Of a stretch of 62,964 nt of DNA, positions 1 through 62,964 are shown in pieces; position 1 is the first letter of the stretch, and every line of letters starts with the position of its first letter. Made by a program: the position numbers and the translations under genes. The notes beneath the pieces were generated by a model. That model was not told the origin of the DNA, searched no databases, and saw only the letters and a list, made by a program, of their open reading frames with translations. Location of the stretch: the NCBI GenBank assembly GCA_015061565.1, contig SUWI01000002.1, forward strand, positions 1 to 62,964, read 5' to 3'. Source of the stretch: Lentisphaerota bacterium. GTDB lineage: Bacteria > Verrucomicrobiota > Lentisphaeria > Victivallales > UBA1829.

Positions 1-629
1 GCGGACGGTGAAACGGGGATGGTCGAGGCGGAAAGTTTCGGCACCGGCCATGACGGCATCGGCACGGGCCCGGAGTTTCTGGACGCGCTGCCGGGCGGTC
101 TCGCCGGTGATCCATTGGGAAATGCCGTCCCGGGTCGCGATTTTCCCGTCGAGGGTCTGCGCCATTTTCAGCAGAACGAACGGCTTGCCGGTGGAGATCC
201 ATTTGAAGAACGGTTCATTCAAGCGGCGGCAGGCGTCTTCGCAGACGGGGAAAGTGACCTCGACGCCATGGGAACGGAGGATTTCGGCGGCGCGTCCGGC
301 ATGTTTCGGATTGGGATCGGTGCAGCCGAAGACCACGCGTGAGATCCCGGCGTTGAGGATGGCTGCCGTGCAGGGGGGAGTGCGGCCGAAAGTGCAGCAG
401 GGTTCGAGCGTGACGTAAATCGTGGAACCGCGGAGGGATCTCCTCCCGCAGGAAGCAATGGCATTTACCTCGGCATGAGGCTGACCGGCTTTCACATGGT
501 ACCCGGCGCCGAGCATGGAACCTTTTTTGACGATGACCGCGCCGACCAGAGGATTGGGGCTGGTGGTGCCCCACCCTTTGAGGGCTTCCTTCAAAGCCCG
601 TTTCATCCAGCGGACATCCTCGTTCAGCA
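1..629 (-). CDS. ribD: Riboflavin biosynthesis protein RibD (pyrimidine deaminase / uracil reductase); the C-terminal part runs off the left edge of the window
   Basis: My own minus-strand translation from the ATG at 629 gives MLNEDVRWMKRALKEALKGWGTTSPNPLVGAVIV...QPHAEVNAI...VTLEPCCTFGRTPPC (the cytidine-deaminase zinc motifs HAE and PCxxC). It continues with KPFVLLKMAQTLDGKIATRDG, the start of the reductase domain. The frame is open to position 1. It is absent from the ORF track because it has no stop inside the window. Confidence 0.85.
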
Positions 630-645
630 TGGGAGCATGGACTCC

Positions 646-1584
646 TTATTCTTTTTCCTTTTCATCTTCGGGGATCGGGAAAATGGCTTCCGCATACATT
701 TCCGGGGAGAAGACCTGAAGATCTTCGGGAGCTTCGCCGAGGCCGACAAAAAGGATCGGAAGATGGAACTCTTCCTGGACTGCTGCTGCAGCGCCGCCTT
801 TGCCGGTGCCGTCGAGCTTGGTCAGTACCAGAGCGCTGGCGTTGGAAATGGCGGCGAATTCGCGGGCCTGCGAAAGGGCATTGGTGCCGACCCCGGCATC
901 GAGCGTGAGCAAAGTCTCATGGGGAGCTTCCGGCAGCTGTTTGCGGATGATCCGGAGGATCTTGGCCAGTTCATCCATAAGCCCTTTCTGGTTCTGCTGA
1001 CGGCCGGCGGTATCGATGATGAGATAATCGACACTTTTGGCTTTGGCGGAAGCGACGGCATCGAAAGCGACGGCGGCGGCATCGGCACCGGTTCTGGAAG
1101 CGATGACGGGCGACCCGGTGCGTTCGCCCCAGAGCTTGAGCTGTTCGACTGCGGCAGCACGGAAGGTGTCACAGGCGGCCAGCATGACCTTCTTCCCCTG
1201 GGCGGAAAAGAGATGGGCGAGTTTGCCGGCGGTGGTGGTCTTGCCGCTGCCGTTGACACCGACCATGAGGATGACCGTGGGGCCGGATTCGGCAGTCCGG
1301 AGGGGACGTCCTCCCTCCTTCAGGATCCGGCAGAGTTCCTCGCGGGCGACTGCCATGATATCATGGTCGCCGGAAAATTCACCCTGCTGGTAACGGTCGC
1401 GGAGGGAATTGACGATCTTCCGGGAAGCAGAGACGCCGAAATCGGCGGCCAGGAGTTCGTTTTCCAGCTTCCGGAAACTCTCCTCATCCCATTTTTTCAC
1501 CGAGGTGAAAATACTGGAGATGCCGCGTCCGATGGCGACCGCGGTTTTTTTCAGACCTTTTTTGAAAACATCAAAAATCGACAT
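646..1584 (-). CDS. ftsY: Signal recognition particle receptor FtsY
   Basis: 312 aa. It has the SRP-GTPase motifs GVNGSGKTTTAGKLA (G1), DTAGRQQN (G3) and TKLDGTGKGG (G4). Confidence 0.95.
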   Translation of the reverse strand: MSIFDVFKKGLKKTAVAIGRGISSIFTSVKKWDEESFRKLENELLAADFGVSASRKIVNSLRDRYQQGEFSGDHDIMAVAREELCRILKEGGRPLRTAESGPTVILMVGVNGSGKTTTAGKLAHLFSAQGKKVMLAACDTFRAAAVEQLKLWGERTGSPVIASRTGADAAAVAFDAVASAKAKSVDYLIIDTAGRQQNQKGLMDELAKILRIIRKQLPEAPHETLLTLDAGVGTNALSQAREFAAISNASALVLTKLDGTGKGGAAAAVQEEFHLPILFVGLGEAPEDLQVFSPEMYAEAIFPIPEDEKEKE

Positions 1585-1587
1585 GGA

Positions 1588-2163
1588 TCAAGCGTCCTCC
1601 CTGCTCCCCGGATTTTTGCAGTCCGGATTTTTCGCATGAGGCGGGAGCTTATCCTTGATGGTGTTCAAAAGACCGTTGATGAAATTGCCGGATTTGGAGG
1701 AGCTGTAATCCTTGGCGATCTCAATGGCTTCGTTGATGCTGACCAGAGCGGGAATGTCGGGACAGTGGAAAAGTTCGAAGACGGCCACGCGGATGATATT
1801 GCGGTCGACGGTGGACATGCGGGAAATATCCCATTTGTCGGAAGTCTCGCTGATGACGGCATCGATCGAGGACTCATTTTCGCAGACACCGGAAATGATC
1901 TTTTCCGCATAAGCGCGGGCTTTCCGGAAAATGCGACTGTTGGGAAACTCGCCGGAATGTTCCGCCTGGAACCAGAAATTTTCCAGATTTTCGGCCAGAT
2001 CATCGGTGCCGGCGATGTCGCACTCGAAAAGGAACTGCATGGCGAGTTCGCGTCCGAGCCGTTTGAAATGGAATTTGGGGACCAGCTCATGATGAGCCCG
2101 GCCGCGCGCATGTTTGGCAGCGGGAACGGGAGCCGGTTCCGAAACGTCATTCTGTTCGTTCAT
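1588..2163 (-). CDS. nusB: Transcription antitermination factor NusB
   Basis: 191 aa. NusB-like core: AMQFLFECDI...RVAVFELFHCPDIPALVSINEAIEIAKDYSSSKSGNFINGLLNTI. It shows the common ribH-nusB adjacency. Confidence 0.9.
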   Translation of the reverse strand: MNEQNDVSEPAPVPAAKHARGRAHHELVPKFHFKRLGRELAMQFLFECDIAGTDDLAENLENFWFQAEHSGEFPNSRIFRKARAYAEKIISGVCENESSIDAVISETSDKWDISRMSTVDRNIIRVAVFELFHCPDIPALVSINEAIEIAKDYSSSKSGNFINGLLNTIKDKLPPHAKNPDCKNPGSREDA

Positions 2164-2178
2164 GATCGTACTGACCGG

Positions 2179-2664
2179 TCAGCCTTTCCGGGAAAAATTT
2201 TTCAGGAGGTTGGCCATTTCGACAGCAGTGCGGGCGGCATCGGCACCGCGGTTGCCGGCTTTGGTGCCGCTGCGTTCGATCGCCTGCTCGATGTTTTCCG
2301 TGGAGACCACGCCGTAAACGGCGGGAATGCCTTTTTCGAGCGCGAGCTGACCGAGAGCCTTGGAGACCTGGGAATTGATATGGTCGGCATGGGTGGTGGA
2401 ACCGCGGATGACCATGCCGAGAGCGATGGTGGCGTCATATTTGCCGGAATCCATCATTTTGGAAATGACCAGGGGGATCTCGAACGAACCGGGGACCCAG
2501 GCGACATCGATATTGGCGGGATCGCCGCCGAGTCTGCGGATGGTGTCCAGCGCGCCGGAAAGCAGTTCACTGACAAAGAAATCGTTGAATCTGGCGCAGA
2601 CGATCCCGAAGCGGAGCCCTTTGGCATCCAGCATGCCTTCGAAAGTCTTGACTTGGCTTAACAT
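2179..2664 (-). CDS. ribH: 6,7-dimethyl-8-ribityllumazine synthase
   Basis: 161 aa. Motifs RFGIVCARFNDFFVSELL, VPGSFEIPLV and MVIRGSTTHADHI are typical of lumazine synthase. Confidence 0.95.
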   Translation of the reverse strand: MLSQVKTFEGMLDAKGLRFGIVCARFNDFFVSELLSGALDTIRRLGGDPANIDVAWVPGSFEIPLVISKMMDSGKYDATIALGMVIRGSTTHADHINSQVSKALGQLALEKGIPAVYGVVSTENIEQAIERSGTKAGNRGADAARTAVEMANLLKNFSRKG

Positions 2665-2703
2665 GATAAAACCCTTTCTGTTGAATTATAAGGTAATATA
2701 CTT

Positions 2704-3930
2704 TCACTTTCTGCGAGTTTCAACCGGAGAAACGGCCGAATCGAGCAAATGGCCCATTTTTTTCATTTTGGTTTCGAGATATTTGCGGTTGTCTTTCTGA
2801 GGCGGGATGATAATGGGGACCCGTTCGACGATCTGAAGTCCGTAGCCGTCGATGCCGATGATCTTCTGGGGATTGTTGGTCAGCAGCCGGATGCCCTTGA
2901 TGCCGAGGTCAAGCAGGATCTGGGCACCGGTGCCGTATTCGCGGAGGTCGGCGGGAAACCCGAGTTTCAGATTGGCTTCGACCGTATCGCAGCCCTGTTC
3001 CTGGAGCTTGTAGGCATGGAGTTTGTTTTCCAGTCCGATGCCCCTGCCCTCCTGCCGCATGTATACCACGACGCCGCAGCCTTCTTTGGCGATCATTTTC
3101 ATGGCGGTGTGGAGCTGGTCGCCGCAATCGCAGCGCGCGGAACCGAAGACATCGCCGGTGAGACATTCGCTGTGGACGCGGGTAAGGACCGCTTTCTTGC
3201 CGCGGACATTGCCCATGACGAGAGCCAGATGGGTGGAATCATCGACGAGGGAACGGTAAAGATGCATGGTAAAATCACCGTAAGCGGTCGGCAGATGGAC
3301 CGATTCCTCGCAGCGGACCAGATGTTCCGTGCGGCGGCGGTATTCGATCAGGGAGGCGATGGTCAGGATCTTCAGTCCGAATTTCTTTTTGAATTTCATC
3401 AGGTCGGGCAGACGGGCCATCGTGCCGTCCGCTTTGGTGATCTCGCAGATGGTGCCGGCGGGATAAAGACCGGCGAGACGGGCGAGATCGACCGCCGCTT
3501 CGGTGTGGCCGGTGCGCTGGAGGACGCCGCCGGGACGCGCCGCGATCGGGAAGATGTGACCGGGAATGCCGAAATCCTCCCGCTTGCTTTTCGGATCGAT
3601 CAGCGTCTTGATCGTATTGGCTCGGTCAAACGCGGAAATGCCGGTGGTTCCGCTCAGCGCATCGACGCTTTCGGTAAACGCGGTTTTGAAATGGTCGGTG
3701 GAGGGCGGACGCAGGATCTTGAGTTCTTTCGCCCGTTCTTCGGTGATGGGAGCGCAGACCAGTCCGCGGGCGTTGGTGATCATGAAATTGATGATCTCGG
3801 GCGTGACTTTTTCCGCTGCGCAAACCAGGTCGCCTTCATTTTCGCGGTTCTCGTCATCGGTTACGATGACCATTTTGCCCTGCCGGATGTCCTTCAGAAC
3901 GGACTCAACCGTGTCGAATTCGAATTTCAC
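2704..3930 (-). CDS. ribBA: Bifunctional 3,4-dihydroxy-2-butanone-4-phosphate synthase / GTP cyclohydrolase II
   Basis: 408 aa. GTG start at 3930, preceded by AGGAGG. The DHBP-synthase part contains [17 protein letters not shown]. The GCH-II part contains [23 protein letters not shown]. Confidence 0.95.
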
Positions 3931-3965
3931 AAAAAACCTCCTGAATATTTGCGGTCTTATTCAGG
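3931..3965 (-). promoter_or_regulatory. Expression-platform hairpin of the FMN riboswitch (terminator and/or SD sequestor)
   Basis: The minus-strand RNA reads CCTGAATA-N10-TATTCAGG, then AGG, a U6 run and the GTG start. The 3' arm overlaps the AGGAGG Shine-Dalgarno. Confidence 0.6.
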
Positions 3966-4008
3966 AAGTCGGAAAGCGGAACACAGGCATGCCGAAGGAT
4001 GCCGCCGG

Positions 4009-4140
4009 TTCTTCTTTCATCCAGACTTTACTGTCGGTCATGGGATTTCACCATGTCAGCACATGAACCATGCGCAGGCGGACTGTCACCGCCGGTCGGG
4101 AATCTGCGGGGCACCGCATCACCCTGCCCTGAAGAAAACC
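4009..4140 (-). promoter_or_regulatory. FMN riboswitch (RFN element) aptamer
   Basis: The reverse complement reads TTCTTCAGGGCAGGGTG...AGATTCCCGACCGGCGGTGACAGTCCGC...GGTGAAATCCCATGACCGACAGTAAAGTCTGGATGAAAGAAGAA. This matches the conserved RFN core blocks and the P1 pairing TTCTTC/GAAGAA. It lies directly upstream of ribBA. Confidence 0.9.
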
Positions 4141-4159
4141 TTTTCTTTTGTTTCAAGGT

Positions 4160-4188
4160 AATATACCATTCCGGACGATAAAAATCAA
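4160..4188 (-). promoter_or_regulatory. Sigma70-type promoter of the rib operon
   Basis: The minus strand reads TTGATT-N17-TATATT, roughly 15-20 nt upstream of riboswitch P1. Confidence 0.5.
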
Positions 4189-4446
4189 GTCCGGCACTGA
4201 AACGAATCAATAAATCCGTGTTTTCCCGGCTGGCGGTCTTCCTGTCTTTTGTATCGTCATTCGAACTCGGAGCAGAACCGCATCAATGCTATCCGATAGG
4301 GCACGGGCATCTCGCCGTCGGCCGGGCCGGACCAAGCGCAATTTTACATCAAGATGAAGAAAGACAAATTCCAAAAGACAGAAGCAATCTTCTATTTCAT
4401 GAACACCGCCATTTTCAGAAAATGAAGCAGGGTTCCGGCAACAGGC

Positions 4447-5077
4447 CTACCACTGCCGAGTCAAATACTCCCGGGCTTCATCCGCGAGCTTTTTCAGCAA
4501 TTCCTCGGCCTCTTTGCTGCCGTGTTCGACACTGCGGTTCAGCCAGTAGTAGGCTTTGAACCGGTTGATTTTCATCGTGAAGTCGCCCCAGCCGTAAAGG
4601 TAAAATCTTCCGATATGGTATTCCGCCGTCGGATTGAATTTTACGGCCGCCTTCTTGAAATATGACAGAGCGACATTATAATGCTTTTGACAGCCCACAC
4701 CGTTGACAAGCATGTATCCCAGATAATTGTCTGCATCGTCCGCCCCCATTCGGGAGGCATCGAGCATCATTTTGAACAGAGTGGAATTTATGTAATACCT
4801 GTTGACGTTATATCTGTTTTTATGATCGTCATACCATTGAAGCGCCGAAATATAGGCTCCGACGGGACTGCCTTTTTCTTTGGCAAAGTCCGCAATGGTT
4901 TCGGGTAAACTTTTCTTTTTTCACGTTTGGCATATTCGAGGGGAGCCATTCTTTTGCCGAAACGATCCCAGACGAAATGTTTTGCTCAGCCTGAGAGTAG
5001 ACTGAAACGCAAAAAACAAACAATAACAGTATGATCGATCTTTTCATTGCACAACAGACAACGGTTCCGATTTTCAT
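4447..5077 (-). pseudogene. Secreted Sel1-repeat (SLR, TPR-like) protein with its reading frame broken once (frameshift or assembly error)
   Basis: ORF 4829..5077 encodes a signal peptide (MKRSIILLLFVFCVSVYSQA). ORF 4447..4770 encodes Sel1-type repeats (YLGYMLVNGVGCQKHYNVALSYFKKAA, YHIGRFYLYGWG). The second frame stays open upstream to a TGA at 4921-4923 and there encodes more repeat-like sequence (ADFAKEKGSPVGAYISALQWYDDHKNRY). The two frames overlap across an A6 run (T6 on the plus strand, 4916-4921). Confidence 0.6.
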
Positions 5078-5236
5078 TTCTCGCTTAACTGTGATCCTCT
5101 ATTGGTATTGGGACGAAAATCGTCGGCAAAAGATCGCTTTTTACGACGCTTTTTTATCCGGCATTCGGCAAATGACATAACATGGGACACCAAAAATCAA
5201 GCTGCAGATTTTCGCTTTCCGATTGTTTTTTCCGTT

Positions 5237-5662
5237 TTATTTGAAAACCATGCTCAGGATCCGGACTTCCGAGCCGGGATACCGGGCGGAGATCTGATTT
5301 CTCGCCATGGATTCCGTCAGGGCATTCCGCAAGACCGTTGTCCCCGTGGTCCAGGATGAATTGTTTCTCCGGATCTGATATCGGACAGACGCCTGGACAT
5401 CTTTTCCTTCCGAGGCGGCAAGGACCCGAACGACGTATCCGGGATGCCGCTGCAAAAGCTGATTCCGGATCATCGATTCGGTCAGGGCATCAGTCAAGGT
5501 GGTGCTGTAAGTCGTCCATGATTTCGAGTTCGGATTTTTCGCCTGGTACTGGACTTTGACTCTGGCATGATTCCGGAAGATGGGATATCCATCAGCCCCC
5601 TGGACGGAATACGACAGGATGGGCAGGATCCCCAAAACGACGGCAAATAATAAAGGTTTCAT
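5237..5662 (-). CDS. Secreted hypothetical protein made of two tandem ~50-aa repeat domains
   Basis: I chose the start at MKPLLFAVVLGILPILSYSVQGA (ATG 5662, GAGGAG 9 nt upstream). Repeat unit 1 is RVKVQYQAKNPNSKSWTTYSTTLTDALTESMIRNQLLQRHPGYVVRVLA. Repeat unit 2 is SVRYQIRRNNSSWTTGTTVLRNALTESMARNQISARYPGSEVRILS. Confidence 0.7.
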   Translation of the reverse strand: MKPLLFAVVLGILPILSYSVQGADGYPIFRNHARVKVQYQAKNPNSKSWTTYSTTLTDALTESMIRNQLLQRHPGYVVRVLAASEGKDVQASVRYQIRRNNSSWTTGTTVLRNALTESMARNQISARYPGSEVRILSMVFK

Positions 5663-5709
5663 AAAGGAATGCTCCTCAGCCGGGTTCGAATCGAGCGGCG
5701 GAAATGATT

Positions 5710-6358
5710 TCAGCCGTGGAAAAAGTTTTTGATATTGAACCAAAACACTGTCTGATAAGTGATTTTTACCGCTTCCTTGCGTTTGAGATTGGCTTCGCGG
5801 CCCTTAGGATCGTTCTTATAGCTGTCATGGGCTTCCCAGTCGGCTTTGAGTTCGTTCCATTCTTTTTCCGGATAAGCAATAACCTGCACCTTGATGAAAT
5901 CGTATGGGACCCCATTAAGCCGGCAAAGTTTCTGCTCGATCACTTTATGACCAAGTCCGGCAAACCGTTCGCCAGCCCGGCGGGAAAAGATCAGTTCCTC
6001 ACGAATCCGCTTGTCGATGAAGGCATATTCCAGCGAAACACCGTCGAACTTCTCTTTGGGATTGATTTCCGGGTCGAATTCCAATACTTCCACGGCATTG
6101 CCGGCATCATAGCCCCAGCCGCCTTTGAAACAGCATTGATCGGCGGTCCGGGGAAAATGCTGACGCAAAATCTTGCGCGGCGCCGGAAAATCATTTGGCA
6201 GGCGGTAAGGCAGATCGACCCGGCTGTTTTGCTTCGCAGCAGTTACTTTGAAATGGTTCCGGGATTCGGAATTTTCATCGGCTCCTGCCACGGAACACAG
6301 CATGACCGGCAGGATCACAAAAATTACTCTCGACAAAAATAATTTCACCTGTAATCTC
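5710..6358 (-). CDS. Secreted hypothetical protein
   Basis: I preferred the GTG start at 6358 because AAGGAGA lies 6 nt upstream; the ORF-track start at 6393 is a TTG. Signal peptide: VKLFLSRVIFVILPVMLCSVAGA. I recognised no family. Confidence 0.65.
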
Positions 6359-6469
6359 CTTGTTTCTGTTATCGGGACAAATCCGTTGGACAATATAACA
6401 GTTTTATTGTAAAATTCAAATAAAAAACGAAAAACTCCTGCAACCCTCCTCCATGAAAGGGGAATCCGA

Positions 6470-6725
6470 TCACAGCGGGGTCGAAATTAGTCGCGGAATT
6501 GGAAAATCAGCTCGATCCGGGAGATCGATCCGGCGCTGGCAACGGCTGTAGCTGACTACATTGTCAGGTCCGCCGATCGGTTTCGGAACATTGCCGAAAC
6601 ACCGGAATTCCCCTGCCGGCCGACCGCAATCAATGAACCTCTGCCATCCCATGACTTCGTCCCCGGGCGGGATCTGACAGCGGACAGGCCAGGAACATCT
6701 TTTCCTTCCGCGGATGAAGAGGTCT
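6470..6725 (-). pseudogene. Decayed fragment paralogous to the repeat domain of gene 5237..5662
   Basis: Nucleotide similarity is visible: ggatctgacagcggacaggccaggaacatcttttccttccgcgg (about 6670-6712) against ggatctgatatcggacagacgcctggacatcttttccttccgaggcgg (about 5370-5417). The homologous peptide pieces (EGKDV, SW, M.RN, and a C-terminal P.....RLIS tail resembling PGSEVRILS) are spread over at least two frames. Confidence 0.4.
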
Positions 6726-6731
6726 GCGGGT

Positions 6732-7238
6732 TTATTCTTTCAGCACGGCGCCGATTGCCAGATAAAACTCTTTGCCGTCCTTCGAAAACCAAGTCCCGAT
6801 GACGGGCCATGAACGGACCACGCCATCGACCTTTTCCTCTGCGACATTCAGGTAGTTTGACAGGGATTTTATTTTCTTCTCTTGCCCGTCGGAGGTCTGT
6901 ACCACCTGTTCCTCCACTTTGGTGAAGGCCGAAACTTTATATCCATTCGCTTTCAGCAGTTCCACCTGGGCTTTGATCCGGCAAACTTTGATCATCTGCG
7001 CCATGGCGGAACCGTTTTTCCCTTTATTCCGCGTTGAGACCACACAAACAATAAGCCTTTTTTTGTCCGGCGTAAGGAATTCCTTGACCCCAGTTGCCTT
7101 CATCGTGTTTTTCCGGGCGGTCATATAGGGATAAAACTCTTCTTCGATGTCCACTTCGGAAAAATCCTTTTCCGCAGCGGCAAGCATGAGCATGCCTCCC
7201 GCCAGCAGTAAAAACGCCATTCCGTGTTTCCGATTCAT
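6732..7238 (-). CDS. Secreted hypothetical protein, LPP20-like fold suspected
   Basis: 168 aa. Signal peptide MAFLLLAGGMLMLAAA. The spacing pattern in AMAQMIKVCRIKAQVELLKANGYKVSAFTKVEE...VDGVV....IGTWFSKDGKEFYLAIGAV resembles LPP20-family lipoproteins; I recognised this from memory only. Its start overlaps the upstream stop (ATGA). Confidence 0.65.
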   Translation of the reverse strand: MNRKHGMAFLLLAGGMLMLAAAEKDFSEVDIEEEFYPYMTARKNTMKATGVKEFLTPDKKRLIVCVVSTRNKGKNGSAMAQMIKVCRIKAQVELLKANGYKVSAFTKVEEQVVQTSDGQEKKIKSLSNYLNVAEEKVDGVVRSWPVIGTWFSKDGKEFYLAIGAVLKE

Positions 7239-8416
7239 CTCTTTGCCTTTTCCTTAATAGTCAGTTCGATGGTTTTGATATCTTTCAGTTGATCCGGCTT
7301 GATCTCGCAGGTGAAACCGTAAACATGAACCGGAGATACATGTCTCGCGATGGAAATAAATTCCGGGGAAATGAACACCATCTTCCCTTGCGATTCCCAG
7401 CATAAGGCCTTTTCCCCGGAAGTTCCCATGATTTGAATTTCTTCCTGCAGGATGATTTCACCGGCGGCGTCTTTCAAGGTAAAAACGGCAAAATAACGAC
7501 GACGGAAAATATTCGTGATTTTCTTCCGGAACGGCCCCTCCCACCGGGGGAAACGATACACAACAAATGACTGAAAACGGGGATTATTGCTTTTGCTGCT
7601 GTTGACGAAAACGTAAGAAGAACGCCTATCGTTTGTATTTGGGGCGTTTTTCCGACTGTAAGTGGAGCCGAATCTTTCTTCCTTGCGGCCGTTTTCCGTT
7701 TCGAATCGGATTTTCAATCCATTGACCCATTCTTTCGCCGGGGCCTGCCACGGACCGGATTTGTCCAGGCAAAGTTTGTTCAAGGCATCCAGCAGATAGG
7801 GCTGGACTTCGCGGACATATTTCTTATGATCGAAAGCAACCAGAATCCCCATGGAAATGTACATTTTTCCGTCTTTCCGGAAAACATTCAGCTTGGCATC
7901 CTTGCCCATGCGTTTCTGCGGATCGACCAGAGTCGGGATCAGGAAATCTTTCGGGTTGAGCATGGAAAAGATTTTCAGCAGCATGGTTTCGGCATTTTCC
8001 TTGCGGAGCTGCTCGGTTTCCAGTTTCGCCCAGATATTCTGGGCATCCTTGACTTCGATTTTGAGGATCCTTGTTTCGGCGAGTTTGCCGCGGAGTTTTT
8101 TCTGTTCGACCTGTGCCCTGATCGTGGTTTCATACAAGCCGTATTTGTTGGGCGCGGGTGCTTTCAGGACTTCGTATTTCGAGACGAACCCGTCGCTGAA
8201 AGTCAGCACCTGTTCTTTCAGGATGGCATCGTTTTTCATCAGCGTTTCACTGTCCACCATGGCGCCGACGGCCTGCTGGACCGCCTGAACCAGTGCGTCT
8301 TTGGTCGCACTGGCGGCATCTTTTCCCATGCCTCGGGCGATCACCTGAAGATTTTCGGCTGCGAAAACGGCGCCGGTCAGCAGAACTGCCAGCAGAACAA
8401 CGATTTGTTTTTTCAT
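7235..8416 (-). CDS. Secreted hypothetical protein with a FlgT-N/LPP20-like N-terminal domain
   Basis: 393 aa. Signal peptide MKKQIVVLLAVLLTGAVFA. The N-terminal domain is IARGMGKDAASATKDALVQAVQQAVGAMVDSETLMKNDAILKEQVLTFSDGFVSKYEVLK...YETTIRAQV. It is paralogous to the N-terminus of 8619..9362. Confidence 0.7.
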   Translation of the reverse strand: MKKQIVVLLAVLLTGAVFAAENLQVIARGMGKDAASATKDALVQAVQQAVGAMVDSETLMKNDAILKEQVLTFSDGFVSKYEVLKAPAPNKYGLYETTIRAQVEQKKLRGKLAETRILKIEVKDAQNIWAKLETEQLRKENAETMLLKIFSMLNPKDFLIPTLVDPQKRMGKDAKLNVFRKDGKMYISMGILVAFDHKKYVREVQPYLLDALNKLCLDKSGPWQAPAKEWVNGLKIRFETENGRKEERFGSTYSRKNAPNTNDRRSSYVFVNSSKSNNPRFQSFVVYRFPRWEGPFRKKITNIFRRRYFAVFTLKDAAGEIILQEEIQIMGTSGEKALCWESQGKMVFISPEFISIARHVSPVHVYGFTCEIKPDQLKDIKTIELTIKEKAKR

Positions 8417-8618
8417 TTCGATTCCTTTCTTTATGGTTTATGTTTGGTTATGTAAAATCTCTTTCCCGAAAATCCTTCCCCGATTGCGACCCGGGATCGT
8501 GCCTGATCAGTAAAGCGTCCAGACTTTGGAACTTTGTCGTTTCCTGCGCAAAAGCTCATTCAACAAATCGATATTTTCGACCCGGAAATGTCTTTCACAT
8601 TCCAGCAAAGCCTTGTCG

Positions 8619-9362
8619 TCATCGATGAGTCCGGCCCGTGGCGATCATGGAATTCAGCAGCAGATTGTACAGATCCGGGTTCGTGCGGAGGGTCCCGCTG
8701 ACGGAGAAAGTGACTTCCGTTTCCGTGGCGCCAGTCACCTGGATTTTGTTGGGAATGAACTCATAGACCAGCCGAAAAGCCTCCCGGTATTCTTCGAAGA
8801 TTTTCCGGCAGATTTTTGCTGCGGCTCTGTCGATCGCGGCCTTGCGCTTTGCCCGTAAATGCTGATTGATCTGAGCAGTGATTTCGTTGCCGATCTGGAT
8901 GTTGAGTTTCTCCCGGTCCTTTTCCGTCATGGTATCGGCTGGCAGAATATTGGCGAGAACGGCGGACACATCCTGATTGCTGACATCGGCTTCAATTTTG
9001 ACCGTGTAAGTTTCACGTTGTTTGGATTCGGACAAGACCTTGTAATTATCCACATACCCGTAGGCAAATTCAATAAGGTTCTCGCGGATGATCGCGTCAT
9101 TCCGGATCATCGTGGAAGATTCGATATAGGTGCCGATGCCCTGCCGGACCGCTTCTTTGAACGCATCCTGCAGAGCGGCCTCGCGGGTCGTTCCGTTTCC
9201 GGAAACAGTAACCGGGGCGGCCGTCAATTCCATTACCGCGCAGCTGAAAAACAGAATACATACCCGGATAAAACATCTCCGGCATAAAGCGTCCTGCAAT
9301 TCGGCATAGAACCGCCGGAGCGCATGGAGCATTGCATGCCCCGGGGATGAAAGACTATTCAT
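8619..9362 (-). CDS. Secreted hypothetical protein with a FlgT-N/LPP20-like N-terminal domain
   Basis: 247 aa. Hydrophobic leader CFIRVCILFFSCAVMELTAAP. The domain VSGNGTTREAALQDAFKEAVRQGIGTYIESSTMIRNDAIIRENLIEFAYGYVDNYKVLSE...YTVKIEADV aligns by eye with the N-terminus of 7235..8416. Confidence 0.65.
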   Translation of the reverse strand: MNSLSSPGHAMLHALRRFYAELQDALCRRCFIRVCILFFSCAVMELTAAPVTVSGNGTTREAALQDAFKEAVRQGIGTYIESSTMIRNDAIIRENLIEFAYGYVDNYKVLSESKQRETYTVKIEADVSNQDVSAVLANILPADTMTEKDREKLNIQIGNEITAQINQHLRAKRKAAIDRAAAKICRKIFEEYREAFRLVYEFIPNKIQVTGATETEVTFSVSGTLRTNPDLYNLLLNSMIATGRTHR

Positions 9363-9535
9363 TGGTGATCGATCCTTTTTATCCTGATTGGTTCTTAGTT
9401 CAGCAAGGCGGCTTCTCCCCGCTTATTCATCTTGCAGGATATTCCATGGAGGCCGGCAGACCGTCCGAAATCAGCAGGGCCATAACTGGCTGAAGCAGAG
9501 CACCGAGGATTCATTCGGATACCGGGACAGGGCAA

Positions 9536-9808
9536 TCAGAAATTATCTTCGACATCCACATCGCCGCAGAAGATTCCGGTGCGAGATTGAGGCTTTTTTG
9601 CCGCCTTGGGGGCAGCTGTTTTTTTCATTGAAACCGGGGTCTTCTGTTGTGCCGCTGTTTTCTTTTTTACAGTGGCCGGCGGGTTTTTCCGGCCGGATAC
9701 GGCAGTTTGACGAACCGGTTCCGGATTCGTGCTGGAAGAGTCTGGTTGAGAAACACAACCGGAAACCAGACATGCAACGGTGAAGATCAACAGTGCGTAT
9801 TTCATCAT
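9536..9808 (-). CDS. Small lipoprotein with a Lys/Pro/Ala-rich tail
   Basis: 90 aa. AAGGAG lies 8 nt upstream of the ATG. Lipobox: MMKYALLIFTVACLVSGC. Confidence 0.6.
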   Translation of the reverse strand: MMKYALLIFTVACLVSGCVSQPDSSSTNPEPVRQTAVSGRKNPPATVKKKTAAQQKTPVSMKKTAAPKAAKKPQSRTGIFCGDVDVEDNF

Positions 9809-9868
9809 TACGAATTCTCCTTTTATATAGATTTCGACTCCAATCCGGGGACCGCCCAGTTCCCGGAA

Positions 9869-9884
9869 CTGATCTCGAGATCAG
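9869..9884. repeat. 16-nt perfect palindrome CTGATCTCGAGATCAG
   Basis: Read directly from the sequence. It is followed on the plus strand by CTTGATTTTT. Confidence 0.9.
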
Positions 9885-10155
9885 CTTGATTTTTGCTGTT
9901 CCGGAGCTCGGGGCTCCAGTACCGCGGGCAATGAAACTGCCCGAACAACGCCAATGCCAACGGGCGCTGCCGCTGATTTTCTGTTCGCTTACCCCCTTTC
10001 AGGTTGGTTGAATCATTAAAAACTGACCCCGCTCTGCACGCTCCGGAGATTGGCCGATATCCGGAAAGGTCCTGCAGGCAGAGTATATCCGACTGTCCGA
10101 TACGACAGGTATTTACCCGGGATTTTTGGTTCTTCCCCGGGCAAACCGGATCTCG

Positions 10156-10202
10156 ACAGACTGCGAATTGTTATTGGATCTGCAATTCGGCTGTCTGTTT
10201 TT
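10156..10202 (+). terminator. Orphan intrinsic-terminator-like hairpin in a gene-free region
   Basis: The plus strand reads ACAGAC-tg-CGAATTG-(12-nt loop)-CAATTCG-gct-GTCTGT followed by TTTT. No plus-strand CDS lies upstream. Confidence 0.35.
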
Positions 10203-10227
10203 CACCTTTCATCGATGTCCGGCAAAT

Positions 10228-10256
10228 AACATAATACTGGATACAGAAAAAATCAA
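10228..10256 (-). promoter_or_regulatory. Candidate sigma70-type promoter pointing leftward
   Basis: The minus strand reads TTGATT-N17-TATGTT. The -35 box is embedded in the recurring motif CAGCTTGATTTTT. Confidence 0.3.
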
Positions 10257-10413
10257 GCTGCATCTCTGTCTGCGCTGAATATTTTTTCCGTAAAAAAGCA
10301 CTCGAAACATTCGTTCTTATTGCGTTGAATACCCTGATGCAGGAAAAAACAAGCCAGAAAAACGAAATCCCGTCCCGGCTGGCCGTTTTTCAATGATAAA
10401 TTCAGCAATCAAG

Positions 10414-10442
10414 TTGAAAAACCGCTGAAATGAGGTTATATT
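10414..10442 (+). promoter_or_regulatory. Candidate sigma70-type promoter of the GT39 gene
   Basis: TTGAAA-N17-TATATT, 85 nt upstream of the ATG at 10527. Confidence 0.35.
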
Positions 10443-10526
10443 GATTGAATCAAAAGAAGCCGATATCATCATCGGACATTGCCATTTTTATGAAAACGTG
10501 TCAACACCAGAAAAGGATCGGTTTGC

Positions 10527-12080
10527 ATGAAAATTTTACATTTGATCGTGGATCATTTCCGCTGCACGGACAGTGCGGACGCCAAGGCTTACGGACAGGA
10601 GAAGATCTTTTCCTTCCGGAATTTCTTCTGGATCCTCTTCGCCTGGATGATCCTCTGGACGGTCTGGCCGTCGCTGTGCATCGGCAACGTCGCGATCGAC
10701 GTGGCGGAAAACATCGCGTGGGGCGACAACTTCCAGTTCGGGTATGACAAGAATCCCTATTTCGGAGCCTGGCTGTCCTGGGCGGCCTTCCGGATCTGCC
10801 CGTCGGAATATGTTTTTTACTGGATGAGCCAGATCGCGGCGACGCTGGGACTGGCGGCGGTGTATCTGCTGACCGCCGAAGTGACGGGGAGCCGTTTTGC
10901 GGGCTTTGCCGCCGGCCTGTCGGCCTTGCTGATCCCGTTTTTTTCGCATTCGGCCTGTGAATTCAACGACGACGTGATCTGCATTGCGCTGTGGGGCTGG
11001 AGCGCACTCTGTTTCTACCGGGCAGTCAAAAAAGATTCCCTGAAATCGTGGATCGGAGCGGGAGTGTTTGCCGGACTGGCGCTCATGACCAAGTATCTGG
11101 CGGGAGCACTGCTGCTGCCGCTGGGACTGCTGCTGTTCTTCACTGCCGAGGGACGGAAGTGCTGGAAACGGCCGGGGATGTATCTGGCGGGAGCGGTGTT
11201 TCTGGTGCTGGTGGTGCCGAATGTGATCTGGCTCTGCAAAAACAATTTCATCGCGCTCTCCTACGCCATGGACCGGGCGCGGCTGGATGAACCGACCACC
11301 GGTCTGGGCACCCGGCTGAAGTTCATGCTGGATACTGCCGGACAGTTCCTATCGCGGCTGATCCTGCCGCTGGCGTCGCTGCTCGTTTTCCGGCGCAGTG
11401 CCGAAAAAACGCCGGATACCTTCGGCAGGAAACTGATCGTCATCGCCGCACTGGCGCCGTTTGTCCTGTCGCTGCTGTTCATTCTCGTGACCGGAGGTAA
11501 AGTGCTGACGCCCTGGCTCACGCCGTATTTCGTGTTTTCGACCCCGCTGCTGGTGCTGTGGTACCGTCCGCTGCCGGAACGGCGCACGTTCCGGTGTTTT
11601 GCGGCAGTGATCATCGTCGCCGCCGCGCTGTTCGTCGTGTTTTTCGGCTACGAATATCTCCATAAACGTCCGTATCTCAGAAGAGGCGTCACCTACAATG
11701 TCTGGCCGGGTCGGACGGTCGCGGAACAGATGACGAAACAATGGCGTGAGCGTTACGGCAGGCCGCTGCCCTATGTGATCGGAGACCGGACGGTGACCTG
11801 CAATGTGACGTTTTATTCACCGGACCATCCGACCGCATTCTTCGACCACCTGACCGAGCTGAGTCCGTGGATCGATCCGGCCGATGTGCAGCGGCGCGGC
11901 GCGGTGATCCTGTGGACCGGCAACGATCCGCCGCGTTACCTGAAGGATTACGGACCAAGGATCGTGATGCTGCCGGACATCGTTGCGGAACGGGCCGCCG
12001 TGGGGTGGTACCGCAAGCTGGCAGGACCGCTGCGCACCGTAACGGTCCATGCGGCATTTCTGCCGCCGCAAACCAAATGA
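10527..12080 (+). CDS. Integral-membrane glycosyltransferase, family 39 (ArnT/PMT-like)
   Basis: 517 aa with many hydrophobic helices. The first-loop motif IDVAENIAWGDNFQFGYDKNPYFGAWL and the overall architecture resemble ArnT/PMT_2-type lipid-linked sugar transferases. Confidence 0.8.
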   Translation: MKILHLIVDHFRCTDSADAKAYGQEKIFSFRNFFWILFAWMILWTVWPSLCIGNVAIDVAENIAWGDNFQFGYDKNPYFGAWLSWAAFRICPSEYVFYWMSQIAATLGLAAVYLLTAEVTGSRFAGFAAGLSALLIPFFSHSACEFNDDVICIALWGWSALCFYRAVKKDSLKSWIGAGVFAGLALMTKYLAGALLLPLGLLLFFTAEGRKCWKRPGMYLAGAVFLVLVVPNVIWLCKNNFIALSYAMDRARLDEPTTGLGTRLKFMLDTAGQFLSRLILPLASLLVFRRSAEKTPDTFGRKLIVIAALAPFVLSLLFILVTGGKVLTPWLTPYFVFSTPLLVLWYRPLPERRTFRCFAAVIIVAAALFVVFFGYEYLHKRPYLRRGVTYNVWPGRTVAEQMTKQWRERYGRPLPYVIGDRTVTCNVTFYSPDHPTAFFDHLTELSPWIDPADVQRRGAVILWTGNDPPRYLKDYGPRIVMLPDIVAERAAVGWYRKLAGPLRTVTVHAAFLPPQTK

Positions 12081-12168
12081 TCCGGTAAAATTCTTCCCTT
12101 TTTTTCAGATATAAAACTGGAAAAAACCGCTCCGGTATGCTATGATACCGAATCACAGGAGATTTGAG

Positions 12169-13428
12169 ATGTCAGCATCACTGGATTACGAACTGGACGG
12201 CAGCAGGAAACATCTGGAACTGAAAACCGATACGGAATACTGTATCGGGCGGGATCCGGATTGTGCGGTCTGTCTCGGAGACCTGGACAATGTCAGCCGC
12301 CGGCATTGCGTGGTCTATTTCAACACCACGATCAATTCCTATGCGCTGGCCGATCTCTATTCCACTGCCGGAACGGGTCTGAACGGACGGAAAATCGGCC
12401 ACATGGACGTGCCGCTGCATAACGGGGACAGAATCACGGTTGGAACCGTTAGTTTTTCATTCCATTGCGACTCGTCCAGCGCCATCGGACCAGCCGGAAA
12501 GGATATTTCCGGGACTTCCGTGATGCCCCGCCCCGAACCGTTTTTCCAGGGCGGACAAATGACGGCTGAAGGCCAGTTCCGATATCAGAAAAACGAATTG
12601 TTCCATGGCAATGAGAAAATCCTGGAGCAGCTGCCGTCCCGGGAAGGAACGGAATTGTACCTGACCCGTTCGGCCGAAGGTGCGATCCATTTTCTGAAGA
12701 TTCAGACGGAACTGCATCAGGACGGCAGTGCCGGAAGAGAATTGCGGAAGCTGAAGAGCGAAATCCCCAGTCTGAACGGACTGATCCCGATGCGCGACAG
12801 CGGATCACTGGATGACGGAGCCTGTTTCATTCTCTCCGACTATCAGGATGTTCCCTCGTATGCCAAAATGATCTCCATGCTGTCTCCGCTGCCGCAGAAC
12901 AATGCGCTGGCCCTGATCTATTCGGTCGGCATGATCCTGGCCAGAGCGTGGCAGAACAACCTGTTCCACGGTTTCCTGAAACCGTCCAAGATCCTCTACT
13001 GCCCCAAGGAAGGGAATTATCTGACGGAAATGGGCCTCTCGGACTGGCGGGAACGTTTTTATCCGGAACTGACACTGCGGCACGGTCAATGGTATGCCGC
13101 CCCGGAAACGACTGCCGGAAAAAGTGTCTGGCAGTCCGATCAGTATGCGCTGGGCATCATGCTGTTCCAGATGCTGACCGGGGTGCTGCCGTTCCGTTCG
13201 GATGCGCCGAATGAACTGGCCAGGATGCACCGGGAACAGACCATGCCCCTGCCCCAGGAACGCAACAGCCAGATCCAGACGCTCCCGGCGGTCGATGCCA
13301 TCATTCTGCGGATGACCATGAAAGATCCCGCCGAACGCTATGCGTCCTGGGAAAAACTGCTTCACGATCTGGAAAAGGCCAATGCCTTATTCATAAATCA
13401 GGGAAAAAACAATCATAACACACGATAA
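12169..13428 (+). CDS. FHA-domain protein with a degenerate Ser/Thr-kinase-like domain (predicted pseudokinase)
   Basis: I preferred the start at MSASLDYEL (AGGAG 8 nt upstream); the ORF-track ORF begins at 12142. FHA signature: CIGRDPDCAVCLGDLDNVSRRHCVV...NGRKIGHMDVPLHNGDRITVG. The C-terminal kinase lobe is recognisable (YAAPE, SDQYALGIMLFQMLTG, DPAERY). The catalytic motifs are altered: HGFLKPSK in place of HRDLKPxN, and EMG in place of DFG. Confidence 0.8.
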   Translation: MSASLDYELDGSRKHLELKTDTEYCIGRDPDCAVCLGDLDNVSRRHCVVYFNTTINSYALADLYSTAGTGLNGRKIGHMDVPLHNGDRITVGTVSFSFHCDSSSAIGPAGKDISGTSVMPRPEPFFQGGQMTAEGQFRYQKNELFHGNEKILEQLPSREGTELYLTRSAEGAIHFLKIQTELHQDGSAGRELRKLKSEIPSLNGLIPMRDSGSLDDGACFILSDYQDVPSYAKMISMLSPLPQNNALALIYSVGMILARAWQNNLFHGFLKPSKILYCPKEGNYLTEMGLSDWRERFYPELTLRHGQWYAAPETTAGKSVWQSDQYALGIMLFQMLTGVLPFRSDAPNELARMHREQTMPLPQERNSQIQTLPAVDAIILRMTMKDPAERYASWEKLLHDLEKANALFINQGKNNHNTR

Positions 13429-13450
13429 TTTCAAGAAAGGAAAACCAAAA

Positions 13451-14152
13451 ATGGCAATGCAGCACTTGAACGTTCCCCCCGACAACCATGTGAAAGTCCT
13501 CGACGGCCAGGGCTGGGTCGGACTGATCGACCACCTGGGCTCTGAAACTTCCATCGTCAACGCCGCCCGCGTTTCGTTCGGCAAACTCAAAACCGAAATG
13601 AACGAAAGAGACATTGTGCTCCTCCAGTATCTGATCGAAAACAAGCATACCAGTCCGCTGGAACATATCGTTTTCACTTTCAGCGTGCATTGTCCGCTGT
13701 TCATCCGCGGACAGTGGCACCGTCACCGCACCTGGTCCTACAATGAGATCTCCCGCCGTTACACCGAGATCGACCTGGAATTCTATACGCCGTCGAAACT
13801 GCGGATGCAGGCGGAAAACGACCGTCAGGCCTCGGTGGAATCGCCGGATTTCGACGACAGCGCCATGCGGTTGGAGATCGCCGAACACAACCGCAAATCG
13901 CTGGAACTCTACAACAGCCTGATTGCCCGGGGCGTCTGCCGCGAACAGGCCCGCGGCGTCCTGCCGCAGAACATGATGGTCACCTTCTGGGGCACCGTGG
14001 ACCTGAACAATCTGCTGCACTTCCTCGAATTGCGCGACAGCGAACACGCCCAGTGGGAAATCCGTCAGTATGCCAAGGCCATCAAGCAACTGATCAAGCC
14101 GATTATCCCGAACGTGGCCGCCTATTTCGAATCCAAGGGACAGGCCTGGTAA
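13451..14152 (+). CDS. thyX: FAD-dependent thymidylate synthase ThyX
   Basis: 233 aa. ThyX signature RHRTWSYNEISRRY; also TSPLEHIVFTF. Confidence 0.95.
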   Translation: MAMQHLNVPPDNHVKVLDGQGWVGLIDHLGSETSIVNAARVSFGKLKTEMNERDIVLLQYLIENKHTSPLEHIVFTFSVHCPLFIRGQWHRHRTWSYNEISRRYTEIDLEFYTPSKLRMQAENDRQASVESPDFDDSAMRLEIAEHNRKSLELYNSLIARGVCREQARGVLPQNMMVTFWGTVDLNNLLHFLELRDSEHAQWEIRQYAKAIKQLIKPIIPNVAAYFESKGQAW

Positions 14153-14153
14153 G

Positions 14154-15653
14154 ATGACTGCATACGAGCGTCTTCGCGAAGCGTGCGGAGTCATCCGCGA
14201 CCTGGAACATACCGCCGCCCTGCTGGATTGGGACCAGCAGACTTTCATGCCGGTCAATGCCGAACCCGACCGGGTCGCCCAGCTGACCACGCTCGCCGGC
14301 GTCATTCACGAAAAGCAGACCGACCCCGGTTTCGCCCGGCTGCTGGAACAGGCCGAGGCGGAATGCCGGGATTGTGCGCCCGATTCCGTTCAGGCCTGCC
14401 TGATCCGCCGTCTCCGCCGCGACATTGAAAAACAGTCGAAGGTCCCGGTCGATCTGGTGAAACAGCTGGCCGAGGCCGCGGCGCAGGCGCACAGTGCCTG
14501 GGCCGGCGCCCGCGAAAAAGCTCAATTCTCCCTGTTCGCCCCCCATCTGGAACGTCTGCTGGACCTCCGCCGGCAATATGCCGTGCTGTTCGCTCCGTAT
14601 GAAAGCATTTACGATCCCCTGCTGGACAATTTCGAGGAAGGGTTTACCGCGAAACAGCTGGATATCCTCTTTGCCGATCTGCGCCGGAATCTGGTCCCCC
14701 TGCTCCGCCGGATCATCGATTCCCAGCCCCCGGCGGAATGTCCGAAAGCCGTTTACGGCGAAAAGGAACAGCTGGCGTTCATCAACGAAGTGCTTCATGC
14801 CGTCGGATACGATTTCACGCGCGGACGTCAGGACCAGAGCGCGCATCCGTTCACGAACGAATTCGGCCTGAACGATGTCCGGATCACTACCCGGATCTTC
14901 CCGGAAATGCCGCTTTCGGCGCTGCTCAGTTCTATACACGAGTGCGGACACGCCCTTTATGCGATGGGGGTCAGCCGCGAACTGGACCGCACGCCGCTGG
15001 CGGACGGAGCCTCGTTCGGATTCCATGAATCCCAGTCCCGGCTGTGGGAAAACCTGGTGGGCAGATCGCGCGCCTTCTGGGAATATTGTTTCCCGGTCTT
15101 CCGCAGATATTTTCCGGAACAGCTCAAAAACGCTTCCGCGGAACAGATCTGGCGTGCGGTCAACCATGTGGAAGCCACGCTCATCCGGACCGAGTCCGAC
15201 GAAGTGACCTACAATCTCCATATCATGCTGCGCTACGAAATGGAAAAGGAACTGCTCAACGGCACGCTGGCGGTCAAGGACGCGCCCGCGGCCTGGAATG
15301 CCAAATCCATGGAACTGCTCGGGGTGGAACCCGCCAACGATGCGGAAGGCATCCTGCAGGATATCCACTGGTCGATGGGCGAATTCGGCTATTTCCCGAC
15401 TTATGCGATCGGCAATCTGCTGGCCGCGCAGACCTGGTGCGCCGCGGAAAAACAGGTGCCGGATCTGGAGGCGGAGATCGCGAAAGGAAACTTCCGTCCG
15501 CTGCTGGATTTCCTGCGCCGCAAAGTGCATGTGCTGGGAGCCAGATTCACGCCCGCGGAAACGCTGCGCCGAAGCCTGGATGCCGAAGAAATCAAACCGG
15601 ATTGTTTCATCCGGCTGCTGGAAAAGAAATATTCCCGGATCTGCGGTTTCTGA
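14154..15653 (+). CDS. Carboxypeptidase Taq-type metallopeptidase (family M32)
   Basis: 499 aa. It has HECGHALY (HExxH), HESQSRLWEN, IRTESDEVTYNLHIMLRYE and DIHWSMGEFGYFPTYAIGN, the conserved M32 blocks. Confidence 0.93.
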   Translation: MTAYERLREACGVIRDLEHTAALLDWDQQTFMPVNAEPDRVAQLTTLAGVIHEKQTDPGFARLLEQAEAECRDCAPDSVQACLIRRLRRDIEKQSKVPVDLVKQLAEAAAQAHSAWAGAREKAQFSLFAPHLERLLDLRRQYAVLFAPYESIYDPLLDNFEEGFTAKQLDILFADLRRNLVPLLRRIIDSQPPAECPKAVYGEKEQLAFINEVLHAVGYDFTRGRQDQSAHPFTNEFGLNDVRITTRIFPEMPLSALLSSIHECGHALYAMGVSRELDRTPLADGASFGFHESQSRLWENLVGRSRAFWEYCFPVFRRYFPEQLKNASAEQIWRAVNHVEATLIRTESDEVTYNLHIMLRYEMEKELLNGTLAVKDAPAAWNAKSMELLGVEPANDAEGILQDIHWSMGEFGYFPTYAIGNLLAAQTWCAAEKQVPDLEAEIAKGNFRPLLDFLRRKVHVLGARFTPAETLRRSLDAEEIKPDCFIRLLEKKYSRICGF

Positions 15654-15674
15654 AACGGTCCGCCGGCCGGGCAG

Positions 15675-15841
15675 CGCGAACTGATACGGAGAATACGGAG
15701 AAGACAGAGAATACGGAGAGCGCATAAGACTGGAGCGGCCCCTGGATAGAAAAGCAGAATGGAAATCCTGGTTTTCCGGGGTTCGGCATGGACTCCCGCG
15801 AAACACCGTATTCTCCGTATTCTCCGTAAAAAAAGTTCGCG
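15675..15841. repeat. Inverted-repeat-bounded intergenic element containing 9-bp tandem repeats
   Basis: The left arm is CGCGAAC-tga-(TACGGAGAA)x2, followed by GACAGAGAA and TACGGAGAG (four 9-mers, 15685-15720). The right arm (15811-15841) is (TTCTCCGTA)x2-A7-GTTCGCG, the reverse complement of the left arm. Confidence 0.75.
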
Positions 15842-15923
15842 GATTCCGGACAGACCATCTCCCCGACTCCACTGTCGCGATACCCCAAAATCAGAAAAAA
15901 TCATTATTTTTTTCATCTGCCTC

Positions 15924-15952
15924 TTGACAACAAAGTAATGCACGCACAAAAT
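15924..15952 (+). promoter_or_regulatory. Candidate promoter of the cassette-A regulator
   Basis: TTGACA-N17-CAAAAT. Confidence 0.3.
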
Positions 15953-15986
15953 TACCTTCAGAATGATTTTGAAGAGGAGTTTTGTC

Positions 15987-17081
15987 GTGGCTCATCCGCC
16001 GAAAATCGCGAAACTTTGTCTGGATCTGCAGTGCTATATCCGCATGTATTCCCGTCCGGGAGACAAACTGCCCGCGGAACGGGTGCTGTGCAAGATCATG
16101 GGGGTTTCCTCGCGCACCCTCGGGACTGCCATGCGGAGGCTCGTCGATGAACGGCTGATCATCCGCAACACCAGAGGCAGTTTCGTCTGCGATGCGATCA
16201 GCCGGGCCGGCGAGGACGATCCGTTGACCCTGCTGCTGCCCTGCCCGGATTTCTCGTTCAACAAGGATACCACCAGCGCGCTGTCCAATCAGCAGATGAT
16301 CCGCGGAGCGCTGGCTGCGGCGAAAAAATACCGGCGGCGCGTCATCACCATTCCGGTCACGGACAGCAACAATCCGGATGACATCAACCCGACCCAGCTG
16401 GCGCGGATCGATGCGGGGAGCATGGTCATGTTCCAGAGCCGATGGTATGAGCCGCTGTTCCCGTTTTTCCGTGAACGGCGCTGCCGTCTGGCGTTCCTCA
16501 ACTGCGGCTGGGACACGCCCGAAATGTTCCCGGATAATGACTGTATCCTGGTCACCGAACGCAATTACCAGTCCGCACTGTTCGAACAGGGGATCGCCTG
16601 GCTGTCGGACGCCGGAGCAAGCCGGATCCTTTTCGCAGTCAATGCGGGTCTGCCGGAAGAGGAAACCGACCTGACCAAATTCGAGGATGCGCTGAAAAGG
16701 CACGGTGTGAAAGGAAAACTCATGTTCTGGAGCCGGAACTGGAATTTCCAGCAGTGCACGGAATGGCTGAAACATCTGCATGCAAAAGAAAAATTCGACG
16801 GTCTGCTGCTGTATTCCGACCCGCTGGGATATTACGATCCCGAACTGGATTTTTACGAGATGACCGGTCTTCCGACCGGCCTGCCATTGCTGATCTCGGA
16901 ATCGGGACTGGTCAACCAGCCGCGGATCGGCCGTCATGCCGCCGTGATCCATACGCAATGGAGCCGTTACAGCCGGGAAGCGGCGGAATTTCTGCTTTCC
17001 GGAAGACATGGGAAGGAATTTGTCACCATGGAATATAAAATCGAACCTGCCTCGCAATATCAGGGGATCGGGTTCAAATGA
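15987..17081 (+). CDS. GntR-type HTH regulator with a LacI/PBP1-like sugar-binding domain (cassette A)
   Basis: I preferred the GTG start at 15987 (GAGGAG 7 nt upstream); the ORF-track ATG is at 15963. wHTH: LPAERVLCKIMGVSSRTLGTAMRRLVDERLIIRNTRGSFV. It is paralogous to 31332..32471 and 60945..62003. Confidence 0.8.
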   Translation: MAHPPKIAKLCLDLQCYIRMYSRPGDKLPAERVLCKIMGVSSRTLGTAMRRLVDERLIIRNTRGSFVCDAISRAGEDDPLTLLLPCPDFSFNKDTTSALSNQQMIRGALAAAKKYRRRVITIPVTDSNNPDDINPTQLARIDAGSMVMFQSRWYEPLFPFFRERRCRLAFLNCGWDTPEMFPDNDCILVTERNYQSALFEQGIAWLSDAGASRILFAVNAGLPEEETDLTKFEDALKRHGVKGKLMFWSRNWNFQQCTEWLKHLHAKEKFDGLLLYSDPLGYYDPELDFYEMTGLPTGLPLLISESGLVNQPRIGRHAAVIHTQWSRYSREAAEFLLSGRHGKEFVTMEYKIEPASQYQGIGFK

Positions 17082-17188
17082 CCGGAGTATCTGATGTCAT
17101 GAAGGGAACAGAACATCAAATGGAAGGGTGCAGGATCCGGGGAATGGTGTTTTTGCACAAAACCTCAAAAAAAATGCATGAAATATCA

Positions 17189-17217
17189 TTGCCATTTTTT
17201 TCAAACTGAACTATAAT
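17189..17217 (+). promoter_or_regulatory. Near-consensus sigma70 promoter of the cassette-A pseudopilin operon
   Basis: TTGCCA-N17-TATAAT. Confidence 0.5.
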
Positions 17218-17257
17218 ATACAACAAAATGCTTTCAACAGAAGCAAAGGAGAGAAAC

Positions 17258-17989
17258 ATGAACCAAGTTCAAATCAGACCGTCCGTTCCGAAACGGAATC
17301 CGCAAAAGGGATTTTTTACTTTGATAGAGCTCCTCGTGGTGATCGCGATCATCGCGATCCTGGCGGGACTGCTCCTGCCGGCGCTGAACAAAGCCAAGCA
17401 GGCCGCCCAGCGGATCAGCTGTGTCAACAACCTGAAACAGATGCACGGCATCGTCATGGAATATACGAACATGTATGAGGTTGTCTTGACCGCGACCTAC
17501 AGTTGGTACAACTGGGGACAGCATCTGCTGAACGTCGGTGCCTTCGGCAGTTCTTATAAAGGGACGGAGAACGGATGTCCGAAATTCATGATATGCCCGT
17601 CTTTGGATCCGCAACAACTCGCAAAGCCCAAACTGAGTTCTACAGAGGCTTATTCTTATTCCATCAATACTGCGGTGTCCAAGCTGGCCGGCAGGACTGT
17701 GAACGACGGCATCATGGATTTTTGCAATCCGAAATCTTACACCAAGTATGCCAGTATCAAGCAGCCATCCAAAGTCGGCTGGCTGGGAGATTCTCTCAAA
17801 AGCTGTTACTTCACCTACAATGAAACCCAGTTCGACAATGCGATCGGCTGGCGGCATCGGACTTATGCAAACTTCCTTTATGTCGAAGGGCATGTCGAGC
17901 AGCATAGGTTGAGTGAATTCAAGCCTCTGGTGAACGGGTCCCGCTGGAGGCGTCCGTTCTTCAACTACTTCGATGGAAAATTCCAATAA
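17258..17989 (+). CDS. Prepilin-like N-terminal domain protein, DUF1559 / H-X9-DG family (cassette A)
   Basis: The start at MNQVQ follows AAGGAGAG. It has [45 protein letters not shown] and a C-terminal variant H-X9-(E)G motif, [13 protein letters not shown]. Confidence 0.85.
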
Positions 17990-18002
17990 GAGGAGTTGAA
18001 AA

Positions 18003-21000
18003 GTGAAGCTGAGATCCTTCCTCGCCGCACTGTTTGCCGGCGCGGTCCTGCCGGCTGCCGAATTCACCGTCCCACAAACCGCCAAAGCTCCGGTCATCGA
18101 CGGGAAGATTTCACAGGGTGAATGGAAAGATGCGCTGGTGATTTCCGGAACCGGAGCGACCATCGACCACCGCAAAGCGGACTTTTACCTGACCTGGGAC
18201 GAAAAGAACCTTTACGGCGCCGTGCGGGTGGAAACACCGCCGCGCGGCAAGCTGGTGAAGAACGCCGGAAACCATCCGGTGATGGATGATTCCGTGGAAT
18301 TCTGGTTCGATCCGCCGAAATCCGCCCGAACCATCGAACAGGGCAAGTTCGGGGAATTCCAGATGATCATCAGCAACGGCGGACGGATGGTGACCGATCA
18401 TCATAACCCCGGTTACGGTCTCCCCGTCCGCAAATGGGTCACCGGCGATATGAAAGTCGTCAACCGGATCGCCAATGATCAGTGGGTCTGTGAATTTTCC
18501 ATTCCCGCCAAAGCGTTCGGCATGACAAAACTGGACGATCTGGACTGGAAGATCCTTTCCTGCGTGAATTTCCAGTCGGCGCCGAAACAGCAGGTCCCGT
18601 TCCTGCCGGTCGCCGGGTTCATGAATTCCAACTCCTATCCGACCTACAAATTCCGGAAAGGCGCACCGGCGGTCCATCAGCTTTATGCCGGTCCCGACTC
18701 CCGGGTCCCGCTGAAATTCGAAGCCACCAAACCGTTGGGCTATGAAGCGCAAATCAACGGCAAGACCGTGCGCGGGAAACTCCCGGCGATGCTCTCCGCA
18801 ACAGCACCCGCCTCGCTATCTGTAAAGATTTCGGACGGAAGCAACGTGCTGTTCCAGCGCGATTTCAAGCTGGCAAAACTGCCCGCCCGGATCTGGAACA
18901 CCCCGGAATCCCATATCGTGCTGGAACAGGATTTCGAACAGGGCGTGAAGCATTTCATCGCCGCGCCGAAAAATGCCGAAGTATCCTCCAAAAAACTGCC
19001 GGTGCTGACAGAGGGACGCAAGGAAGGTTCGAAAGCGGTCTATCTTAAGGAAGGGGCCGCCAGTCTTTCCATCCGGAACGGAAAACTGCCGGTTCCAGGC
19101 AACATTTCCTTCTGGCTCCGCAAAGACGCCAAAACCAAAACGGGCTACGTCCGTTATTTCAGCACGGATTTCAGACCGAGCGGCTACATCGGACTGCAGG
19201 ACCATCCCGGCTTCCTGCTGCTTTTCCTGCACAATTTCCCGAAACAGAAGAACATCAATCTCATGGTCTCCCGCCGTCCGGTGCCGCAGTCCTGGACTCA
19301 TATCTCGATCAACGTCCAGCCCAAGCGGATCGAACTTTACTGCAACGGGATCAAGACGTCCGAGCAGGATCTGCCGGTCGAGATCAAAGGGGAAAAACTC
19401 GGTTCGATCATTTTCGGCGGCGGGAAAGGCGGCAGTTTTGCCATCGACGATTATGCGGTTTACGACCGCACCCTCGCGCCGAACGAGATCAAAGCCATGG
19501 CGCAGGGGGAATCCAAGGTTTCCGGTGAAATGGCCTGGTATCCTTCCCTGAATTCCATTGTCCTCGACCTTTCCTGCAATCCCAAACAGCTGAAAGGAAA
19601 AGATCTCATTCTTCAGGCCGCATCCAAAGCGGGAAAACAGATCTTCAGCGCAAAGATCCCGGTTGACAAGGGGAAACGGGTCGGCAGCGGCGACAAACAG
19701 CTGCTGATCCTGCATGAAGCGCTCAAACTGCCGGCAAAACCCGCCGACGGCAATTACATCATGACCGTCTCGCTGGAGGGATCCGAAGAAGCCCTGATGA
19801 CCAAGGAATTCGTCGTCAAGTCCTTCGATTGGCAGAACAACAAGATCGGCAAACGCGATGCGCTCCTGCCCGGATTCACCCCGCTGCAGGTCAAGGGCAA
19901 CGTGATTTCCGCCGTCCTGCGCGATTACACCATCGGCAAAAGCGGTCTGCCAGAACAGATCGTTTCGGAAAAGAAACAGATCCTCGCCGGACCGGTCACC
20001 GTGAATCTGGTCAAAGACGGCGAGACCCGGACCGCCGAAGGGAACACCGCAGTCCGTCCGGTGAAAAAGTCCGCCACCGCGGTGGTATATTCCGCCGCCG
20101 GCAAAGAAATGAAAGTGAGAGGCCGGATGGAGCAGGACGGTCTGCTCATCCTGGATCTGACCTTCCCCGCGAAGCTCAACGCCGACCGGGTCTATGTCGA
20201 TATCCCGGTCAAAAAGGAATTTGCGGAACTCTATCATCCGATCGGCGAACATATCCGTGCCAATCCTGCCGGTTTCACTCCGCCGGGCCAAGGCGTCATC
20301 TACAAGAGCCGCAGTCTGCAGCAGGTGAAGATCTCCAACTTCATCCCGTATCTCTGGCTGGGGACCGATACCCGCGGGATCTGTTACGCGGCCAACTGGG
20401 ACAAGGACTGGGTCCACTGCAAGGAGCGCGATGCGGTGGAGCTGTTCCGGCATCCGAACGGCGATGTCAGCATCCGGCTGAACCTGATCAATGCGCCGGT
20501 GAAATATCCGCGTCAACGGACGATCACGTTTGCCCTGCAGGCCTCCCCGGTGAAACCCATGCCGAAAGGCTGGCGCGGCTGGGCGGACGGTTTCAATTAC
20601 AAAGGCAATAAAAACTCGATCGCACTGGCCAGCAATCCTTACTGGGGCTGCTATTCGGCCTGGGCGGGACGCTATCCCGCCTTCAAGGATTTCGGATACA
20701 TCCGCAAGCTGGCGGAGACCGTGAAGACCGGCGCCATCGACAATGGCTACATCGACGAGTGGGTCGGCCGGATCCTGAAAAGTTCCCCGCGCGAGGCTCC
20801 CTGGGTCCATAACATGGCGCCTGCCGGCCGCCGCAATTTCGTCCAGGGCCATACCCGGGCGGCGTTCAACATGGCAAGATCCCTGCACGGCAAGAAAAAT
20901 CCGGTACTTTATTACTACACCTGCGATTCCGACAGCGCCGCCAGACTGCCCGAATATCCCGCCATGGCCGGGGAATGGTCCAGCTCTTCCACCGGTGCCT

Positions 21001-21842
21001 GCGGCTCCTACTCCGATTATGCCATCTATTACCTCGACAAAATGATCGAAGCGGGGATGCGCGGCATTTACGACGACAACACGTTCTTCCGCTGCAATTA
21101 TTCCTGGGCGACCGGCGATGCCTACATCGACGAACAGGGCGAGATCCGGCCCGGTCTGAACCTCTGGAACAGCCGCGAATACCACCGGCGGCAGATCGTG
21201 ACGATGCTCGACCGCGGGATCGAACCGTGGCTCACGGTCCACCATACCAACGCCAATATCCTGCCGACGCTCGGCTTCGCCACCAATTCCATGGGCATGG
21301 AATGGAAATACGGTTCCCATGATTTCCAGGAACGGTTCACTCCGGATTACATCCGCGCGGTCTGTCAGGGACTTCAGGGCGGACTTTATCCCACGGTCCT
21401 CGACGGCATCGTGATCGGCGCCAAAGAGAGCGGGAAACGCGTCTGGGCGACCCGCACCATGATCGCGTGTCTGATGCCGCATGAGATCCGGCCCACCATC
21501 CCGCGCGGCAGCAGTCAAAAGCTGATCGTCAAGTCTTACAATTACCTGTATGATTTCGGGATCTGGCAGGACGACTGCGTTTATACCGCCTACTGGGATC
21601 CGGCCAATCCGGTGAAATCCGCCGATCCGAAACTGCTGACCAGCACCTACCGGCGAGGCAAAAAACTGCTGATCGTCTGCGGCAGCTACACCGGCGACAT
21701 CACGGCGGAACTGACTTGCCGCGGGAAAGTGAAATCGGCGAGAAATCTGGAAACCGGCGAAGCGCTTTCCGTTTCCGGAAACCGGATCTCCTTCCCGCTG
21801 AAAAAGCATGATTTCATGCTGGTCGAAGCCGAACTGGAATAA
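18003..21842 (+). CDS. Giant secreted CBM9-like + LamG + putative glycoside-hydrolase protein (cassette A)
   Basis: 1279 aa. GTG start after GAGGAG. Signal peptide MKLRSFLAALFAGAVLPAAEF. CBM9/DOMON-like APVIDGKISQGEWKDA...DDSVEFWFDP. LamG-type DDYAVYDRTLAPNEIKAM. The C-terminal part shares FALQASPVKPMPKGW and GIYDDN with 43621..46386 and 56070..59960. The GH123/DUF4091-like call is from memory only. Confidence 0.8.
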   Translation: MKLRSFLAALFAGAVLPAAEFTVPQTAKAPVIDGKISQGEWKDALVISGTGATIDHRKADFYLTWDEKNLYGAVRVETPPRGKLVKNAGNHPVMDDSVEFWFDPPKSARTIEQGKFGEFQMIISNGGRMVTDHHNPGYGLPVRKWVTGDMKVVNRIANDQWVCEFSIPAKAFGMTKLDDLDWKILSCVNFQSAPKQQVPFLPVAGFMNSNSYPTYKFRKGAPAVHQLYAGPDSRVPLKFEATKPLGYEAQINGKTVRGKLPAMLSATAPASLSVKISDGSNVLFQRDFKLAKLPARIWNTPESHIVLEQDFEQGVKHFIAAPKNAEVSSKKLPVLTEGRKEGSKAVYLKEGAASLSIRNGKLPVPGNISFWLRKDAKTKTGYVRYFSTDFRPSGYIGLQDHPGFLLLFLHNFPKQKNINLMVSRRPVPQSWTHISINVQPKRIELYCNGIKTSEQDLPVEIKGEKLGSIIFGGGKGGSFAIDDYAVYDRTLAPNEIKAMAQGESKVSGEMAWYPSLNSIVLDLSCNPKQLKGKDLILQAASKAGKQIFSAKIPVDKGKRVGSGDKQLLILHEALKLPAKPADGNYIMTVSLEGSEEALMTKEFVVKSFDWQNNKIGKRDALLPGFTPLQVKGNVISAVLRDYTIGKSGLPEQIVSEKKQILAGPVTVNLVKDGETRTAEGNTAVRPVKKSATAVVYSAAGKEMKVRGRMEQDGLLILDLTFPAKLNADRVYVDIPVKKEFAELYHPIGEHIRANPAGFTPPGQGVIYKSRSLQQVKISNFIPYLWLGTDTRGICYAANWDKDWVHCKERDAVELFRHPNGDVSIRLNLINAPVKYPRQRTITFALQASPVKPMPKGWRGWADGFNYKGNKNSIALASNPYWGCYSAWAGRYPAFKDFGYIRKLAETVKTGAIDNGYIDEWVGRILKSSPREAPWVHNMAPAGRRNFVQGHTRAAFNMARSLHGKKNPVLYYYTCDSDSAARLPEYPAMAGEWSSSSTGACGSYSDYAIYYLDKMIEAGMRGIYDDNTFFRCNYSWATGDAYIDEQGEIRPGLNLWNSREYHRRQIVTMLDRGIEPWLTVHHTNANILPTLGFATNSMGMEWKYGSHDFQERFTPDYIRAVCQGLQGGLYPTVLDGIVIGAKESGKRVWATRTMIACLMPHEIRPTIPRGSSQKLIVKSYNYLYDFGIWQDDCVYTAYWDPANPVKSADPKLLTSTYRRGKKLLIVCGSYTGDITAELTCRGKVKSARNLETGEALSVSGNRISFPLKKHDFMLVEAELE

Positions 21843-21858
21843 TCCGTCCGGCTGCGTC

Positions 21859-21887
21859 TTGACAATCATCGCAAATGGCTGTATATT
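21859..21887 (+). promoter_or_regulatory. Near-consensus sigma70 promoter upstream of the GH-A gene
   Basis: TTGACA-N17-TATATT. It is overlapped by the inverted repeat AAATGGCTGT (21873-21882) / ACAGCCATTT (21900-21909). Confidence 0.5.
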
Positions 21888-21931
21888 CCAATAAAAATTA
21901 CAGCCATTTGTTTTTTAACCTGAGGTGAAAA

Positions 21932-23296
21932 ATGGAAAAGAAAGTGTTTTGCGCCGAGGCGGATTTCGATACTGCCGCCGGAACTTTCAACCGTGATCTG
22001 CATTCGTCCAATACCGCGCCGAATCTTTCCAACCGCGGGATCTGGGATTTCACGGAAGATTACAAAAAGATGAATTTCACCTGGTCCCGCACCCATGACT
22101 GGCCCCTCTGGAACGAAGGGGAGCGCGTGGTCGACACCCATTTCATCTTTCCGCTGATGCACCTCGACCCGGCCGATCCTGCCAACTATTATTTCGATGC
22201 GACCGATGAAATGATCCGCATCACGCAGGAAGCCGGCAGCAAGGTTTTCTATCGTCTCGGCACCAGCATCGAACATTCCGGACTCCGGCCCGAACAGAAA
22301 CATTTCAACTCCCTGCCCCCGACCGATTATGCCAAATACGCCGAAGCCCTTGCCGGCATCATCCGCCATTACACCCGCGGCTGGGCCAACGGTTTCAAGT
22401 ATGACATGCCTTACTGGGAGATCTGGAACGAGGCGGAAAACGATCCCACCTGCTGGAAAGGTCCTTACGAGGAATTCATCAAATTCTTCGTGGTTGTGCT
22501 CAAGCGTCTGAAACAGGAATTCCCCGAACTCAAGATCGGCGGTCCCGCCGCGACCGGTTACCGGGAAGATCTGCTGCGTCCCCTGCTCCGCGCCTGCCGC
22601 GAGGCCGGAGCCGCGCCGGATTTCATTTCCTGGCACGGCTACCGCTGCAATCCCATCGATTTCGCCGCCCAGCCCGCCAAAGCCAAAGCCATGCTGGCGG
22701 AAGAAGGATTCCCGCAGTGCGGGACCGCCATCACCGAATGGCATTATCTCGTGAGCTGGGACGGCATCCAGAAAAACATGACTCCGGAAAAGCGCAAACA
22801 GGCCGTCGAAGGTCCGGCGGGGATCATCGGCATCGATTCCGCCGTATTCAATCTCGCCGTGCTCTGCGCGTGGCAGGATACTCCGCTCGACCTGGCATTC
22901 TATTACGGAGCCAGACCCAAAGGCGGCAACTGGGGTTTCTACAACCTCTACGGATACAACCGCAATTTCCATTCCATGGTGATGTTCGGCGATTTCCTCA
23001 AGAACAACGAAAAGAGGATCAGAACCGTGAAACAAGCCGATTCGGTTTATCTGCTGGGCGGTCTCTCCGCCGACGGGAAACAGGGACAGCTGCTGATCGC
23101 CGATTACCGCGGCGCGGCCGAAACGCTGAGCGTGAAAATCACCGGCATGGAAAAGGCATCGGTCACTGCAGAACGTTTCGACCAGGATCACGATCCCGAA
23201 CCGGTCGAAGTGCAGTATGCCAATGGCGAACTGACCCTGCCGAAAACCGGACCCGGTTCAGCCGCCTTCCTCGTCACGTTCAAAGCGCGGGAATAA
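21932..23296 (+). CDS. Clan GH-A glycoside hydrolase (GH39-like), no signal peptide
   Basis: 454 aa. It has a YWEIWNEAEN acid/base-type motif (WNE). GAGGTG RBS. Confidence 0.7.
   Translation: MEKKVFCAEADFDTAAGTFNRDLHSSNTAPNLSNRGIWDFTEDYKKMNFTWSRTHDWPLWNEGERVVDTHFIFPLMHLDPADPANYYFDATDEMIRITQEAGSKVFYRLGTSIEHSGLRPEQKHFNSLPPTDYAKYAEALAGIIRHYTRGWANGFKYDMPYWEIWNEAENDPTCWKGPYEEFIKFFVVVLKRLKQEFPELKIGGPAATGYREDLLRPLLRACREAGAAPDFISWHGYRCNPIDFAAQPAKAKAMLAEEGFPQCGTAITEWHYLVSWDGIQKNMTPEKRKQAVEGPAGIIGIDSAVFNLAVLCAWQDTPLDLAFYYGARPKGGNWGFYNLYGYNRNFHSMVMFGDFLKNNEKRIRTVKQADSVYLLGGLSADGKQGQLLIADYRGAAETLSVKITGMEKASVTAERFDQDHDPEPVEVQYANGELTLPKTGPGSAAFLVTFKARE
23272..23296. repeat. Left copy of a 25-nt direct repeat (the last 25 nt of the GH-A gene)
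   Basis: CGTCACGTTCAAAGCGCGGGAATAA is identical to 24132-24156. Confidence 0.95.
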
Positions 23297-23309
23297 TAAA
23301 GGGCGCGGT

Positions 23310-24020
23310 TCAGTTTCCACGGCAGGCGTTGACAAAAGCGCCGAAGAATTTCTTCCTGTGTTCATCATCCGGGATCCGTTCCGGATGCCATTGCAGTCCG
23401 ATCCGGAAAAAGGGTCCGGGAAATTCGATCGCTTCGACCACATCCCCGCAGCGGGCGGTCACCTCGGCTCCCGGCGCAAGTTTTGCCGGATCGACCGCCT
23501 GATGGTGACAGGAATTGAGCAGCAGTTCCCGACAGCCGAAAACCGCCGCCAGGTGGGAATCCGGTTTCAGCAATGCACGGTGGAACTGATCGCCGCCGCT
23601 GCGCCGATGATACGGGGTCAATTCCCCCAGATCAGCCAGAATGCCCCCTCCGTTGCCGACATTCATTTCCTGCATCCCCAGACAGATCCCGACCAGCGGC
23701 AGCGGACGCTGAAACGCCATCCTGACCAGTTTCAGATGGTTCACTGCCACCGTTTCCGGCAGCGGCCGGATCTTCGGATGCGGTTCGCCTCCGTAAAAAT
23801 GCGGCGGAATGTCCGTGCCGCCGATAAACAACAGGCCGTCCAGCATGTCCAGATACTGTTCGAGCGTTCGATCGTCGGCAAAAGCCGGGATCGAGACTGG
23901 CAGCCCCCCGGCTTCCACAATGGCCAGATCATATTTATGGGGACGCACATACCAATCTCCGGCGACGCCGGCACATGGTTCCAGCAATGTCGTCAACCCA
24001 ATTCGGGGTGCAGATTTCAT
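23310..24020 (-). CDS. Class-I glutamine amidotransferase, peptidase C26 / gamma-glutamyl-GABA hydrolase-like
   Basis: I chose the start at MKSAPRIGLTT (ATG 24020, GGAGGA upstream, own promoter); the ORF-track ORF extends to 24143 through a repeat element. Catalytic-triad motifs: GICLGMQEMN, HHQAV, LQWHPE. Confidence 0.85.
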   Translation of the reverse strand: MKSAPRIGLTTLLEPCAGVAGDWYVRPHKYDLAIVEAGGLPVSIPAFADDRTLEQYLDMLDGLLFIGGTDIPPHFYGGEPHPKIRPLPETVAVNHLKLVRMAFQRPLPLVGICLGMQEMNVGNGGGILADLGELTPYHRRSGGDQFHRALLKPDSHLAAVFGCRELLLNSCHHQAVDPAKLAPGAEVTARCGDVVEAIEFPGPFFRIGLQWHPERIPDDEHRKKFFGAFVNACRGN

Positions 24021-24057
24021 TTTCGGATCGATCCTCCGTTGGTTTGGTTCTTCCGGT

Positions 24058-24086
24058 AATATAACTGCCGCCACGGAAAATGCAAA
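24058..24086 (-). promoter_or_regulatory. Candidate promoter of the amidotransferase gene
   Basis: The minus strand reads TTTGCA-N17-TATATT. Confidence 0.45.
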
Positions 24087-24098
24087 CATCCAGCAGGT

Positions 24099-24128
24099 CA
24101 GCGCGAACTGATACGGAAAATATGGAGA
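24099..24128. repeat. Solo copy of the left arm of the 15675 element
   Basis: CAGCGCGAACTGATACGGAAAATATGGAGA matches 15672-15701 at 28 of 30 positions (hand count). Confidence 0.85.
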
Positions 24129-24131
24129 TCG

Positions 24132-24156
24132 CGTCACGTTCAAAGCGCGGGAATAA
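24132..24156. repeat. Right copy of the 25-nt direct repeat
   Basis: Identical to 23272-23296. Confidence 0.95.
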
Positions 24157-24169
24157 ATCTCCGAACGGC

Positions 24170-25273
24170 TTACGCATCCAGACGCCAGGAGGCGCAGCGC
24201 AGCAGGGCGACACCTTTATCCGGACGGAATTCATACCACGCGGTCACCAGGGAACCGTCGGACAGTTCCGCGGTAGATGTGTATCCCAAATCAACCGTGG
24301 CGCCGTCATCCGAAATCAGCAAAGGTTCGGACCAGCTTTCTCCTTCATCGCTGCTGATCCGGCAACGGCTGCCGAAAGGCTTCTGCCGGCAACCGTAACT
24401 CAGCAGCAGACGGCCGTCCCGGAGCTTCAGCAGGTGCGGAGGATAACCTTCGGCAATCTGATGCAGACCCTGCCAGCTTTTCCCGCCGTCCGTGGAAGTG
24501 ATCTGCCAGGTGGAGCTCCGGTAACGGATATGGGTGATGAGCTTGCCGGAATCCGTTTCCACCGTATGTATTTCATGCCATTCCCGCAGCTGCTGTTCTC
24601 CGAAGTCACCGGTTTTGAAGCGGGAAATTTCCTGCCAGGTCAGGCCGTCGTCATCGGAGCGCAGACAGACCATTTCCTCGGCAAAAGCCGCCTGCTGCAT
24701 GCAGTTGGAGCTGTACGCCCGCCCGCAGTAAAACAGCGAACCGTCCCGCAGGATGATCGGGCCATGGACATTGTTCACCGGGATGCGGTATTTGTCGCTC
24801 CAGGTTTTTCCTCCGTCGGTCGAACGCAGCATGAAGAAACCATGCTCCCGCCGGATATCGCCGACGGTGATCGAATCTTCAACCGGGGCCCAGTGCGCCT
24901 GGGCGCCGTTCCGATCCCCATGGGCAGCAAAAGCCAGGCTGGTGAAATAGTTGACCAGCCACGTCCCGGCCGGAGTGACGATGATTCCCGCGTCACGGTC
25001 ATCCAGCGGACCGCTGCTCAGTTTTCGCGGTTTGCTCCAGCTTTTCCCTCCGTCCGGGCTGACATAAAGGAGAACCCGGCCGAAGGGGTCGACATGAGCT
25101 TCACGCCCGCCCGAACATACCAGTGCCAGACGGTCATTCCCCATATTGGCTATAGTCGGCCAGCCATGGTAAGTCAGCCGGTCATCCGTTTCGATCCACT
25201 GCCTGTCCATTACTTTAAAACCGATATGCTTTCCATTGCAGGACCGACCTTTTTCAGCAGTTTTTTCAGACAT
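24170..25273 (-). CDS. BNR/Asp-box repeat protein, exo-alpha-sialidase-like (cassette B)
   Basis: 367 aa with five Asp-boxes: SPDGGKSWS, STDGGKTWS, SDDDGLTWQ, STDGGKSWQ, SSDEGESWS. Confidence 0.8.
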   Translation of the reverse strand: MSEKTAEKGRSCNGKHIGFKVMDRQWIETDDRLTYHGWPTIANMGNDRLALVCSGGREAHVDPFGRVLLYVSPDGGKSWSKPRKLSSGPLDDRDAGIIVTPAGTWLVNYFTSLAFAAHGDRNGAQAHWAPVEDSITVGDIRREHGFFMLRSTDGGKTWSDKYRIPVNNVHGPIILRDGSLFYCGRAYSSNCMQQAAFAEEMVCLRSDDDGLTWQEISRFKTGDFGEQQLREWHEIHTVETDSGKLITHIRYRSSTWQITSTDGGKSWQGLHQIAEGYPPHLLKLRDGRLLLSYGCRQKPFGSRCRISSDEGESWSEPLLISDDGATVDLGYTSTAELSDGSLVTAWYEFRPDKGVALLRCASWRLDA

Positions 25274-25302
25274 TTCCGCAAAACTCCCTGGTTCATGGAT
25301 GA

Positions 25303-27840
25303 TTATTCGAAGACCGCTTCGCCGAAAGCTTCCGGATCGTGGAAACCCGCATTCTCCAGATTGGGAGACCAGAGGGACAGTTCCGGCATTTCATTGCCGC
25401 TGCCGCCGATGATCCGGGATTCCCTGCCCACATTCAGCGTCCAGGAGGTACCCGGCCGGGGAGCGGGGACATTCAGCGTCTTAAAAGGCATAGTGAAGAG
25501 AGAATACCATTTCCCGCCCTCGCGGCGGCATCGATAACTCCAATTGCCGTTCCATGAGGCATCCGTCTTCTGGTAGAGCGGATGCAGCGGATCGGTGATG
25601 AGACCGTATGCCTCGTCAAAACGGGATTCCGCAACAGGGGTGTAAATCATGTGATAGAAACTCTGCCGGTCCCCTTTGGGATCGATGAGGATTTCGATGC
25701 AGTCATTACGCCAGCAGGGGCCGTCCTGGCCCAGCGGAAGGAATTTCTTTTTGGGATCAAGATCGGAAACGACAGCGAGATAGAAATTCTCATTGTCATA
25801 AGCGGCTTTGAAACGGGTCTTTTCCACGATGGGGCCCAGCTGGATCCCGCCGAGTTCCTCCCATTTCAGATTTTTCCAGACGCCCGAGGTGAAATCGTTG
25901 AAAACCGGCTTTCCGCTGATTTTTCTGACCGTCATTTTCCTGGACGTCGTGCCGGGAAGGATCTTTTTCGCTTTCAGCAATCCGGTGTCCCAGTTGAACG
26001 GAGCACCCAGCGTGGAAGAACGGCCGTTGTCAGCCAGGTGGGCCCTGGTGGCGCCGTCGAAGAAACGGACATCGGGAAACTCTTTCAGACGCGGCACCCG
26101 GCCGTTCTTGTCCAGCATGGAATCGATGAGAGCATTGCGGGCATCGATCTTCTGCGCCAGGAGATCGAAGGTCGACCAGGAGGGAACCGTGCGGTAGGCC
26201 TGATACATCCGGATCACGTCCACGATGGATTTCAGGTAATCGAACTCCTTGCGGACCAGCAGAAGCCTGGCCTTGACCTTCGGCTGCCGGGCCATTTTTT
26301 CCGCCCGGACAAGGTTCTTTTCCAAGGTTTCCATCACATCGGGCGGATAAAGTGCGCTGAGCACATTCCGCTGACTGGTGAGGTAAGCTTTATCCATGAT
26401 CCAGGGAAACAGTTCCAAAGCATGGTGGAGCGTATTGAAAAAGGTCCGCATCGGAGCGGCGCTTTCATGGAACGACCGCGTGTAATACTCATTGAGCAGG
26501 GATTCACAGCTCCGTTTCGGATCCTCCAGGGTCTTGCCGTAAACATAATAACCGGGTCCCTCGAGTCCGCAGAGTTCGCCAAAACCGCAGCGGTAAATAC
26601 CCTTGACGCCGTTGGCAGCGAAGGTCCTGGCCTGTCTCGCCAGGAACGAGGGCGGCCGTTTGGGCGTGAACCCGGTAATGTGGTAATTGCCCCAGTTATA
26701 GATGTAAGTCAGGAAACCGCCGGGCACCTCGATCTTCTTCCAGTCGGCAAAGACTTCATCCGTATATTTGCAGAGTTCGACCATCGTATTGGCGGGAAAC
26801 GCCGAGAAGGTCTTGGGGGGAGTGGAATTGGGGGGATAACAGATGATGATGACCTTTTTGCCGGGGCGGTCTTTCATCAGCCGTTCGGCCAGGGAACGAT
26901 GGAGGATCCAGATCTTTTCGCCGTAATCATCGCCGACCCCGCCATAAGCCTTGCACTGGTCGCAGCAGCAGGGGTTGAAACCGTCGGTCTGACCGAGTTC
27001 CACCGCGTCGGCGCCGCCGTCAAGTTTGCTGAGCATTTCTTTGTAGATCAGTTCCTGGACTTCGGGATTGGAGATGCAGAGATGGTTGCCCAGCGGGGAA
27101 CGCTTGCCGTCGCGGGACGTGAAGTATTCCGGATGGGTGGCCGCATACTTTTTCGCGGGGACCGCATTGTAATAGGAGTGTCCGCCGTAAAGATGGATCC
27201 TGCCGTAGCCCGGACTGGAGTTGGAATAATCATAGAACACTTCGGAGAACCGTCCGCTTCCCATGATGAGCCGGGGCGTGATTTTCCAGGTGAGACCGCC
27301 GGGAACGGAAACCGATTTGCAGGCCTGGAAATCCAGACCGTTGGGACCGGGGATCAGGAAACGTCCGTTGAGGAAGGTTTCCGTGAAGCGCACTGTTCCG
27401 GTAACGGTTCCGAGGACACACGTGCTGGAGTGCCGCACCGGAACCTTTTTTCCAAACCGATGGCGGTCGCAGCCGGCAATGAAGATGTCATTGCCCCGGG
27501 TGGCGATCACGGCGTCGAAGTTTTGGAACTCCGCAGGAAAGATGCCGATCCGGCGGATCGCCTGGGTGTTCCCAAGGTAGATGGTGGTGCCGCTGAAACC
27601 GGACTTCCGGCCTTCGACTTCAATGGAAGCGTTGATGCCCACGGTCTCCTTCAGTCCGCGCCGGACGATCCCGGCACACTGCCGCAGAAACCCTTCGATC
27701 CCGCGGGTCGCATGTTCCGCCGGGATGACGATCCGGACGGAACTGTCCTTTTTCAATTCGATGGGGGAAGCCGTTTCCGGGACATTCCGGCAGCCGGCCA
27801 GCAGCAGAGCGCAGCCGAGCAGAAACAGTAATTTTTTCAT
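25303..27840 (-). CDS. Lipoprotein, DUF4838-like glycan-active enzyme with a C-terminal CBM9-like domain (cassette B)
   Basis: 845 aa. Lipobox MKKLLFLLGCALLLAGC. It shares LGQTDGFNPCCCDQCKAYGG with the paralogue 27864..30356. C-terminal CBM9-like motif: YDNENFYLAVV...CIEILIDPKGD. The family name is from memory. Confidence 0.8.
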   Translation of the reverse strand: MKKLLFLLGCALLLAGCRNVPETASPIELKKDSSVRIVIPAEHATRGIEGFLRQCAGIVRRGLKETVGINASIEVEGRKSGFSGTTIYLGNTQAIRRIGIFPAEFQNFDAVIATRGNDIFIAGCDRHRFGKKVPVRHSSTCVLGTVTGTVRFTETFLNGRFLIPGPNGLDFQACKSVSVPGGLTWKITPRLIMGSGRFSEVFYDYSNSSPGYGRIHLYGGHSYYNAVPAKKYAATHPEYFTSRDGKRSPLGNHLCISNPEVQELIYKEMLSKLDGGADAVELGQTDGFNPCCCDQCKAYGGVGDDYGEKIWILHRSLAERLMKDRPGKKVIIICYPPNSTPPKTFSAFPANTMVELCKYTDEVFADWKKIEVPGGFLTYIYNWGNYHITGFTPKRPPSFLARQARTFAANGVKGIYRCGFGELCGLEGPGYYVYGKTLEDPKRSCESLLNEYYTRSFHESAAPMRTFFNTLHHALELFPWIMDKAYLTSQRNVLSALYPPDVMETLEKNLVRAEKMARQPKVKARLLLVRKEFDYLKSIVDVIRMYQAYRTVPSWSTFDLLAQKIDARNALIDSMLDKNGRVPRLKEFPDVRFFDGATRAHLADNGRSSTLGAPFNWDTGLLKAKKILPGTTSRKMTVRKISGKPVFNDFTSGVWKNLKWEELGGIQLGPIVEKTRFKAAYDNENFYLAVVSDLDPKKKFLPLGQDGPCWRNDCIEILIDPKGDRQSFYHMIYTPVAESRFDEAYGLITDPLHPLYQKTDASWNGNWSYRCRREGGKWYSLFTMPFKTLNVPAPRPGTSWTLNVGRESRIIGGSGNEMPELSLWSPNLENAGFHDPEAFGEAVFE

Positions 27841-27863
27841 GAAAACTTTTTCCTTTCCCGGTT

Positions 27864-30356
27864 TCAGAACTGCAAAGTGCCGATCCCGGAGTAACGATGG
27901 TGCCAGTTCAGCAGATTAATGTTGTATTCCCAGGTGTAAACCTGTTTGGCGAGATGCTGTGTGAAGTCGATATACCGCTTTTCACCGGGCTTGGCGGGAC
28001 CGCCGAACAGTTCCAGCGGGATGGTGACCTGGGACACCGGCGGTTCTCCGGCCTTTTCGATCAGCCGGCATTTGACGGCATATTTCTTCGTCAGTTCGGG
28101 AACATTCTCATACGTGTCGCCGTAATCCTCGCCCTTTTTCGGCTTGACGCGGCGGGCAATGGACGCAGTTCCGCCAAAGGTGCTGAACCACAGCCGGTAA
28201 CGCGGAGAGGCCGCATCTTTCTGGAGCCGGATCCAGGTGGTGCCGCGCCGGAGACCCTTTTCCAGGTTGTCCAGACGCATTTCCGTGATCAGGTTGTCCC
28301 CTTCCACCCGGCAGCGGACGGATATGGGATGTTCTTTGATGTAAGCATTGTTCCGGTCGCAGTAAACATCCAGCATCTCCTGCCATTCCGGATTGCCGGC
28401 TTTCAGGACACGTCCGGAGGGACGCATCTTCTTTGCCATGAAATACTCCACATCCCAGTTGAAAGGAGCCTTGAGCGGAGCGGCCAGCCGGCCGTTCTGA
28501 TAAACCATTTCGACGGGGAAATGACCGATCGTGAAGAAGAGTCCCTTGGGACGCAGGAAACGGGTCTTCCTGACCAGATAAGACGGCAGGGAATCGATAA
28601 ATTTCTTGCGGCCGATGATGCAGTTGGCCAGATGTTCGAACTCTTTCTGTCCGGGATTCCGGTGGTAGGCATAAAAAGCATTGCAGGCTCCGGCAGTAAG
28701 TTTCAGGTAGTCGAATTCCTGCCGGGCGTGTTCGAGCAGTTCCTTGCCGGCGGAGGCATTCTTTTCGCCATCCCGGAGCAGGGAATCCAGTTTTGCGATC
28801 ACCTCGTCGGGATAACGGCGGTGCAGCAGGGCCACGTTGGGAGCGAAAACGCTGCGGGCGATGGTCTGCGCGTCCGGCCGGGTGTAATCCTCTTTCGCCG
28901 CGCCGGAGAAGTCGATCCGGGAATAGAGCAGCGTGTAGAACTGTTCCATGAAAGGCGCGCTTTTTTCGCCGAAACTTTTTTCGCAGAACGTCTTGAGGAA
29001 GGCTTCCGGCGAGGTCGGATCGCCCGCCAGAGACCGGAGATAATAAGTCACTACCGGCAGGTTGAGTCCCGGCAGTTCGGTCAGGCCGCAGAAGTAGATG
29101 GCATTGATCCCGTGACGCCGGAACATGGCTGTCTGCGCCTGAGCCTGTTTCAGGGAAAAGGTCGGCGTGAGTCCTTCCGTGTGGTATTCACCCCAGTTGT
29201 AGAGATAGACATCGAAGCCGCGGGGGACTTTGCAGGCACTCCAGCGTTTCAGATATGCTTCGGAAAGCCGCTGGCCGGCGGCCAGGGTGACCGAAACGTT
29301 TTCCGGAAAGGCTTTCGTGAATTTGGGCGGGAAGACGGTGGGGCCGTAGGCCATGATCCGGACCGATTTGCCGGGACGGTCCTTGAGCAGACGCTCCGCC
29401 ATGTCCAGGTGAAGTTTCCAGATCGCCTCTCCGACGCCGTCCTTGAAGAGTTTTTTGCATTCGGGGCATTCGCAGGCGTGGAAACCGTCAGTCTGTCCCA
29501 GCTGGGTCTCCATCACCCCGGGGCGGCTGAGGGAATCCAGAACCTCCTGATAAATCAGTTTCTGCACGTCCGGATTGGAAAGACAATACTGGGGGATCCC
29601 GGGATAGCCATTGCGCTTGCCCCGGACGACCGCAAAATACTCCGGATGCGCTTTCAGGTATTTGGCCGGCGGGATCGCCGGAATATGGGAGTGACCGCTG
29701 TGACAGTTATACCATGGGGCCGTCAGCAGGTCGTTGGCAGTTGAATAATACTGTTCCATGCCGCGGCCGATGCCGAACAGGGTATACGGAACCGCGGTGA
29801 TGTCCAGATCGGCGGGAACCGTCAGCCCGGCTTTGCGAGGAACAAAGATGCCGTTCCGTCCCGGATAAAGGAAATCCGCTTCCGCAAATTTTTTGGCGAA
29901 TTCGATCACGGCCTTGACCGAACCGGTCCGCAGCCCGTGGAACCCCTTTTTGGCCGGATTCTGGTCAGCATCATCTCCCAGCAGGAAGATATCCCCGTTA
30001 TCGGCCTTCATCCGGTATTCGTTGAGGGTCCAGGATTTCTTATCGATATTCCGGGCTTTTGCCGCAGAACCCGGTCCGACATAGATCGCCCTGGCTCCCG
30101 GCTTCAAACTTTTTTCCGGCACGAAAGGCACGGTCACTCCGGTACGGATCCGGATCAGATCCTTGAGCAGTCCTGCCGCGGCCCGATACTGGTAGGCCAG
30201 ATTCGGCGAAGGGCTGTCGGCAAACGCAATGACGTAGCCGGTTTTGTTTCCCTTGACGATTTCGAGATCGGAGCCGCCGAAAATCGGCAGGGACACGGAC
30301 AGGAGCAGCAGCGAAAAAATCTTCACTGCGGTTCCGCAAAAGTTCTTTTTTTTCAT
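27864..30356 (-). CDS. Secreted DUF4838-like glycan-active enzyme (cassette B)
   Basis: I chose the start at MKKKNFCGTAVKIFSLLLLSVSL (ATG 30356); the ORF-track ORF extends to 30482. It has LGQTDGFHACECPECKKLF and is paralogous to 25303..27840 along most of its length. Confidence 0.8.
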   Translation of the reverse strand: MKKKNFCGTAVKIFSLLLLSVSLPIFGGSDLEIVKGNKTGYVIAFADSPSPNLAYQYRAAAGLLKDLIRIRTGVTVPFVPEKSLKPGARAIYVGPGSAAKARNIDKKSWTLNEYRMKADNGDIFLLGDDADQNPAKKGFHGLRTGSVKAVIEFAKKFAEADFLYPGRNGIFVPRKAGLTVPADLDITAVPYTLFGIGRGMEQYYSTANDLLTAPWYNCHSGHSHIPAIPPAKYLKAHPEYFAVVRGKRNGYPGIPQYCLSNPDVQKLIYQEVLDSLSRPGVMETQLGQTDGFHACECPECKKLFKDGVGEAIWKLHLDMAERLLKDRPGKSVRIMAYGPTVFPPKFTKAFPENVSVTLAAGQRLSEAYLKRWSACKVPRGFDVYLYNWGEYHTEGLTPTFSLKQAQAQTAMFRRHGINAIYFCGLTELPGLNLPVVTYYLRSLAGDPTSPEAFLKTFCEKSFGEKSAPFMEQFYTLLYSRIDFSGAAKEDYTRPDAQTIARSVFAPNVALLHRRYPDEVIAKLDSLLRDGEKNASAGKELLEHARQEFDYLKLTAGACNAFYAYHRNPGQKEFEHLANCIIGRKKFIDSLPSYLVRKTRFLRPKGLFFTIGHFPVEMVYQNGRLAAPLKAPFNWDVEYFMAKKMRPSGRVLKAGNPEWQEMLDVYCDRNNAYIKEHPISVRCRVEGDNLITEMRLDNLEKGLRRGTTWIRLQKDAASPRYRLWFSTFGGTASIARRVKPKKGEDYGDTYENVPELTKKYAVKCRLIEKAGEPPVSQVTIPLELFGGPAKPGEKRYIDFTQHLAKQVYTWEYNINLLNWHHRYSGIGTLQF

Positions 30357-30451
30357 TCGAACATCCTGCTTTTTCAATTGTATTTTAGAATTTTGATCGG
30401 AAACCGAAAAAAGCTGTGCCGACGGCCGGTTCATCCGAAGCGGAAACGGGT

Positions 30452-30486
30452 TTCCGGGTTTCAGACGGCCGTCTGCGCACACCAGT
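30452..30486. repeat. Two adjacent palindromes between the pseudopilin gene and the first enzyme gene of cassette B
   Basis: CGGAAACGGGTTTCCG (30452-30467) and CAGACGGCCGTCTG (30473-30486), read directly. Confidence 0.85.
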
Positions 30487-30491
30487 CCCTT

Positions 30492-31331
30492 TTACAGTTT
30501 GCACCAGAAAGGCGCCCAGTTGAGTCTTTCGGCGGCGGAAAGGTTGGAATAACTGCGGAACTGAATTTCGGAAAAGGCATTCTGACCGACATTGCCGGCC
30601 GCAAAAAGCGTATTCGTCTTTTTGGAATGACGGAACTTGGGCCAGACCAGGTTGCTTTCATTGCCGTAATAAGTTTCAACGTTCTGATGACATTGAAAAC
30701 CGCCGGCGGAATCTATGAAGAGCATGGTCCTGGACGGCATCATCATCCGGGACATTTTCTGCGCCGCAGGATAATTGTAATAGTTGGCATTCAAATAAGC
30801 ATTATGGCTGTAAGAAACGACCCGTTTGTTGGCGAAGGTGTCCCACAGCCCGGGTTTGACGAAGGAAGGACAGACCAGACGGTCGACCTGGAGATTGCCC
30901 TTGCCGTCGACATCCCACCCGCTGAGCACTGCGTAATTGTAGCTATCCCGGTATCCCATATAGGGGGAAAGCAGTCCCAGGGAGGGATTGACATAATACC
31001 ATATTTTACGGCCGGCATCATTGGTGGGAGTATTCTGGAATGGAGTGACGCAGTCGTTATTGTCGGCTGCATACATGCCGTTGGCTTTGCCGAACTGGGA
31101 AAGGTTGCTGACGCATTGGATCGCTTTGGCGCGGTTTCGGGCCTGGTTCAAGGCCGGCAGCAGCAGACCGGCCAGAATGGCTATGATCGCGACCACGACG
31201 AGGAGCTCTATGAGGGTGAATGTCCGCACTGCTTTCACGAATTTCTTTTTTGACTGTCTCCTGTCTTCGCTGAAAAAACTGTTTTCGAAGGAACTCCTGC
31301 GGAGCAAGGTTGTTTTTGATCTCTGTTTCAT
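30492..31331 (-). CDS. Prepilin-like DUF1559 / H-X9-DG family protein (cassette B); in frame with the upstream regulator ORF
   Basis: The internal ATG at 31331 follows GGAAAGGAAAA. Sequence: MKQRSKTT...[45 protein letters not shown]. The C-terminal variant motif is [13 protein letters not shown]. The ORF track merges it with the regulator into one 672-aa ORF. Confidence 0.75.
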
Positions 31332-32471
31332 AGTTTTCCTTTCCGGCAAATGCCTGAATTTTGAATCTGATTCCGTTTTTCCGATGCTGGCACGGCGGCA
31401 GACCTTGAACGGGATCTCCTGCCAGCGAGGCGGTTCGTCTTTGCCGAACCATTGCTCCGGAGCGCAAAGCTTTTCCGCCGTGAGCCGGCCGTAAGCAGCA
31501 TAATCTTCATCCACGGTGGCCAGCGCGGGCCGGAGCAATGCGCCTCCCGGATAACCGCAAAATCCCATGACTGCAATGTCCTCGGGTATGCGCAGTTTCT
31601 TCTCCCCGAGGACCTGATACACCTTCAAAGCGATGAAGTCGGAGAAACAATAGACCGCCTCCGGCCGGTTTTTCAGAGCAAGGAATTTTTCAACGGCGGC
31701 TCTGATGGTCCGGTCGCTGCCGGGGAACGAAACATTGTCGCAGAATTGGACCAGCTCCGGATCGGACTCCGCACCGCAGGCATCGAGCAGCTCCAGATGT
31801 TCGGCGGCAGTCCTGCCGCGGGAGGTTCTGCCGTCGCTGGTGCACAGCAGCACGGCGATCCGTTTCCGGCCGGTCTCGCAAAGGGTTTCCAGTCCCGACT
31901 GCCACGCCAGTCTTATATCACATCCGAAACCGGGAAACCCGGCGACTTGAACATCTTTCGGATCGACATGCCCCAGAATGACCGGCAGTCCGAGCCGGTG
32001 CAGGATTTTCAGCTCCGGTTCATTTCCGCGATAATCGCTCCCGTCCAGATAGACGCCGGTGTAACCGTCATTGCGCAGATGCGTCACCATCGTTTCGGAA
32101 GGGCTGCAGCGCAGGAACTGCGCGTCTATCTCGGTCACTTTTCCCCCCAGTTCGCTGGTGCGGGCGATGAAATCGGGGATGATGTAAGATCCGGCAAATT
32201 CCATATTGGAGCCATGGCGGACGACCAGCAGATGGGGCGCGGGATGGTTCCGGCGCGATTCGGGCGCGAAAGTGCCGCGTCCGTGGATTACGTTCAGCTC
32301 GCCGGTCAGGGAAAGCTCCCGCAGCACGGAACGGATCGTGATATGCGACACCTGGAATTCGCGCGCCAGCTCGATCCCGCTTTTCAGCTTGCTTCCCGGC
32401 GCGATCTCGCCGCTCCGCAGACGCCGCCGCAGTTCCGCCAGGACCTGTTCTTTTTTCAAGGGACTGTTCAT
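31332..32471 (-). CDS. GntR-type HTH regulator with a LacI/PBP1-like domain (cassette B); no stop codon before the pseudopilin gene
   Basis: Start at [14 protein letters not shown] (ATG 32471). wHTH: [41 protein letters not shown]. It is paralogous to 15987..17081 and 60945..62003 but reads straight into 31331 without a stop. Confidence 0.7.
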
Positions 32472-32517
32472 ATAAAAATTGTCCAATATCAAATAATCAC
32501 TTATAATCACTTGCTAT

Positions 32518-32545
32518 ATTTTACACGAAAATAGTGATTTGTCAA
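32518..32545 (-). promoter_or_regulatory. Candidate promoter of the cassette-B regulator
   Basis: The minus strand reads TTGACA-N16-TAAAAT. It is flanked by ATAATCACTT x2 (32493-32512) and an inverted AGTGATT (32533-32539). Confidence 0.4.
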
Positions 32546-32605
32546 GGGGGCATGACAAAAATTTAGAGAAAAAAGCTCTGCACGGCAGCAGCCCGCGGTG
32601 AGCGG

Positions 32606-32672
32606 AGCGCGTCATGTAATCTATAGGACTTATAAGTCTTATCAGGGAAACGCCGGATAGCAGGTTTTCCGC
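32606..32672. repeat. Member of the 9-bp periodic intergenic repeat family
   Basis: AGCGCGTCATGTAA-tct-ATAGGACTT-ATAAGTCTT-ATCAGGGAA, then CCGGATAGCAGGTTTTCCG. The tail parallels CTGGATAGAAAAGCAG...GGTTTTCCG inside the 15675 element. Confidence 0.55.
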
Positions 32673-32795
32673 TTCAGCAAATTATTTCAAGGAACCCGGA
32701 TCGCGGTGCTCCGCAGCCGTTTGCGGATCCGGCTGCGGTTTCGGTCCGGACATCCCCCCTGCCCGGTTGGATTTGAGCGAAAAAAATGATTGTTC

Positions 32796-32865
32796 TGAAC
32801 GTTTTCGGTCAAAATAATGAACGTTTTGCATAAAGTCGTTCAAAACGTTCAAAACGGATTTGCAT
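32796..32865. promoter_or_regulatory. Operator-like repeat array upstream of the DUF89/ADH/DeoR/epimerase cluster
   Basis: TGAACGTTTT occurs at 32796-32805 and 32818-32827 (22 nt apart), with the inverted copy AAAACGTTCA at 32842-32851. GTTCAAAAC is tandemly repeated twice (32838-32855). TTTGCAT occurs at 32825-32831 and 32859-32865. Confidence 0.4.
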
Positions 32866-32925
32866 CTTTGCACTGCGGATATTATCTTATTCGCAGCCAA
32901 ACCGAAAAAAACGTGGAATCCGAAA

Positions 32926-33785
32926 ATGAAAACTTGCCTGGAATGTCTGCCCTGTCTGGGAAAAAATGCGGTGGATGCCGCGAAACGTTCGACGGACGAT
33001 ATTGCGGTCCGGAAACAGATCGTTTCGGACTCGCTGCGTCTGCTGGCGGAGAATGATTTTGAAATGCCGCCGCCGTTTACCGCCCGGAAAATACTGGATA
33101 TCGCCCGACGGCATACCGGAAAGGAAGATATCTACCGGTCCGAAAAAAAACGTTCGAATACCCTGGCTGAAAAACTGGTGTCCGAACTGTCCGGGATCCC
33201 GGAATACCATCCGGATGACTTCGAATCACGTCTGCGGCTGGCCGTTGCCGGCAATATTCTGGATTTCGGGATCTTCGCCGATCTGGACATAGCCAGAGCG
33301 CTGCAGGCGGTCCGGTCCGCATTCACCAGACCGCTGGACCATGAAGCGGCAGAACGGCTGCATGCCCGTATGGAATCCGCGGAAAACATTTTATATATTC
33401 TCGACAATTGCGGGGAAGCCGTGTTCGACCGGGTTTTCCTGGAACCTTACAGACAGAAAATCACGCTGGGAGTCCGCGGACGCGCCGCATTCAACGATGT
33501 CCTGGGAAGCGATCTGGCGGACTGCGGTCTGGCGGGATTCGCCCGTGCCGTGACCGCGAACGGACCTGCTGGGATCCCGGGAACCATTCTTTCCGAATGC
33601 AGCGAAGAATTCCGGCAGGTTTTCGGACAGGCAGATCTGATCATTGAAAAGGACAGGGAAATTTCGAGACCATGGACGAATATCCGAATCCGATCGCGTT
33701 CCTGTTCCTGGTCAAATGTCCGGTCGTGGCGCGGGCTATTCAGGCGGAACCGGATTCCATCCAGATCCGCATGCATAATTTCTGA
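32926..33785 (+). pseudogene. DUF89 / ARMT1-like damage-control phosphatase, interrupted by a 1-nt frameshift (or assembly error)
   Basis: Start at MKTCLECLPCLGKN (32926). It has DNCGEAVFD. After ADLIIE the listed frame degenerates. The frame one nucleotide over reads KGQGNFETMDEYPNPIAFLFLVKCPVVARAIQAEPDSIQIRMHNF and stops at 33783-33785. One extra A in the A4 run at 33647-33650 would restore the frame. Confidence 0.75.
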
Positions 33786-33801
33786 ACGGGAGAACAGGGA
33801 C

Positions 33802-34800
33802 ATGAAAGCTGCTGTATTGAAGGGAAACGGGATCCTGAAAATCGAGGAAGTCCCGCTGCCGGAAATCCGGGGATGGTATAAGATCCGGGTCGCATTTGCA
33901 GGCATCTGCGGTTCGGATCTGGGCCGCGGTTTCAAAAACGGAGCATACCATTATCCGCTGATCATGGGACACGAATTCTCCGGCGTGACGGAATCGGTGC
34001 CGCCCGGCGGGAAATATCCGGCGGGGACCCGCGCCGCGGTCTTTCCGCTGCTGCCGTGCGGCAAATGCGAGTCCTGCCGGCAGGGGCTGATCCAGCTCTG
34101 CAGTCACTACGACTATTTCGGATCGCGGCGGAACGGCGCGTTTGCACAATTTCTTTATGTGCCGGAATCGAATATCATCCCGATGCCGGAACCGGTTTCG
34201 CTGGAGGAAGCGGCCCTTTGCGAACCCGCGGCGGTGGCGCATCATGCGGTTTATTCCCATGCAGTTCAGCCGGGCGCATCGGCCCTGGTCATCGGCGGCG
34301 GACCGGTGGGACTGCTGGCCGCGCAATGGCTGAAAATACGGGGCTGCGGCAAGGTCGCGGTCGCCGATGTTCAGCAGGCCAAACTGGAATTTGCCGAAAC
34401 GCTCGGATTCCGTTCCGTCCATGCCGAAGATTTGGAAAAACTGGATTCTCAGTTCGATCTCTGCGTGGAAGCCTGCGGTTTGAGCACGACGAGGAATGCC
34501 GCGGTTTCGTGCTGCTCGCGTCAGGGACATGTTTTCCTGATCGGCAATCCGGCAGGAACTTTGGAAATGGAACCGCGGATCTATTCATCGATTCTCCGGA
34601 AGGAACTTTCCCTGTCCGGCTCCTGGAATTCGCTTCCCGATCCGGACTGGAAAGAAGTCCTGAACCATGCGGAAAAAGATCTGAAACTGAAGGAAATGAT
34701 CACTTCGGTCCGGCCGCTGTCCCGTGCGGATCAAGTATTCGATGAGATCCTTTCCGGCCGTGGGTTTCAATGCAAAACCTTGTTGAACTGTCAGGAGTAG
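33802..34800 (+). CDS. Zinc-dependent medium-chain alcohol/polyol dehydrogenase (sorbitol / galactitol-1-P dehydrogenase-like)
   Basis: Start at MKAAVLKGNG. It has GICGSDL, GHEFSG, the structural-zinc motif CGKCESCRQGLIQLC and the Rossmann motif VIGGGPVGLLAAQ. The ORF track fuses it to the frameshifted DUF89 gene. Confidence 0.9.
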   Translation: MKAAVLKGNGILKIEEVPLPEIRGWYKIRVAFAGICGSDLGRGFKNGAYHYPLIMGHEFSGVTESVPPGGKYPAGTRAAVFPLLPCGKCESCRQGLIQLCSHYDYFGSRRNGAFAQFLYVPESNIIPMPEPVSLEEAALCEPAAVAHHAVYSHAVQPGASALVIGGGPVGLLAAQWLKIRGCGKVAVADVQQAKLEFAETLGFRSVHAEDLEKLDSQFDLCVEACGLSTTRNAAVSCCSRQGHVFLIGNPAGTLEMEPRIYSSILRKELSLSGSWNSLPDPDWKEVLNHAEKDLKLKEMITSVRPLSRADQVFDEILSGRGFQCKTLLNCQE

Positions 34801-34805
34801 GAACG

Positions 34806-35588
34806 ATGAAAAAGCGGTATCTGGAACAGCTTCAGCGGCATCTGCTGCTGCGGGGTATGATTACCCATCAGTCGGCGGAAAAAATGCTGAAAGTCAGTCC
34901 GGTCACGGTCCGCCGTCTGTTTCGGGAAATGGCGGAAAAACATCTTGCGATCCGGTTCCACGGCGGCATCCGGAGCGTGGACGACGGACGGACGGGAGTC
35001 ATCGGGATTCCGGAGCGGGAAATCACCGAATCGGCGGAAAAGGACCTGCTCGCCCGCCGGGCCGCAACGGAATTCGATCCGGACGGGCTGAATATGATCC
35101 ACGGCGGCACGACGACCCGGCGGATCGCGAAATACCTGACGGCCGGAACCTATCTGCTGGATTCGGTCCTGATCGCGGCGGAACTGAGCCGGATGTATCC
35201 GGGCGGCGACGGTCCGGAAGTTCTGCTGACCGCGGGACAGCTTGACATCAAAGCCGGGTTCCTTTATGGGACCAAAGCGCAGGAGATCATCCGTTCCTAT
35301 TGTGCGGAAGTCTTCGTGACCGGTGTCCGCGGGCTCGACCGGAACGGTCTGCTGGAAACCGACGACCATACGGTCGGCATCATGCGCGCGATGATGGAAT
35401 CTTCCCGCCGGACGATCGTGATCGCCGACCACCGGAAATTCGGCAGGAAAGGCATCTGTCGGCTCTGCGGCTGGGACAAGGTCGATCTGCTGATTACCGC
35501 AGAAACGCCGGAAAACGCCGAAGAGATCCGTTTTTTGAAACAGGCGGGAGTCAAAATCGAATTGGTTCCTTTGAATAACCACAACTGA
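34806..35588 (+). CDS. DeoR/GlpR-family transcriptional regulator
   Basis: Start at MKKRYLEQLQRHLL. HTH: ITHQSAEKMLKVSPVTVRRLFREM. It has a DeoR-type C-terminal sugar-phosphate-binding domain. Confidence 0.9.
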   Translation: MKKRYLEQLQRHLLLRGMITHQSAEKMLKVSPVTVRRLFREMAEKHLAIRFHGGIRSVDDGRTGVIGIPEREITESAEKDLLARRAATEFDPDGLNMIHGGTTTRRIAKYLTAGTYLLDSVLIAAELSRMYPGGDGPEVLLTAGQLDIKAGFLYGTKAQEIIRSYCAEVFVTGVRGLDRNGLLETDDHTVGIMRAMMESSRRTIVIADHRKFGRKGICRLCGWDKVDLLITAETPENAEEIRFLKQAGVKIELVPLNNHN

Positions 35589-35603
35589 AACTGGAGGCTG
35601 AGC

Positions 35604-36470
35604 ATGAAATACGGGATCTATTATGCGTATTGGGAACAGGAATGGCGGGCGGATTATCTGCCATACATCGAAAAAGCCGCAAAACTCGGGTTCGACTGTC
35701 TTGAGATCGCCTGCACGCCGCTGAATTCCTATCCGCTGGAAAAACTGCGGGAACTGCGGAAAGCGGCGGAAGACCACGGCATCTTCCTGACCGCCGGACA
35801 CGGCCCCTCCGCGGAACAGAACCTCGCCTCGGCCGACCCGGCAGTGGTGAAGAATGCGCTGGCGTTTTTCACCGAACTGCTCAAACGGCTGGAGATCATG
35901 GATATCCATAAGATCGGCGGCGGCATTTACAGCTATTGGCCGGTGGATTTTTCCAAACCGGTCGACAAGCCCGGCGACTGGGCACGGTCGGTTGCCAACG
36001 TCCGCAAAATCGGACGCATCGCGCAGGACTGCGGAGTCGATTACTGCCTCGAATCCCTGAACCGGTTCGAAGGTTATCTGATCAATACTTCGGAAGAATG
36101 CTGCCGGTTCGTGCGCGAGGTCGATTGTCCGGCGGTCAAAGTGATGCTGGACACTTTCCACATGAATATCGAAGAAACTTCGATGGGCGGCGCGATCCGT
36201 CAGGCGAAAGGTCTGCTCGGCCATTTCCATACGGGCGAATGCAACCGCATGGTCCCGGGCAAAGGCCGCATGCCGTGGCGGGAGATCGCCGAAGCGCTGC
36301 ATGACATCGGTTATCAGGACACGGTGGTCATGGAACCGTTCGTCCGCATGGGCGGAAAGGTCGGCAGCGACATCAAAGTCTGGCGCGACATCAGCAATGG
36401 CGCATCCATCGAACAACTCGATGAAGACGCCGCCGAATCCGTGAAATTCGAACGTTACATGTTCGAATGA
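35604..36470 (+). CDS. D-psicose (D-allulose) / D-tagatose 3-epimerase family enzyme
   Basis: 288 aa. MKYGIYYAYWEQEW...YIEKAAKLGFDCLEI, VKVMLDTFHMNIEE, GHFHTGECNRMVPGKGRMPW and VMEPFV...GSDIKVWRD closely parallel the Agrobacterium D-psicose 3-epimerase sequence as I remember it. Confidence 0.85.
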   Translation: MKYGIYYAYWEQEWRADYLPYIEKAAKLGFDCLEIACTPLNSYPLEKLRELRKAAEDHGIFLTAGHGPSAEQNLASADPAVVKNALAFFTELLKRLEIMDIHKIGGGIYSYWPVDFSKPVDKPGDWARSVANVRKIGRIAQDCGVDYCLESLNRFEGYLINTSEECCRFVREVDCPAVKVMLDTFHMNIEETSMGGAIRQAKGLLGHFHTGECNRMVPGKGRMPWREIAEALHDIGYQDTVVMEPFVRMGGKVGSDIKVWRDISNGASIEQLDEDAAESVKFERYMFE

Positions 36471-36483
36471 AAAATCCTGACTT

Positions 36484-36522
36484 GCAGCGGTTCTGAAATC
36501 AGGAACGTGCCGCCGCTTTTTT
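36484..36522 (+). terminator. Possible intrinsic terminator after the epimerase gene
   Basis: GCAGCGG-(19 nt)-CCGCCGC (one mismatch) followed by TTTTTT. Confidence 0.35.
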
Positions 36523-36714
36523 CAACGGTTCCGGGCCTCGGTCCGGGGCCGTTTATTTGTATTATAAATTTGTATTATTGCATTCTCCGAAAGAACACCT
36601 GGAACAAAGCCATGATCCGGAAATGCATCCACCGTTCCCGGTAAAATTTTATATTGATATTCAGCAAATTACAACCATTATCCATTTATTTTTCAAAAAA
36701 CATTCTTTTCGCTC

Positions 36715-36743
36715 TTGACAGTTGGAAAAGACCATGATATATT
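36715..36743 (+). promoter_or_regulatory. Near-consensus sigma70 promoter of the cassette-C regulator
   Basis: TTGACA-N17-TATATT. The ORF-track TTG start at 36715 is the -35 box itself. Confidence 0.5.
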
Positions 36744-36765
36744 GTATCAAACAAATAATGGAACA

Positions 36766-38238
36766 ATGGGCTTTATGAAAACCGCGGACATTCACAAATA
36801 TTTCAACATCAATCCCGGTTCGGGGCGGACCCTGACCGCCCAGCTGGAGAAACGGATCGCACGCTTCATCGAAACGCATGAGGACGGAACGCAGCTGCCG
36901 CCGGAAGAAACGCTGGCGAAAGTGCTGAATATTTCCCGGGTGACGGTCCGCAATGCGCTGAAACCGTTTCTGGAAAAAAATCAGATCATCCGGGAAGTCC
37001 GCAAGGGAACGCGCATCCGCAAACCGGCAGCGGCGGAGAATCCGGCGGCCTTGCCGGATCCGCTGGCGCTGGGGATCGTCTGGCGCGAGCTGCCGAAGAA
37101 AACCATCCGCTTTCTTTCCTTCGAAACGCTTCCGCTGCAGCAGGAGTTCTGGAACCGCGTGATTCTGGAATATTCCCGGAAAAATCCTGATATCCAAGTC
37201 AAAATCGTCCCCATGACCACCGACATGCTGTCGGAAAATATAACTTCCCTGCTCCAGGAAAAACAGATCGATCTGTTTCTTTATTCGCATAATTATTCCG
37301 AGCCATTGCCGGAACTGGCCTTGCCGCTGCCGGAAAGTCTGCGGGAACAGATGACCGGTCCGGAATATCTTTCCGGTTCGGAAAGTTTCCGGACCAATCC
37401 GGATTACCGTTATAAGCTGCCGCTGAATATTTCGACCGCGGTCGTAGTCTGGAACAAAGCACTGGCGGAACAGACCGGACTGGAAGACATCCGCCGCCGG
37501 CTGGAAAACGGTCAGCTGACAGAACTGATCGAAGAGGCGGCGTCCCGGCTGCCGGAAGGCTGCTTTGCCTCGGGCCATCCAGGCGATCTGCTGGCCTACG
37601 CCGGCTGTCCGGTTTCCGGTTCCGAGACCGATCAGCTGAAAAAGCAGTTATTCCAGATAGAAAGCCTCCTGAAAACTCCCCGAGCATGCATCACTCCGGC
37701 CAGCCATACGCTGCAGGAACTGATCCGGAAATTCCAGAAGGGACGGATTTTATTCTTTTTGAATAACATGACTGCGGTTTTTGCCGACGGGGAACCGGCG
37801 ATGCCCGTCGAAATGCTGCCCGTTTATCCGGAGCCTGGGTGCCGCAATCTGATCATGTCGCTCGATATCACGCTTTCACGCTTTACCCGAAAAAAAGAGG
37901 AAGCTGCGGATTTCATGCGGTTTCTGATCTCGGAACCGGTACAGAAATGGACCGCCTCGATCAAGCGGACCGCCCCGATCCGGCGGGAAAATTATTATGA
38001 TTTCATGAAACGTGAATTCCAATATCGTCAACGGCAGGCGGATGAATGGCTTCAGCATCATAAACTTTATGAATCCGGCTATTCCCGCGAGGAAAATTAC
38101 CATCGTTTCGCCATTTTCCACTGCCGGGAAGAAATGGAGAATATCGCCGCGGGACGCTGTTCTGCGGAAAAGGCTGCCTCGCTCCTTGGTATGAAATTCG
38201 ATGAACAACTGAAAACCCTGACGGAGGCGATATCTTGA
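36766..38238 (+). CDS. GntR-type HTH regulator fused to an extracellular-solute-binding-protein-like domain (cassette C)
   Basis: Start at the ATG at 36766 (or 36775), downstream of the promoter. wHTH: [41 protein letters not shown]. The C-terminal ~400 aa are SBP-like (memory-based call). Confidence 0.75.
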
Positions 38239-38294
38239 ATGCATCCGGTCCAGAAACAATATCCAAACCTAAAAACAATGAAAGGAATGTCGTC

Positions 38295-38993
38295 ATGAAA
38301 CCAACGATATCTTCACCGCAGCCAGAAAATGTCATCCGGACTTTTACGCTGATAGAGCTTCTGGTAGTGATTGCGATCATCGCGATCCTGGCGGGGATGC
38401 TGCTGCCCGCGCTCAATCATGCGAAAAACATGGCTCGTTCGACCTCCTGTACCAGCAAGATCAAACAGCTGGTGCTTTATCTGAACAATTACAGCGATGA
38501 TCACAATGAATACATGCCGCTTTCGAGGATGAAAACAGGAACCGGACCGGAAACCTGGATGGGCAAAGTCAACACTTACTTGAAACTCACGCAAACGGGG
38601 ACGCACAAAAGTGTTTTCACCTGTCCATCCGATAAACGAACCAAAAAAGACGGATATTACGGCTACATGTTAAGCTACCGGGCCAACATCAATGATTTCA
38701 AATACGATTCGGCTGAGCGCAACAAACGGAATACGATCAAAAAACCGTCCGAACATATCTGGCTGATGGATCATGAAAAAGATGTTTATTTCGATTCCAG
38801 CCAGACCGCGCCCTACAGCTACGGATGGGGAAACCTGCCCAATCAGGAAACCTGTCCGGAAACCATGGTGAAACACAACCTCAAATCCAACACGGGCCAT
38901 CCGGACGGCCATGCCGGCTCGATCAGGCTGCCGACCCGCGCCTGTTCGAAAAACCTCTACTGGTGGACCCGGACGGGCAGCCGTTATAAATGA
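38295..38993 (+). CDS. Prepilin-like DUF1559 / H-X9-DG family protein (cassette C)
   Basis: The ATG at 38295 follows GAAAGGAA. Sequence: [47 protein letters not shown]9-DG motif: [13 protein letters not shown]. Confidence 0.85.
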
Positions 38994-39023
38994 TTTGAAA
39001 AGCCAATTCCAAGGAAGGGAAAA

Positions 39024-42000
39024 ATGCGTCTGCTCACGCTGAAAGCATTCTTGTGCCTGTTCGTTTCCGGGTCAGTATTCGCCCCGGCCCACGGGATCAC
39101 CATCCAAGCCGATGTGTTCCCCATGATGGAATTCCCGGCGGTCCACCGTTCCCAGATCCTGACGAAAGGTTATGATTCGGCGGATAATTCCTGGTCGCTG
39201 GACTATTCGCGGGGAAAATACAATGGTAAATCTGCCATCGTTTTCCGCCGCAGCAAGGGAAAAGGTATCTCCGGGAAGGCCGAACTGGAACTGTTCCGGA
39301 CCAGCCGGATCACCCTCTGCGTCGACGGCGGCAAGGCGGAACTTTACCTGAACGGGGAGAAAATCGCCGAACGCGAAGACGTCACGGTCCCGGACAATCA
39401 ATATCCGCTGCTGACCGGGAGATATTACGGCCGGGAAATGGCTTTTCCCGGCAAGGTCTCCGGAGTCAAAATCCTGAAGGAGACCATCCGGCCGGAAAAA
39501 TTCACCTCCGCCGGAAACAGCACCGTTCTGCTGAATTTCCGTGCACCCGCGAAAAAGATCCCTCTCGAACCGGTCCGGGGGAAATGGTTCATGGATCAGC
39601 TCGGTTACGGTGAATCCAGCGATGATCCGGATGTTCAGGCGCTGGCCGTCTGCGACCGGAAAATGCCGGACAATTTTGTTTATACCGTCCGCGTGATCAC
39701 CTTCGACCTGCTGGGAAAGATCATTCTTGAATTCTGCCGCCGGAATCAGGACAACTGCTACCGGCTGGTCGTCGGCGCGGACAACATGAAACGGTTTGCC
39801 AATCTTTACAAAGTGCAGAACGGAAAAGTTTCCCTGCTGGCCATGAAAACGTCGGAAACGGTCAAGATCCCGGTCTCCGGCAAAAAAACCGCGCCGCTGA
39901 CTCTTTCCATCGGCCGCCGGAACGGCATGATCCATTTCTGGATCAACAGCAATGAAATACTCAATGCGCTGGACAGCACGTTCCAAACCGGCGGGATCGC
40001 CTTCGGACTGCACGAAAGGAAAGCGCAGATCGCGGAACTTTCGGTAATCAGTTATTCCGGATACTGTGTTCAGAATCAGCCGGTCCCCCTGCCCGAGCAT
40101 GAAATCCTCCTGAACACCGACAGCTTGAGGACGGTTTTCTATCCGGACGAGAAAATCCGGCTGACCGCGGAAATCATCAACCGTTCGCCGAATCCGGTTC
40201 CGGGAGAAAAAGCGGAGATCGAATTCAATAAAAACCGGAAAAGCCAAACCTTCGATGCCGTTCCCCCGGCGGGCTCGGTGAAACAGCATTTCGAACTGGA
40301 CTGCCGTGATCTGATCATCGGGGAAAATACCGTCAGGATCCGCTGCGGCAAACACTCCGCCGAACTGAAGCTCACGCTGGTCAACCGTCCGGTCGAAGAA
40401 CCTTATCGCTTTTATAACTGGACCCGGTCCGATCTTGACCGGATGAAACAGTTCGGCTTCAATGGCGGCAGCCTGAACATCTCGCCCCGGGATGATATCG
40501 AATACAGCAGAAAGACTATTGCCTCCTGCTGCGATCAGGCCATGAAAAACCATCTGTCGCTGAGTCTGCATATCGCGCTGCTTACCGCGGTCCCCAAGGG
40601 CGGATCGGATATGTGCATCGTCCGGAAAGACGGCACCCGCAGCAATATTCTGAACGCCCGGAATGAAAAGACGGTTAAGTATCTCTGCGACGGAGTGGAA
40701 AAGATCGCCGCAATGATCAAAGATTATCCGGCCTTCCACCGGGTCCTGCTGGATTCCGAGATCGAAAATTATCTGGAACAGGGATATTCCCAGGCGGACA
40801 TTGTCCGGGCACGGGAAGAACTCGGCTTCGAACCGCCGATGTCGGAAACGGCCTCGGTCGAGATCGACAACACCGCCGGCCGCCGTATCTCGGTTCCCAA
40901 AAAAGTCAAGCAGGCCATGCCGGTCGTTTTCCCGCCGGACAACCGGCATTACCAGTTCATGAAATGGTTCTGGGAAAGAGGCGCGGGCGACAACCTGATC
41001 CGGGCGAAACTGGCCGATATCATCAGAAAAACCTGTCCGGGAATGATCGTTTATCATGACCCCTACCGGAACGTCCCGCTGTCCTCGCGGATGGCGGGAA
41101 TGGATGTTCCGGGGACGTGGTATTACTGCCACCCCGACGCGGGAGAAACCTTCATGGCAGTAGAGACCCTGCTTTCCGCCTGCCGCACGGCGAACCAGCC
41201 GGAACAGTTCCAAATCGATCCAAGCCTGTGGCTCTACAGTTATCAGATCGGTCCGGCCAAAACCCGCTGGGCCGGTGTACAGCCGGCGAATATCTACCTG
41301 ACCGCACTGCATCTCAGCCTTGCGGCCAAGCCGTATATGATCGAACTTTACGACCTGAATTTCCTGTTGCCGGAAACCAGACCGCAGCCGCAGTTCAAGG
41401 AAAAGCAGACCCTGCCAATGATCCAGGGTTTCATACAGAACTTTGTCCGTCCGCTGTGGAGCCCGATGCAGCATCTGGACCGGGAACAGTCGAAAACTGC
41501 ATTGATGCTGTCCTTCGGTTCCCAAATCTTCAGCCGGTCCCAGTGGGGCGGCTGGGGACAAGCTCCGGCAAACACCATTCTCAACCTGTTCTGGAAAGCC
41601 CATATCCCGACCGCAGTCCTCACCGAAGAAGGCGTCCGCAACGGAGAACTGGCACGGTATGACCGGATCCTGCTGTATCGGACCAGCCATCTGCCGCAGG
41701 ATGTTTTCGATCAGATCAGGAAATTTGCCGCGAAGGGCGGAACGGTGCTCGCCGAACCGGATTCTCCGTGGGTAAAACTGATCCCGTCCGCAGTTGCATT
41801 CCCGATCGAAACGGAGAAAATCACCAATTCCAGCTTTTACCAGATCCGGAAGAAAGGCGGTTTTACCGCCGATATCGTTTATGCCGAACAGCAGCGGATC
41901 GCCCGTGCCCTGCGGAAATTCCGCAAGCAGAATTCCGGCTTTGCCGACAGTTCTTCCACGGAACTGTATATCCGGACCCTTCAGGCGGATCATTGCAAAT

Positions 42001-42512
42001 ACGTGTTTCTCATGAATGACAAACGGACTTTCGGGGATTACTTCGGCAAAAAATACCGGGCCGTTTACGATGCGGGGCTGCCGCTGACCGCGGAAATCAC
42101 CATCCCCGCGGAAGGCGCGCTTTACGAGTTTCCGGCCCAAAAGAAACATCAGTTGAAAAACGGCAGACTCACGCTCGGTTTCAAGCCGGTGGAAGGAAAA
42201 GTGCTGATCATCTATCCGGATGCAGTATCCGCCGTGAAGATCGGCAAAATCCCCGTTTTCACACCGAAGGAACCCGTAAAAATTGAAATCACCGTGCTGA
42301 ACTCGAAACAGCAGAAACTGAACGGCATCCAGCCGGTCCGGGCCGTCCTGACCAAACCGGACGGGGGCAAAACCGAACTTTTCACTTCAGCCGTGAACGG
42401 CATTGCATCATTCACTTTCATTCCGGCGGAAAACGAACCCGCCGGACCATGGAAGCTGGAAGCGGAAGAACTCGCTTCGGGAACGAAAACAGTCCAAACC
42501 TGGACGCGCTGA
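39024..42512 (+). CDS. Giant secreted protein with LamG/DUF1080-like jelly-roll modules, putative glycan-active enzyme (cassette C)
   Basis: 1162 aa. Signal peptide MRLLTLKAFLCLFVSGSVFAPAHG. Jelly-roll-like segment: YRLVVGADNMKRFANLYKVQNGKVSLLA. I could not assign the rest to a family. Confidence 0.75.
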   Translation: MRLLTLKAFLCLFVSGSVFAPAHGITIQADVFPMMEFPAVHRSQILTKGYDSADNSWSLDYSRGKYNGKSAIVFRRSKGKGISGKAELELFRTSRITLCVDGGKAELYLNGEKIAEREDVTVPDNQYPLLTGRYYGREMAFPGKVSGVKILKETIRPEKFTSAGNSTVLLNFRAPAKKIPLEPVRGKWFMDQLGYGESSDDPDVQALAVCDRKMPDNFVYTVRVITFDLLGKIILEFCRRNQDNCYRLVVGADNMKRFANLYKVQNGKVSLLAMKTSETVKIPVSGKKTAPLTLSIGRRNGMIHFWINSNEILNALDSTFQTGGIAFGLHERKAQIAELSVISYSGYCVQNQPVPLPEHEILLNTDSLRTVFYPDEKIRLTAEIINRSPNPVPGEKAEIEFNKNRKSQTFDAVPPAGSVKQHFELDCRDLIIGENTVRIRCGKHSAELKLTLVNRPVEEPYRFYNWTRSDLDRMKQFGFNGGSLNISPRDDIEYSRKTIASCCDQAMKNHLSLSLHIALLTAVPKGGSDMCIVRKDGTRSNILNARNEKTVKYLCDGVEKIAAMIKDYPAFHRVLLDSEIENYLEQGYSQADIVRAREELGFEPPMSETASVEIDNTAGRRISVPKKVKQAMPVVFPPDNRHYQFMKWFWERGAGDNLIRAKLADIIRKTCPGMIVYHDPYRNVPLSSRMAGMDVPGTWYYCHPDAGETFMAVETLLSACRTANQPEQFQIDPSLWLYSYQIGPAKTRWAGVQPANIYLTALHLSLAAKPYMIELYDLNFLLPETRPQPQFKEKQTLPMIQGFIQNFVRPLWSPMQHLDREQSKTALMLSFGSQIFSRSQWGGWGQAPANTILNLFWKAHIPTAVLTEEGVRNGELARYDRILLYRTSHLPQDVFDQIRKFAAKGGTVLAEPDSPWVKLIPSAVAFPIETEKITNSSFYQIRKKGGFTADIVYAEQQRIARALRKFRKQNSGFADSSSTELYIRTLQADHCKYVFLMNDKRTFGDYFGKKYRAVYDAGLPLTAEITIPAEGALYEFPAQKKHQLKNGRLTLGFKPVEGKVLIIYPDAVSAVKIGKIPVFTPKEPVKIEITVLNSKQQKLNGIQPVRAVLTKPDGGKTELFTSAVNGIASFTFIPAENEPAGPWKLEAEELASGTKTVQTWTR

Positions 42513-42522
42513 AAACGTTTTT

Positions 42523-43608
42523 TCAGCGGAGACGGGCGTTACACTGCTGGAGGAAATCACGCAGGACTTTCGCACGCGGTCCGGCGGAATCATCCGTGAA
42601 ATACACCATCTCCCAGGAGATGAGTTTTTCCGCGACTTCGGCGGCATTGCGCATCTGGTGCGCCACCCGGCGCGGATCGGCGGGAACCGCGGAATTGATT
42701 TGAGAACAATCCCGGCATTCGAAGAGTTCCACATTGCTCCAGAAGCGGATCTTCCTGTCATCGCAGATCCGGCGCCAGACCTTGAACATTTCCACCTGGT
42801 GATCGAGCGTGCTGCCGCAGCAGCCGATCGAATCCTGCGGCGCCATGATATCCAGCTGGACACCTTCCAGGATCGTATCCCACGACTCGATCATTTCATC
42901 AAGCTTGCCCTGATAATATTTCGTGGCCGGCGACATCAGGATCTCGCAGCCCGGATGCAGTTTTTTGAGGCGGCCGCAGAAATCGCGGTAGATGCTGTTC
43001 AGGGTCTTTTCCGTGTAAAGGTCTCGCTCGCCGCGGTAGGCGGTCTCCGGCGCGAAATAAATACCTTTGAACTGTCCGCCGTAAAGCTCGAACAATTCAT
43101 CCTGAACGGCAAAGTGATTCTGTTTTTCCTGTTCGACATAGGCAGGATCCTTGCCCATGCACCAGCCGGAAACCGAACCGTAAGCGCCGAGAAAAACCTG
43201 CAGACCGACCTGTTCAGCGGCGGTCAGAACCTTGCCGATGGAATCGAAAAGCCGGTAGGAGGCGAAACGTTTGCTGGGATAATAAACCGTTTCCAGCTCG
43301 TTCCAGACCGCAGCCTGATAGATCACGGTATCCACGCCGAAACTTTTCAGCAGACGGAATTTCTCCGCCCAGTCTTCGACGGAAGCATGGAGCATGGGAA
43401 CGCCCCGGTAATTCGGCGGCTGGGCGCAGATGAACGTGCCGGTGATCGGCATGGCCGGCACGGCGGGAGCATGCGTTTCCATAAACTTGCGGTTGATTTC
43501 GTTCGCCTCGGCATATCTGGCGTTGGCCTCTTCGATAATGTCGTCGGAAGCTTTGAAGATCACGAAATCATCAACGTTGATGATTTTCCAGTTTTTCTTG
43601 GCAGCCAT
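42523..43608 (-). CDS. DUF4434-like glycoside-hydrolase-type TIM-barrel protein (cassette D)
   Basis: 361 aa. The pattern GTFICAQPPNY...SVEDWAEKFRLLKSFGVDTVIYQ resembles DUF4434 (memory-based). Confidence 0.65.
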   Translation of the reverse strand: MAAKKNWKIINVDDFVIFKASDDIIEEANARYAEANEINRKFMETHAPAVPAMPITGTFICAQPPNYRGVPMLHASVEDWAEKFRLLKSFGVDTVIYQAAVWNELETVYYPSKRFASYRLFDSIGKVLTAAEQVGLQVFLGAYGSVSGWCMGKDPAYVEQEKQNHFAVQDELFELYGGQFKGIYFAPETAYRGERDLYTEKTLNSIYRDFCGRLKKLHPGCEILMSPATKYYQGKLDEMIESWDTILEGVQLDIMAPQDSIGCCGSTLDHQVEMFKVWRRICDDRKIRFWSNVELFECRDCSQINSAVPADPRRVAHQMRNAAEVAEKLISWEMVYFTDDSAGPRAKVLRDFLQQCNARLR

Positions 43609-43620
43609 GATTCACCTTCG

Positions 43621-46386
43621 TTATTTGACGATCAGTACGCCGAAATCGTTGCGTTTCATATCGAGAGTGACCGTGCCGCGGGAAATGGCGACCGGTTTTT
43701 CCGTTTCGGCATCGACCACGGTCTTGGTCCCGGCCGGCAGCTTGATCTCGATTTTCTGCGGGGTGCGTGCCAGATTGCTGACGATGGCGAGCTTTTCGCC
43801 TTTCTTGTCATAATAGCTGATGCAGACGTCTTTGGCATCCGTGGTGAGGGCGGTGTTTTCCCAGTAGGGAATGAACTCGACCGCCTTGTTGCCGATATCC
43901 CATTTGCGGCGGATCTCTTCCATCTTCCAGATTTCCTGTTTGTTGCACCACAGCGGCCAGAAGATGACGTCCGCATGCATGATGCGGCTCATCAGGTCGC
44001 GGGTGGGGACCGGCAGTTCCATGATGTCGCGCTGGTTTTTCAGGCAGGGCAGCCAGGCGATGACCGCGCCCCACTGGCGGTGGTAGAACTCGCTGCGGAC
44101 GCGTTCCATGGGCAGGGAATAGCTGTAATAATACATGCGGTCGTGGGCGGGCGGGATCAGCACCGGATCATCCGGGAAATAGCCGCTGTAAAGATGTTCG
44201 CCGGTCAGGAAAACGGTAAAATGGGAAAGCATTTCCATCATGCTGGTCGCGGAACAATGCGCGATGCTCCACGGCGGCAGATTGCCGTTGCGCTTGGCGA
44301 TCACATAATGCATCCGCTTGTAGAGATCGCGGTCGGCCAGCCAGGAATAAGTCGGCCGGCGTTCGCCGTCATAGTCGGTATATCCGCCGCCGGAACGGGC
44401 GTTTTTGTTCGGATCGAGGATCAGTTCGTCGATATACGCGCCGTCGATGGTGCCGAAAACCTCGCCCCACTGGTCGATGCACCAGACGAGATAATCGGCC
44501 CAGGCGCTGGTGCCGGCACAGCGCATCCAGTCAAACCGTCCGGCGCGGGACCGCTGGGGATCGGGGCTCCAGTCGAGGTAAATGCGTTCGGCATCGGGAT
44601 TGACCTTGTTCTTCTGGGAAATGGGCAGATGGCGGCGGTCCCAGTAGGGAACGACTTTCCGTCCGGCGGCACGGTCGCGTTTGACCTTGGCGATGGTGCG
44701 CGGCTTGTTGAGACCGCGGTGCGGTTCGGGATCGAGGCTGATCTGCGCCCATTCATCGGGCCAGTAAACCAGCAGGGAACCGCGGGTCTTGCCTTTGAAT
44801 CCGTCATACTGCGCGCTCATGGTCATCGCCCGCCAGCCGTCGGGCAGCGGTTTGACCGGAGTGGCGATAAAGCCGAAATCGAGCATGAATTCCTTCGGGG
44901 CATTGTCCGGCAGCGGCTGCACGACCATTTTCACCAGCAGATCGGCGCTGCCGTCGGCATTGCGGACGATCTCCAGCAGATCGGTCCGTTTGCGGGGATA
45001 GAAATACTGTTCGCTGCCGACGAAATACTGCAGACCGGACCGGGTGGAACCGAGCCAGGTATGGGTGCCGAAGCGTTTCTGCCAGATCACGCCGGGGGTT
45101 TTCTTCAGTTCGAAAGTATTGCTGCCCAGCGGGCTGGAGGGTCCGTAATCGCCGCCGATCCGGTCGGTCGCACCCACGAAATGCAGGAGCTCGGAGGCAT
45201 TTTTGGCCATGGGCATCCGCAGCGTGAGTTCTTTAACCTTCTCACCCGGCCGCAGGGTCAGTCTGAAATGCACCATGCCGTCGTATTCGAACGTTCCTTT
45301 CAAATCCGCATTGGCGGCCTTTTTGGAAAATTCGACGCGCCCTTTCTGCTGTTTATCCACTTGATATCCGCTGAAAGACAGCGGCTTGCCATTGAGGGTG
45401 ACATTGATGCTTTCGCGCAGGAGTTTTTCATCCTTCGCGGTGACCTGGTCCAGAATGCCGCTGCCGCTGAAATCATAGTCACGCGCCCAGACCGAGAGGG
45501 TCTTGCCCTTCACGGCAACCGGCTGGAACGGCTGCGGGATATAGTCGCCGTCCAAAGCTTCGAGACCGAGTCTGACCCGGTTTTTGAACCAGGGACTGGG
45601 TGCCATGATGGTTTCCTTGGCGAGCACGATCCCTTTTTTCTTTAGTTCGGGGATAAGTTCGCCGGCAATGATGATGATCTCCTTGTCGGTCAGGGCCCGG
45701 TTGTAAATGCGGACCTGCCCGATGGCGGTCAGACCGTTGGCGCCCATTCTGCCGGTCGGTCCGATATTGAAGTATTTCACCGGACTTTCCGGGAACACGA
45801 TAAAGCCTTTCGAGACCTGCCGACCGTCCAGATAGAGCACGGAATTGCCGGTGCCGTCCCAGGTATAGGCCAGATGATGGATGCTGTTGCTCTTCCAGTC
45901 TTTCGGCATGGTGCGGAGGAACAGGGATTTTTTGGTGAGGTTGTTTTTCACATACACGCCGATGCCGTCCCGGCTGTGCTTGTAAACATACATGGTCAGG
46001 TCTTTGGCAACGGTATTCATGAACAGATGGACTTTCGGAGCATCGTATTCCCAGTCGCAGTTCTTCACGGTCATTTCGATAGTTCCGCCGTTCGTGGGGA
46101 AGTTGCCGGCGGCATCATACCGCACACCCGCCCGGCCGGCGCCGACCTGGAGTCCGTAATTGGTCGTGGAAAGGGGATCGAAATCGAACCGCATTTTGCG
46201 TCCCGCGGGCTGCAGCGTCCCCTCCGGGTTGCCTTTGGCGAGCTGGGCCTTGACCGTCTCCTGGCTCAAAGTGTAGTTCACGGTAAAAATGCGGGCTTTT
46301 GCGATTTCCTCCGCAGTCGGAACGGCGGAAAGTTCGACCACGGCCGAGGCGGCCAGCAGTCCGGACAGCAGTTTTGCATTGTTCAT
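43621..46386 (-). CDS. Giant secreted LamG + putative glycoside-hydrolase protein (cassette D)
   Basis: I chose the start at MNNAKLLSGLLAASAVVELSA (ATG 46386, AGGAGA 5 nt upstream); the ORF-track ORF extends to 46494. LamG-type IGQVRIYNRALTDKEI. It shares FGFIATPVKPLPDGW and GAYIDE with 18003..21842 and 56070..59960. Confidence 0.8.
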   Translation of the reverse strand: MNNAKLLSGLLAASAVVELSAVPTAEEIAKARIFTVNYTLSQETVKAQLAKGNPEGTLQPAGRKMRFDFDPLSTTNYGLQVGAGRAGVRYDAAGNFPTNGGTIEMTVKNCDWEYDAPKVHLFMNTVAKDLTMYVYKHSRDGIGVYVKNNLTKKSLFLRTMPKDWKSNSIHHLAYTWDGTGNSVLYLDGRQVSKGFIVFPESPVKYFNIGPTGRMGANGLTAIGQVRIYNRALTDKEIIIIAGELIPELKKKGIVLAKETIMAPSPWFKNRVRLGLEALDGDYIPQPFQPVAVKGKTLSVWARDYDFSGSGILDQVTAKDEKLLRESINVTLNGKPLSFSGYQVDKQQKGRVEFSKKAANADLKGTFEYDGMVHFRLTLRPGEKVKELTLRMPMAKNASELLHFVGATDRIGGDYGPSSPLGSNTFELKKTPGVIWQKRFGTHTWLGSTRSGLQYFVGSEQYFYPRKRTDLLEIVRNADGSADLLVKMVVQPLPDNAPKEFMLDFGFIATPVKPLPDGWRAMTMSAQYDGFKGKTRGSLLVYWPDEWAQISLDPEPHRGLNKPRTIAKVKRDRAAGRKVVPYWDRRHLPISQKNKVNPDAERIYLDWSPDPQRSRAGRFDWMRCAGTSAWADYLVWCIDQWGEVFGTIDGAYIDELILDPNKNARSGGGYTDYDGERRPTYSWLADRDLYKRMHYVIAKRNGNLPPWSIAHCSATSMMEMLSHFTVFLTGEHLYSGYFPDDPVLIPPAHDRMYYYSYSLPMERVRSEFYHRQWGAVIAWLPCLKNQRDIMELPVPTRDLMSRIMHADVIFWPLWCNKQEIWKMEEIRRKWDIGNKAVEFIPYWENTALTTDAKDVCISYYDKKGEKLAIVSNLARTPQKIEIKLPAGTKTVVDAETEKPVAISRGTVTLDMKRNDFGVLIVK

Positions 46387-46513
46387 GCTGTTCTCCTGTT
46401 TCATATTGTCATTATCGGTATTGTTCGTCGATGGGGGAAACCGTTCCGGTACGGCGGAAGCCTGTTCCCAAACGGATCCGGTTTTCTTTTTCATGAAACG
46501 TTCTTAACGGAAA

Positions 46514-47326
46514 TCAGAGAGTCCGGTTTCTGACATTGGTCCGATCCCAGAAATTATTGCCATCTCCAATATTCATGCGGCCGGAAAGATTGCCGAGCAC
46601 GTCGTAGCAACCGAACGGATATCTGGCTTTGATGGGACGGGCCGAACCGTCGCACCAGCCGATGTTGCAGACATCCTTATGTGAGGCATGTGCGACGACA
46701 TCGGAAATGCGGGTGTAGGGATAGCAGCTGGAATGGCCAAGCGTCGGATCCGTATAATTATAAGAATCCAGCATGAATATGGTCGCCGACGGTTTGCCGA
46801 TCTCCCGGTCCCGGGCAGGCAGATTATTCCAGTTGCTAAACGCCGGAGAACCAGCCGTTTTACTGATCCAGAAACTGCCGGTGATCTTGAAATGATTGGT
46901 CCCGTAAGTGTTGACATAAGTCTTCGGCATATCGCCGACGACCCAGATCCGCTTGGTAGGGCAAGAGTATGACTTCAGGTTTTTCATGTTGTAGGTGGAC
47001 CAGAAATGATACGCCCAGGTGACATCACCCAGAGAATTCGGAACGAAATAACCGTTGTTGTCCGACTGGTACATCCCGTTCGTCAATCCCAGCTGTCTAA
47101 TGTTGGACATGCAGGAGGTGGACTGTGCCTTGACCTTGGCAGCGTTCAGCGCCGGCAGCAGCATTCCCGCCAGGATCGCGATGATCGCAATCACCACCAG
47201 GAGCTCTATCAGGGTAAAATGCCTTGGCATTTTACCCTTCAAATATGAAATATGATCCTCCTCCACTCTTCGAGCTATGGAGGACAAGGAGATGAAATAT
47301 GAGTTGCCGACTGTGTTCTTGTTCAT
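46514..47326 (-). CDS. Prepilin-like DUF1559 / H-X9-DG family protein (cassette D)
   Basis: 270 aa. Long leader [36 protein letters not shown], then [31 protein letters not shown]9-DG motif: [13 protein letters not shown]. Confidence 0.85.
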
Positions 47327-47380
47327 GTCGTTTTCCTTTCTTCCGCATTCGAGTTCAGAAAATCATAAAAAACTATTTAT

Positions 47381-47409
47381 AATATAACAGCATCAAGTGG
47401 TTTTGTCAA
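47381..47409 (-). promoter_or_regulatory. Near-consensus sigma70 promoter of the cassette-D operon
   Basis: The minus strand reads TTGACA-N17-TATATT, immediately downstream of the jetD stop. Confidence 0.5.
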
Positions 47410-47427
47410 CTCGGATATTGGAATATT

Positions 47428-48609
47428 TCAGCCGGAAGCAGGCGGAGCGGACGTAAAATTTTCCTGTTCCAGCCAGAGGCCGCTGCGGAGCAGCCATTCG
47501 ATCTCCCGGCGGAACGGGAAATCCGGCTTTTCAAGCAATTTTTCCGCTCTGCGCCGTTTATTTTCGGGAAGCGGTTGACAAAATGATTTATGCGCTTCCA
47601 AATCTTCCGAAGTGCATCGATACAGGGAGAGCGGATGGATCCGGTGCAGGACAGCTGCAATTTCATAGCCTTCCGGATCGGAATCGCCCCAGTGTCTGAG
47701 GACAGTATTCGGGGATAGGCATGCAATCAGTTTACGGACGGCCTTTCCGGGAAAACCGGCCGTGTAAACGAGGGTGAAATCCGGATTCTGCTTCATGGTG
47801 CGGTTGAATACGGATTCATTTTCAATAGTCAGAACCGGGAACTCGGACTCCAAGCGGTCAATATCTTTGAGATTGTCCCAGGAAAGCATGGCGCTTTGCC
47901 TCATCCCGAAAAGAGTTTTGATCCAATCCAGGTCCTGACCGCGGGAATGGTAAATCACGGGTCCGAAAACGGCGGCTGTGGATGCCGTGGGATTGGATGT
48001 CATGCCATAATGTTCCAGCAACAGACCATCGGGCAGCTGCGAACCGGTCAATTGGCGGAGCAAGCGGCAGCTCCAGGAAAGGAGCTGAGTGTTTTTCAGC
48101 CGTTTTGAATCCCGGAACAGACCGGCGCTGATCTCCGCCGGAGCGGCAGGTTCGGGTGCGTCCATCAGATATTGCGCGGTTTTCCACGCATCAAGGAGCA
48201 GCGAATAATCGGGAGCATCGCGCCGGGAAAGTTCCGGACGGAATTCCTGCCAGTCGATCCCGGGAACGGCAAAACGGAGGCGATGATACAATTCTTCGCC
48301 GGGATGACCGGTTTCCGGAGGCGTGAATCCAGAGGTCTCGCGCAGGATGTCCAGCCACAGATCGAATGCGCCGCCCAGGGTCAGCCGGAGTTTCGTCAGA
48401 TCCAGCACCGGCCTGCCGTTCCGCCGGATGACGCAGTTGAGGAAGAAATTGGCCAAGGTTTCCGGAGGCCCCTGGGGGAGTGACAGGGTTTTGGCTTCGG
48501 GATTGCGCAGCAGACACCTGAGGAGGGAGTGAGAGGCAGACTTCAGGACCGGCGATTGGGCAAGCAGTTTGAGCTGCCCCGCCCGGAATGTTTCTTCCTG
48601 CGGAGTCAT
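47428..48609 (-). CDS. jetD: Wadjet nuclease subunit JetD (MksG-like, Toprim domain)
   Basis: 393 aa. C-terminal Toprim-like motifs VLTIENESVF and RHWGDSDPEGYEIAAVL. Its start overlaps the jetC stop (ATGA). It is the fourth gene of the A-B-C-D size pattern. Confidence 0.8.
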   Translation of the reverse strand: MTPQEETFRAGQLKLLAQSPVLKSASHSLLRCLLRNPEAKTLSLPQGPPETLANFFLNCVIRRNGRPVLDLTKLRLTLGGAFDLWLDILRETSGFTPPETGHPGEELYHRLRFAVPGIDWQEFRPELSRRDAPDYSLLLDAWKTAQYLMDAPEPAAPAEISAGLFRDSKRLKNTQLLSWSCRLLRQLTGSQLPDGLLLEHYGMTSNPTASTAAVFGPVIYHSRGQDLDWIKTLFGMRQSAMLSWDNLKDIDRLESEFPVLTIENESVFNRTMKQNPDFTLVYTAGFPGKAVRKLIACLSPNTVLRHWGDSDPEGYEIAAVLHRIHPLSLYRCTSEDLEAHKSFCQPLPENKRRRAEKLLEKPDFPFRREIEWLLRSGLWLEQENFTSAPPASG

Positions 48610-51600
48610 TCAAGTTCAGCTCCCTGCTTCAGGTTTTCAGGATCGGAAAGGAGCTCGGGATCGCGCGTCCAGTTATACCAGATCAGGTGGACTTGATAAT
48701 TTTTGTCTTTGCGGACAAAAATATTGGTCGAGCTGGCCAGTTCGACTTTCATGCCGTCCTGATTGGGGGAAGCGATCATAAGCTGGAGTCCGAGTTCTTC
48801 GGCGAAAGCCAGCAGCTGATTCTGCCGGAGCGGGTCGATGCCGTAAAAAGCCTCATCGAAGAGGATCGTGTTGATTTTGATCCGGGAACTGGTTCCCTCG
48901 GTTTTATCGAAGAGGAGATGAGCGATCATCATTACCAGCAGATAATTAGGCACGGCCTGTTCGCCGCCGGAACCGACGCTTTTGGTGCGGGTGTCCATGA
49001 CCTTGTCGGCGGACCCGGCGGAATGGAGCATCATATTGTACTGAAAATAATTCCGGTAGTCCAGCACGGGCGGGAGCACGCCGGCGGGAGTGTCCAGGAT
49101 CTCATTCGCATGGAGCATGAAAATTTCCTTGAGCTCTTCACTGCTTTCGGGGATCTGATCGGAAAAACTGCGGATGACGCGCACCAGCGCGGCATATTCG
49201 GGCAGCGGGGTCACGTTCAGACTGTAGGTGCTGCGTCCGAAGGTGTGGCCGGAAAGCGTGCGGTTGATCTGATTTTCCATGTTTTCAAGCGCAAAAATGC
49301 GCTGCCGCAGGGAATTCCGGAACTGCTCCAGAAGAATCCGCTCAAAGTTGCGGCGGGTATCGGCGTTGAGAATTTCCTTCTGCTGCTGGACCGCGGTTTG
49401 AAGCCGTTCATACAATTCGCCGATGGTCCGGTGCTCACGGCTGAAAAGTTCGTTGCCATCTTCATGATAGGAAAACCCGTATTCGATGCCTTCCGCATTC
49501 ATGATTTTGGAGGTGACGGATCCAATGAGCTTGTCGTGTTCTTTTTTCAGGACGGCGCGGGCATTGGAACAGGCATCGGTATCGGCGATTCGCTGTTCGG
49601 CGAGATATTTTTGCAGACTTTCCTCGGTGCGGCAGCCGTTTTCCGGGGTCAGGGATCCATGGTATTTCCGGGAAATCTCTTCAAAAGCGGTTTCCCGGGA
49701 CCGCAGCTGTTCCTGAAGGTCGCCGTAACGCGCCTCCGCCGAGACCACAGCATCATGGTCATGCAGGAAAATCTTCCTGATATTCTCCAGTTCGGTGCTG
49801 ATTTTGCGGATTTCCGCATCGAGATTTTCCAGATTTTTTTCTTTGATCTGGGCACGGAGATAGTTCAGGTTCCGGCGGGCGTCTTCAAGTTCCTGACGGC
49901 GCATTTCCATGGCAGCAGAATTATCCTCGATTGCTTTGTTGACCGCGGCCAATTGGGCCGTGTTTTCGGCTGCGGCCGCAGTTTTCCGCCGGATCTGTTC
50001 AAAAAGATGGATGATCCGGTCATTGAATCGGGTGAACGATTTGAGCCGTTTTTCAGCGCCGGCGAACTGGGCGGCAGCCTGTTTGCAGATTTCCTCTTTG
50101 GATACCAGGACTTCCCTGGCGTCGGCGATCCTGCGTTTCTGTTCTGCCTGGCGTTCCTCTTCGCCAATCAGTTTGGCCGGAATGCCGCAGAGGACGCGAT
50201 AGGTCCCATGCCACGTCACACTTCCCGGGTCCGTGAGGTTTTCAAATTCGGGGATGGTATATCCGTCCAGTTCTCTGGCCAGGACTTCAAGCCAGGCAGC
50301 ATCGTGTTCGGAATCGAAAAATTGATCGAGGAATTCGCGGATCCTGCCGGAGGGTTCAGGGATCTTTTCAGAATAAAGCGCTGCGCACCTGGCGCCTGGA
50401 TAATCGTCGCGTAGAAGCTGTTTGATCCTGCTGATGGATTCTTCTTCGGCGACCAGTGTTGCCAGAATATCCTCGCCGATGAGTTCTTCCACGGCGCTCC
50501 GCATACCGGGGGTAAGGTTTTTCCGCCAATGGAGCCTGGTGTACAAGGGGTCGGCAGGGAGCATTTCCCGGCTCAGATCGGCAAGCAGGTCATTGTAATG
50601 CGGCAGATGTTCCGGCAGGGCTTCCTCCAGCGCTTCCAGTTTTTTCAAATCCGTCTCCGCCGCTTCGAAGTCCTTCCGGGCCGTTTCGGCATGCTCCGAA
50701 GCGGTTTGACGCAGATATTTCAGGCGCTCGCCATATCCGCCGAAGGCATTTTCCAATGACTTCAACGGCTGAAAATCCAGGTTCCGGTCCGGTTCCTTGC
50801 CGACTTGTGCCTGCTGCACCGCCGCCAAGGCCGGATTCAGCGGCAGATCGGACCAATCCGAGAGTTCTTCGGAGAGTTTTCCGGAAAGGGTGCTCAGGAC
50901 ATCCCTCAGTTCCGAACGGTTTTTCTCCAGTTCGGCGGCCAGGAGCTCTTTTTGACTGGAAAAATTCCGGTCCTTTTCACACAGCTGCTCCAGCTGTCCG
51001 CCCAATTGATCCGCCAGTTTTGCCCGGCTTTTTTCGGTTTCGATCAGAGAAGAAGAATCCCGGTCTTTCAAGTCGGCAAGCGCACGCTCCATGGATTGAA
51101 CCCGGATTTCGGACTGATTCCGGATGAGCCTCATACGGTCGATTTCAACGGACATCTCATCGGCTTTGGCGCGAATGCCTTCGAGCAGGAGCCGCTGCTT
51201 GTTCCGTTCAAAATACAGGAGTCCGATCTCCAGAATACGGATTTCCCTGCGGAGTTTGTCAATACTCACTTTGATGCGGTTGAGTTCGCCCAGATATTCG
51301 CAGCGTTTTTCCAGGGAATTGAGGGCGGAATTGGATTCCCGCAGGGCGCGCAGGCTGTTCCGGAGTTCCTGCAGGGTTTCGGCGTCCGGTTCAGGCAGGA
51401 GGCTTTTGAAAAGTTCATGATAATTGCCCGCCCGGCTGGAGATTTCCCGGTAGGCCTTGCACATGTTCAGGAATTTCCGGTATTCATGATATTGTGCCGG
51501 GGTCGGAAAGAATTCCCTGGCCAGCGCCTGCGAAAACGAGGTCATCCCCGTATAATAGCGGCCGTTCATTTTCAAAACCGCTTTTTTGAATTCCTCCCGG

Positions 51601-52073
51601 TCCGGCGGATATTCCTGACCGTTTTCATCTTTGAGCAGCAGCGGCAGAGCGGAAACGGGACAGGAACAGCGGAATCCCCATTGCTGAAGCGGCGCATTCA
51701 CTCCGGCAATGGAAAGACCGATCCCGATACAGACCGGATTGCCGGATTCGTTCTGAAGTTCCAGCGCGGCATAAGTCACCCGTCCATCGGGGAATCGCGG
51801 TCCGGTATCCACATTGTATGCCGTGACCGCGCCGTTGATGCGGCGTCCGTTCGCTTTGCTGCCGCCCAATCGGGCTGCTGAATTCAGTTCCACATCCTCG
51901 CCGGCCGACAGCACATAATGAATGGCGTCCAGGATCGTCGTTTTCCCGGAACCGTTGTCTCCCATCAGAAAAAGATGGCCACCGTTTTTCAGCGGTATCG
52001 TGACCGAGTTGATGTTATGGAAGTTGACTAAGCGGACAGCGAAAACCGAATATATTTCCCGGTCAATCCTCAT
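48606..52073 (-). CDS. jetC: Wadjet SMC-like ATPase JetC (MksB-like)
   Basis: I chose the start at MRIDREIYSV (ATG 52073); the ORF-track ORF extends to 52112. It has Walker A MGDNGSGKTT, a long central region rich in coiled-coil-type heptads, the ABC signature GSGGEQ and Walker B ILFDEAF. Confidence 0.9.
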   Translation of the reverse strand: MRIDREIYSVFAVRLVNFHNINSVTIPLKNGGHLFLMGDNGSGKTTILDAIHYVLSAGEDVELNSAARLGGSKANGRRINGAVTAYNVDTGPRFPDGRVTYAALELQNESGNPVCIGIGLSIAGVNAPLQQWGFRCSCPVSALPLLLKDENGQEYPPDREEFKKAVLKMNGRYYTGMTSFSQALAREFFPTPAQYHEYRKFLNMCKAYREISSRAGNYHELFKSLLPEPDAETLQELRNSLRALRESNSALNSLEKRCEYLGELNRIKVSIDKLRREIRILEIGLLYFERNKQRLLLEGIRAKADEMSVEIDRMRLIRNQSEIRVQSMERALADLKDRDSSSLIETEKSRAKLADQLGGQLEQLCEKDRNFSSQKELLAAELEKNRSELRDVLSTLSGKLSEELSDWSDLPLNPALAAVQQAQVGKEPDRNLDFQPLKSLENAFGGYGERLKYLRQTASEHAETARKDFEAAETDLKKLEALEEALPEHLPHYNDLLADLSREMLPADPLYTRLHWRKNLTPGMRSAVEELIGEDILATLVAEEESISRIKQLLRDDYPGARCAALYSEKIPEPSGRIREFLDQFFDSEHDAAWLEVLARELDGYTIPEFENLTDPGSVTWHGTYRVLCGIPAKLIGEEERQAEQKRRIADAREVLVSKEEICKQAAAQFAGAEKRLKSFTRFNDRIIHLFEQIRRKTAAAAENTAQLAAVNKAIEDNSAAMEMRRQELEDARRNLNYLRAQIKEKNLENLDAEIRKISTELENIRKIFLHDHDAVVSAEARYGDLQEQLRSRETAFEEISRKYHGSLTPENGCRTEESLQKYLAEQRIADTDACSNARAVLKKEHDKLIGSVTSKIMNAEGIEYGFSYHEDGNELFSREHRTIGELYERLQTAVQQQKEILNADTRRNFERILLEQFRNSLRQRIFALENMENQINRTLSGHTFGRSTYSLNVTPLPEYAALVRVIRSFSDQIPESSEELKEIFMLHANEILDTPAGVLPPVLDYRNYFQYNMMLHSAGSADKVMDTRTKSVGSGGEQAVPNYLLVMMIAHLLFDKTEGTSSRIKINTILFDEAFYGIDPLRQNQLLAFAEELGLQLMIASPNQDGMKVELASSTNIFVRKDKNYQVHLIWYNWTRDPELLSDPENLKQGAELE

Positions 52074-52704
52074 GGCGGAGCTCCTCCAGGTTCTTCTCCA
52101 ACGCGCCGGCATTGTATTGGTAACAGGCCGGCAGGGCTTCGTAAATCACTTTGTCCTGTTCGACCCGTTCCCCGGCTTCGCGCGGCAGTTCACGCAGAAA
52201 ACGATAGGTCAGCAGCTTCGGCATCAGCGGACGGAGTATATTTTTCTTGACCGCCTCGGCTTCCAGATCGGTCCGTTCCGGAAACAGTGCCCGCATCCGG
52301 TTTACCGTGTATTCCAGGTATTCTCCGAATAAAAAACGCGGATTTTCCCGGTCGGAAGCGGAAAGCGACTGTTCCGACAGCAGTTTTTCATAAAATTCAA
52401 TCAGCAGCAGGAACGCAATATATTCGTTCCGTCCCTGCAGCTTGAATTCGACGATCCCGGCATGACCGAGCGCGGGATTGAAGATTTTTTTCTTGACCAG
52501 GCGGGCGCATTTGGAATCCAGGCGCAGCTCCCAGCCGAAATTCTTCCGGTAGAACTCCCGGAACGCAGATTCATAATGCTGAAGTTCATAGAAACGTTCC
52601 GGATCATCGGTTTTGTAGAACCACGCCGATTCCAGCAGAATATTGTTGATCGCGATAAATTGATCCGGGTATTTGCCAAGCAGAGTTTCGTAATCAGTTT
52701 CCAT
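52063..52704 (-). CDS. jetB: Wadjet subunit JetB (MksE-like)
   Basis: 213 aa. It overlaps jetC by 11 nt and jetA by 11 nt. The size and position fit JetB. No enzymatic motif is present. Confidence 0.7.
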   Translation of the reverse strand: METDYETLLGKYPDQFIAINNILLESAWFYKTDDPERFYELQHYESAFREFYRKNFGWELRLDSKCARLVKKKIFNPALGHAGIVEFKLQGRNEYIAFLLLIEFYEKLLSEQSLSASDRENPRFLFGEYLEYTVNRMRALFPERTDLEAEAVKKNILRPLMPKLLTYRFLRELPREAGERVEQDKVIYEALPACYQYNAGALEKNLEELRHED

Positions 52705-54169
52705 GCGGACCGGTCTCCTTCAATATAGTTTGCGGACCATCCAGCGTCCCTTCCGGAAACCGGATCAGAGATTTTCCCTCCGGATGGATTTCCAGTTTTT
52801 TTCCGATAGTCATCAGCATCCGGCCTTCGCCGGTGAGTCCGTATTTCAGCAGCATCCCCACTTCGGCGAGTTCGCCGCGTTCAAGCTGACCTTGTTCCAG
52901 CGGACCATTTTCAGGGTAACGCAGCTTCAGGAATTCAGACAGCTGGCGCAAACGCATCTCTTCATGGGTTTCGACCCGCTCTTCCGATAACTTTACAGTC
53001 CGGGAAAAGGTCCGCGGGGGAATTCTCCTTCCGCCGCTGCCGAAACGCGGAGCGGGCGGTTCCGCTTTCTGGAATTCATCGGCGTCGTTCATATCCAGCG
53101 GCGCCGCGGCAGGAGTCAGCAGTTCCCGCAGAAAATCCGGAGCTTCGAACGATTCGGGTTTCCCCGCCAGTTCCAGAAGCCGCAGGTTGATGAATTCAAG
53201 ACGATTGCTCCGCCGTTCCAGCTCTTTCAGAAAACTCGTCAGCTTGCCCAGCACTTTCATGGCATTTTCATGCACGGAAGCGCATAGTTTGTCCACTTGT
53301 CCGCCGCGTCCGTAATATTCCAGGAGATGTTCCGGGAATTTCCGGATCTCAGTTCTCAATCCGCCGGTCCGCATGAACTGCGGCCGCATCCGCTGTTCCG
53401 CCTCAAACAGTTCTTCGCATCTGCGCAGCTGTTCCGGACGGGTCCCCGTGTTCAGCTGTTCGAGTTCCTTCAGGATGCCGGACCGCAGCTTGAAAAGCTG
53501 CTGCAGGTAATGCTTGAAATATGCATCCAGTCCATTGACCGTCTCCCGCGCCTCTTCCGGCGTGTAGCTTTTCAGCAGAAATTCCCCCAGCCGGATGGTG
53601 ATTTGATTCAAATTGCGGCTGAGCCGGGCGGTTTTTTCCTCCACATCCCCCAGTGCGAAAATCACTGCCGAATAACGGCTTTCCGAGTCCCGCAGATTCC
53701 GCCCGATTTGTTTGATGGAACCCAGGATGAATTCCAGCAGATTGACCGAATCGTCCTCCTTCGGCAGCAGGTCCGAGGCATGCCGTTCCTCCAGCCAGTT
53801 CAGGAAAGCGATCGTTTCATCCGTCAGTCGGTAACGGAACATATCACGCCGGACATCCCGATACGAACGGATTCTGGTTTTCTCGATCCGCTTGACCACA
53901 ATGTTCCAGTTTTCCAGCTGCTGCATCACCTGATTGAACCGGGCGGAATCAGGAAGTTCTTTTTCCCCGGAGCGGGGATAACTTTCCAATGCGGTCTGAA
54001 ACAGATCCTCCCGCAGGATTTCCAGCTCGTGCCTGCGGCGGAAATCCAGCAGGGTGCACAGGATATGCAGATAATCCGCGGCAAATTCCGAACTGAACAT
54101 GCTGCCCAGATTCCGATTTCGGAATTCCAGCAGTTTTTCCGCATCCATCGCTGTCTTATCTGTTTCCAT
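52694..54169 (-). CDS. jetA: Wadjet subunit JetA (MksF-like kleisin-type)
   Basis: 491 aa. It is the first gene of the overlapping four-gene set. The size and position fit JetA. No enzymatic motif is present. Confidence 0.7.
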   Translation of the reverse strand: METDKTAMDAEKLLEFRNRNLGSMFSSEFAADYLHILCTLLDFRRRHELEILREDLFQTALESYPRSGEKELPDSARFNQVMQQLENWNIVVKRIEKTRIRSYRDVRRDMFRYRLTDETIAFLNWLEERHASDLLPKEDDSVNLLEFILGSIKQIGRNLRDSESRYSAVIFALGDVEEKTARLSRNLNQITIRLGEFLLKSYTPEEARETVNGLDAYFKHYLQQLFKLRSGILKELEQLNTGTRPEQLRRCEELFEAEQRMRPQFMRTGGLRTEIRKFPEHLLEYYGRGGQVDKLCASVHENAMKVLGKLTSFLKELERRSNRLEFINLRLLELAGKPESFEAPDFLRELLTPAAAPLDMNDADEFQKAEPPAPRFGSGGRRIPPRTFSRTVKLSEERVETHEEMRLRQLSEFLKLRYPENGPLEQGQLERGELAEVGMLLKYGLTGEGRMLMTIGKKLEIHPEGKSLIRFPEGTLDGPQTILKETGPHGN

Positions 54170-54257
54170 AGCCCGACTATCCGATTTGATGTTTATTCAG
54201 GTTTCCAATCTGTCACGGTTCAAGAATATCCGCTGCCACAGCATGTCGGCATGCAGT

Positions 54258-55904
54258 TCATTTCCGTCTTTTGCGGGACAGTCCCTTCTTTCCCCGTTTC
54301 TGGAACATATCGGATAATTTCTTAAACGTTTTCTCAAGGGTCCGGCATTCTTCATAAGTCTTTTTCAATTTGTCGATCTCAGGATCGTCAGGGAAATTTT
54401 CCAGTGCTTTCAAGAAAGATTTTGTCTCGTCAAATTTCCTTTGACGGAGGTAAAAACGACCTTGCGAAAGGAACCATTGCTTCATTGCATCCGGATGGGT
54501 TTTCTCAGGCATCTTAAGTGTTTTAATCAGCTGCATGCCTTCCTCATAATGCTCTTGGCACCCCAGGATATCCAGCAGCATTGCATGGGCGAAAAGATAT
54601 TCCGGATGTTCCTGAACCAGACGCCGGACGATTTTTTCCGGTTCGTCACTTTTCACGCCGCTGTTGTATATTGCGACTGCGAGATTGTATTCCGCCGGGA
54701 AGAAATCCGGACATTTGAACAGCATTTCCCGGTAACGTCCGGCAATCTTTTCCCAATCTGGATTTTCTTCATGCGATGAAAAAACGATTTTTTCATACTC
54801 CTCGGCAAAATCCTCCGGAAGAGGACAAAATTTATGCTCCGGATCGAGTTCAATGGTGAACAGCAGCTGTGACGATTTCCGGCCTTTGTGCTGCATTTCA
54901 ATCACCTCTCCGGATTTGATGTCGCCGCGCTCCAGCAGGATCACACTGGCATATTGACGCAGTTCATCGCTGCCGAAAGAACCAGAAACCAGTTTTTTGA
55001 GAAATGCCGCGGCTTCCGGATGCAGATTGTCTTTCAACACGTCGAGAGCCGGTTTCTTGTCTTTGTGGTTCGGATCATTGAGAACGGATTCGACAAAATC
55101 GATCACCCAGCGATGCTTCAGAACCGGATTGGAAAGAGTTTTGTCATCTTTGAGCAAACGCTCCAAATAAAAATCAGATGAAACCAGCATAGGCCAATCT
55201 CCGCGAAAACTGACGGGCCGCGCTCCTTTCTCCAGCAGTTCCAGATAACGTTCCGCCAATTCAAATTTCGGATCATCAGAGTTGACCCACCTCAGATATT
55301 CAATCGCCAAACCGGTATCTCCGACATTGGCCGCTGCGCAGCCGGCCCAGAATGTCATTTCCGAAGCATCCGCATGGGGATTGGAAAAAGCAAACTCGAA
55401 CAGATCCTGATACAGGTGCAGCCGTGCAAACATTTCGCAAATCTTCAACGCCGCTTCCAAAGAAATATCATCTTGGGAGGCCGCAATATACAGAGCATTG
55501 GCTGCGGCCGCATCTTCATCATTGAAATACAGGAACAATGACAAGTTCGCCAATCCGAATGCCGGAAGAAAACATGACTTCTTCAGAAAATCACGTTGGA
55601 TTTTCAGGGCTTCATCAAGGTTTCCAAGCATGAAACAGCATAATGCCAGATTATTAACCGGATTGGGAATATCGGGATTGAGTTCTATCGATTTTTTGAA
55701 AAGCGGAATTGCCTCTTCGAATTTCCTTTCCCCCATCAGCCTATATCCTTGATAATGGTATTTTTCTGCTTTTTTATACTGGCTTTCACTGATCGACGGG
55801 CCCGTTGCCGACGGTTCGAAAATTCTATGCTGGCAGCAGAAGCGGTATTTCTTCCCGCTACCGCAGTAGCAGGGTGCATAAGGATCTATTTTATTTTTCA
55901 GCAT
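54258..55904 (-). CDS. SEC-C metal-binding motif + TPR-repeat protein
   Basis: I chose the ATG at 55904 (GGAG 5 nt upstream); the ORF-track GTG is at 55910. The SEC-C motif is N-terminal: PCYCGSGKKYRFCC. TPR-like helical repeats follow (AIPLFKKSIELNPDIPNPVNNLALCCFMLGNLDEALK and others), with a basic C-terminal tail. Confidence 0.8.
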   Translation of the reverse strand: MLKNKIDPYAPCYCGSGKKYRFCCQHRIFEPSATGPSISESQYKKAEKYHYQGYRLMGERKFEEAIPLFKKSIELNPDIPNPVNNLALCCFMLGNLDEALKIQRDFLKKSCFLPAFGLANLSLFLYFNDEDAAAANALYIAASQDDISLEAALKICEMFARLHLYQDLFEFAFSNPHADASEMTFWAGCAAANVGDTGLAIEYLRWVNSDDPKFELAERYLELLEKGARPVSFRGDWPMLVSSDFYLERLLKDDKTLSNPVLKHRWVIDFVESVLNDPNHKDKKPALDVLKDNLHPEAAAFLKKLVSGSFGSDELRQYASVILLERGDIKSGEVIEMQHKGRKSSQLLFTIELDPEHKFCPLPEDFAEEYEKIVFSSHEENPDWEKIAGRYREMLFKCPDFFPAEYNLAVAIYNSGVKSDEPEKIVRRLVQEHPEYLFAHAMLLDILGCQEHYEEGMQLIKTLKMPEKTHPDAMKQWFLSQGRFYLRQRKFDETKSFLKALENFPDDPEIDKLKKTYEECRTLEKTFKKLSDMFQKRGKKGLSRKRRK

Positions 55905-55966
55905 AATCACTCCATTTGCCGGAAATTATCAATTCCAAGTGCAGAATACACAATATCTGAAAATGT

Positions 55967-55994
55967 AATATAATCCAGGAAGTCACATTTTCAA
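55967..55994 (-). promoter_or_regulatory. Candidate promoter upstream of the SEC-C/TPR gene (and possibly of jetABCD)
   Basis: The minus strand reads TTGAAA-N16-TATATT. Confidence 0.4.
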
Positions 55995-56069
55995 ATAAAA
56001 AACCAACTTTGTCCGGCTGATATTTCTGCTGGAGGCAAGCGGAACCGCCGCAAATTCAGCTGCGCGGGT

Positions 56070-59000
56070 TCATTCGAGTTCGACGACCGCGAAGGAATGA
56101 TAGTCGAGCGTCATTTTGAGCATGCCGCCGCTGACGGAATCGACCTTGGAGCCGAAATCGCCGAGTTTCAGCGGTGCGCGGATGGACGGGACGCGGCAAT
56201 TCTTCCGCTGTTCGAAAAGCCAGTCGTAATCGGGGTCGGGCGCGGTCATGCGGTCAGTGGCTTTCGAGAACGGCTTCAAGCCCAGTTTCGCGGCGTCGAA
56301 CGCGATTTCGAGGTTCTGTTTTTCATGTCCTTTGCCGATGTGCGAGATCACGGCGAGCGCCTTGCCGTTACGCTTGTAAACGCTCACATAGATGTCCTTG
56401 CCGGAGACGACGCGGGCGGGGTTTTCCCAGTAGCCGAAAAACTGCGCCTGCGGCACGCCGAAGCTGCGGTAGATTCGGAGCAGGCGGTCGAAGATGCCGT
56501 AATGACAGCGGTTGCCTGCCGGGAGCGTGTTGTGAGGCAGGGCGCCGGCCAGGAACGCTTTGGTGATACGGAATTTGTAGAGCTCGGGGTCCTCCTTGCC
56601 TCCGCCATATTTGGGGAGCAGGACATCGGTCGACTGGTAATCGGAATTGGTCAGGCCGAACGGCATCGACCCGAGCTCGCTGGCGAACATGGCAACATCG
56701 TAGGTATCGAGAATGTCCTTGCCGTTGTGCATGATCGAGCTGCTCTGCTGGCGGATGTGTTCGCCGTTGAACAGATGTGTGGCGAAAGTCATCGCGGGCA
56801 GCTGCACGGTGTCGGTGTTGTGGAGCATGATGACGGGGTCTTTGATCCCGGCGTCGAGCTGGACCAGGCAGAGGCGGCGGTAGAATTCGCGCTGTGCCAG
56901 ATACGGAGTCCGGCTGCGGCAGCCGTGCTCGGCATTGCTGCAGGTCGGGACCGTGCCGAAATCAAGGTAGATGCCGTCGACTTTGAACCGTTCGAGCATC
57001 TTCTTGAACTTCCACACGAAGAACGCACTGGCGGAACTGACGGGACAGCAGTCGATCAGGAATGCCTTCCCTTTTTCCGTGTTGTAGTCGAGCAGGTTTT
57101 CAGGCACCATGCGCCATTCCTCGCGGAACGCGGCGACCTCGGGATATTCATCCGAAAGATAACGGTCGAGATTGTAGGGAATGAACCTCACGCCGTATTT
57201 GCGTGCAGCGGCGATCTGGTCGGCAAACGTCTGGTTTCCCTTGAAACTTCCGGGCGCGGGCAGGTCGGCGAAGCACCGTCCGAGCGCGCCTCCGGTCGAG
57301 CCGAGCACCAGGTCCTGGATCTTTTCCGGGCGGGTCAGCGGGGCGACATACGACCAAGTGTAGAAGTTGCACGGATAATTCGCCGGGAATGGACGCACCG
57401 GGCTCGCCAGCAGGCCGAACTCGAAATCAAGTTTTTCACCCTTTTTCAGCCGTTCGGCGAGTGAAACTTCGAACACGGTCTCGTCTTCGTTCCGGTTCAG
57501 CGAATAGACCTGACGCGAACGGTTTTTCCAGGTCGCGGAGGTTTCGGTGAAGAAGCAGAGTCCCTTGTCCTCCATGCCGATCCAAACCATCGGGTAATAC
57601 TGCAGGACCTGCCGGCCCGGCTGGATCCGCCGGGTGAGCTTGGCGCCCCACGAGCAGGAGCTCGAGCTGGCATGGAGATATTTTGCCAGCAAGGCCGGTA
57701 TCCGGATGCGGAGTTTGAGACCTTTCAGGTTTTCCTTCGCGGTCAGCGCGAGCCGGAAATATGACACTCCGTCATATTCGATCCAGCCGCGGTTCTCCGT
57801 AAAACAGCGCCCGCTGTCATGCAATGCGGTGAATTCCGTCCGGTGCGGTTCGGACTTGCCGTGCGCGACACGCGCGCTTCCGAGCGGCTTGCCGTCGGCG
57901 ATCAGTTCGACCGGGCCTTTCAGCAGCTCGACCCCGCGGGACTTTGCGGAAACGGGGAAGAGGCTCTGTTTCCAAGTGTAGGTGCGGCCCCACATCGAGG
58001 CGGCGAACCCGCCCTCCGTCCTGCGGGTCTGCATCGGCGTGAACGGCGGAATGATCCGGTTGTCGAACTTCATTGACGCCCACTCTCCGAAGCCCGGGAA
58101 ATGGATCTGTTTTTCCGACAGCAGGACGGCATTGTTTTTTCCGTTCAGGATGATCTTGTAATCGCCGGCAGGATTGTTACGGTCGAACGGAAGATCGACC
58201 GGCGCATCGTCCTTGACCGGGAGTTCGGCGACCGTCTTTTTGTCCGGGCTCTGCAGCCTCAGAGTGTACGGCGCGGCGTCGGCAAATTTTGAACGGATCA
58301 TGAATATGCGCGGCTTCACCCGGATTCTGCCTTGTTCAAACTTCGGCGAGGCGGCGAAGAGGTCTTCGTTCAGTTTGAATGGGCGGACCTGGCGCATCAG
58401 CAGCGTCCTGCCCTGCCGGAGCGAGAACAGCAGTCCGTCATACATGGTCTGCCGGATCGGGATCGCGAATGTTTCTTCCTGCGGTTTGCCCGCGGTCAGC
58501 GCGATTTCACGCGAAAAGAGCAAACCGGGCGGGATGCTGCCGTCCATGCGGACACCGGAAACCTCATACATGACTTTCGTGTTTTCCGGCGCGCAGAACG
58601 AAACTTTCTGCGTCAGATTGCCGAATTCAGGCGTGCCCTGCTCCACGATCTGCATCGCGGGGACGCTGAGAAAACGCGCGGTCTGGAAGGTTTCCGGCTT
58701 GACATAATCGCCGTTCCACGAACTGGAACTGAGACAGCTCAGTTCGGGCAGCAGCCAGGAACGGCTGAAATTCAGTTTCAGACCGGTCCGCGGGGGTGCT
58801 TTCAGTCCGATGGATTGCCACGGGATCGCGATCTCGCCTTCCCACAGTTTCCGGTCGTCGATCCGGTGAACCAGACGGGTCTTGTAAGTCCAGGTCCCAT
58901 TCCATTTCGGGTCATGCCGTTTGGATGCACTGCCGCCGCCGGAGACATTGCCGGCGAAACGGTAAAAGGCATCCCCGTCAAGGATGCGGAATTCGAACGA

Positions 59001-59960
59001 TTCGAAGCCCCATGCGACCTCGCTTTTCGAGCCCGGCGCATTGACGGGACCCATGCGGATCTCAGTATTCGGGAACAGCGCGGTGAAACCGAGATAAAGA
59101 TTGTCCCTGTCCCACATGTACCTGAAGGTATTGGGCGGCAGCCGCCAGCCTTTGAGCGGATCGCCGCGCAGGTCGTTGAGCCCGATGAAGGACCCGGCAC
59201 ACTGCCAGGCGGGATCGTCCAGTTTGCCGTCGATCTCCGGTTTCTTCTGCGCCTCGGGGATCAGCAGGACCGCGGGGAACTGTTCGGGCGCGGATTTGCT
59301 TTTGACCCCGCATTCCCGCTGGATCTCGGTGGGATCGAGCTCGCGGTCCCAGACTTTCAGCAGACCGATGCGGTTTTCTTCACCCCACGGTCTGGGGCGG
59401 TACCAGCTGTCGGAATACGGACCGATGTTCAGCGTGGTGACGTTCTTCACCTGGACTTCCTGCTTGCGCTCCTGCAGCAGTTTGCCGTTGAAATAGCACC
59501 GGACCCGGTCGCCGTTCCAGGTGATCGCGGCATAAAAAACCGTGCCATTCTTGATTTCCTTGCCATTGGAAACGAAAATATTTTTCTTCTGGTCGGCAAA
59601 ACCGAAAATACACTGGCGGTTTCCCAGCGTGTAAATCGAAACATACAGGCGGCCGTTGGTCCGGAGCGTGACCAGATACCGCGCGCCTTTGAATTGCGGC
59701 TGGAAGGGTTCCATGGTCAATTTCGCGAGGATCGTCCCTTTTTCCCCGGCGAGCCCGGCAGCGGGGATTGCGAAGCATTTCGGTCCGAAAAACATCATGC
59801 CGTCCTGAATTTTACCATCGAAGGCAACGGTTGTTTTTCCGAAGGTGATCTCCTGCGGACGGTCGAACTTCAGGTCGAGCGTGGGGGCGGATCCCTCCGC
59901 CTGAACGGCAACGGCTGCGATCACGGTCAGAAGGAAGCTGAAAAAAGTCTTGATTTTCAT
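56070..59960 (-). CDS. Giant secreted LamG + CBM9-like + putative glycoside-hydrolase protein (cassette E)
   Basis: Start at MKIKTFFSFLLTVIAAVAVQAEG (ATG 59960; an alternative ATG is at 59969). LamG-type LLKVWDRELDPTEIQRE. CBM9-like KPEIDGKLDDPAWQ...FEFRILD. It shares FGLLASPVRPFP and VDGIYLDFG with the cassette A and D enzymes. Confidence 0.8.
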   Translation of the reverse strand: MKIKTFFSFLLTVIAAVAVQAEGSAPTLDLKFDRPQEITFGKTTVAFDGKIQDGMMFFGPKCFAIPAAGLAGEKGTILAKLTMEPFQPQFKGARYLVTLRTNGRLYVSIYTLGNRQCIFGFADQKKNIFVSNGKEIKNGTVFYAAITWNGDRVRCYFNGKLLQERKQEVQVKNVTTLNIGPYSDSWYRPRPWGEENRIGLLKVWDRELDPTEIQRECGVKSKSAPEQFPAVLLIPEAQKKPEIDGKLDDPAWQCAGSFIGLNDLRGDPLKGWRLPPNTFRYMWDRDNLYLGFTALFPNTEIRMGPVNAPGSKSEVAWGFESFEFRILDGDAFYRFAGNVSGGGSASKRHDPKWNGTWTYKTRLVHRIDDRKLWEGEIAIPWQSIGLKAPPRTGLKLNFSRSWLLPELSCLSSSSWNGDYVKPETFQTARFLSVPAMQIVEQGTPEFGNLTQKVSFCAPENTKVMYEVSGVRMDGSIPPGLLFSREIALTAGKPQEETFAIPIRQTMYDGLLFSLRQGRTLLMRQVRPFKLNEDLFAASPKFEQGRIRVKPRIFMIRSKFADAAPYTLRLQSPDKKTVAELPVKDDAPVDLPFDRNNPAGDYKIILNGKNNAVLLSEKQIHFPGFGEWASMKFDNRIIPPFTPMQTRRTEGGFAASMWGRTYTWKQSLFPVSAKSRGVELLKGPVELIADGKPLGSARVAHGKSEPHRTEFTALHDSGRCFTENRGWIEYDGVSYFRLALTAKENLKGLKLRIRIPALLAKYLHASSSSCSWGAKLTRRIQPGRQVLQYYPMVWIGMEDKGLCFFTETSATWKNRSRQVYSLNRNEDETVFEVSLAERLKKGEKLDFEFGLLASPVRPFPANYPCNFYTWSYVAPLTRPEKIQDLVLGSTGGALGRCFADLPAPGSFKGNQTFADQIAAARKYGVRFIPYNLDRYLSDEYPEVAAFREEWRMVPENLLDYNTEKGKAFLIDCCPVSSASAFFVWKFKKMLERFKVDGIYLDFGTVPTCSNAEHGCRSRTPYLAQREFYRRLCLVQLDAGIKDPVIMLHNTDTVQLPAMTFATHLFNGEHIRQQSSSIMHNGKDILDTYDVAMFASELGSMPFGLTNSDYQSTDVLLPKYGGGKEDPELYKFRITKAFLAGALPHNTLPAGNRCHYGIFDRLLRIYRSFGVPQAQFFGYWENPARVVSGKDIYVSVYKRNGKALAVISHIGKGHEKQNLEIAFDAAKLGLKPFSKATDRMTAPDPDYDWLFEQRKNCRVPSIRAPLKLGDFGSKVDSVSGGMLKMTLDYHSFAVVELE

Positions 59961-59990
59961 GATTGACATTTCCTTATTTTAACTCTGAAA

Positions 59991-60770
<780 letters not shown>

Positions 60771-60791
60771 GTTCTGTCTCCTTTTTTAAGT

Positions 60792-60901
60792 TGTATTACA
60801 AGATTAGTCCCGTTTATTATCATTTCTGGCTATACTTTATATCTAAAATCCGAAAAAATCAATTGTTTTTTATAAAAATTTCGAATATTTCTTGTAATAC
60901 A
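60792..60901. promoter_or_regulatory. Pair of inverted 11-mers (CTTGTAATACA) in the divergent promoter region of cassette E
   Basis: TGTATTACAAG at 60792-60802 is the reverse complement of CTTGTAATACA at 60891-60901. Each contains the palindrome TGTA-N-TACA. The right copy overlaps the -35 box of the regulator promoter (TTGTAA-N16-TATAAT, 60892-60919). Confidence 0.45.
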
Positions 60902-60944
60902 GCTTTTTTGTGCTATAATACTACTATTGTGGAAGGAGGATGAG

Positions 60945-62003
60945 ATGAGCAAGACGGAAGAAATATTGCAGATATTGCGGAATGAACTCCAGCGGGGAGA
61001 GTATGCCCAGGGGGCTCTTTTTACCTCGGAACCGAAGCTCGTCAAACGTTTTTCGGTATCGCGGATCACCATCAACAAGATTACCGAACAGCTGGTGCGC
61101 GAAGGCTATCTGCAGCGCGGCAGCAAAGGCTCCGGCACGCGGGTGCTCAATACCGCGCCTTTCCCGCTGGGCTCCATCGCCTACCTGGGACCGTATCAGA
61201 ATCCGTATTACGACCTGCTCCAGTTTGAGATCCAGAAAAACGCCATGGAACGCGGTTATGCGGTGAACGCATTCTATCAGGGCAGCTATTCGATCAATCA
61301 ATGTCTGGAAATGATCGCCCGGAACCGGTATCTCGGACTGATCTGCTGCGGCATCGGGATGGTGCCGGAAAATTTCCCGCTGCCGGTCGTGTATGTGGAT
61401 CAGCCGGTCCCCGATGACAGCATCCCGCGATGCTCGGTCTGCATCAACGACTACGAGACCGCATTCGCGGTGATCGATGATATCTGCCGGAAAGGGCATC
61501 GGGAGATCGCGGTTTTATCCAATTACAATTTTATCGAGTACAACCGTCAGCGCCGTCAGCACGGATTTCTGGATTCCATGGTGAAAAACCGGATCCCCAA
61601 TCCCGAAAACCGGATTTTCAATGACCGCGTGACAAGTCTTGTTGAAGCGAAAATGTTCTGGATAAAACTGCTGGCCGCTTATCCGGAAACCACGATCCTG
61701 GTCACAGATTCCAATATGCCGGCCTGGCGGCTTCATGCTGCTGCCATGGAACATAAAAAACCCGACAAAGTGACCATCACCGGATTTGCCAGTTCTCCCA
61801 TGCAGGATGGGCTCTATCATTTTCCGAGCGTGGACCAGCATCCCGACCAGCTCGCATCGTGTGCTGTCTCGGAACTGCTCTACAATGCGGAACATCCGGA
61901 CAACCCGCATTTGTGCGAGACCATCGTTCCCGCCTCGCTGGTCAATTTCGACCGGATTCCTGTCAAACGACCGACCGGACCAAAGTCCCGGCACAGGGAA
62001 TGA
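60945..62003 (+). CDS. GntR-type HTH regulator with a LacI/PBP1-like domain (cassette E, divergent)
   Basis: The ATG at 60945 follows GGAAGGAGGA; the ORF-track TTG is at 60927. wHTH: FTSEPKLVKRFSVSRITINKITEQLVREGYLQRGSKGSGTRV. Confidence 0.85.
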   Translation: MSKTEEILQILRNELQRGEYAQGALFTSEPKLVKRFSVSRITINKITEQLVREGYLQRGSKGSGTRVLNTAPFPLGSIAYLGPYQNPYYDLLQFEIQKNAMERGYAVNAFYQGSYSINQCLEMIARNRYLGLICCGIGMVPENFPLPVVYVDQPVPDDSIPRCSVCINDYETAFAVIDDICRKGHREIAVLSNYNFIEYNRQRRQHGFLDSMVKNRIPNPENRIFNDRVTSLVEAKMFWIKLLAAYPETTILVTDSNMPAWRLHAAAMEHKKPDKVTITGFASSPMQDGLYHFPSVDQHPDQLASCAVSELLYNAEHPDNPHLCETIVPASLVNFDRIPVKRPTGPKSRHRE

Positions 62004-62028
62004 ATATTCTTCCCCACCGGCACCGGGC

Positions 62029-62063
62029 AGAAAAAAAAAGACGCACCGGGAACGATGCGTCTT
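62029..62063 (-). terminator. Rho-independent terminator of rpsD
   Basis: The minus-strand RNA reads AAGACGCA-(10-nt loop)-TGCGTCTT followed by U9. Confidence 0.7.
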
Positions 62064-62086
62064 GGGATAAGCTGAAAAAGAACTTA

Positions 62087-62689
62087 TCAGCGGGCGTAGT
62101 ACTCAACCACGCGCAGGGCTGCGACCTGAACCGGAATCTCTTCCAGCATCGGCTCGCGAGTCAGGGTCAGTTTCAGATTTTCCTTGTCGGATTCGAAATA
62201 AGGGGGAATGGTGGAGTTCACAGCCTTGGCAGCTTCGGCCAGAGCCGGAGACTTCGCCGGATCGATCGTGATCACCTGACCGGGCTTCAGCAGATAGGAA
62301 GGACGGTCGACGATCTTGCCGTCGACTTTGACATGACGATGGACGACCATCTGTTTGGCGGCGAAAATCGTGGGAGCGAAACCGCCGTGATAGACAGCGG
62401 ACTGAAGACGCATTTCGATCAGACGCATCAAAGTTTCGTCTGTTCTGCCTTCGATGCCTTTGGCTTTCAGGAAAGTATTGCGCAGCTGGGTTTCGGTGAG
62501 AGCGTAATGGGCTTTCAGCTTCTGCTTTTCCTGCATCATTTCGCCGTAGGTGGAGAGTTTTTTCTTCTTGGCGTTCTTGCCCTGAAGACCGGCGGCATAG
62601 GGCCGTTTCACGCTTGGGCATTTCGGATTGTTCCAGATGCAGTAACCAATCCGGCGGCAGATTTTGTGTTTGGCTTGAACTTGTTTCAT
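62087..62689 (-). CDS. rpsD: 30S ribosomal protein S4
   Basis: 200 aa. Conserved S4 blocks: KLSTYGEMMQEKQKLKAHYALTETQLRN, RLQSAVYHGGFAPTIFAAKQMVVHRHVKVDGKIVDRPSYLLKPGQVI. Confidence 0.95.
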   Translation of the reverse strand: MKQVQAKHKICRRIGYCIWNNPKCPSVKRPYAAGLQGKNAKKKKLSTYGEMMQEKQKLKAHYALTETQLRNTFLKAKGIEGRTDETLMRLIEMRLQSAVYHGGFAPTIFAAKQMVVHRHVKVDGKIVDRPSYLLKPGQVITIDPAKSPALAEAAKAVNSTIPPYFESDKENLKLTLTREPMLEEIPVQVAALRVVEYYAR

Positions 62690-62892
62690 TCCTCATCCTT
62701 TCTCGTAAAGTTGATTTTTCCTGCACCGGGTGTCAAGCGAAACAGGAGCCCGATGCATTAACAAGTCATATAAGATACACCGTTTTTCCGATTTTTCAAC
62801 CTTTTTTCCGAAAAAAACCGAAAATCCGGCAATCTTATGTAATCGGTCAGTATGGGTGACATGGATACGCTGTCGCAGCATGAGACTTGATC

Positions 62893-62964
62893 CGGCGAAC
62901 AGTTATGAATGGGTTTAATAGGTGTCATAGGTTTTATAGGAACGCCCGGCATTGCCGGGCTTCT
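62893..62964. repeat. Member of the 9-bp periodic intergenic repeat family (runs into the window edge)
   Basis: GGCGAACAGTTATGA...ATAGGTGTC-ATAGGTTTT-ATAGGAACG (62918-62944), then the hairpin GCCCGGC-att-GCCGGGC. Confidence 0.5.

What the first reader, a model, noticed from the sequence alone, without database searches (positions are those of the whole stretch)
47428..54169. Complete Wadjet (JetABCD / MksFEBG-like) anti-plasmid SMC system on an AT-richer island between two glycan cassettes
Seen in the sequence: four translationally coupled minus-strand genes of 491, 213, about 1155 and 393 aa, with overlaps of 11, 11 and 4 nt.
- The third gene is an SMC/ABC-type ATPase (Walker A GDNGSGKTT, signature GSGGEQ, Walker B ILFDEAF, long coiled-coil-like middle).
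- The fourth gene carries Toprim-like motifs (IENE and GDSDPEG).

Established knowledge: this order, these sizes and these motifs are the signature of Wadjet, in which a JetABC condensin-like complex senses small circular DNA and JetD cleaves it.

By eye the island (with the upstream SEC-C gene) is more AT-rich than its flanks. My hand counts of single 60-nt lines give about 37-45 percent GC in the SEC-C gene against about 67 percent in a line of the 18003 gene. No integrase or transposase flanks the island. I cannot assign the subtype (I, II or III) without HMMs. Wadjet in a PVC/Lentisphaerota background is little explored.
Basis: partly seen in the sequence, partly recalled or inferred. Interest (0 to 1): 0.7.

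Follow-up and report, generated by a model that had tools for sequence, protein, structure and literature searches.

The report
Complete but unclassifiable Wadjet anti-plasmid operon

Summary

The Wadjet reading is supported:
- JetA passes Pfam DUF2397.
- JetB folds as a two-winged-helix KITE. Its best structural matches are the JetB subunits of N. vireti, E. coli and P. aeruginosa, then MukE.
- JetC is an SMC/ABC ATPase with all motifs intact.
- JetD folds like MksG, JetD and topoisomerase VI-A, with an invariant Toprim E...DxD.
- dN/dS against the nearest orthologous cassette is 0.09-0.17.

The subtype cannot be assigned. JetA and JetB lean to type II, JetD to type I, and JetC is equidistant. 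All type II TIGRFAM scores fall far below cut-off, and no type III model hits JetA, JetB or JetD (E up to 10) or appears among JetC's 25 listed hits. JetB is single-lobe (213 aa), unlike the tandem 370-415 aa KITE of type II.

The same architecture recurs in at least 126 species-level genomes, mostly Lentisphaerota, Kiritimatiellia and Verrucomicrobiota.

The "AT-rich island" claim fails for Wadjet itself: 54.7% GC against a window mean of 54.8%. Only the adjacent SEC-C/TPR gene is an outlier (46.2%), and it is not conserved with the system.

No integrase, tRNA or flanking repeats were found. Homology to the closest relative stops exactly at the four-gene borders.

Verdict: a known kind of system in an apparently undescribed lineage. 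Moderate interest.

The parts
52694..54169 (-). jetA: kleisin-like subunit, 491 aa
   Evidence: Pfam DUF2397 scores 55.1 bits against a cut-off of 28.5, over residues 27-324. PADLOC JetA2 gives 1.6e-6. TIGR02677 scores 37 bits against a cut-off of 166. hhalign of the family profile to a type II JetA N-terminus gives E 4e-4, but E 0.47 to a type I (DUF5716) JetA. Family alignment A3 has 27 invariant columns. dN/dS against L009 is 0.13.
52063..52704 (-). jetB: single-lobe KITE subunit with two winged-helix domains, 213 aa. Overlaps jetA by 11 nt. RBS GAAGGAG.
   Evidence: Pfam DUF2398 scores 35 bits against a cut-off of 26.9, but covers only profile positions 3-85 of 363. The AF2 model has pLDDT 85.5. 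Foldseek PDB hits: 9qe0_D N. vireti JetB 1.2e-6, 8as8_C E. coli JetB 1.9e-5, 8dk1_F P. aeruginosa JetB, then MukE. hhalign covers residues 17-200 of a 405-aa type II JetB, which is lobe 1. dN/dS is 0.09.
48606..52073 (-). jetC: SMC/ABC ATPase, 1155 aa from the ATG at 52073. Overlaps jetB by 11 nt.
   Evidence: Pfam AAA_29 and SbcC_Walker_B both pass. PADLOC JetC1 PDLC00519 gives 1e-49 and JetC2 PDLC00553 gives 3.9e-28. The family profile hits only N. vireti type II JetC in the PDB, at 1.1e-30. In family alignment A4 the GxNGxGKTT core of the Walker A motif and the signature SGGEQ, Walker B FDE, D-loop and H1129 are invariant across 17 sequences. The stretches 247-466 and 620-880 match coiled coils. 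dN/dS is 0.15.
52081..52087 (-). Shine-Dalgarno-like GGAGGAG, 7 nt upstream of the jetC ATG at 52073
   Evidence: Read directly from the sequence. The upstream ATG at 52112 has no such site.
51936..51962 (-). JetC Walker A, GDNGSGKTT
   Evidence: Translation check. The GxNGxGKTT core is invariant in A4.
48852..48971 (-). JetC signature motif SGGEQ (48957-48971) and Walker B ILFDE (48852-48866)
   Evidence: Translation check. Invariant in A4.
47428..48609 (-). jetD: arm-CAP plus Toprim nuclease, 393 aa. ATGA overlap of 4 nt with jetC.
   Evidence: Pfam JetD_C scores 42.2 bits (cut-off 22) and DUF2399 scores 37 bits (cut-off 23.4). PADLOC JetD1 gives 7e-28 and JetD2 gives 1.2e-11. The AF2 model has pLDDT 89.9. 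Foldseek hits: 8b7f_A C. glutamicum MksG 4.5e-8, 1d3y Topo VI-A 1.2e-7, Spo11, and 7til P. aeruginosa JetD 4e-6. dN/dS is 0.17.
47677..47826 (-). JetD Toprim catalytic motifs: IENE (47815-47826) and the D309/D311 of GDSDPEG (47668-47688)
   Evidence: E263, N264, E265, H306, W307, G308, D309, D311 and E381-Q382-E383 are invariant in 22 family members. In E. coli JetD the Toprim glutamate E248 is the putative active-site residue, and E248A is the cleavage-dead mutant used for structures (bioRxiv 10.1101/2023.11.03.565488).

Best explanation
Window 47428-54169 (minus strand) encodes an intact, selectively maintained Wadjet-family system, jetA-jetB-jetC-jetD.

**Likely mechanism, inferred from studied type I and II systems.** JetC dimers are bridged by the kleisin JetA and carry JetB KITE dimers, forming a dimeric SMC motor. 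The motor loads on DNA and extrudes loops using ATP. On a small circular molecule, extrusion runs to completion and stalls. The JetD Toprim dimer is then recruited and cuts the DNA. The large chromosome is never fully extruded and is spared.

**What is shown here.**
- The gene set, folds, motifs and purifying selection.
- A recurrent four-gene architecture in many genomes.

**What is inferred.**
- Complex assembly and a JetB homodimer. This follows because JetB is single-lobe, as in type I and MukE, not tandem as in type II.
- Sensing of circular DNA, and cleavage.

**Classification.** The cassette belongs to a distinct lineage centred on the PVC superphylum that fits none of Wadjet types I-III. 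JetA and JetB are nearest the type II families (DUF2397, DUF2398). JetD is nearest type I. JetC is about equidistant. The KITE and the SMC have type I-like sizes.
For: **Family hits for all four proteins.**
- PADLOC JetA/B/C/D.
- Pfam DUF2397, DUF2398, AAA_29 plus SbcC_Walker_B, and JetD_C plus DUF2399, all above gathering score.

**Folds.**
- JetB is a KITE. Foldseek top hits are the JetB subunits of N. vireti, E. coli and P. aeruginosa, then MukE.
- JetD matches MksG, Topo VI-A, Spo11 and P. aeruginosa JetD.

**Catalytic motifs** are invariant across the family.

**Translational coupling** is supported by RBSs in front of the internal starts.

**Purifying selection.** dN/dS is 0.09-0.17 against the L009 orthologues.

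**Recurrence.** The same A-B-C-D architecture and sizes appear in 38 of 88 fetched loci, and B-C-D-A in 11 more. At least 126 species-representative genomes carry a relative. There are at least 509 JetC clusters of 1150-1173 aa.

**Modularity.** Nucleotide homology to the closest relative, L009, spans exactly 47457-54160 and nothing outside it. Contexts differ between relatives, and some are defence-rich.

**Lineage.**
- The type II TIGRFAMs score 37/166, 25/125, 62/463 and 34.5/196 bits against their cut-offs.
- No type III model hits JetA, JetB or JetD at E up to 10, and none is among the 25 listed of JetC's 44 hits. The library does hold at least one type III model, a JetD3.
- Family-profile bit scores against reference type I and type II operons: JetC 99/90 against 113; JetD 93/61 against 39; JetB 26/0.7 against 19; JetA about 10/0.7 against 7.
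- Canonical DUF2398 proteins are 371-414 aa and cover the whole Pfam model. This clade covers only the first 85 positions.

The mechanism is taken from bioRxiv 10.1101/2022.10.04.510915, 10.1101/2023.11.03.565488 and 10.1101/2025.03.10.642339.
Against: - No functional data exist for this lineage.
- The JetA assignment rests on one Pfam hit and weak profile matches. Its C-terminal winged-helix domain was not tested.
- The JetC hinge and coiled-coil geometry were not modelled.
- Several related loci seem to lack JetD (L015, L018, L023-L026, L052). Part of the clade may therefore have a non-nuclease role.
- No promoter or terminator could be assigned with confidence.
- The window neighbourhood holds glycan-degradation genes, not a defence island.
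- The 'distinct lineage' statement uses score comparisons with three reference operons and HMM libraries, not a phylogeny. Only one type III model (JetD3) was actually seen in the library. JetC was not scanned at a permissive E-value, and only 25 of its 44 hits were shown. No type III reference sequence was available.
Confidence: 0.85

Rival explanations
1. It is just a divergent member of canonical type I, or of type II. The mixed signals would be noise from fast sequence evolution, and there would be no separate lineage.
For: - PADLOC's best models for JetC and JetD are labelled type I.
- Gene sizes match type I: JetB about 200-240 aa and JetC about 1100-1150 aa.
- Alternatively, Pfam and NCBIfam place JetA, JetB and JetC with the type II families, and the only PDB sequence relative of JetC is type II.
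Against: **Against type I.**
- JetA has no similarity to the type I reference kleisin tested (a DUF5716-family JetA: hhalign E 0.47), and no JetA1 model hits at E up to 10.
- True type I proteins score 1e-100 to 1e-270 on the very models that our JetC and JetD hit at only 1e-49 and 7e-28.

**Against type II.**
- All four TIGRFAM scores are 4-7 times below cut-off.
- The KITE is single-lobe, 213 aa against 371-414 aa.
- The SMC is about 200-240 aa shorter.

**Coherence of the clade.** It is large and has tight length distributions.
Confidence: 0.25
2. It is a housekeeping MksBEF-type condensin used for chromosome organisation, and the fourth gene is incidental or has another role.
For: - MksBEF and Wadjet are homologous, and domestication has been proposed (discussion of 10.1101/2025.03.10.642339).
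- Several loci of this clade appear to carry JetABC without JetD.
- The window locus sits among ordinary metabolic genes.
Against: - jetD is translationally coupled to jetC by an ATGA overlap.
- It is under purifying selection, dN/dS 0.17.
- It keeps an invariant Toprim E...DxD.
- It co-occurs with JetABC in most loci that have room for it.
- The cassette is patchily distributed and sits in unrelated contexts in close relatives. That pattern is typical of accessory defence genes, not of a core condensin.
Confidence: 0.07
3. It is an inactive remnant, a decaying cassette.
For: Nothing specific. There are only weak matches to curated models.
Against: - All four ORFs are full-length.
- Every ATPase and Toprim motif is intact.
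- dN/dS is 0.09-0.17.
- An independent metagenome contig, L089, carries an identical arrangement.
Confidence: 0.03

Closest known systems
Wadjet type II (N. vireti JetABCD, PDB 9QE0/9QE1; TIGR02677-02680; M. smegmatis EptABCD)
   Same: - It has the same four roles in the same order.
- JetA and JetB fall in the same Pfam families, DUF2397 and DUF2398.
- JetC's only sequence relative in the PDB is N. vireti JetC, at 1.1e-30.
- JetB's best structural match is N. vireti JetB.
   Different: - The KITE here is single-lobe: 213 aa with two winged-helix domains. Type II has a tandem four-domain KITE (388 aa in N. vireti, 405 aa in the Alicyclobacillus reference).
- JetC is 1155 aa against 1371-1391 aa.
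- All TIGRFAM scores are far below cut-off.
- JetD scores better against type I than type II, 93/61 against 39 bits.
Wadjet type I (E. coli GF4-3 and P. aeruginosa JetABCD; C. glutamicum MksBEFG; Bacillales plasmid systems L090/L091)
   Same: - Subunit sizes and gene order match, and the KITE is single-lobe.
- The JetD C-terminal region passes Pfam JetD_C, and its best structural hit is MksG.
- JetC is collinear with about 1100-aa JetC1 models.
   Different: - JetA is unrelated at sequence level to the type I kleisin tested (DUF5716 family), and no JetA1 model hits at E up to 10.
- JetB does not reach the DUF4194 threshold. Its only type I hit is a JetB1 model at E 0.007.
- E. coli and P. aeruginosa JetC are not among the top 60 PDB sequence hits of the family profile.
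- No match was found to the N-terminal arm-CAP part of the JetD1 profiles. The hits start near residue 130-160.
MukBEF / MksBEF condensins
   Same: It has the same SMC-kleisin-KITE architecture. MukE is among the top structural matches of JetB.
   Different: This cassette carries a coupled Toprim nuclease gene, is patchily distributed, and has variable genomic context.

Membership tests
Wadjet (JetABCD/MksBEFG/EptABCD) in the broad sense | Four co-oriented, adjacent genes for a kleisin, a KITE, an SMC ATPase and a Toprim nuclease | tested here: met
   ORFs and overlaps. Jet family hits for all four proteins.
Wadjet (broad sense) | JetC is an SMC-like ABC ATPase with Walker A, signature, Walker B and a long coiled-coil middle | tested here: met
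   The motifs are invariant in A4. AAA_29 and SbcC_Walker_B pass their Pfam cut-offs. The middle regions match coiled-coil proteins. The hinge fold was not modelled.
Wadjet (broad sense) | JetB has a KITE fold of tandem winged-helix domains | tested here: met
   AF2 model with pLDDT 85.5 and two helix-helix-helix plus beta-hairpin units. Foldseek hits to JetB and MukE at probability 1.00.
Wadjet (broad sense) | JetA is a kleisin with an N-terminal winged helix and bundle, a KITE-binding middle and a C-terminal winged helix | tested here: inconclusive
   Pfam DUF2397 passes at 55 bits against 28.5, but covers residues 27-324 only. hhalign to the type II JetA N-terminus gives E 4e-4. No structure was predicted, and the C-terminal domain is untested.
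Wadjet (broad sense) | JetD has an arm-CAP plus Toprim fold with the catalytic glutamate and DxD | tested here: met
   AF2 model with pLDDT 89.9. Foldseek hits to MksG, Topo VI-A, Spo11 and JetD. E263/E265 and D309/D311 are invariant.
Wadjet (broad sense) | Restricts small circular DNA in vivo and cleaves it in vitro | not testable with these tools
   This needs transformation assays and biochemistry.
Wadjet type I | JetA belongs to the type I kleisin family (DUF5716, as PADLOC describes its JetA1 models) | tested here: not met
   No Pfam or PADLOC type I JetA hit at E up to 10. hhalign to a DUF5716 JetA gives E 0.47.
Wadjet type I | JetB belongs to the DUF4194/MksE family | tested here: not met
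   The only hit is PADLOC JetB1 PDLC00500 at E 0.007. There is no Pfam DUF4194 hit for the window protein. Some clade members hit both DUF2398 and DUF4194 in the first winged helix.
Wadjet type II | Proteins reach the TIGR02677/02678/02680/02679 cut-offs | tested here: not met
   Scores against cut-offs are 37.3/165.9, 24.8/124.7, 62.3/462.9 and 34.5/196 bits.
Wadjet type II | Tandem KITE (about 370-415 aa, four winged helices) and an enlarged SMC (about 1350-1390 aa) | tested here: not met
   JetB is 213 aa with two winged helices. JetC is 1155 aa. Canonical DUF2398 proteins are 371-414 aa and cover the full model. The type II reference has a 405-aa JetB and a 1391-aa JetC. The feature is described in 10.1101/2025.03.10.642339.
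Wadjet type III | Matches to type III Jet models | tested here: not met
   No JetA3, JetB3 or JetD3 hit at E up to 10, and no JetC3 among the 25 listed of JetC's 44 hits. The library holds at least one type III model, a JetD3 (PDLC00592 hit a Bacillales JetD). No type III reference sequence was compared directly, and JetC was not scanned at a permissive E-value.
MksBEF condensin (nuclease-free) | No MksG/JetD partner | tested here: not met
   jetD is present, coupled to jetC and conserved.

The most novel reading that the evidence does not exclude
The cassette would represent a fourth Wadjet lineage centred on the PVC superphylum, with at least 126 species-level genomes. Its kleisin and KITE would be the unduplicated counterparts of the type II families. 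JetB would then be a living example of the single-lobe KITE from which the type II tandem KITE is proposed to have arisen by duplication and fusion. Its SMC and nuclease would be closer to type I, which implies either a deep intermediate branch or module shuffling between Wadjet types.
Probability: 0.4. Interest if true: 0.5.

Novelty: new variant of a known kind. Interest (0 to 1): 0.4.

Why it matters
- Wadjet is the main SMC-based barrier to plasmids, and it limits genetic tractability. Knowing that Victivallales, Kiritimatiellia and related hard-to-manipulate bacteria carry an intact system is practical information for anyone trying to transform them.
- For SMC biology, a clade that pairs type II-like kleisin and KITE sequences with a single-lobe KITE and a short SMC gives a natural comparison. 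It would help test what the tandem KITE and long coiled coil of type II contribute, and how Wadjet types diversified.
- Sources label these proteins generically ("ATP-binding protein", "DUF2398 family protein"). Type-based defence finders may therefore miss or mis-type the clade.

Tried and rejected
- **PDB sequence searches with the single proteins.** Nothing significant was found, apart from E of about 1 to N. vireti JetA and JetB. The JetA, JetB and JetD family profiles also gave no Jet hits in the PDB.
- **Literature.** No held paper pairs Wadjet with DUF2398, "type IV Wadjet" or "Wadjet subtype". One taxon-based search was too broad to be informative. The Doron 2018 paper was not held, so the original definition of type III could not be read.
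- **Island hypothesis.** I found no tRNA, no flanking direct or inverted repeats above chance length, no integrase or transposase in the neighbours, and no GC deviation of the Wadjet genes. I reject it as a classic integrated element and keep it only as a 'modular four-gene cassette'.
- **SEC-C/TPR gene as a fifth component.** Rejected. It has no homologue beside any of the first 88 fetched loci (L001-L088) and is absent from L009.
- **Plasmid-borne relatives.** Only 13 distant hits in PLSDB, and none from this clade.
- **Promoter and terminator scan.** Nothing convincing for the operon itself.
- **Empty-site search.** A look-up of the exact SEC-C/TPR protein and of V. vadensis JetD on contigs found nothing. 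No relative lacking the insertion was found, so the indel test remains undone.
Full report
**1. Observation**

The region holds four minus-strand ORFs:
- 52694..54169, 491 aa
- 52063..52704, 213 aa
- 48606..52112, 1168 aa as the longest ORF
- 47428..48609, 393 aa

The third gene most likely starts at the second ATG, at 52073. That ATG has GGAGGAG 7 nt upstream, whereas the ATG at 52112 has no ribosome-binding site. An independent JGI metagenome contig with the same arrangement (L089) also calls the gene as 1155 aa.

All quoted motifs are present at the expected places: GDNGSGKTT, GSGGEQ and ILFDEAF in the third protein, and IENE and GDSDPEG in the fourth.

**2. Identity of the four proteins**

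PADLOC models hit all four:
- JetA: JetA2, 1.6e-6
- JetB: JetB2, 7e-11
- JetC: JetC1, 1e-49, and JetC2, 3.9e-28
- JetD: JetD1, 7e-28, and JetD2, 1.2e-11

Pfam gathering scores are passed by DUF2397 (JetA), DUF2398 (JetB), AAA_29 and SbcC_Walker_B (JetC), and JetD_C and DUF2399 (JetD).

Structure predictions built on family alignments were confident.
- *JetB* (pLDDT 85.5) consists of two winged-helix units. Its best PDB matches are N. vireti JetB (1.2e-6), E. coli JetB, P. aeruginosa JetB and MukE.
- *JetD* (pLDDT 89.9) matches the C. glutamicum MksG nuclease (4.5e-8), topoisomerase VI-A, Spo11 and P. aeruginosa JetD.

Across 22 JetD relatives, E263-N264-E265, H306-W307-G308-D309-x-D311 and E381-Q382-E383 are invariant. 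In E. coli JetD the Toprim glutamate E248 is the putative active-site residue, and E248A is the cleavage-dead mutant used for structures (10.1101/2023.11.03.565488). Across 17 JetC relatives, the GxNGxGKTT core of the Walker A motif and the signature, Walker B, D-loop and H-loop residues are invariant.

**3. Is it functional?**

Against the closest orthologous cassette (L009, a Victivallales MAG, 77.6% nucleotide identity), dN/dS is 0.13 for JetA, 0.09 for JetB, 0.15 for JetC and 0.17 for JetD. dS is near 1, so these values are approximate. They still indicate purifying selection on all four genes.

**4. Which Wadjet type?**

Here the evidence departs from a simple filing.

*Against type II.* NCBIfam's type II equivalogs are all hit, but 4-7 times below cut-off: 37/166, 25/125, 62/463 and 34.5/196 bits. 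JetB matches only the first 85 or so positions of the 363-position DUF2398 model. Different PADLOC JetB2 models align it either to their first lobe (positions 11-95 of 388) or to their second lobe (220-307 of 420).

The literature explains this pattern. Type II JetB is a tandem KITE of four winged helices (388 aa in N. vireti), thought to have arisen by duplication and fusion, and type II SMCs are also enlarged (10.1101/2025.03.10.642339). The window JetB is a single lobe. hhalign aligns the family end to end with residues 17-200 of a 405-aa type II JetB.

*Exhaustive search.* A profile search of 1.84 billion representative proteins found only 105 hits. The full-length ones are 198-298 aa. Canonical 371-414 aa DUF2398 proteins appear only at E 4e-6 to 9e-4, and those proteins cover the whole Pfam model.

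*Controlled comparison.* I fetched two Bacillales type I operons (L090, L091) and one type II operon (L092) from plasmids and scored them with this family's profiles.

| Subunit | Type I references (bits) | Type II reference (bits) | Note |
|---|---|---|---|
| JetC | 99 / 90 | 113 | |
| JetD | 93 / 61 | 39 | |
| JetB | 26 / 0.7 | 19 | first winged helix only |
| JetA | about 10 / 0.7 | about 7 | not significant for either type |

By hhalign, JetA aligns to the type II JetA N-terminus (E 4e-4) and not to the type I JetA (E 0.47). True type I proteins score 1e-100 to 1e-270 on the same PADLOC models that the window's JetC and JetD hit weakly.

In the PDB, the JetC family profile finds only N. 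vireti type II JetC (1.1e-30). E. coli and P. aeruginosa JetC and MukB are not in the top 60.

*Type III.* The PADLOC library holds at least one type III model (a JetD3 model hit the Bacillales JetD). No type III model hits the window's JetA, JetB or JetD at E up to 10, and none is among the 25 listed of JetC's 44 hits.

*Conclusion on type.* JetA and JetB lean to type II, JetD leans to type I, and JetC is equidistant. Subunit sizes are type I-like. Every type-defining test fails. I therefore file it as Wadjet in the broad sense, of an unassigned lineage.

**5. How widespread is the lineage?**

- The JetD search returned 23 clusters, mostly Victivallaceae.
- The JetB search returned 24 clusters, all 207-275 aa. 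One is a 100% identical protein labelled as from a Lentisphaeria MAG.
- A scan of one genome per GTDB species with the JetB alignment found 126 loci, of which 80 were kept. They come from Victivallales and other Lentisphaerota, Kiritimatiellia (including Pontiella sulfatireligans), Verrucomicrobiota, some Fibrobacterota, a Desulfobulbus MAG, an Armatimonadota MAG, and unclassified rumen MAGs.
- HMM annotation of the first 88 fetched loci (L001-L088) gave A-B-C-D in 38, B-C-D-A in 11, and truncated sets where contigs end. JetB is 194-303 aa in all but one locus (the longest ORF in L067 is 375 aa), and complete JetC calls are mostly about 1150-1200 aa.
- The JetC profile retrieved at least 509 clusters at 90% identity, with the listed hits 1149-1173 aa and only generic names.
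- None of the lineage is on a PLSDB plasmid.

**6. Island claim**

- The Wadjet genes are 54.7% GC against a window mean of 54.8%, the 44th percentile of equally sized windows. Their GC3 (62-64%) is lower than that of the two flanking GH123-like genes (75-76%) but equals that of rpsD (65%).
- The SEC-C/TPR gene at 54258..55910 is the true outlier: 46.2% GC, in the lowest 0.3% of windows. It does carry an N-terminal SEC-C motif, PCYCGSGKKYRFCC. No homologue sits next to any of the first 88 fetched loci (L001-L088), apart from the near-identical contig L089.
- There is no tRNA, no meaningful flanking repeat, and no integrase or transposase in the neighbours. Those neighbours are paralogous prepilin-like plus GH123_N/Laminin_G_3 gene pairs on both sides.
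- The cassette does behave as a module. blastn homology to L009 covers 47457-54160 and nothing else. In relatives the cassette sits next to unrelated genes, and some of those are defence-like: an AAA_21 ATPase in L009, TOTE and PDDEXK genes in L062, and a HicAB-like pair inside L004.
- I could not find an empty site, so an insertion is not demonstrated.

**7. Mechanism**

*Shown here:*
- an intact kleisin-KITE-SMC-Toprim gene set with conserved catalytic residues
- translational coupling of the four genes
- purifying selection on all four genes

*Inferred from type I and II studies:*
- JetABC forms a dimeric loop-extruding motor.
- Near-complete extrusion of a small circular DNA creates a stalled, bent DNA segment.
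- That segment recruits the JetD dimer, whose Toprim sites cleave it.

Because JetB is single-lobe, a KITE homodimer per motor unit is expected, as in type I and MukBEF.

The main rival to the function is a housekeeping condensin. It is disfavoured by the conserved, coupled nuclease and by the accessory-gene distribution, although JetD-less loci in the clade deserve a look.

**8. Novelty and score**

Wadjet is well known, and the architecture here is canonical. What appears new is the lineage. It is unassignable to types I-III, it has a type II-like but unduplicated KITE, and it is concentrated in PVC bacteria. I found no paper in the held library that describes it, but that library is incomplete and I ran no formal phylogeny.

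- Interest: 0.4
- Novelty: new variant of a known kind, at subtype level only

Noticed in passing
window 54258-55910 (-): A 550-aa protein with an N-terminal SEC-C metal-binding motif (PCYCGSGKKYRFCC) and TPR repeats. It is the strongest compositional outlier of the window (46.2% GC, GC3 50%). It lies directly upstream of jetA on the same strand but is not found beside related Wadjet cassettes.
   Followed up: partly
L015, L018, L023-L026, L052 (downstream of JetC): Related JetA-JetB-JetC loci have more than 3 kb of sequence after JetC (over 5 kb in all but L026) but no detectable JetD. In L015 and L024 the next genes are a GH63-like hydrolase and an HGD-D/BcrAD protein. These may be nuclease-less (MksBEF-like) derivatives, or JetD may be encoded elsewhere.
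   Followed up: partly
L041, L046-L051, L072, L073, L080, L081; L056, L059, L068, L079: In rumen and gut Kiritimatiellae MAGs the gene order is permuted to JetB-JetC-JetD-JetA, or appears as JetD-JetA-JetB with JetC not found downstream.
   Followed up: no
L004 4125-4542: In a Thermodesulfobacteriota MAG, a 68-aa ORF and a HicA-toxin gene (a possible HicAB-type toxin-antitoxin pair) sit between jetB and jetC of the same lineage.
   Followed up: no
L062 11621-16575; L009 1993-3780: Other conflict genes sit next to relatives of the cassette. In L062 a YhcG PDDEXK nuclease and TOTE-system proteins follow JetA-JetB, and JetC is missing. In L009 an AAA_21/AAA_15 ATPase plus a 152-aa ORF lie directly upstream of Wadjet.
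   Followed up: partly
window 38235-42512 (+), 43621-47326 (-), 56070-60770 (-), probably 17228-21842 (+): A two-gene cassette recurs: a prepilin-like protein (N-terminal methylation motif, DUF1559) followed by a giant Laminin_G_3 protein. That protein carries GH123_N in the two copies flanking Wadjet and MG2 in the 39024-42512 copy; the 18003-21842 gene was not scanned.
   Followed up: partly
window about 4000-11000: A second low-GC stretch (47.5-52%) holds ORFs without Pfam hits: 7235..8416, 6732..7238 and 5710..6393, all on the minus strand. Nearby are a FlgT_N-like protein (8619..9362) and a PMT_2 glycosyltransferase (10527..12080).
   Followed up: no
window 47381-47409 (-): A near-consensus sigma-70-type promoter (TTGACA, 17 nt, TG-TATATT; 11 of 12 matches) lies immediately after the jetD stop codon, in front of the prepilin-like gene at 46514..47326.
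   Followed up: no
window 48588-50414 (+), 50805-51881 (+), 53297-54325 (+): Long antisense ORFs (608, 358 and 342 aa) lie opposite jetC and jetA. They are most likely by-products of codon composition, not genes. They were not scanned separately against any family library.
   Followed up: no
window 12142-13428 (+): A 428-aa protein with an FHA domain fused to a Ser/Thr protein kinase domain.
   Followed up: no

Follow-up and report, generated by a model that had tools for sequence, protein, structure and literature searches.

A SEC-C/TPR gene upstream of jetABCD in a Lentisphaerota bacterium: a probable passenger of a small, repeat-flanked Wadjet cassette

We analyzed a 62,964-nt stretch of a Lentisphaerota contig (the window), in which a gene for a SEC-C/TPR protein lies directly upstream of a four-gene Wadjet operon, jetABCD, on the minus strand. 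Between and around these genes we identified a promoter candidate, an 88-nt spacer and two copies of a direct repeat that bound the five genes. From the left to the right border of the insertion, the features are the following:

47447..56019, minus strand: five-gene insertion cassette (TPR gene plus jetABCD), ~8.6 kb, defined by the empty site of genome G002, a contig of metagenome X5 and domain content
56020..56043, minus strand: left copy of the 24-nt direct repeat, TCCGCTTGCCTCCAGCAGAAATAT (repeat search)
55967..55994, minus strand: sigma-70-like promoter candidate, TTGAAA-16-TATATT (motif scan, 10/12 matches)
54258..55904, minus strand: SEC-C/TPR gene, 548 aa (open reading frame, domain searches and AF2 model)
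54170..54257, minus strand: 88-nt spacer between the stop of the SEC-C/TPR gene and the jetA start (ATG at 54169), from the coordinates
52694..54169, minus strand: jetA, kleisin-like, DUF2397 (Jet profile matches)
52063..52704, minus strand: jetB, KITE-like, DUF2398 N-terminal part, 213 aa (Jet profile matches)
48606..52112, minus strand: jetC, SMC-like ATPase (Jet profile matches)
47428..48609, minus strand: jetD, Toprim nuclease (Jet profile matches)
47423..47446, minus strand: right copy of the 24-nt direct repeat, TCCGCCTGCTTCCGGCTGAAATAT (repeat search)

The SEC-C/TPR open reading frame starts with an ATG at 55904, with an in-frame GTG at 55910, and stops at 54258. The protein comprises an N-terminal zinc knuckle (PCYCGSGKKYRFCC, residues 11-24), an all-helical TPR solenoid, a beta-hairpin (residues 334-347) and a long C-terminal helix ending in a basic tail, KRGKKGLSRKRRK. 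Its length, TPR repeats and basic tail, and its end 88 nt before jetA, had been read correctly from the sequence alone. Profiles above the Pfam cut-offs (TPR_19, 44.4 bits vs. a cut-off of 25; TPR_2, 39.1 bits vs. 27) and the helical-repeat fold place it among the TPR repeat proteins (PF14559, PF07719 and others). AF2 modelled the protein as a helical solenoid (pLDDT of 86.9). A Foldseek search of the PDB with the whole protein returned generic TPR folds only, as did a PDB profile search, and an Atlas search retrieved the protein’s own cluster and generic TPR clusters. Top matches in Foldseek and the PDB-profile search were the all-helical TPR solenoids of the OGT TPR domain, Tom70/71 and APC/C subunits; with TM-scores of 0.17-0.26 and identities of 10-17%, the resemblance is one of fold class and implies no function. 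Every match in the NCBIfam search was far under its cut-off. We also considered a link to ubiquitin-like systems via PADLOC matches to E2 and E1-E2 proteins (E ~1e-3, residues 3-51) and rejected it, as the matches covered only the zinc motif.

The sequence-only reading had placed a SEC-C motif at the N-terminus, and the motif is there. It occurs in each of the 15 rows of a 17-sequence alignment that have a complete N-terminus (the other two rows lack this part) and is invariant across an 11-sequence alignment; its Pfam score in the window’s protein (PF02810, 16.7 bits) is under the gathering cut-off of 20.4 bits, and a relative (P0019) scores 27.4 bits. The motif is the same Cys-rich GSGKKY(K/R)xCC knuckle found in the C-terminal metal-binding domain of SecA, in YecA and in YchJ. 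The available text on SecA describes a knuckle that coordinates metal and binds SecB and ribosomes (10.1101/613315), and the available accounts of the other two proteins report YecA to be a chaperone and YchJ a redox-sensing regulator (10.1101/2020.07.21.215244, PMC13377102). The protein in the window differs from all three in carrying the knuckle at its N-terminus, fused to ~500 residues of TPR solenoid, and in having no SecA, UPF0149 or YchJ core. That the motif tends to be C-terminal, as remarked earlier, is true of SecA, but N-terminal copies are common: at 64 of the 80 genome loci kept, the match to the query was confined to the first ~80 residues and mostly to the first 30, around the SEC-C motif.

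Among the best 150 representative matches to the protein, 121 span the family profile in one or two stretches. Members of the family join the SecA-like metal knuckle and the TPR solenoid to either a basic tail or a winged-helix-like end, the latter occupying in long relatives the place of the basic tail in the window’s protein. The C-terminal extension of these long relatives gave weak Rho_N/SAP matches in three of six (E 0.0013-0.087), and its AF2 model (pLDDT of 87.0) gave weak winged-helix matches only in Foldseek (best E 0.028, none reaching E 0.001). The winged-helix-like module, absent from the window’s protein, is a lead only. The distribution of the family is patchy, with a TPR relative in one of 60 related genomes, and close relatives (at least 80% identity) differ in their downstream genes. 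Neighbors of relatives are diverse and mostly metabolic or regulatory, and none is conserved throughout the whole family. Relatives often lie beside toxin-antitoxin or defence-like genes, including a type I restriction-modification system and BrnTA (locus L022), DarTG and RhuM (L079), AbiE and YhcG (L084) and PDC-S01 (L002 and L058). The SEC-C/TPR family is uncharacterized and is first described here.

The four genes downstream match the JetA, JetB, JetC and JetD profiles of Wadjet (JetABCD, also MksBEFG or EptABCD), whereas the SEC-C/TPR protein matches no Jet family and its gene is absent from the other Wadjet operons examined. Wadjet is described as a four-gene anti-plasmid SMC system with three types, and the available text of the same sources makes no mention of an extra or fifth gene (10.1101/2025.03.10.642339, PMC10586767). 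The Wadjet type II families (TIGR02677-02680) were the best NCBIfam matches for jetABCD, with all four scores far under the cut-offs (37.3 vs. 165.85 bits for JetA), and the best PADLOC matches were a mixture of type I and type II. The operon is a Wadjet operon that scores under the type II cut-offs and belongs to an unassigned lineage. Its genes overlap one another, whereas the SEC-C/TPR gene is set off from jetA by the 88-nt spacer.

The SEC-C/TPR gene and jetABCD form one 8.6-kb repeat-flanked cassette, which is new here. The 24-nt direct repeat is imperfect, and its right copy, within which the last codons and stop codon of jetD fall, is identical to the single copy at an empty site in a congener (G002). 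Two places only carry the repeat in this genome (G000; 47423-47446 and 56020-56043) and one in G002, at the empty site; it was not found in G001, G003, G004 or G006. On contig C283 of G002, the LamG-1299 orthologue (87% nucleotide identity) is joined directly to window positions 47457-47380 (94%), and the locus is further rearranged, with 1.3 kb in place of the next two genes. An empty site was also recovered from an independent metagenome (X5), in which one contig joins 47447 to 56045 and skips 8597 nt. A further X5 contig (51423-54536) keeps the junction between the TPR gene and jetA with 96 differences in 3114 nt (~3%), and another (54534-56017) continues the same arrangement; past 56017 it has 78 unlike letters, and its left flank may lie at the same site or at another. 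LamG orthologues in G006 and G003 have no TPR or jet gene downstream. These results support the joint gain or loss of the SEC-C/TPR gene and jetABCD as one unit.

The insertion site is intergenic, between two glycan-related gene pairs. As an 8.6-kb insertion/deletion polymorphism with imperfect direct repeats and empty sites in relatives, the cassette resembles recombinase-less repeat-flanked islets. It differs in the details of the site: none of its five genes matched an integrase or transposase, no tRNA target was seen, and the right junction lies within the last codons of jetD. In composition, the cassette is a mosaic in which the TPR gene is richer in AT than the Wadjet operon downstream. 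The GC content of the SEC-C/TPR gene is 0.462 vs. 0.51-0.57 for the jet genes, which bears out the earlier observation that it is the most AT-rich part of the block, and its GC3 is 0.50, compared with 0.62-0.64 in the jet genes and 0.66-0.76 in the flanks. No systematic AT-richness is seen in relatives elsewhere (mean difference of -0.006, 14 of 27 negative).

The promoter candidate (55994-55967) lies inside the cassette, 25 nt from the left border, and is the best match within 52000-56600. The sequence-only reading had singled it out, upstream of the SEC-C/TPR gene, as the best promoter-like sequence for the whole block; it keeps this rank, with 10/12 matches, but the number of promoter-like sites in the scanned region (5 vs. 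3.6 +/- 2.0 in shuffles) is within chance and the match alone is not above it. No promoter-like site was detected in the 88-nt spacer, and a weak one lies at 54376-54347, inside the SEC-C/TPR gene. The hairpin described earlier in the spacer (GCATG-CCGA-CATGC) is present at 54254-54241, with five pairs and no T-run. We examined the spacer for a terminator and rejected the candidates, two short, weak hairpins that are within chance; the fold of the spacer as a whole has z = 0.00 vs. shuffles. The spacer did not align with the one upstream of the orthologous jetA of G002 and is not conserved. As the cassette has a single good promoter candidate, ahead of the TPR gene, and neither a convincing terminator nor a convincing promoter in the spacer, jetABCD are probably transcribed by read-through from that candidate. 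Consistent with this, a contig from an RNA library (metatranscriptome X15, coverage in 15 of 30 bins) extends from 54049 to 54302 with one difference and bridges the whole spacer, although it gives neither strand nor ends and may reflect DNA carry-over. Runs X16 (RNA) and X2 (DNA) yielded pieces within jetA and within the TPR gene and no contig across the junction. Co-transcription of the SEC-C/TPR gene with jetABCD is plausible. The gene had been proposed to be both acquired and transcribed together with the operon: the repeat-bounded cassette, absent as a unit from empty sites, upholds the joint acquisition, while co-transcription is only probable.

Outside this lineage, the pairing of the SEC-C/TPR gene with Wadjet was absent from either side. 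We found jet genes at none of 72 loci of SEC-C/TPR relatives (0/55 in metagenomes, 0/16 in genomes and 0/1 in G002), after searching the metagenome and genome loci with four sets of Jet queries. At least 1.5 kb of downstream sequence was available at 37 of the 58 strong loci, and these 37 represent 27 of 34 clusters; for the two closest protein-database relatives (P0002, 90%; P0003, 87%), the context covered was that of the X5 contigs. From the side of the operons, 59 TPR-family queries found no relative upstream of any of 20 related jet loci, the upstream flank reaching 1.3 kb or more at 18 of them (0/18). Five genomes among the 60 relatives searched carry jetA, and only G002 also has a TPR relative, on another contig. 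The orthologous jetABCD of G002 (70-89% amino acid identity) follows PDC-M07A/B and a TrwC relaxase instead of the SEC-C/TPR gene, and DNA homology between the two operons runs only from 47457 to 54160, ending at the jetA start codon. Given that the pairing is absent elsewhere, both at the loci of relatives and at the operons examined, the SEC-C/TPR gene is not a conserved fifth component of Wadjet, and the proposal that it might be one is not supported.

We consider the SEC-C/TPR gene likely to be a passenger of a small five-gene cassette and not a Wadjet component. Against a passenger speak the shared strand, cassette and possibly transcript, and an arrangement kept in a second, independently sampled strain (X5). 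A recently recruited accessory gene would show the same features. Such a lineage-specific accessory or regulator could tether or gate JetABCD as an adaptor or control its expression as a sensor, and would fit five genes on one strand in a single repeat-bounded cassette, a junction kept in the X5 strain and covered by an RNA-library contig and a spacer free of promoter-like sites; a TPR scaffold with a basic tail would also suit an adaptor. We nevertheless regard this role as unlikely, because co-occurrence is nil outside the species-level lineage (0/72 loci and 0/18 operons), the orthologous operon of G002 does without the gene and loses homology at the jetA start codon, the composition of the gene is unlike that of the jet genes, and a gap precedes jetA while jetA-D mutually overlap.

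The protein could instead belong more generally to variable regions and defence islands, working by itself or alongside varying partners in defence, counter-defence or the biology of mobile elements, with Wadjet as one of many neighbors. The defence-like or toxin-antitoxin genes that lie no more than three genes from relatives (10 of 34 clusters), the different downstream genes of relatives that are at least 80% identical and the patchy distribution of the family agree with this possibility, which we still hold to be quite unlikely. Using distant genes as a local control, we found defence genes to be no commoner beside relatives than five to nine genes away: credible PADLOC matches accounted for 17 of 183 proteins at positions 1-3, a near set that is not strictly non-redundant, and for 6 of 110 at positions 5-9 (Fisher p = 0.27), or, by cluster, for 10/34 near vs. 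6/23 far (p = 1.0). Many relatives also sit among ordinary metabolic genes, with no neighbor conserved family-wide. The enrichment next to jetA or other defence genes that the sequence-only reading had suggested looking for was not found; relatives show no preferential linkage to either. It is very unlikely that the two parts are independent neighbors, each brought to a recombination hotspot on its own and each with its own transcript, jetABCD then using an unrecognized promoter in the spacer or in the TPR gene's 3' end: their different composition, the further rearrangement of the G002 locus, the weak promoter-like site inside the TPR gene and the chance that PVC bacteria use promoters not modelled by the scan would fit, but a single pair of direct repeats surrounds both parts, both are missing together at empty sites and the RNA-library contig crosses the spacer.

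As a passenger, the SEC-C/TPR gene would contribute to this Wadjet copy mainly by supplying a transcription start, with transcription from its promoter probably reading through into jetABCD. Its domains suggest that the protein is a cytoplasmic scaffold, in which the N-terminal SecA-like Cys4 knuckle is predicted to bind metal and the TPR superhelix to make protein-protein contacts, while the Lys/Arg-rich tail could touch nucleic acid. Its own role in the cell is probably independent of Wadjet and, as judged from its domains, most likely that of an adaptor, chaperone-like or regulatory scaffold in the PVC-group bacteria that carry the family. In a bolder scenario, which we judge improbable, the cassette would be a functional unit. 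In gut PVC bacteria, this unclassified Wadjet lineage would have gained a fifth protein, a TPR scaffold that binds metal and has a tail for nucleic acid, which regulates or targets JetABCD; plasmid restriction might, for instance, respond to a redox or metal signal through the Cys4 knuckle. The family at large, with the winged-helix-like end of its long forms, would serve as a transferable sensor or adaptor, partnered in turn with different defence and toxin-antitoxin modules.

A fifth Wadjet subunit, if true, would revise the view of this well-studied anti-plasmid machine as one built from four proteins, and the evidence here is against it. What the locus offers is a clean example of a Wadjet operon that moves as a tiny repeat-bounded cassette without a recombinase of its own. 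This cassette has picked up a foreign upstream gene and, probably, the promoter of that gene too. The first description of the uncharacterized SEC-C/TPR family is a second useful result.

The SEC-C/TPR gene upstream of jetABCD, a Wadjet anti-plasmid operon, sits in the same mobile unit as this operon, without being a conserved partner of Wadjet. The features concerned are:

54258-55904, minus strand: SEC-C/TPR gene, 548 aa (open reading frame and Pfam domains)
47428-54169, minus strand: jetABCD, the four genes downstream of the SEC-C/TPR gene, with matches to JetA (DUF2397), JetB (DUF2398), JetC and JetD
56020-56043: left copy of a 24-nt imperfect direct repeat, 20/24 identical to the right copy
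47423-47446: right copy of the repeat, with the jetD stop codon inside it

The sequence-only reading had placed a gene here with an N-terminal zinc motif, TPR-like repeats, a basic tail and an 88-nt gap before jetA, a description borne out by the open reading frame, the Pfam matches and the spacing, and had rightly called it the most AT-rich part of the island (GC of 0.462 vs 0.51-0.57 for the jet genes). The cysteine motif, PCYCGSGKKYRFCC (residues 11-24), is kept in all aligned relatives with a complete N-terminus, and the SEC-C model scores 16.7 bits on the 548-aa protein, below the Pfam cut-off of 20.4, and 27.4 bits on one relative (P0019). TPR families exceed their cut-offs (TPR_19, 44.4 bits vs 25), and the protein ends in the basic tail KRGKKGLSRKRRK. 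With 17 relatives as input, AlphaFold2 gave a confident model (pLDDT 86.9, pTM 0.68) whose N-terminus resembles a zinc knuckle and whose TPR solenoid is long; residues 334-347 form a small beta-hairpin, and the chain closes with a long helix. Structure and profile searches returned generic TPR scaffolds alone, with TM-scores of 0.17-0.26; examples are the OGT TPR domain, Tom70/71 and APC/C subunits. In turn, the protein atlas match was the protein's own SEC-C/TPR cluster of 60 members. Among proteins with this zinc motif, the SecA metal-binding domain is reported to bind metal, SecB and ribosomes (10.1101/613315), YecA to be a chaperone (10.1101/2020.07.21.215244) and YchJ a redox-sensing regulator (PMC13377102).

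Eighteen clear relatives (28-90% identity) emerged from a word-based search, and 617 proteins reached E <= 1e-30 when 1.84 billion representatives were searched by profile; among the best 150 of these 617, 121 align in one or two stretches, the other 29 being giant multi-TPR proteins. Named records come from Kiritimatiellae, Lentisphaeria/Victivallales/Oligosphaeraceae, Verrucomicrobia, Planctomycetota and one deltaproteobacterial MAG. The family has two length classes, roughly 500-590 aa and 650-760 aa, the longer relatives carrying about 150 additional C-terminal residues where the window's short form has its Lys/Arg tail. This extension of about 150 aa is conserved in long forms of 660-777 aa (loci L076, L078, L079, L080, L082 and L084; P0019). 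Rho_N/SAP matches to it are weak (3/6, E 0.0013-0.087), and its confident model (pLDDT 87.0) bears only a weak likeness to winged-helix DNA-binding regulators (best E 0.028).

Wadjet is described as four genes in three types in a 2025 preprint on type II Wadjet (10.1101/2025.03.10.642339) and a 2023 review (PMC10586767); the available passages of both sources mention no fifth or extra gene, and the word 'fifth' is absent from them. The window's operon is an intact Wadjet of an unassigned lineage: its PADLOC best matches mix types I and II, none of the four NCBIfam (TIGR) type II models comes near its cut-off on the Jet proteins, and its JetB is short (213 aa vs profiles of 363-376 positions). 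The proposal of a conserved fifth partner, with homologues preferentially linked to jetA, failed from both directions. Tblastn with the window's JetA-D found jet genes in 0/72 loci with relatives (55 metagenome, 16 genome with matches beyond the zinc motif, and one in the congener G002), the first two groups being additionally queried with three sets of diverged Jet proteins taken from other genomes. Sequence reached 1.5 kb or more downstream in 37/58 strongly matching loci, or 27/34 clusters at 80% identity. Conversely, JetA relatives occur in 5/60 related genomes and in 17/400 genomes sampled across the phylum, and none of 20 jet loci (18 with an upstream flank of 1.3 kb or more) had a match to the family upstream of jetA with 59 queries. 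Annotated genes there encode a radical-SAM enzyme and Memo (both divergent) and dxr; in two phylum relatives (L179, L180) jetD lies upstream of jetA. Pfam annotation revealed no conserved partner of the SEC-C/TPR relatives either: their neighbours include a GntR/sugar-binding regulator (L001, G002), transporters, adenine deaminase, CstA with sigma-54, Rex, PFOR and many unknowns.

The sharpest case against the pairing is the jetABCD operon of G002, orthologous to the window's (JetA 80%, JetB 89%, JetC 78% and JetD 70% identity; JetD about 30 aa longer, 424 vs 393 aa). DNA similarity is limited to window positions 47457-54160, ending 9 nt inside jetA, and the spacers upstream of jetA do not align. 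Upstream in G002 are a PDC-M07A/B pair (PADLOC candidate defence families) and a TrwC relaxase; because this relaxase/helicase gene adjoins it, the G002 Wadjet probably belongs to a conjugative or mobilisable element. On contig C548 (L065, 9368-13147), Wadjet stands directly behind the PDC-M07A/B genes (an AAA_21 ATPase and a 152-aa protein). The only SEC-C/TPR relative among 60 related genomes, at 55% identity, is also in G002, on a different contig from jet, adjoining a GntR-type regulator and a PDC-S01 ATPase. A lineage-specific accessory role of the gene in Wadjet seems unlikely.

A general role of the family in variable or defence regions would fit the frequent toxin-antitoxin and defence-like neighbours of relatives (type I restriction-modification with BrnTA, DarTG, AbiE, RhuM, YhcG, PDC-S01, SNF2 helicase). 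A literature search, over listings and partial texts, found no SEC-C/tetratricopeptide protein linked to defence or defence islands. We removed housekeeping look-alikes (DprA, TopA, cysteine-desulfurase-like enzymes, a LolE-like permease, a beta-galactosidase-like protein) and omitted three ambiguous near matches (HTH protein, subtilase, Ser/Thr kinase). The enrichment beside homologues that the fifth-partner idea called for did not emerge: PADLOC matches numbered 17/183 proteins at positions 1-3 vs 6/110 at positions 5-9 (Fisher p = 0.27) and 10/34 near vs 6/23 far by cluster (p = 1.0), a rough control in that the near set includes loci of the same 80% cluster and short metagenome contigs are biased to variable regions. 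The family is thus not detectably tied to defence islands generally, and such a role is quite improbable. In L084 (7918-12371), a YhcG-type nuclease gene and a relative lie between an AbiEi gene and an AbiEii fragment, as if the toxin-antitoxin pair had been split by insertion.

The joint acquisition proposed earlier does stand. Between the repeats lie about 8.6 kb containing exactly the SEC-C/TPR gene, the promoter candidate and jetABCD, the junction on the right falling within the last codons of jetD. A genus DNA search found the site empty in G002 contig C283 (L157/L164, 2359-2436), where the upstream LamG/GH123 orthologue (87% nt) is joined directly to window 47457-47380 (94%), just beyond jetD. 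The repeat has one copy in G002, at the empty site, none in the four other congeners searched and no further copy in the window's own 5.45-Mb assembly (G000). In congeners G006 and G003, neither the SEC-C/TPR gene nor any part of jet follows the orthologue of the upstream gene. An independent metagenome (X5) holds both states: one contig skips 8597 nt, linking 47447 directly to 56045; filled-state contigs over 51423-54536 cross the junction of jetA with the SEC-C/TPR gene (96 differences in 3114 nt), and a further one spans 54534-56017, with 94 differences and 9 gaps. The gene and jetABCD are therefore gained or lost jointly at this site. None of the five cassette genes matched an integrase or transposase family. 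The two lack a long common history: GC3 is 0.50 for the SEC-C/TPR gene, 0.62-0.64 for the jet genes and 0.66-0.76 for flanking genes, and relatives of the SEC-C/TPR gene elsewhere are not systematically AT-rich. That they are fully independent neighbours, as differing GC3 might allow, is most improbable given their joint gain or loss.

The whole interval around the site is a rearrangement hotspot. The cassette lies between two paralogous gene pairs (window 43621-47326 and 56070-60770); in each, a large Laminin_G_3/GH123_N protein is paired with an N-terminal-methylation (DUF1559-type) protein. Beyond the empty site in G002 (L164, 2437-3768), about 1.3 kb of unrelated sequence stands in place of window 42535-47380, replacing an N-methyl gene (270 aa) and a LamG/GH123 gene (957 aa), with similarity resuming at 42535 (92%). 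The N-methyl/DUF1559 5' coding sequence (window 47140-47260 and 60580-60790) is repeated very many times in the genome and its congeners; dozens of DNA matches to these prepilin-like ends are listed in G000 (75-92% identity) and many more per congener, and their summed contig depth in sequencing runs is very high.

Within the cassette, jetA, B, C and D mutually overlap and the SEC-C/TPR gene stands 88 nt apart. The promoter-like sequence singled out earlier upstream of this gene, TTGAAA-N16-TATATT (55994-55967), is the top match of the region, although the count of promoter-like sites shows no excess (5 vs 3.6 +/- 2.0 in shuffles). Short hairpins are all that the spacer holds, and it folds as its shuffles do (z = 0.00); the weak candidate promoter placed there earlier was not recovered, no promoter-like site falling within these 88 nt, and a weak site (9/12) lies within the SEC-C/TPR gene (54376-54347). 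A 254-nt contig of the metatranscriptome assembly X15, with 1 difference, spans 54049-54302 (121 nt of jetA, the full spacer and 45 nt of the SEC-C/TPR gene). It is compatible with read-through, but such contigs show neither strand nor ends and may reflect DNA carry-over. Further X15 pieces lie within the SEC-C/TPR gene and jetA, B and C; those of a second RNA run, X16, lie on either side of the spacer, none crossing it. The gene probably shares a transcript with jetABCD. On the most economical reading, which we consider likely, the gene is a passenger that encodes a scaffold protein and became fused to the upstream side of a Wadjet module. Formation of the cassette would have joined the two, and the promoter of the passenger may now drive jetABCD.
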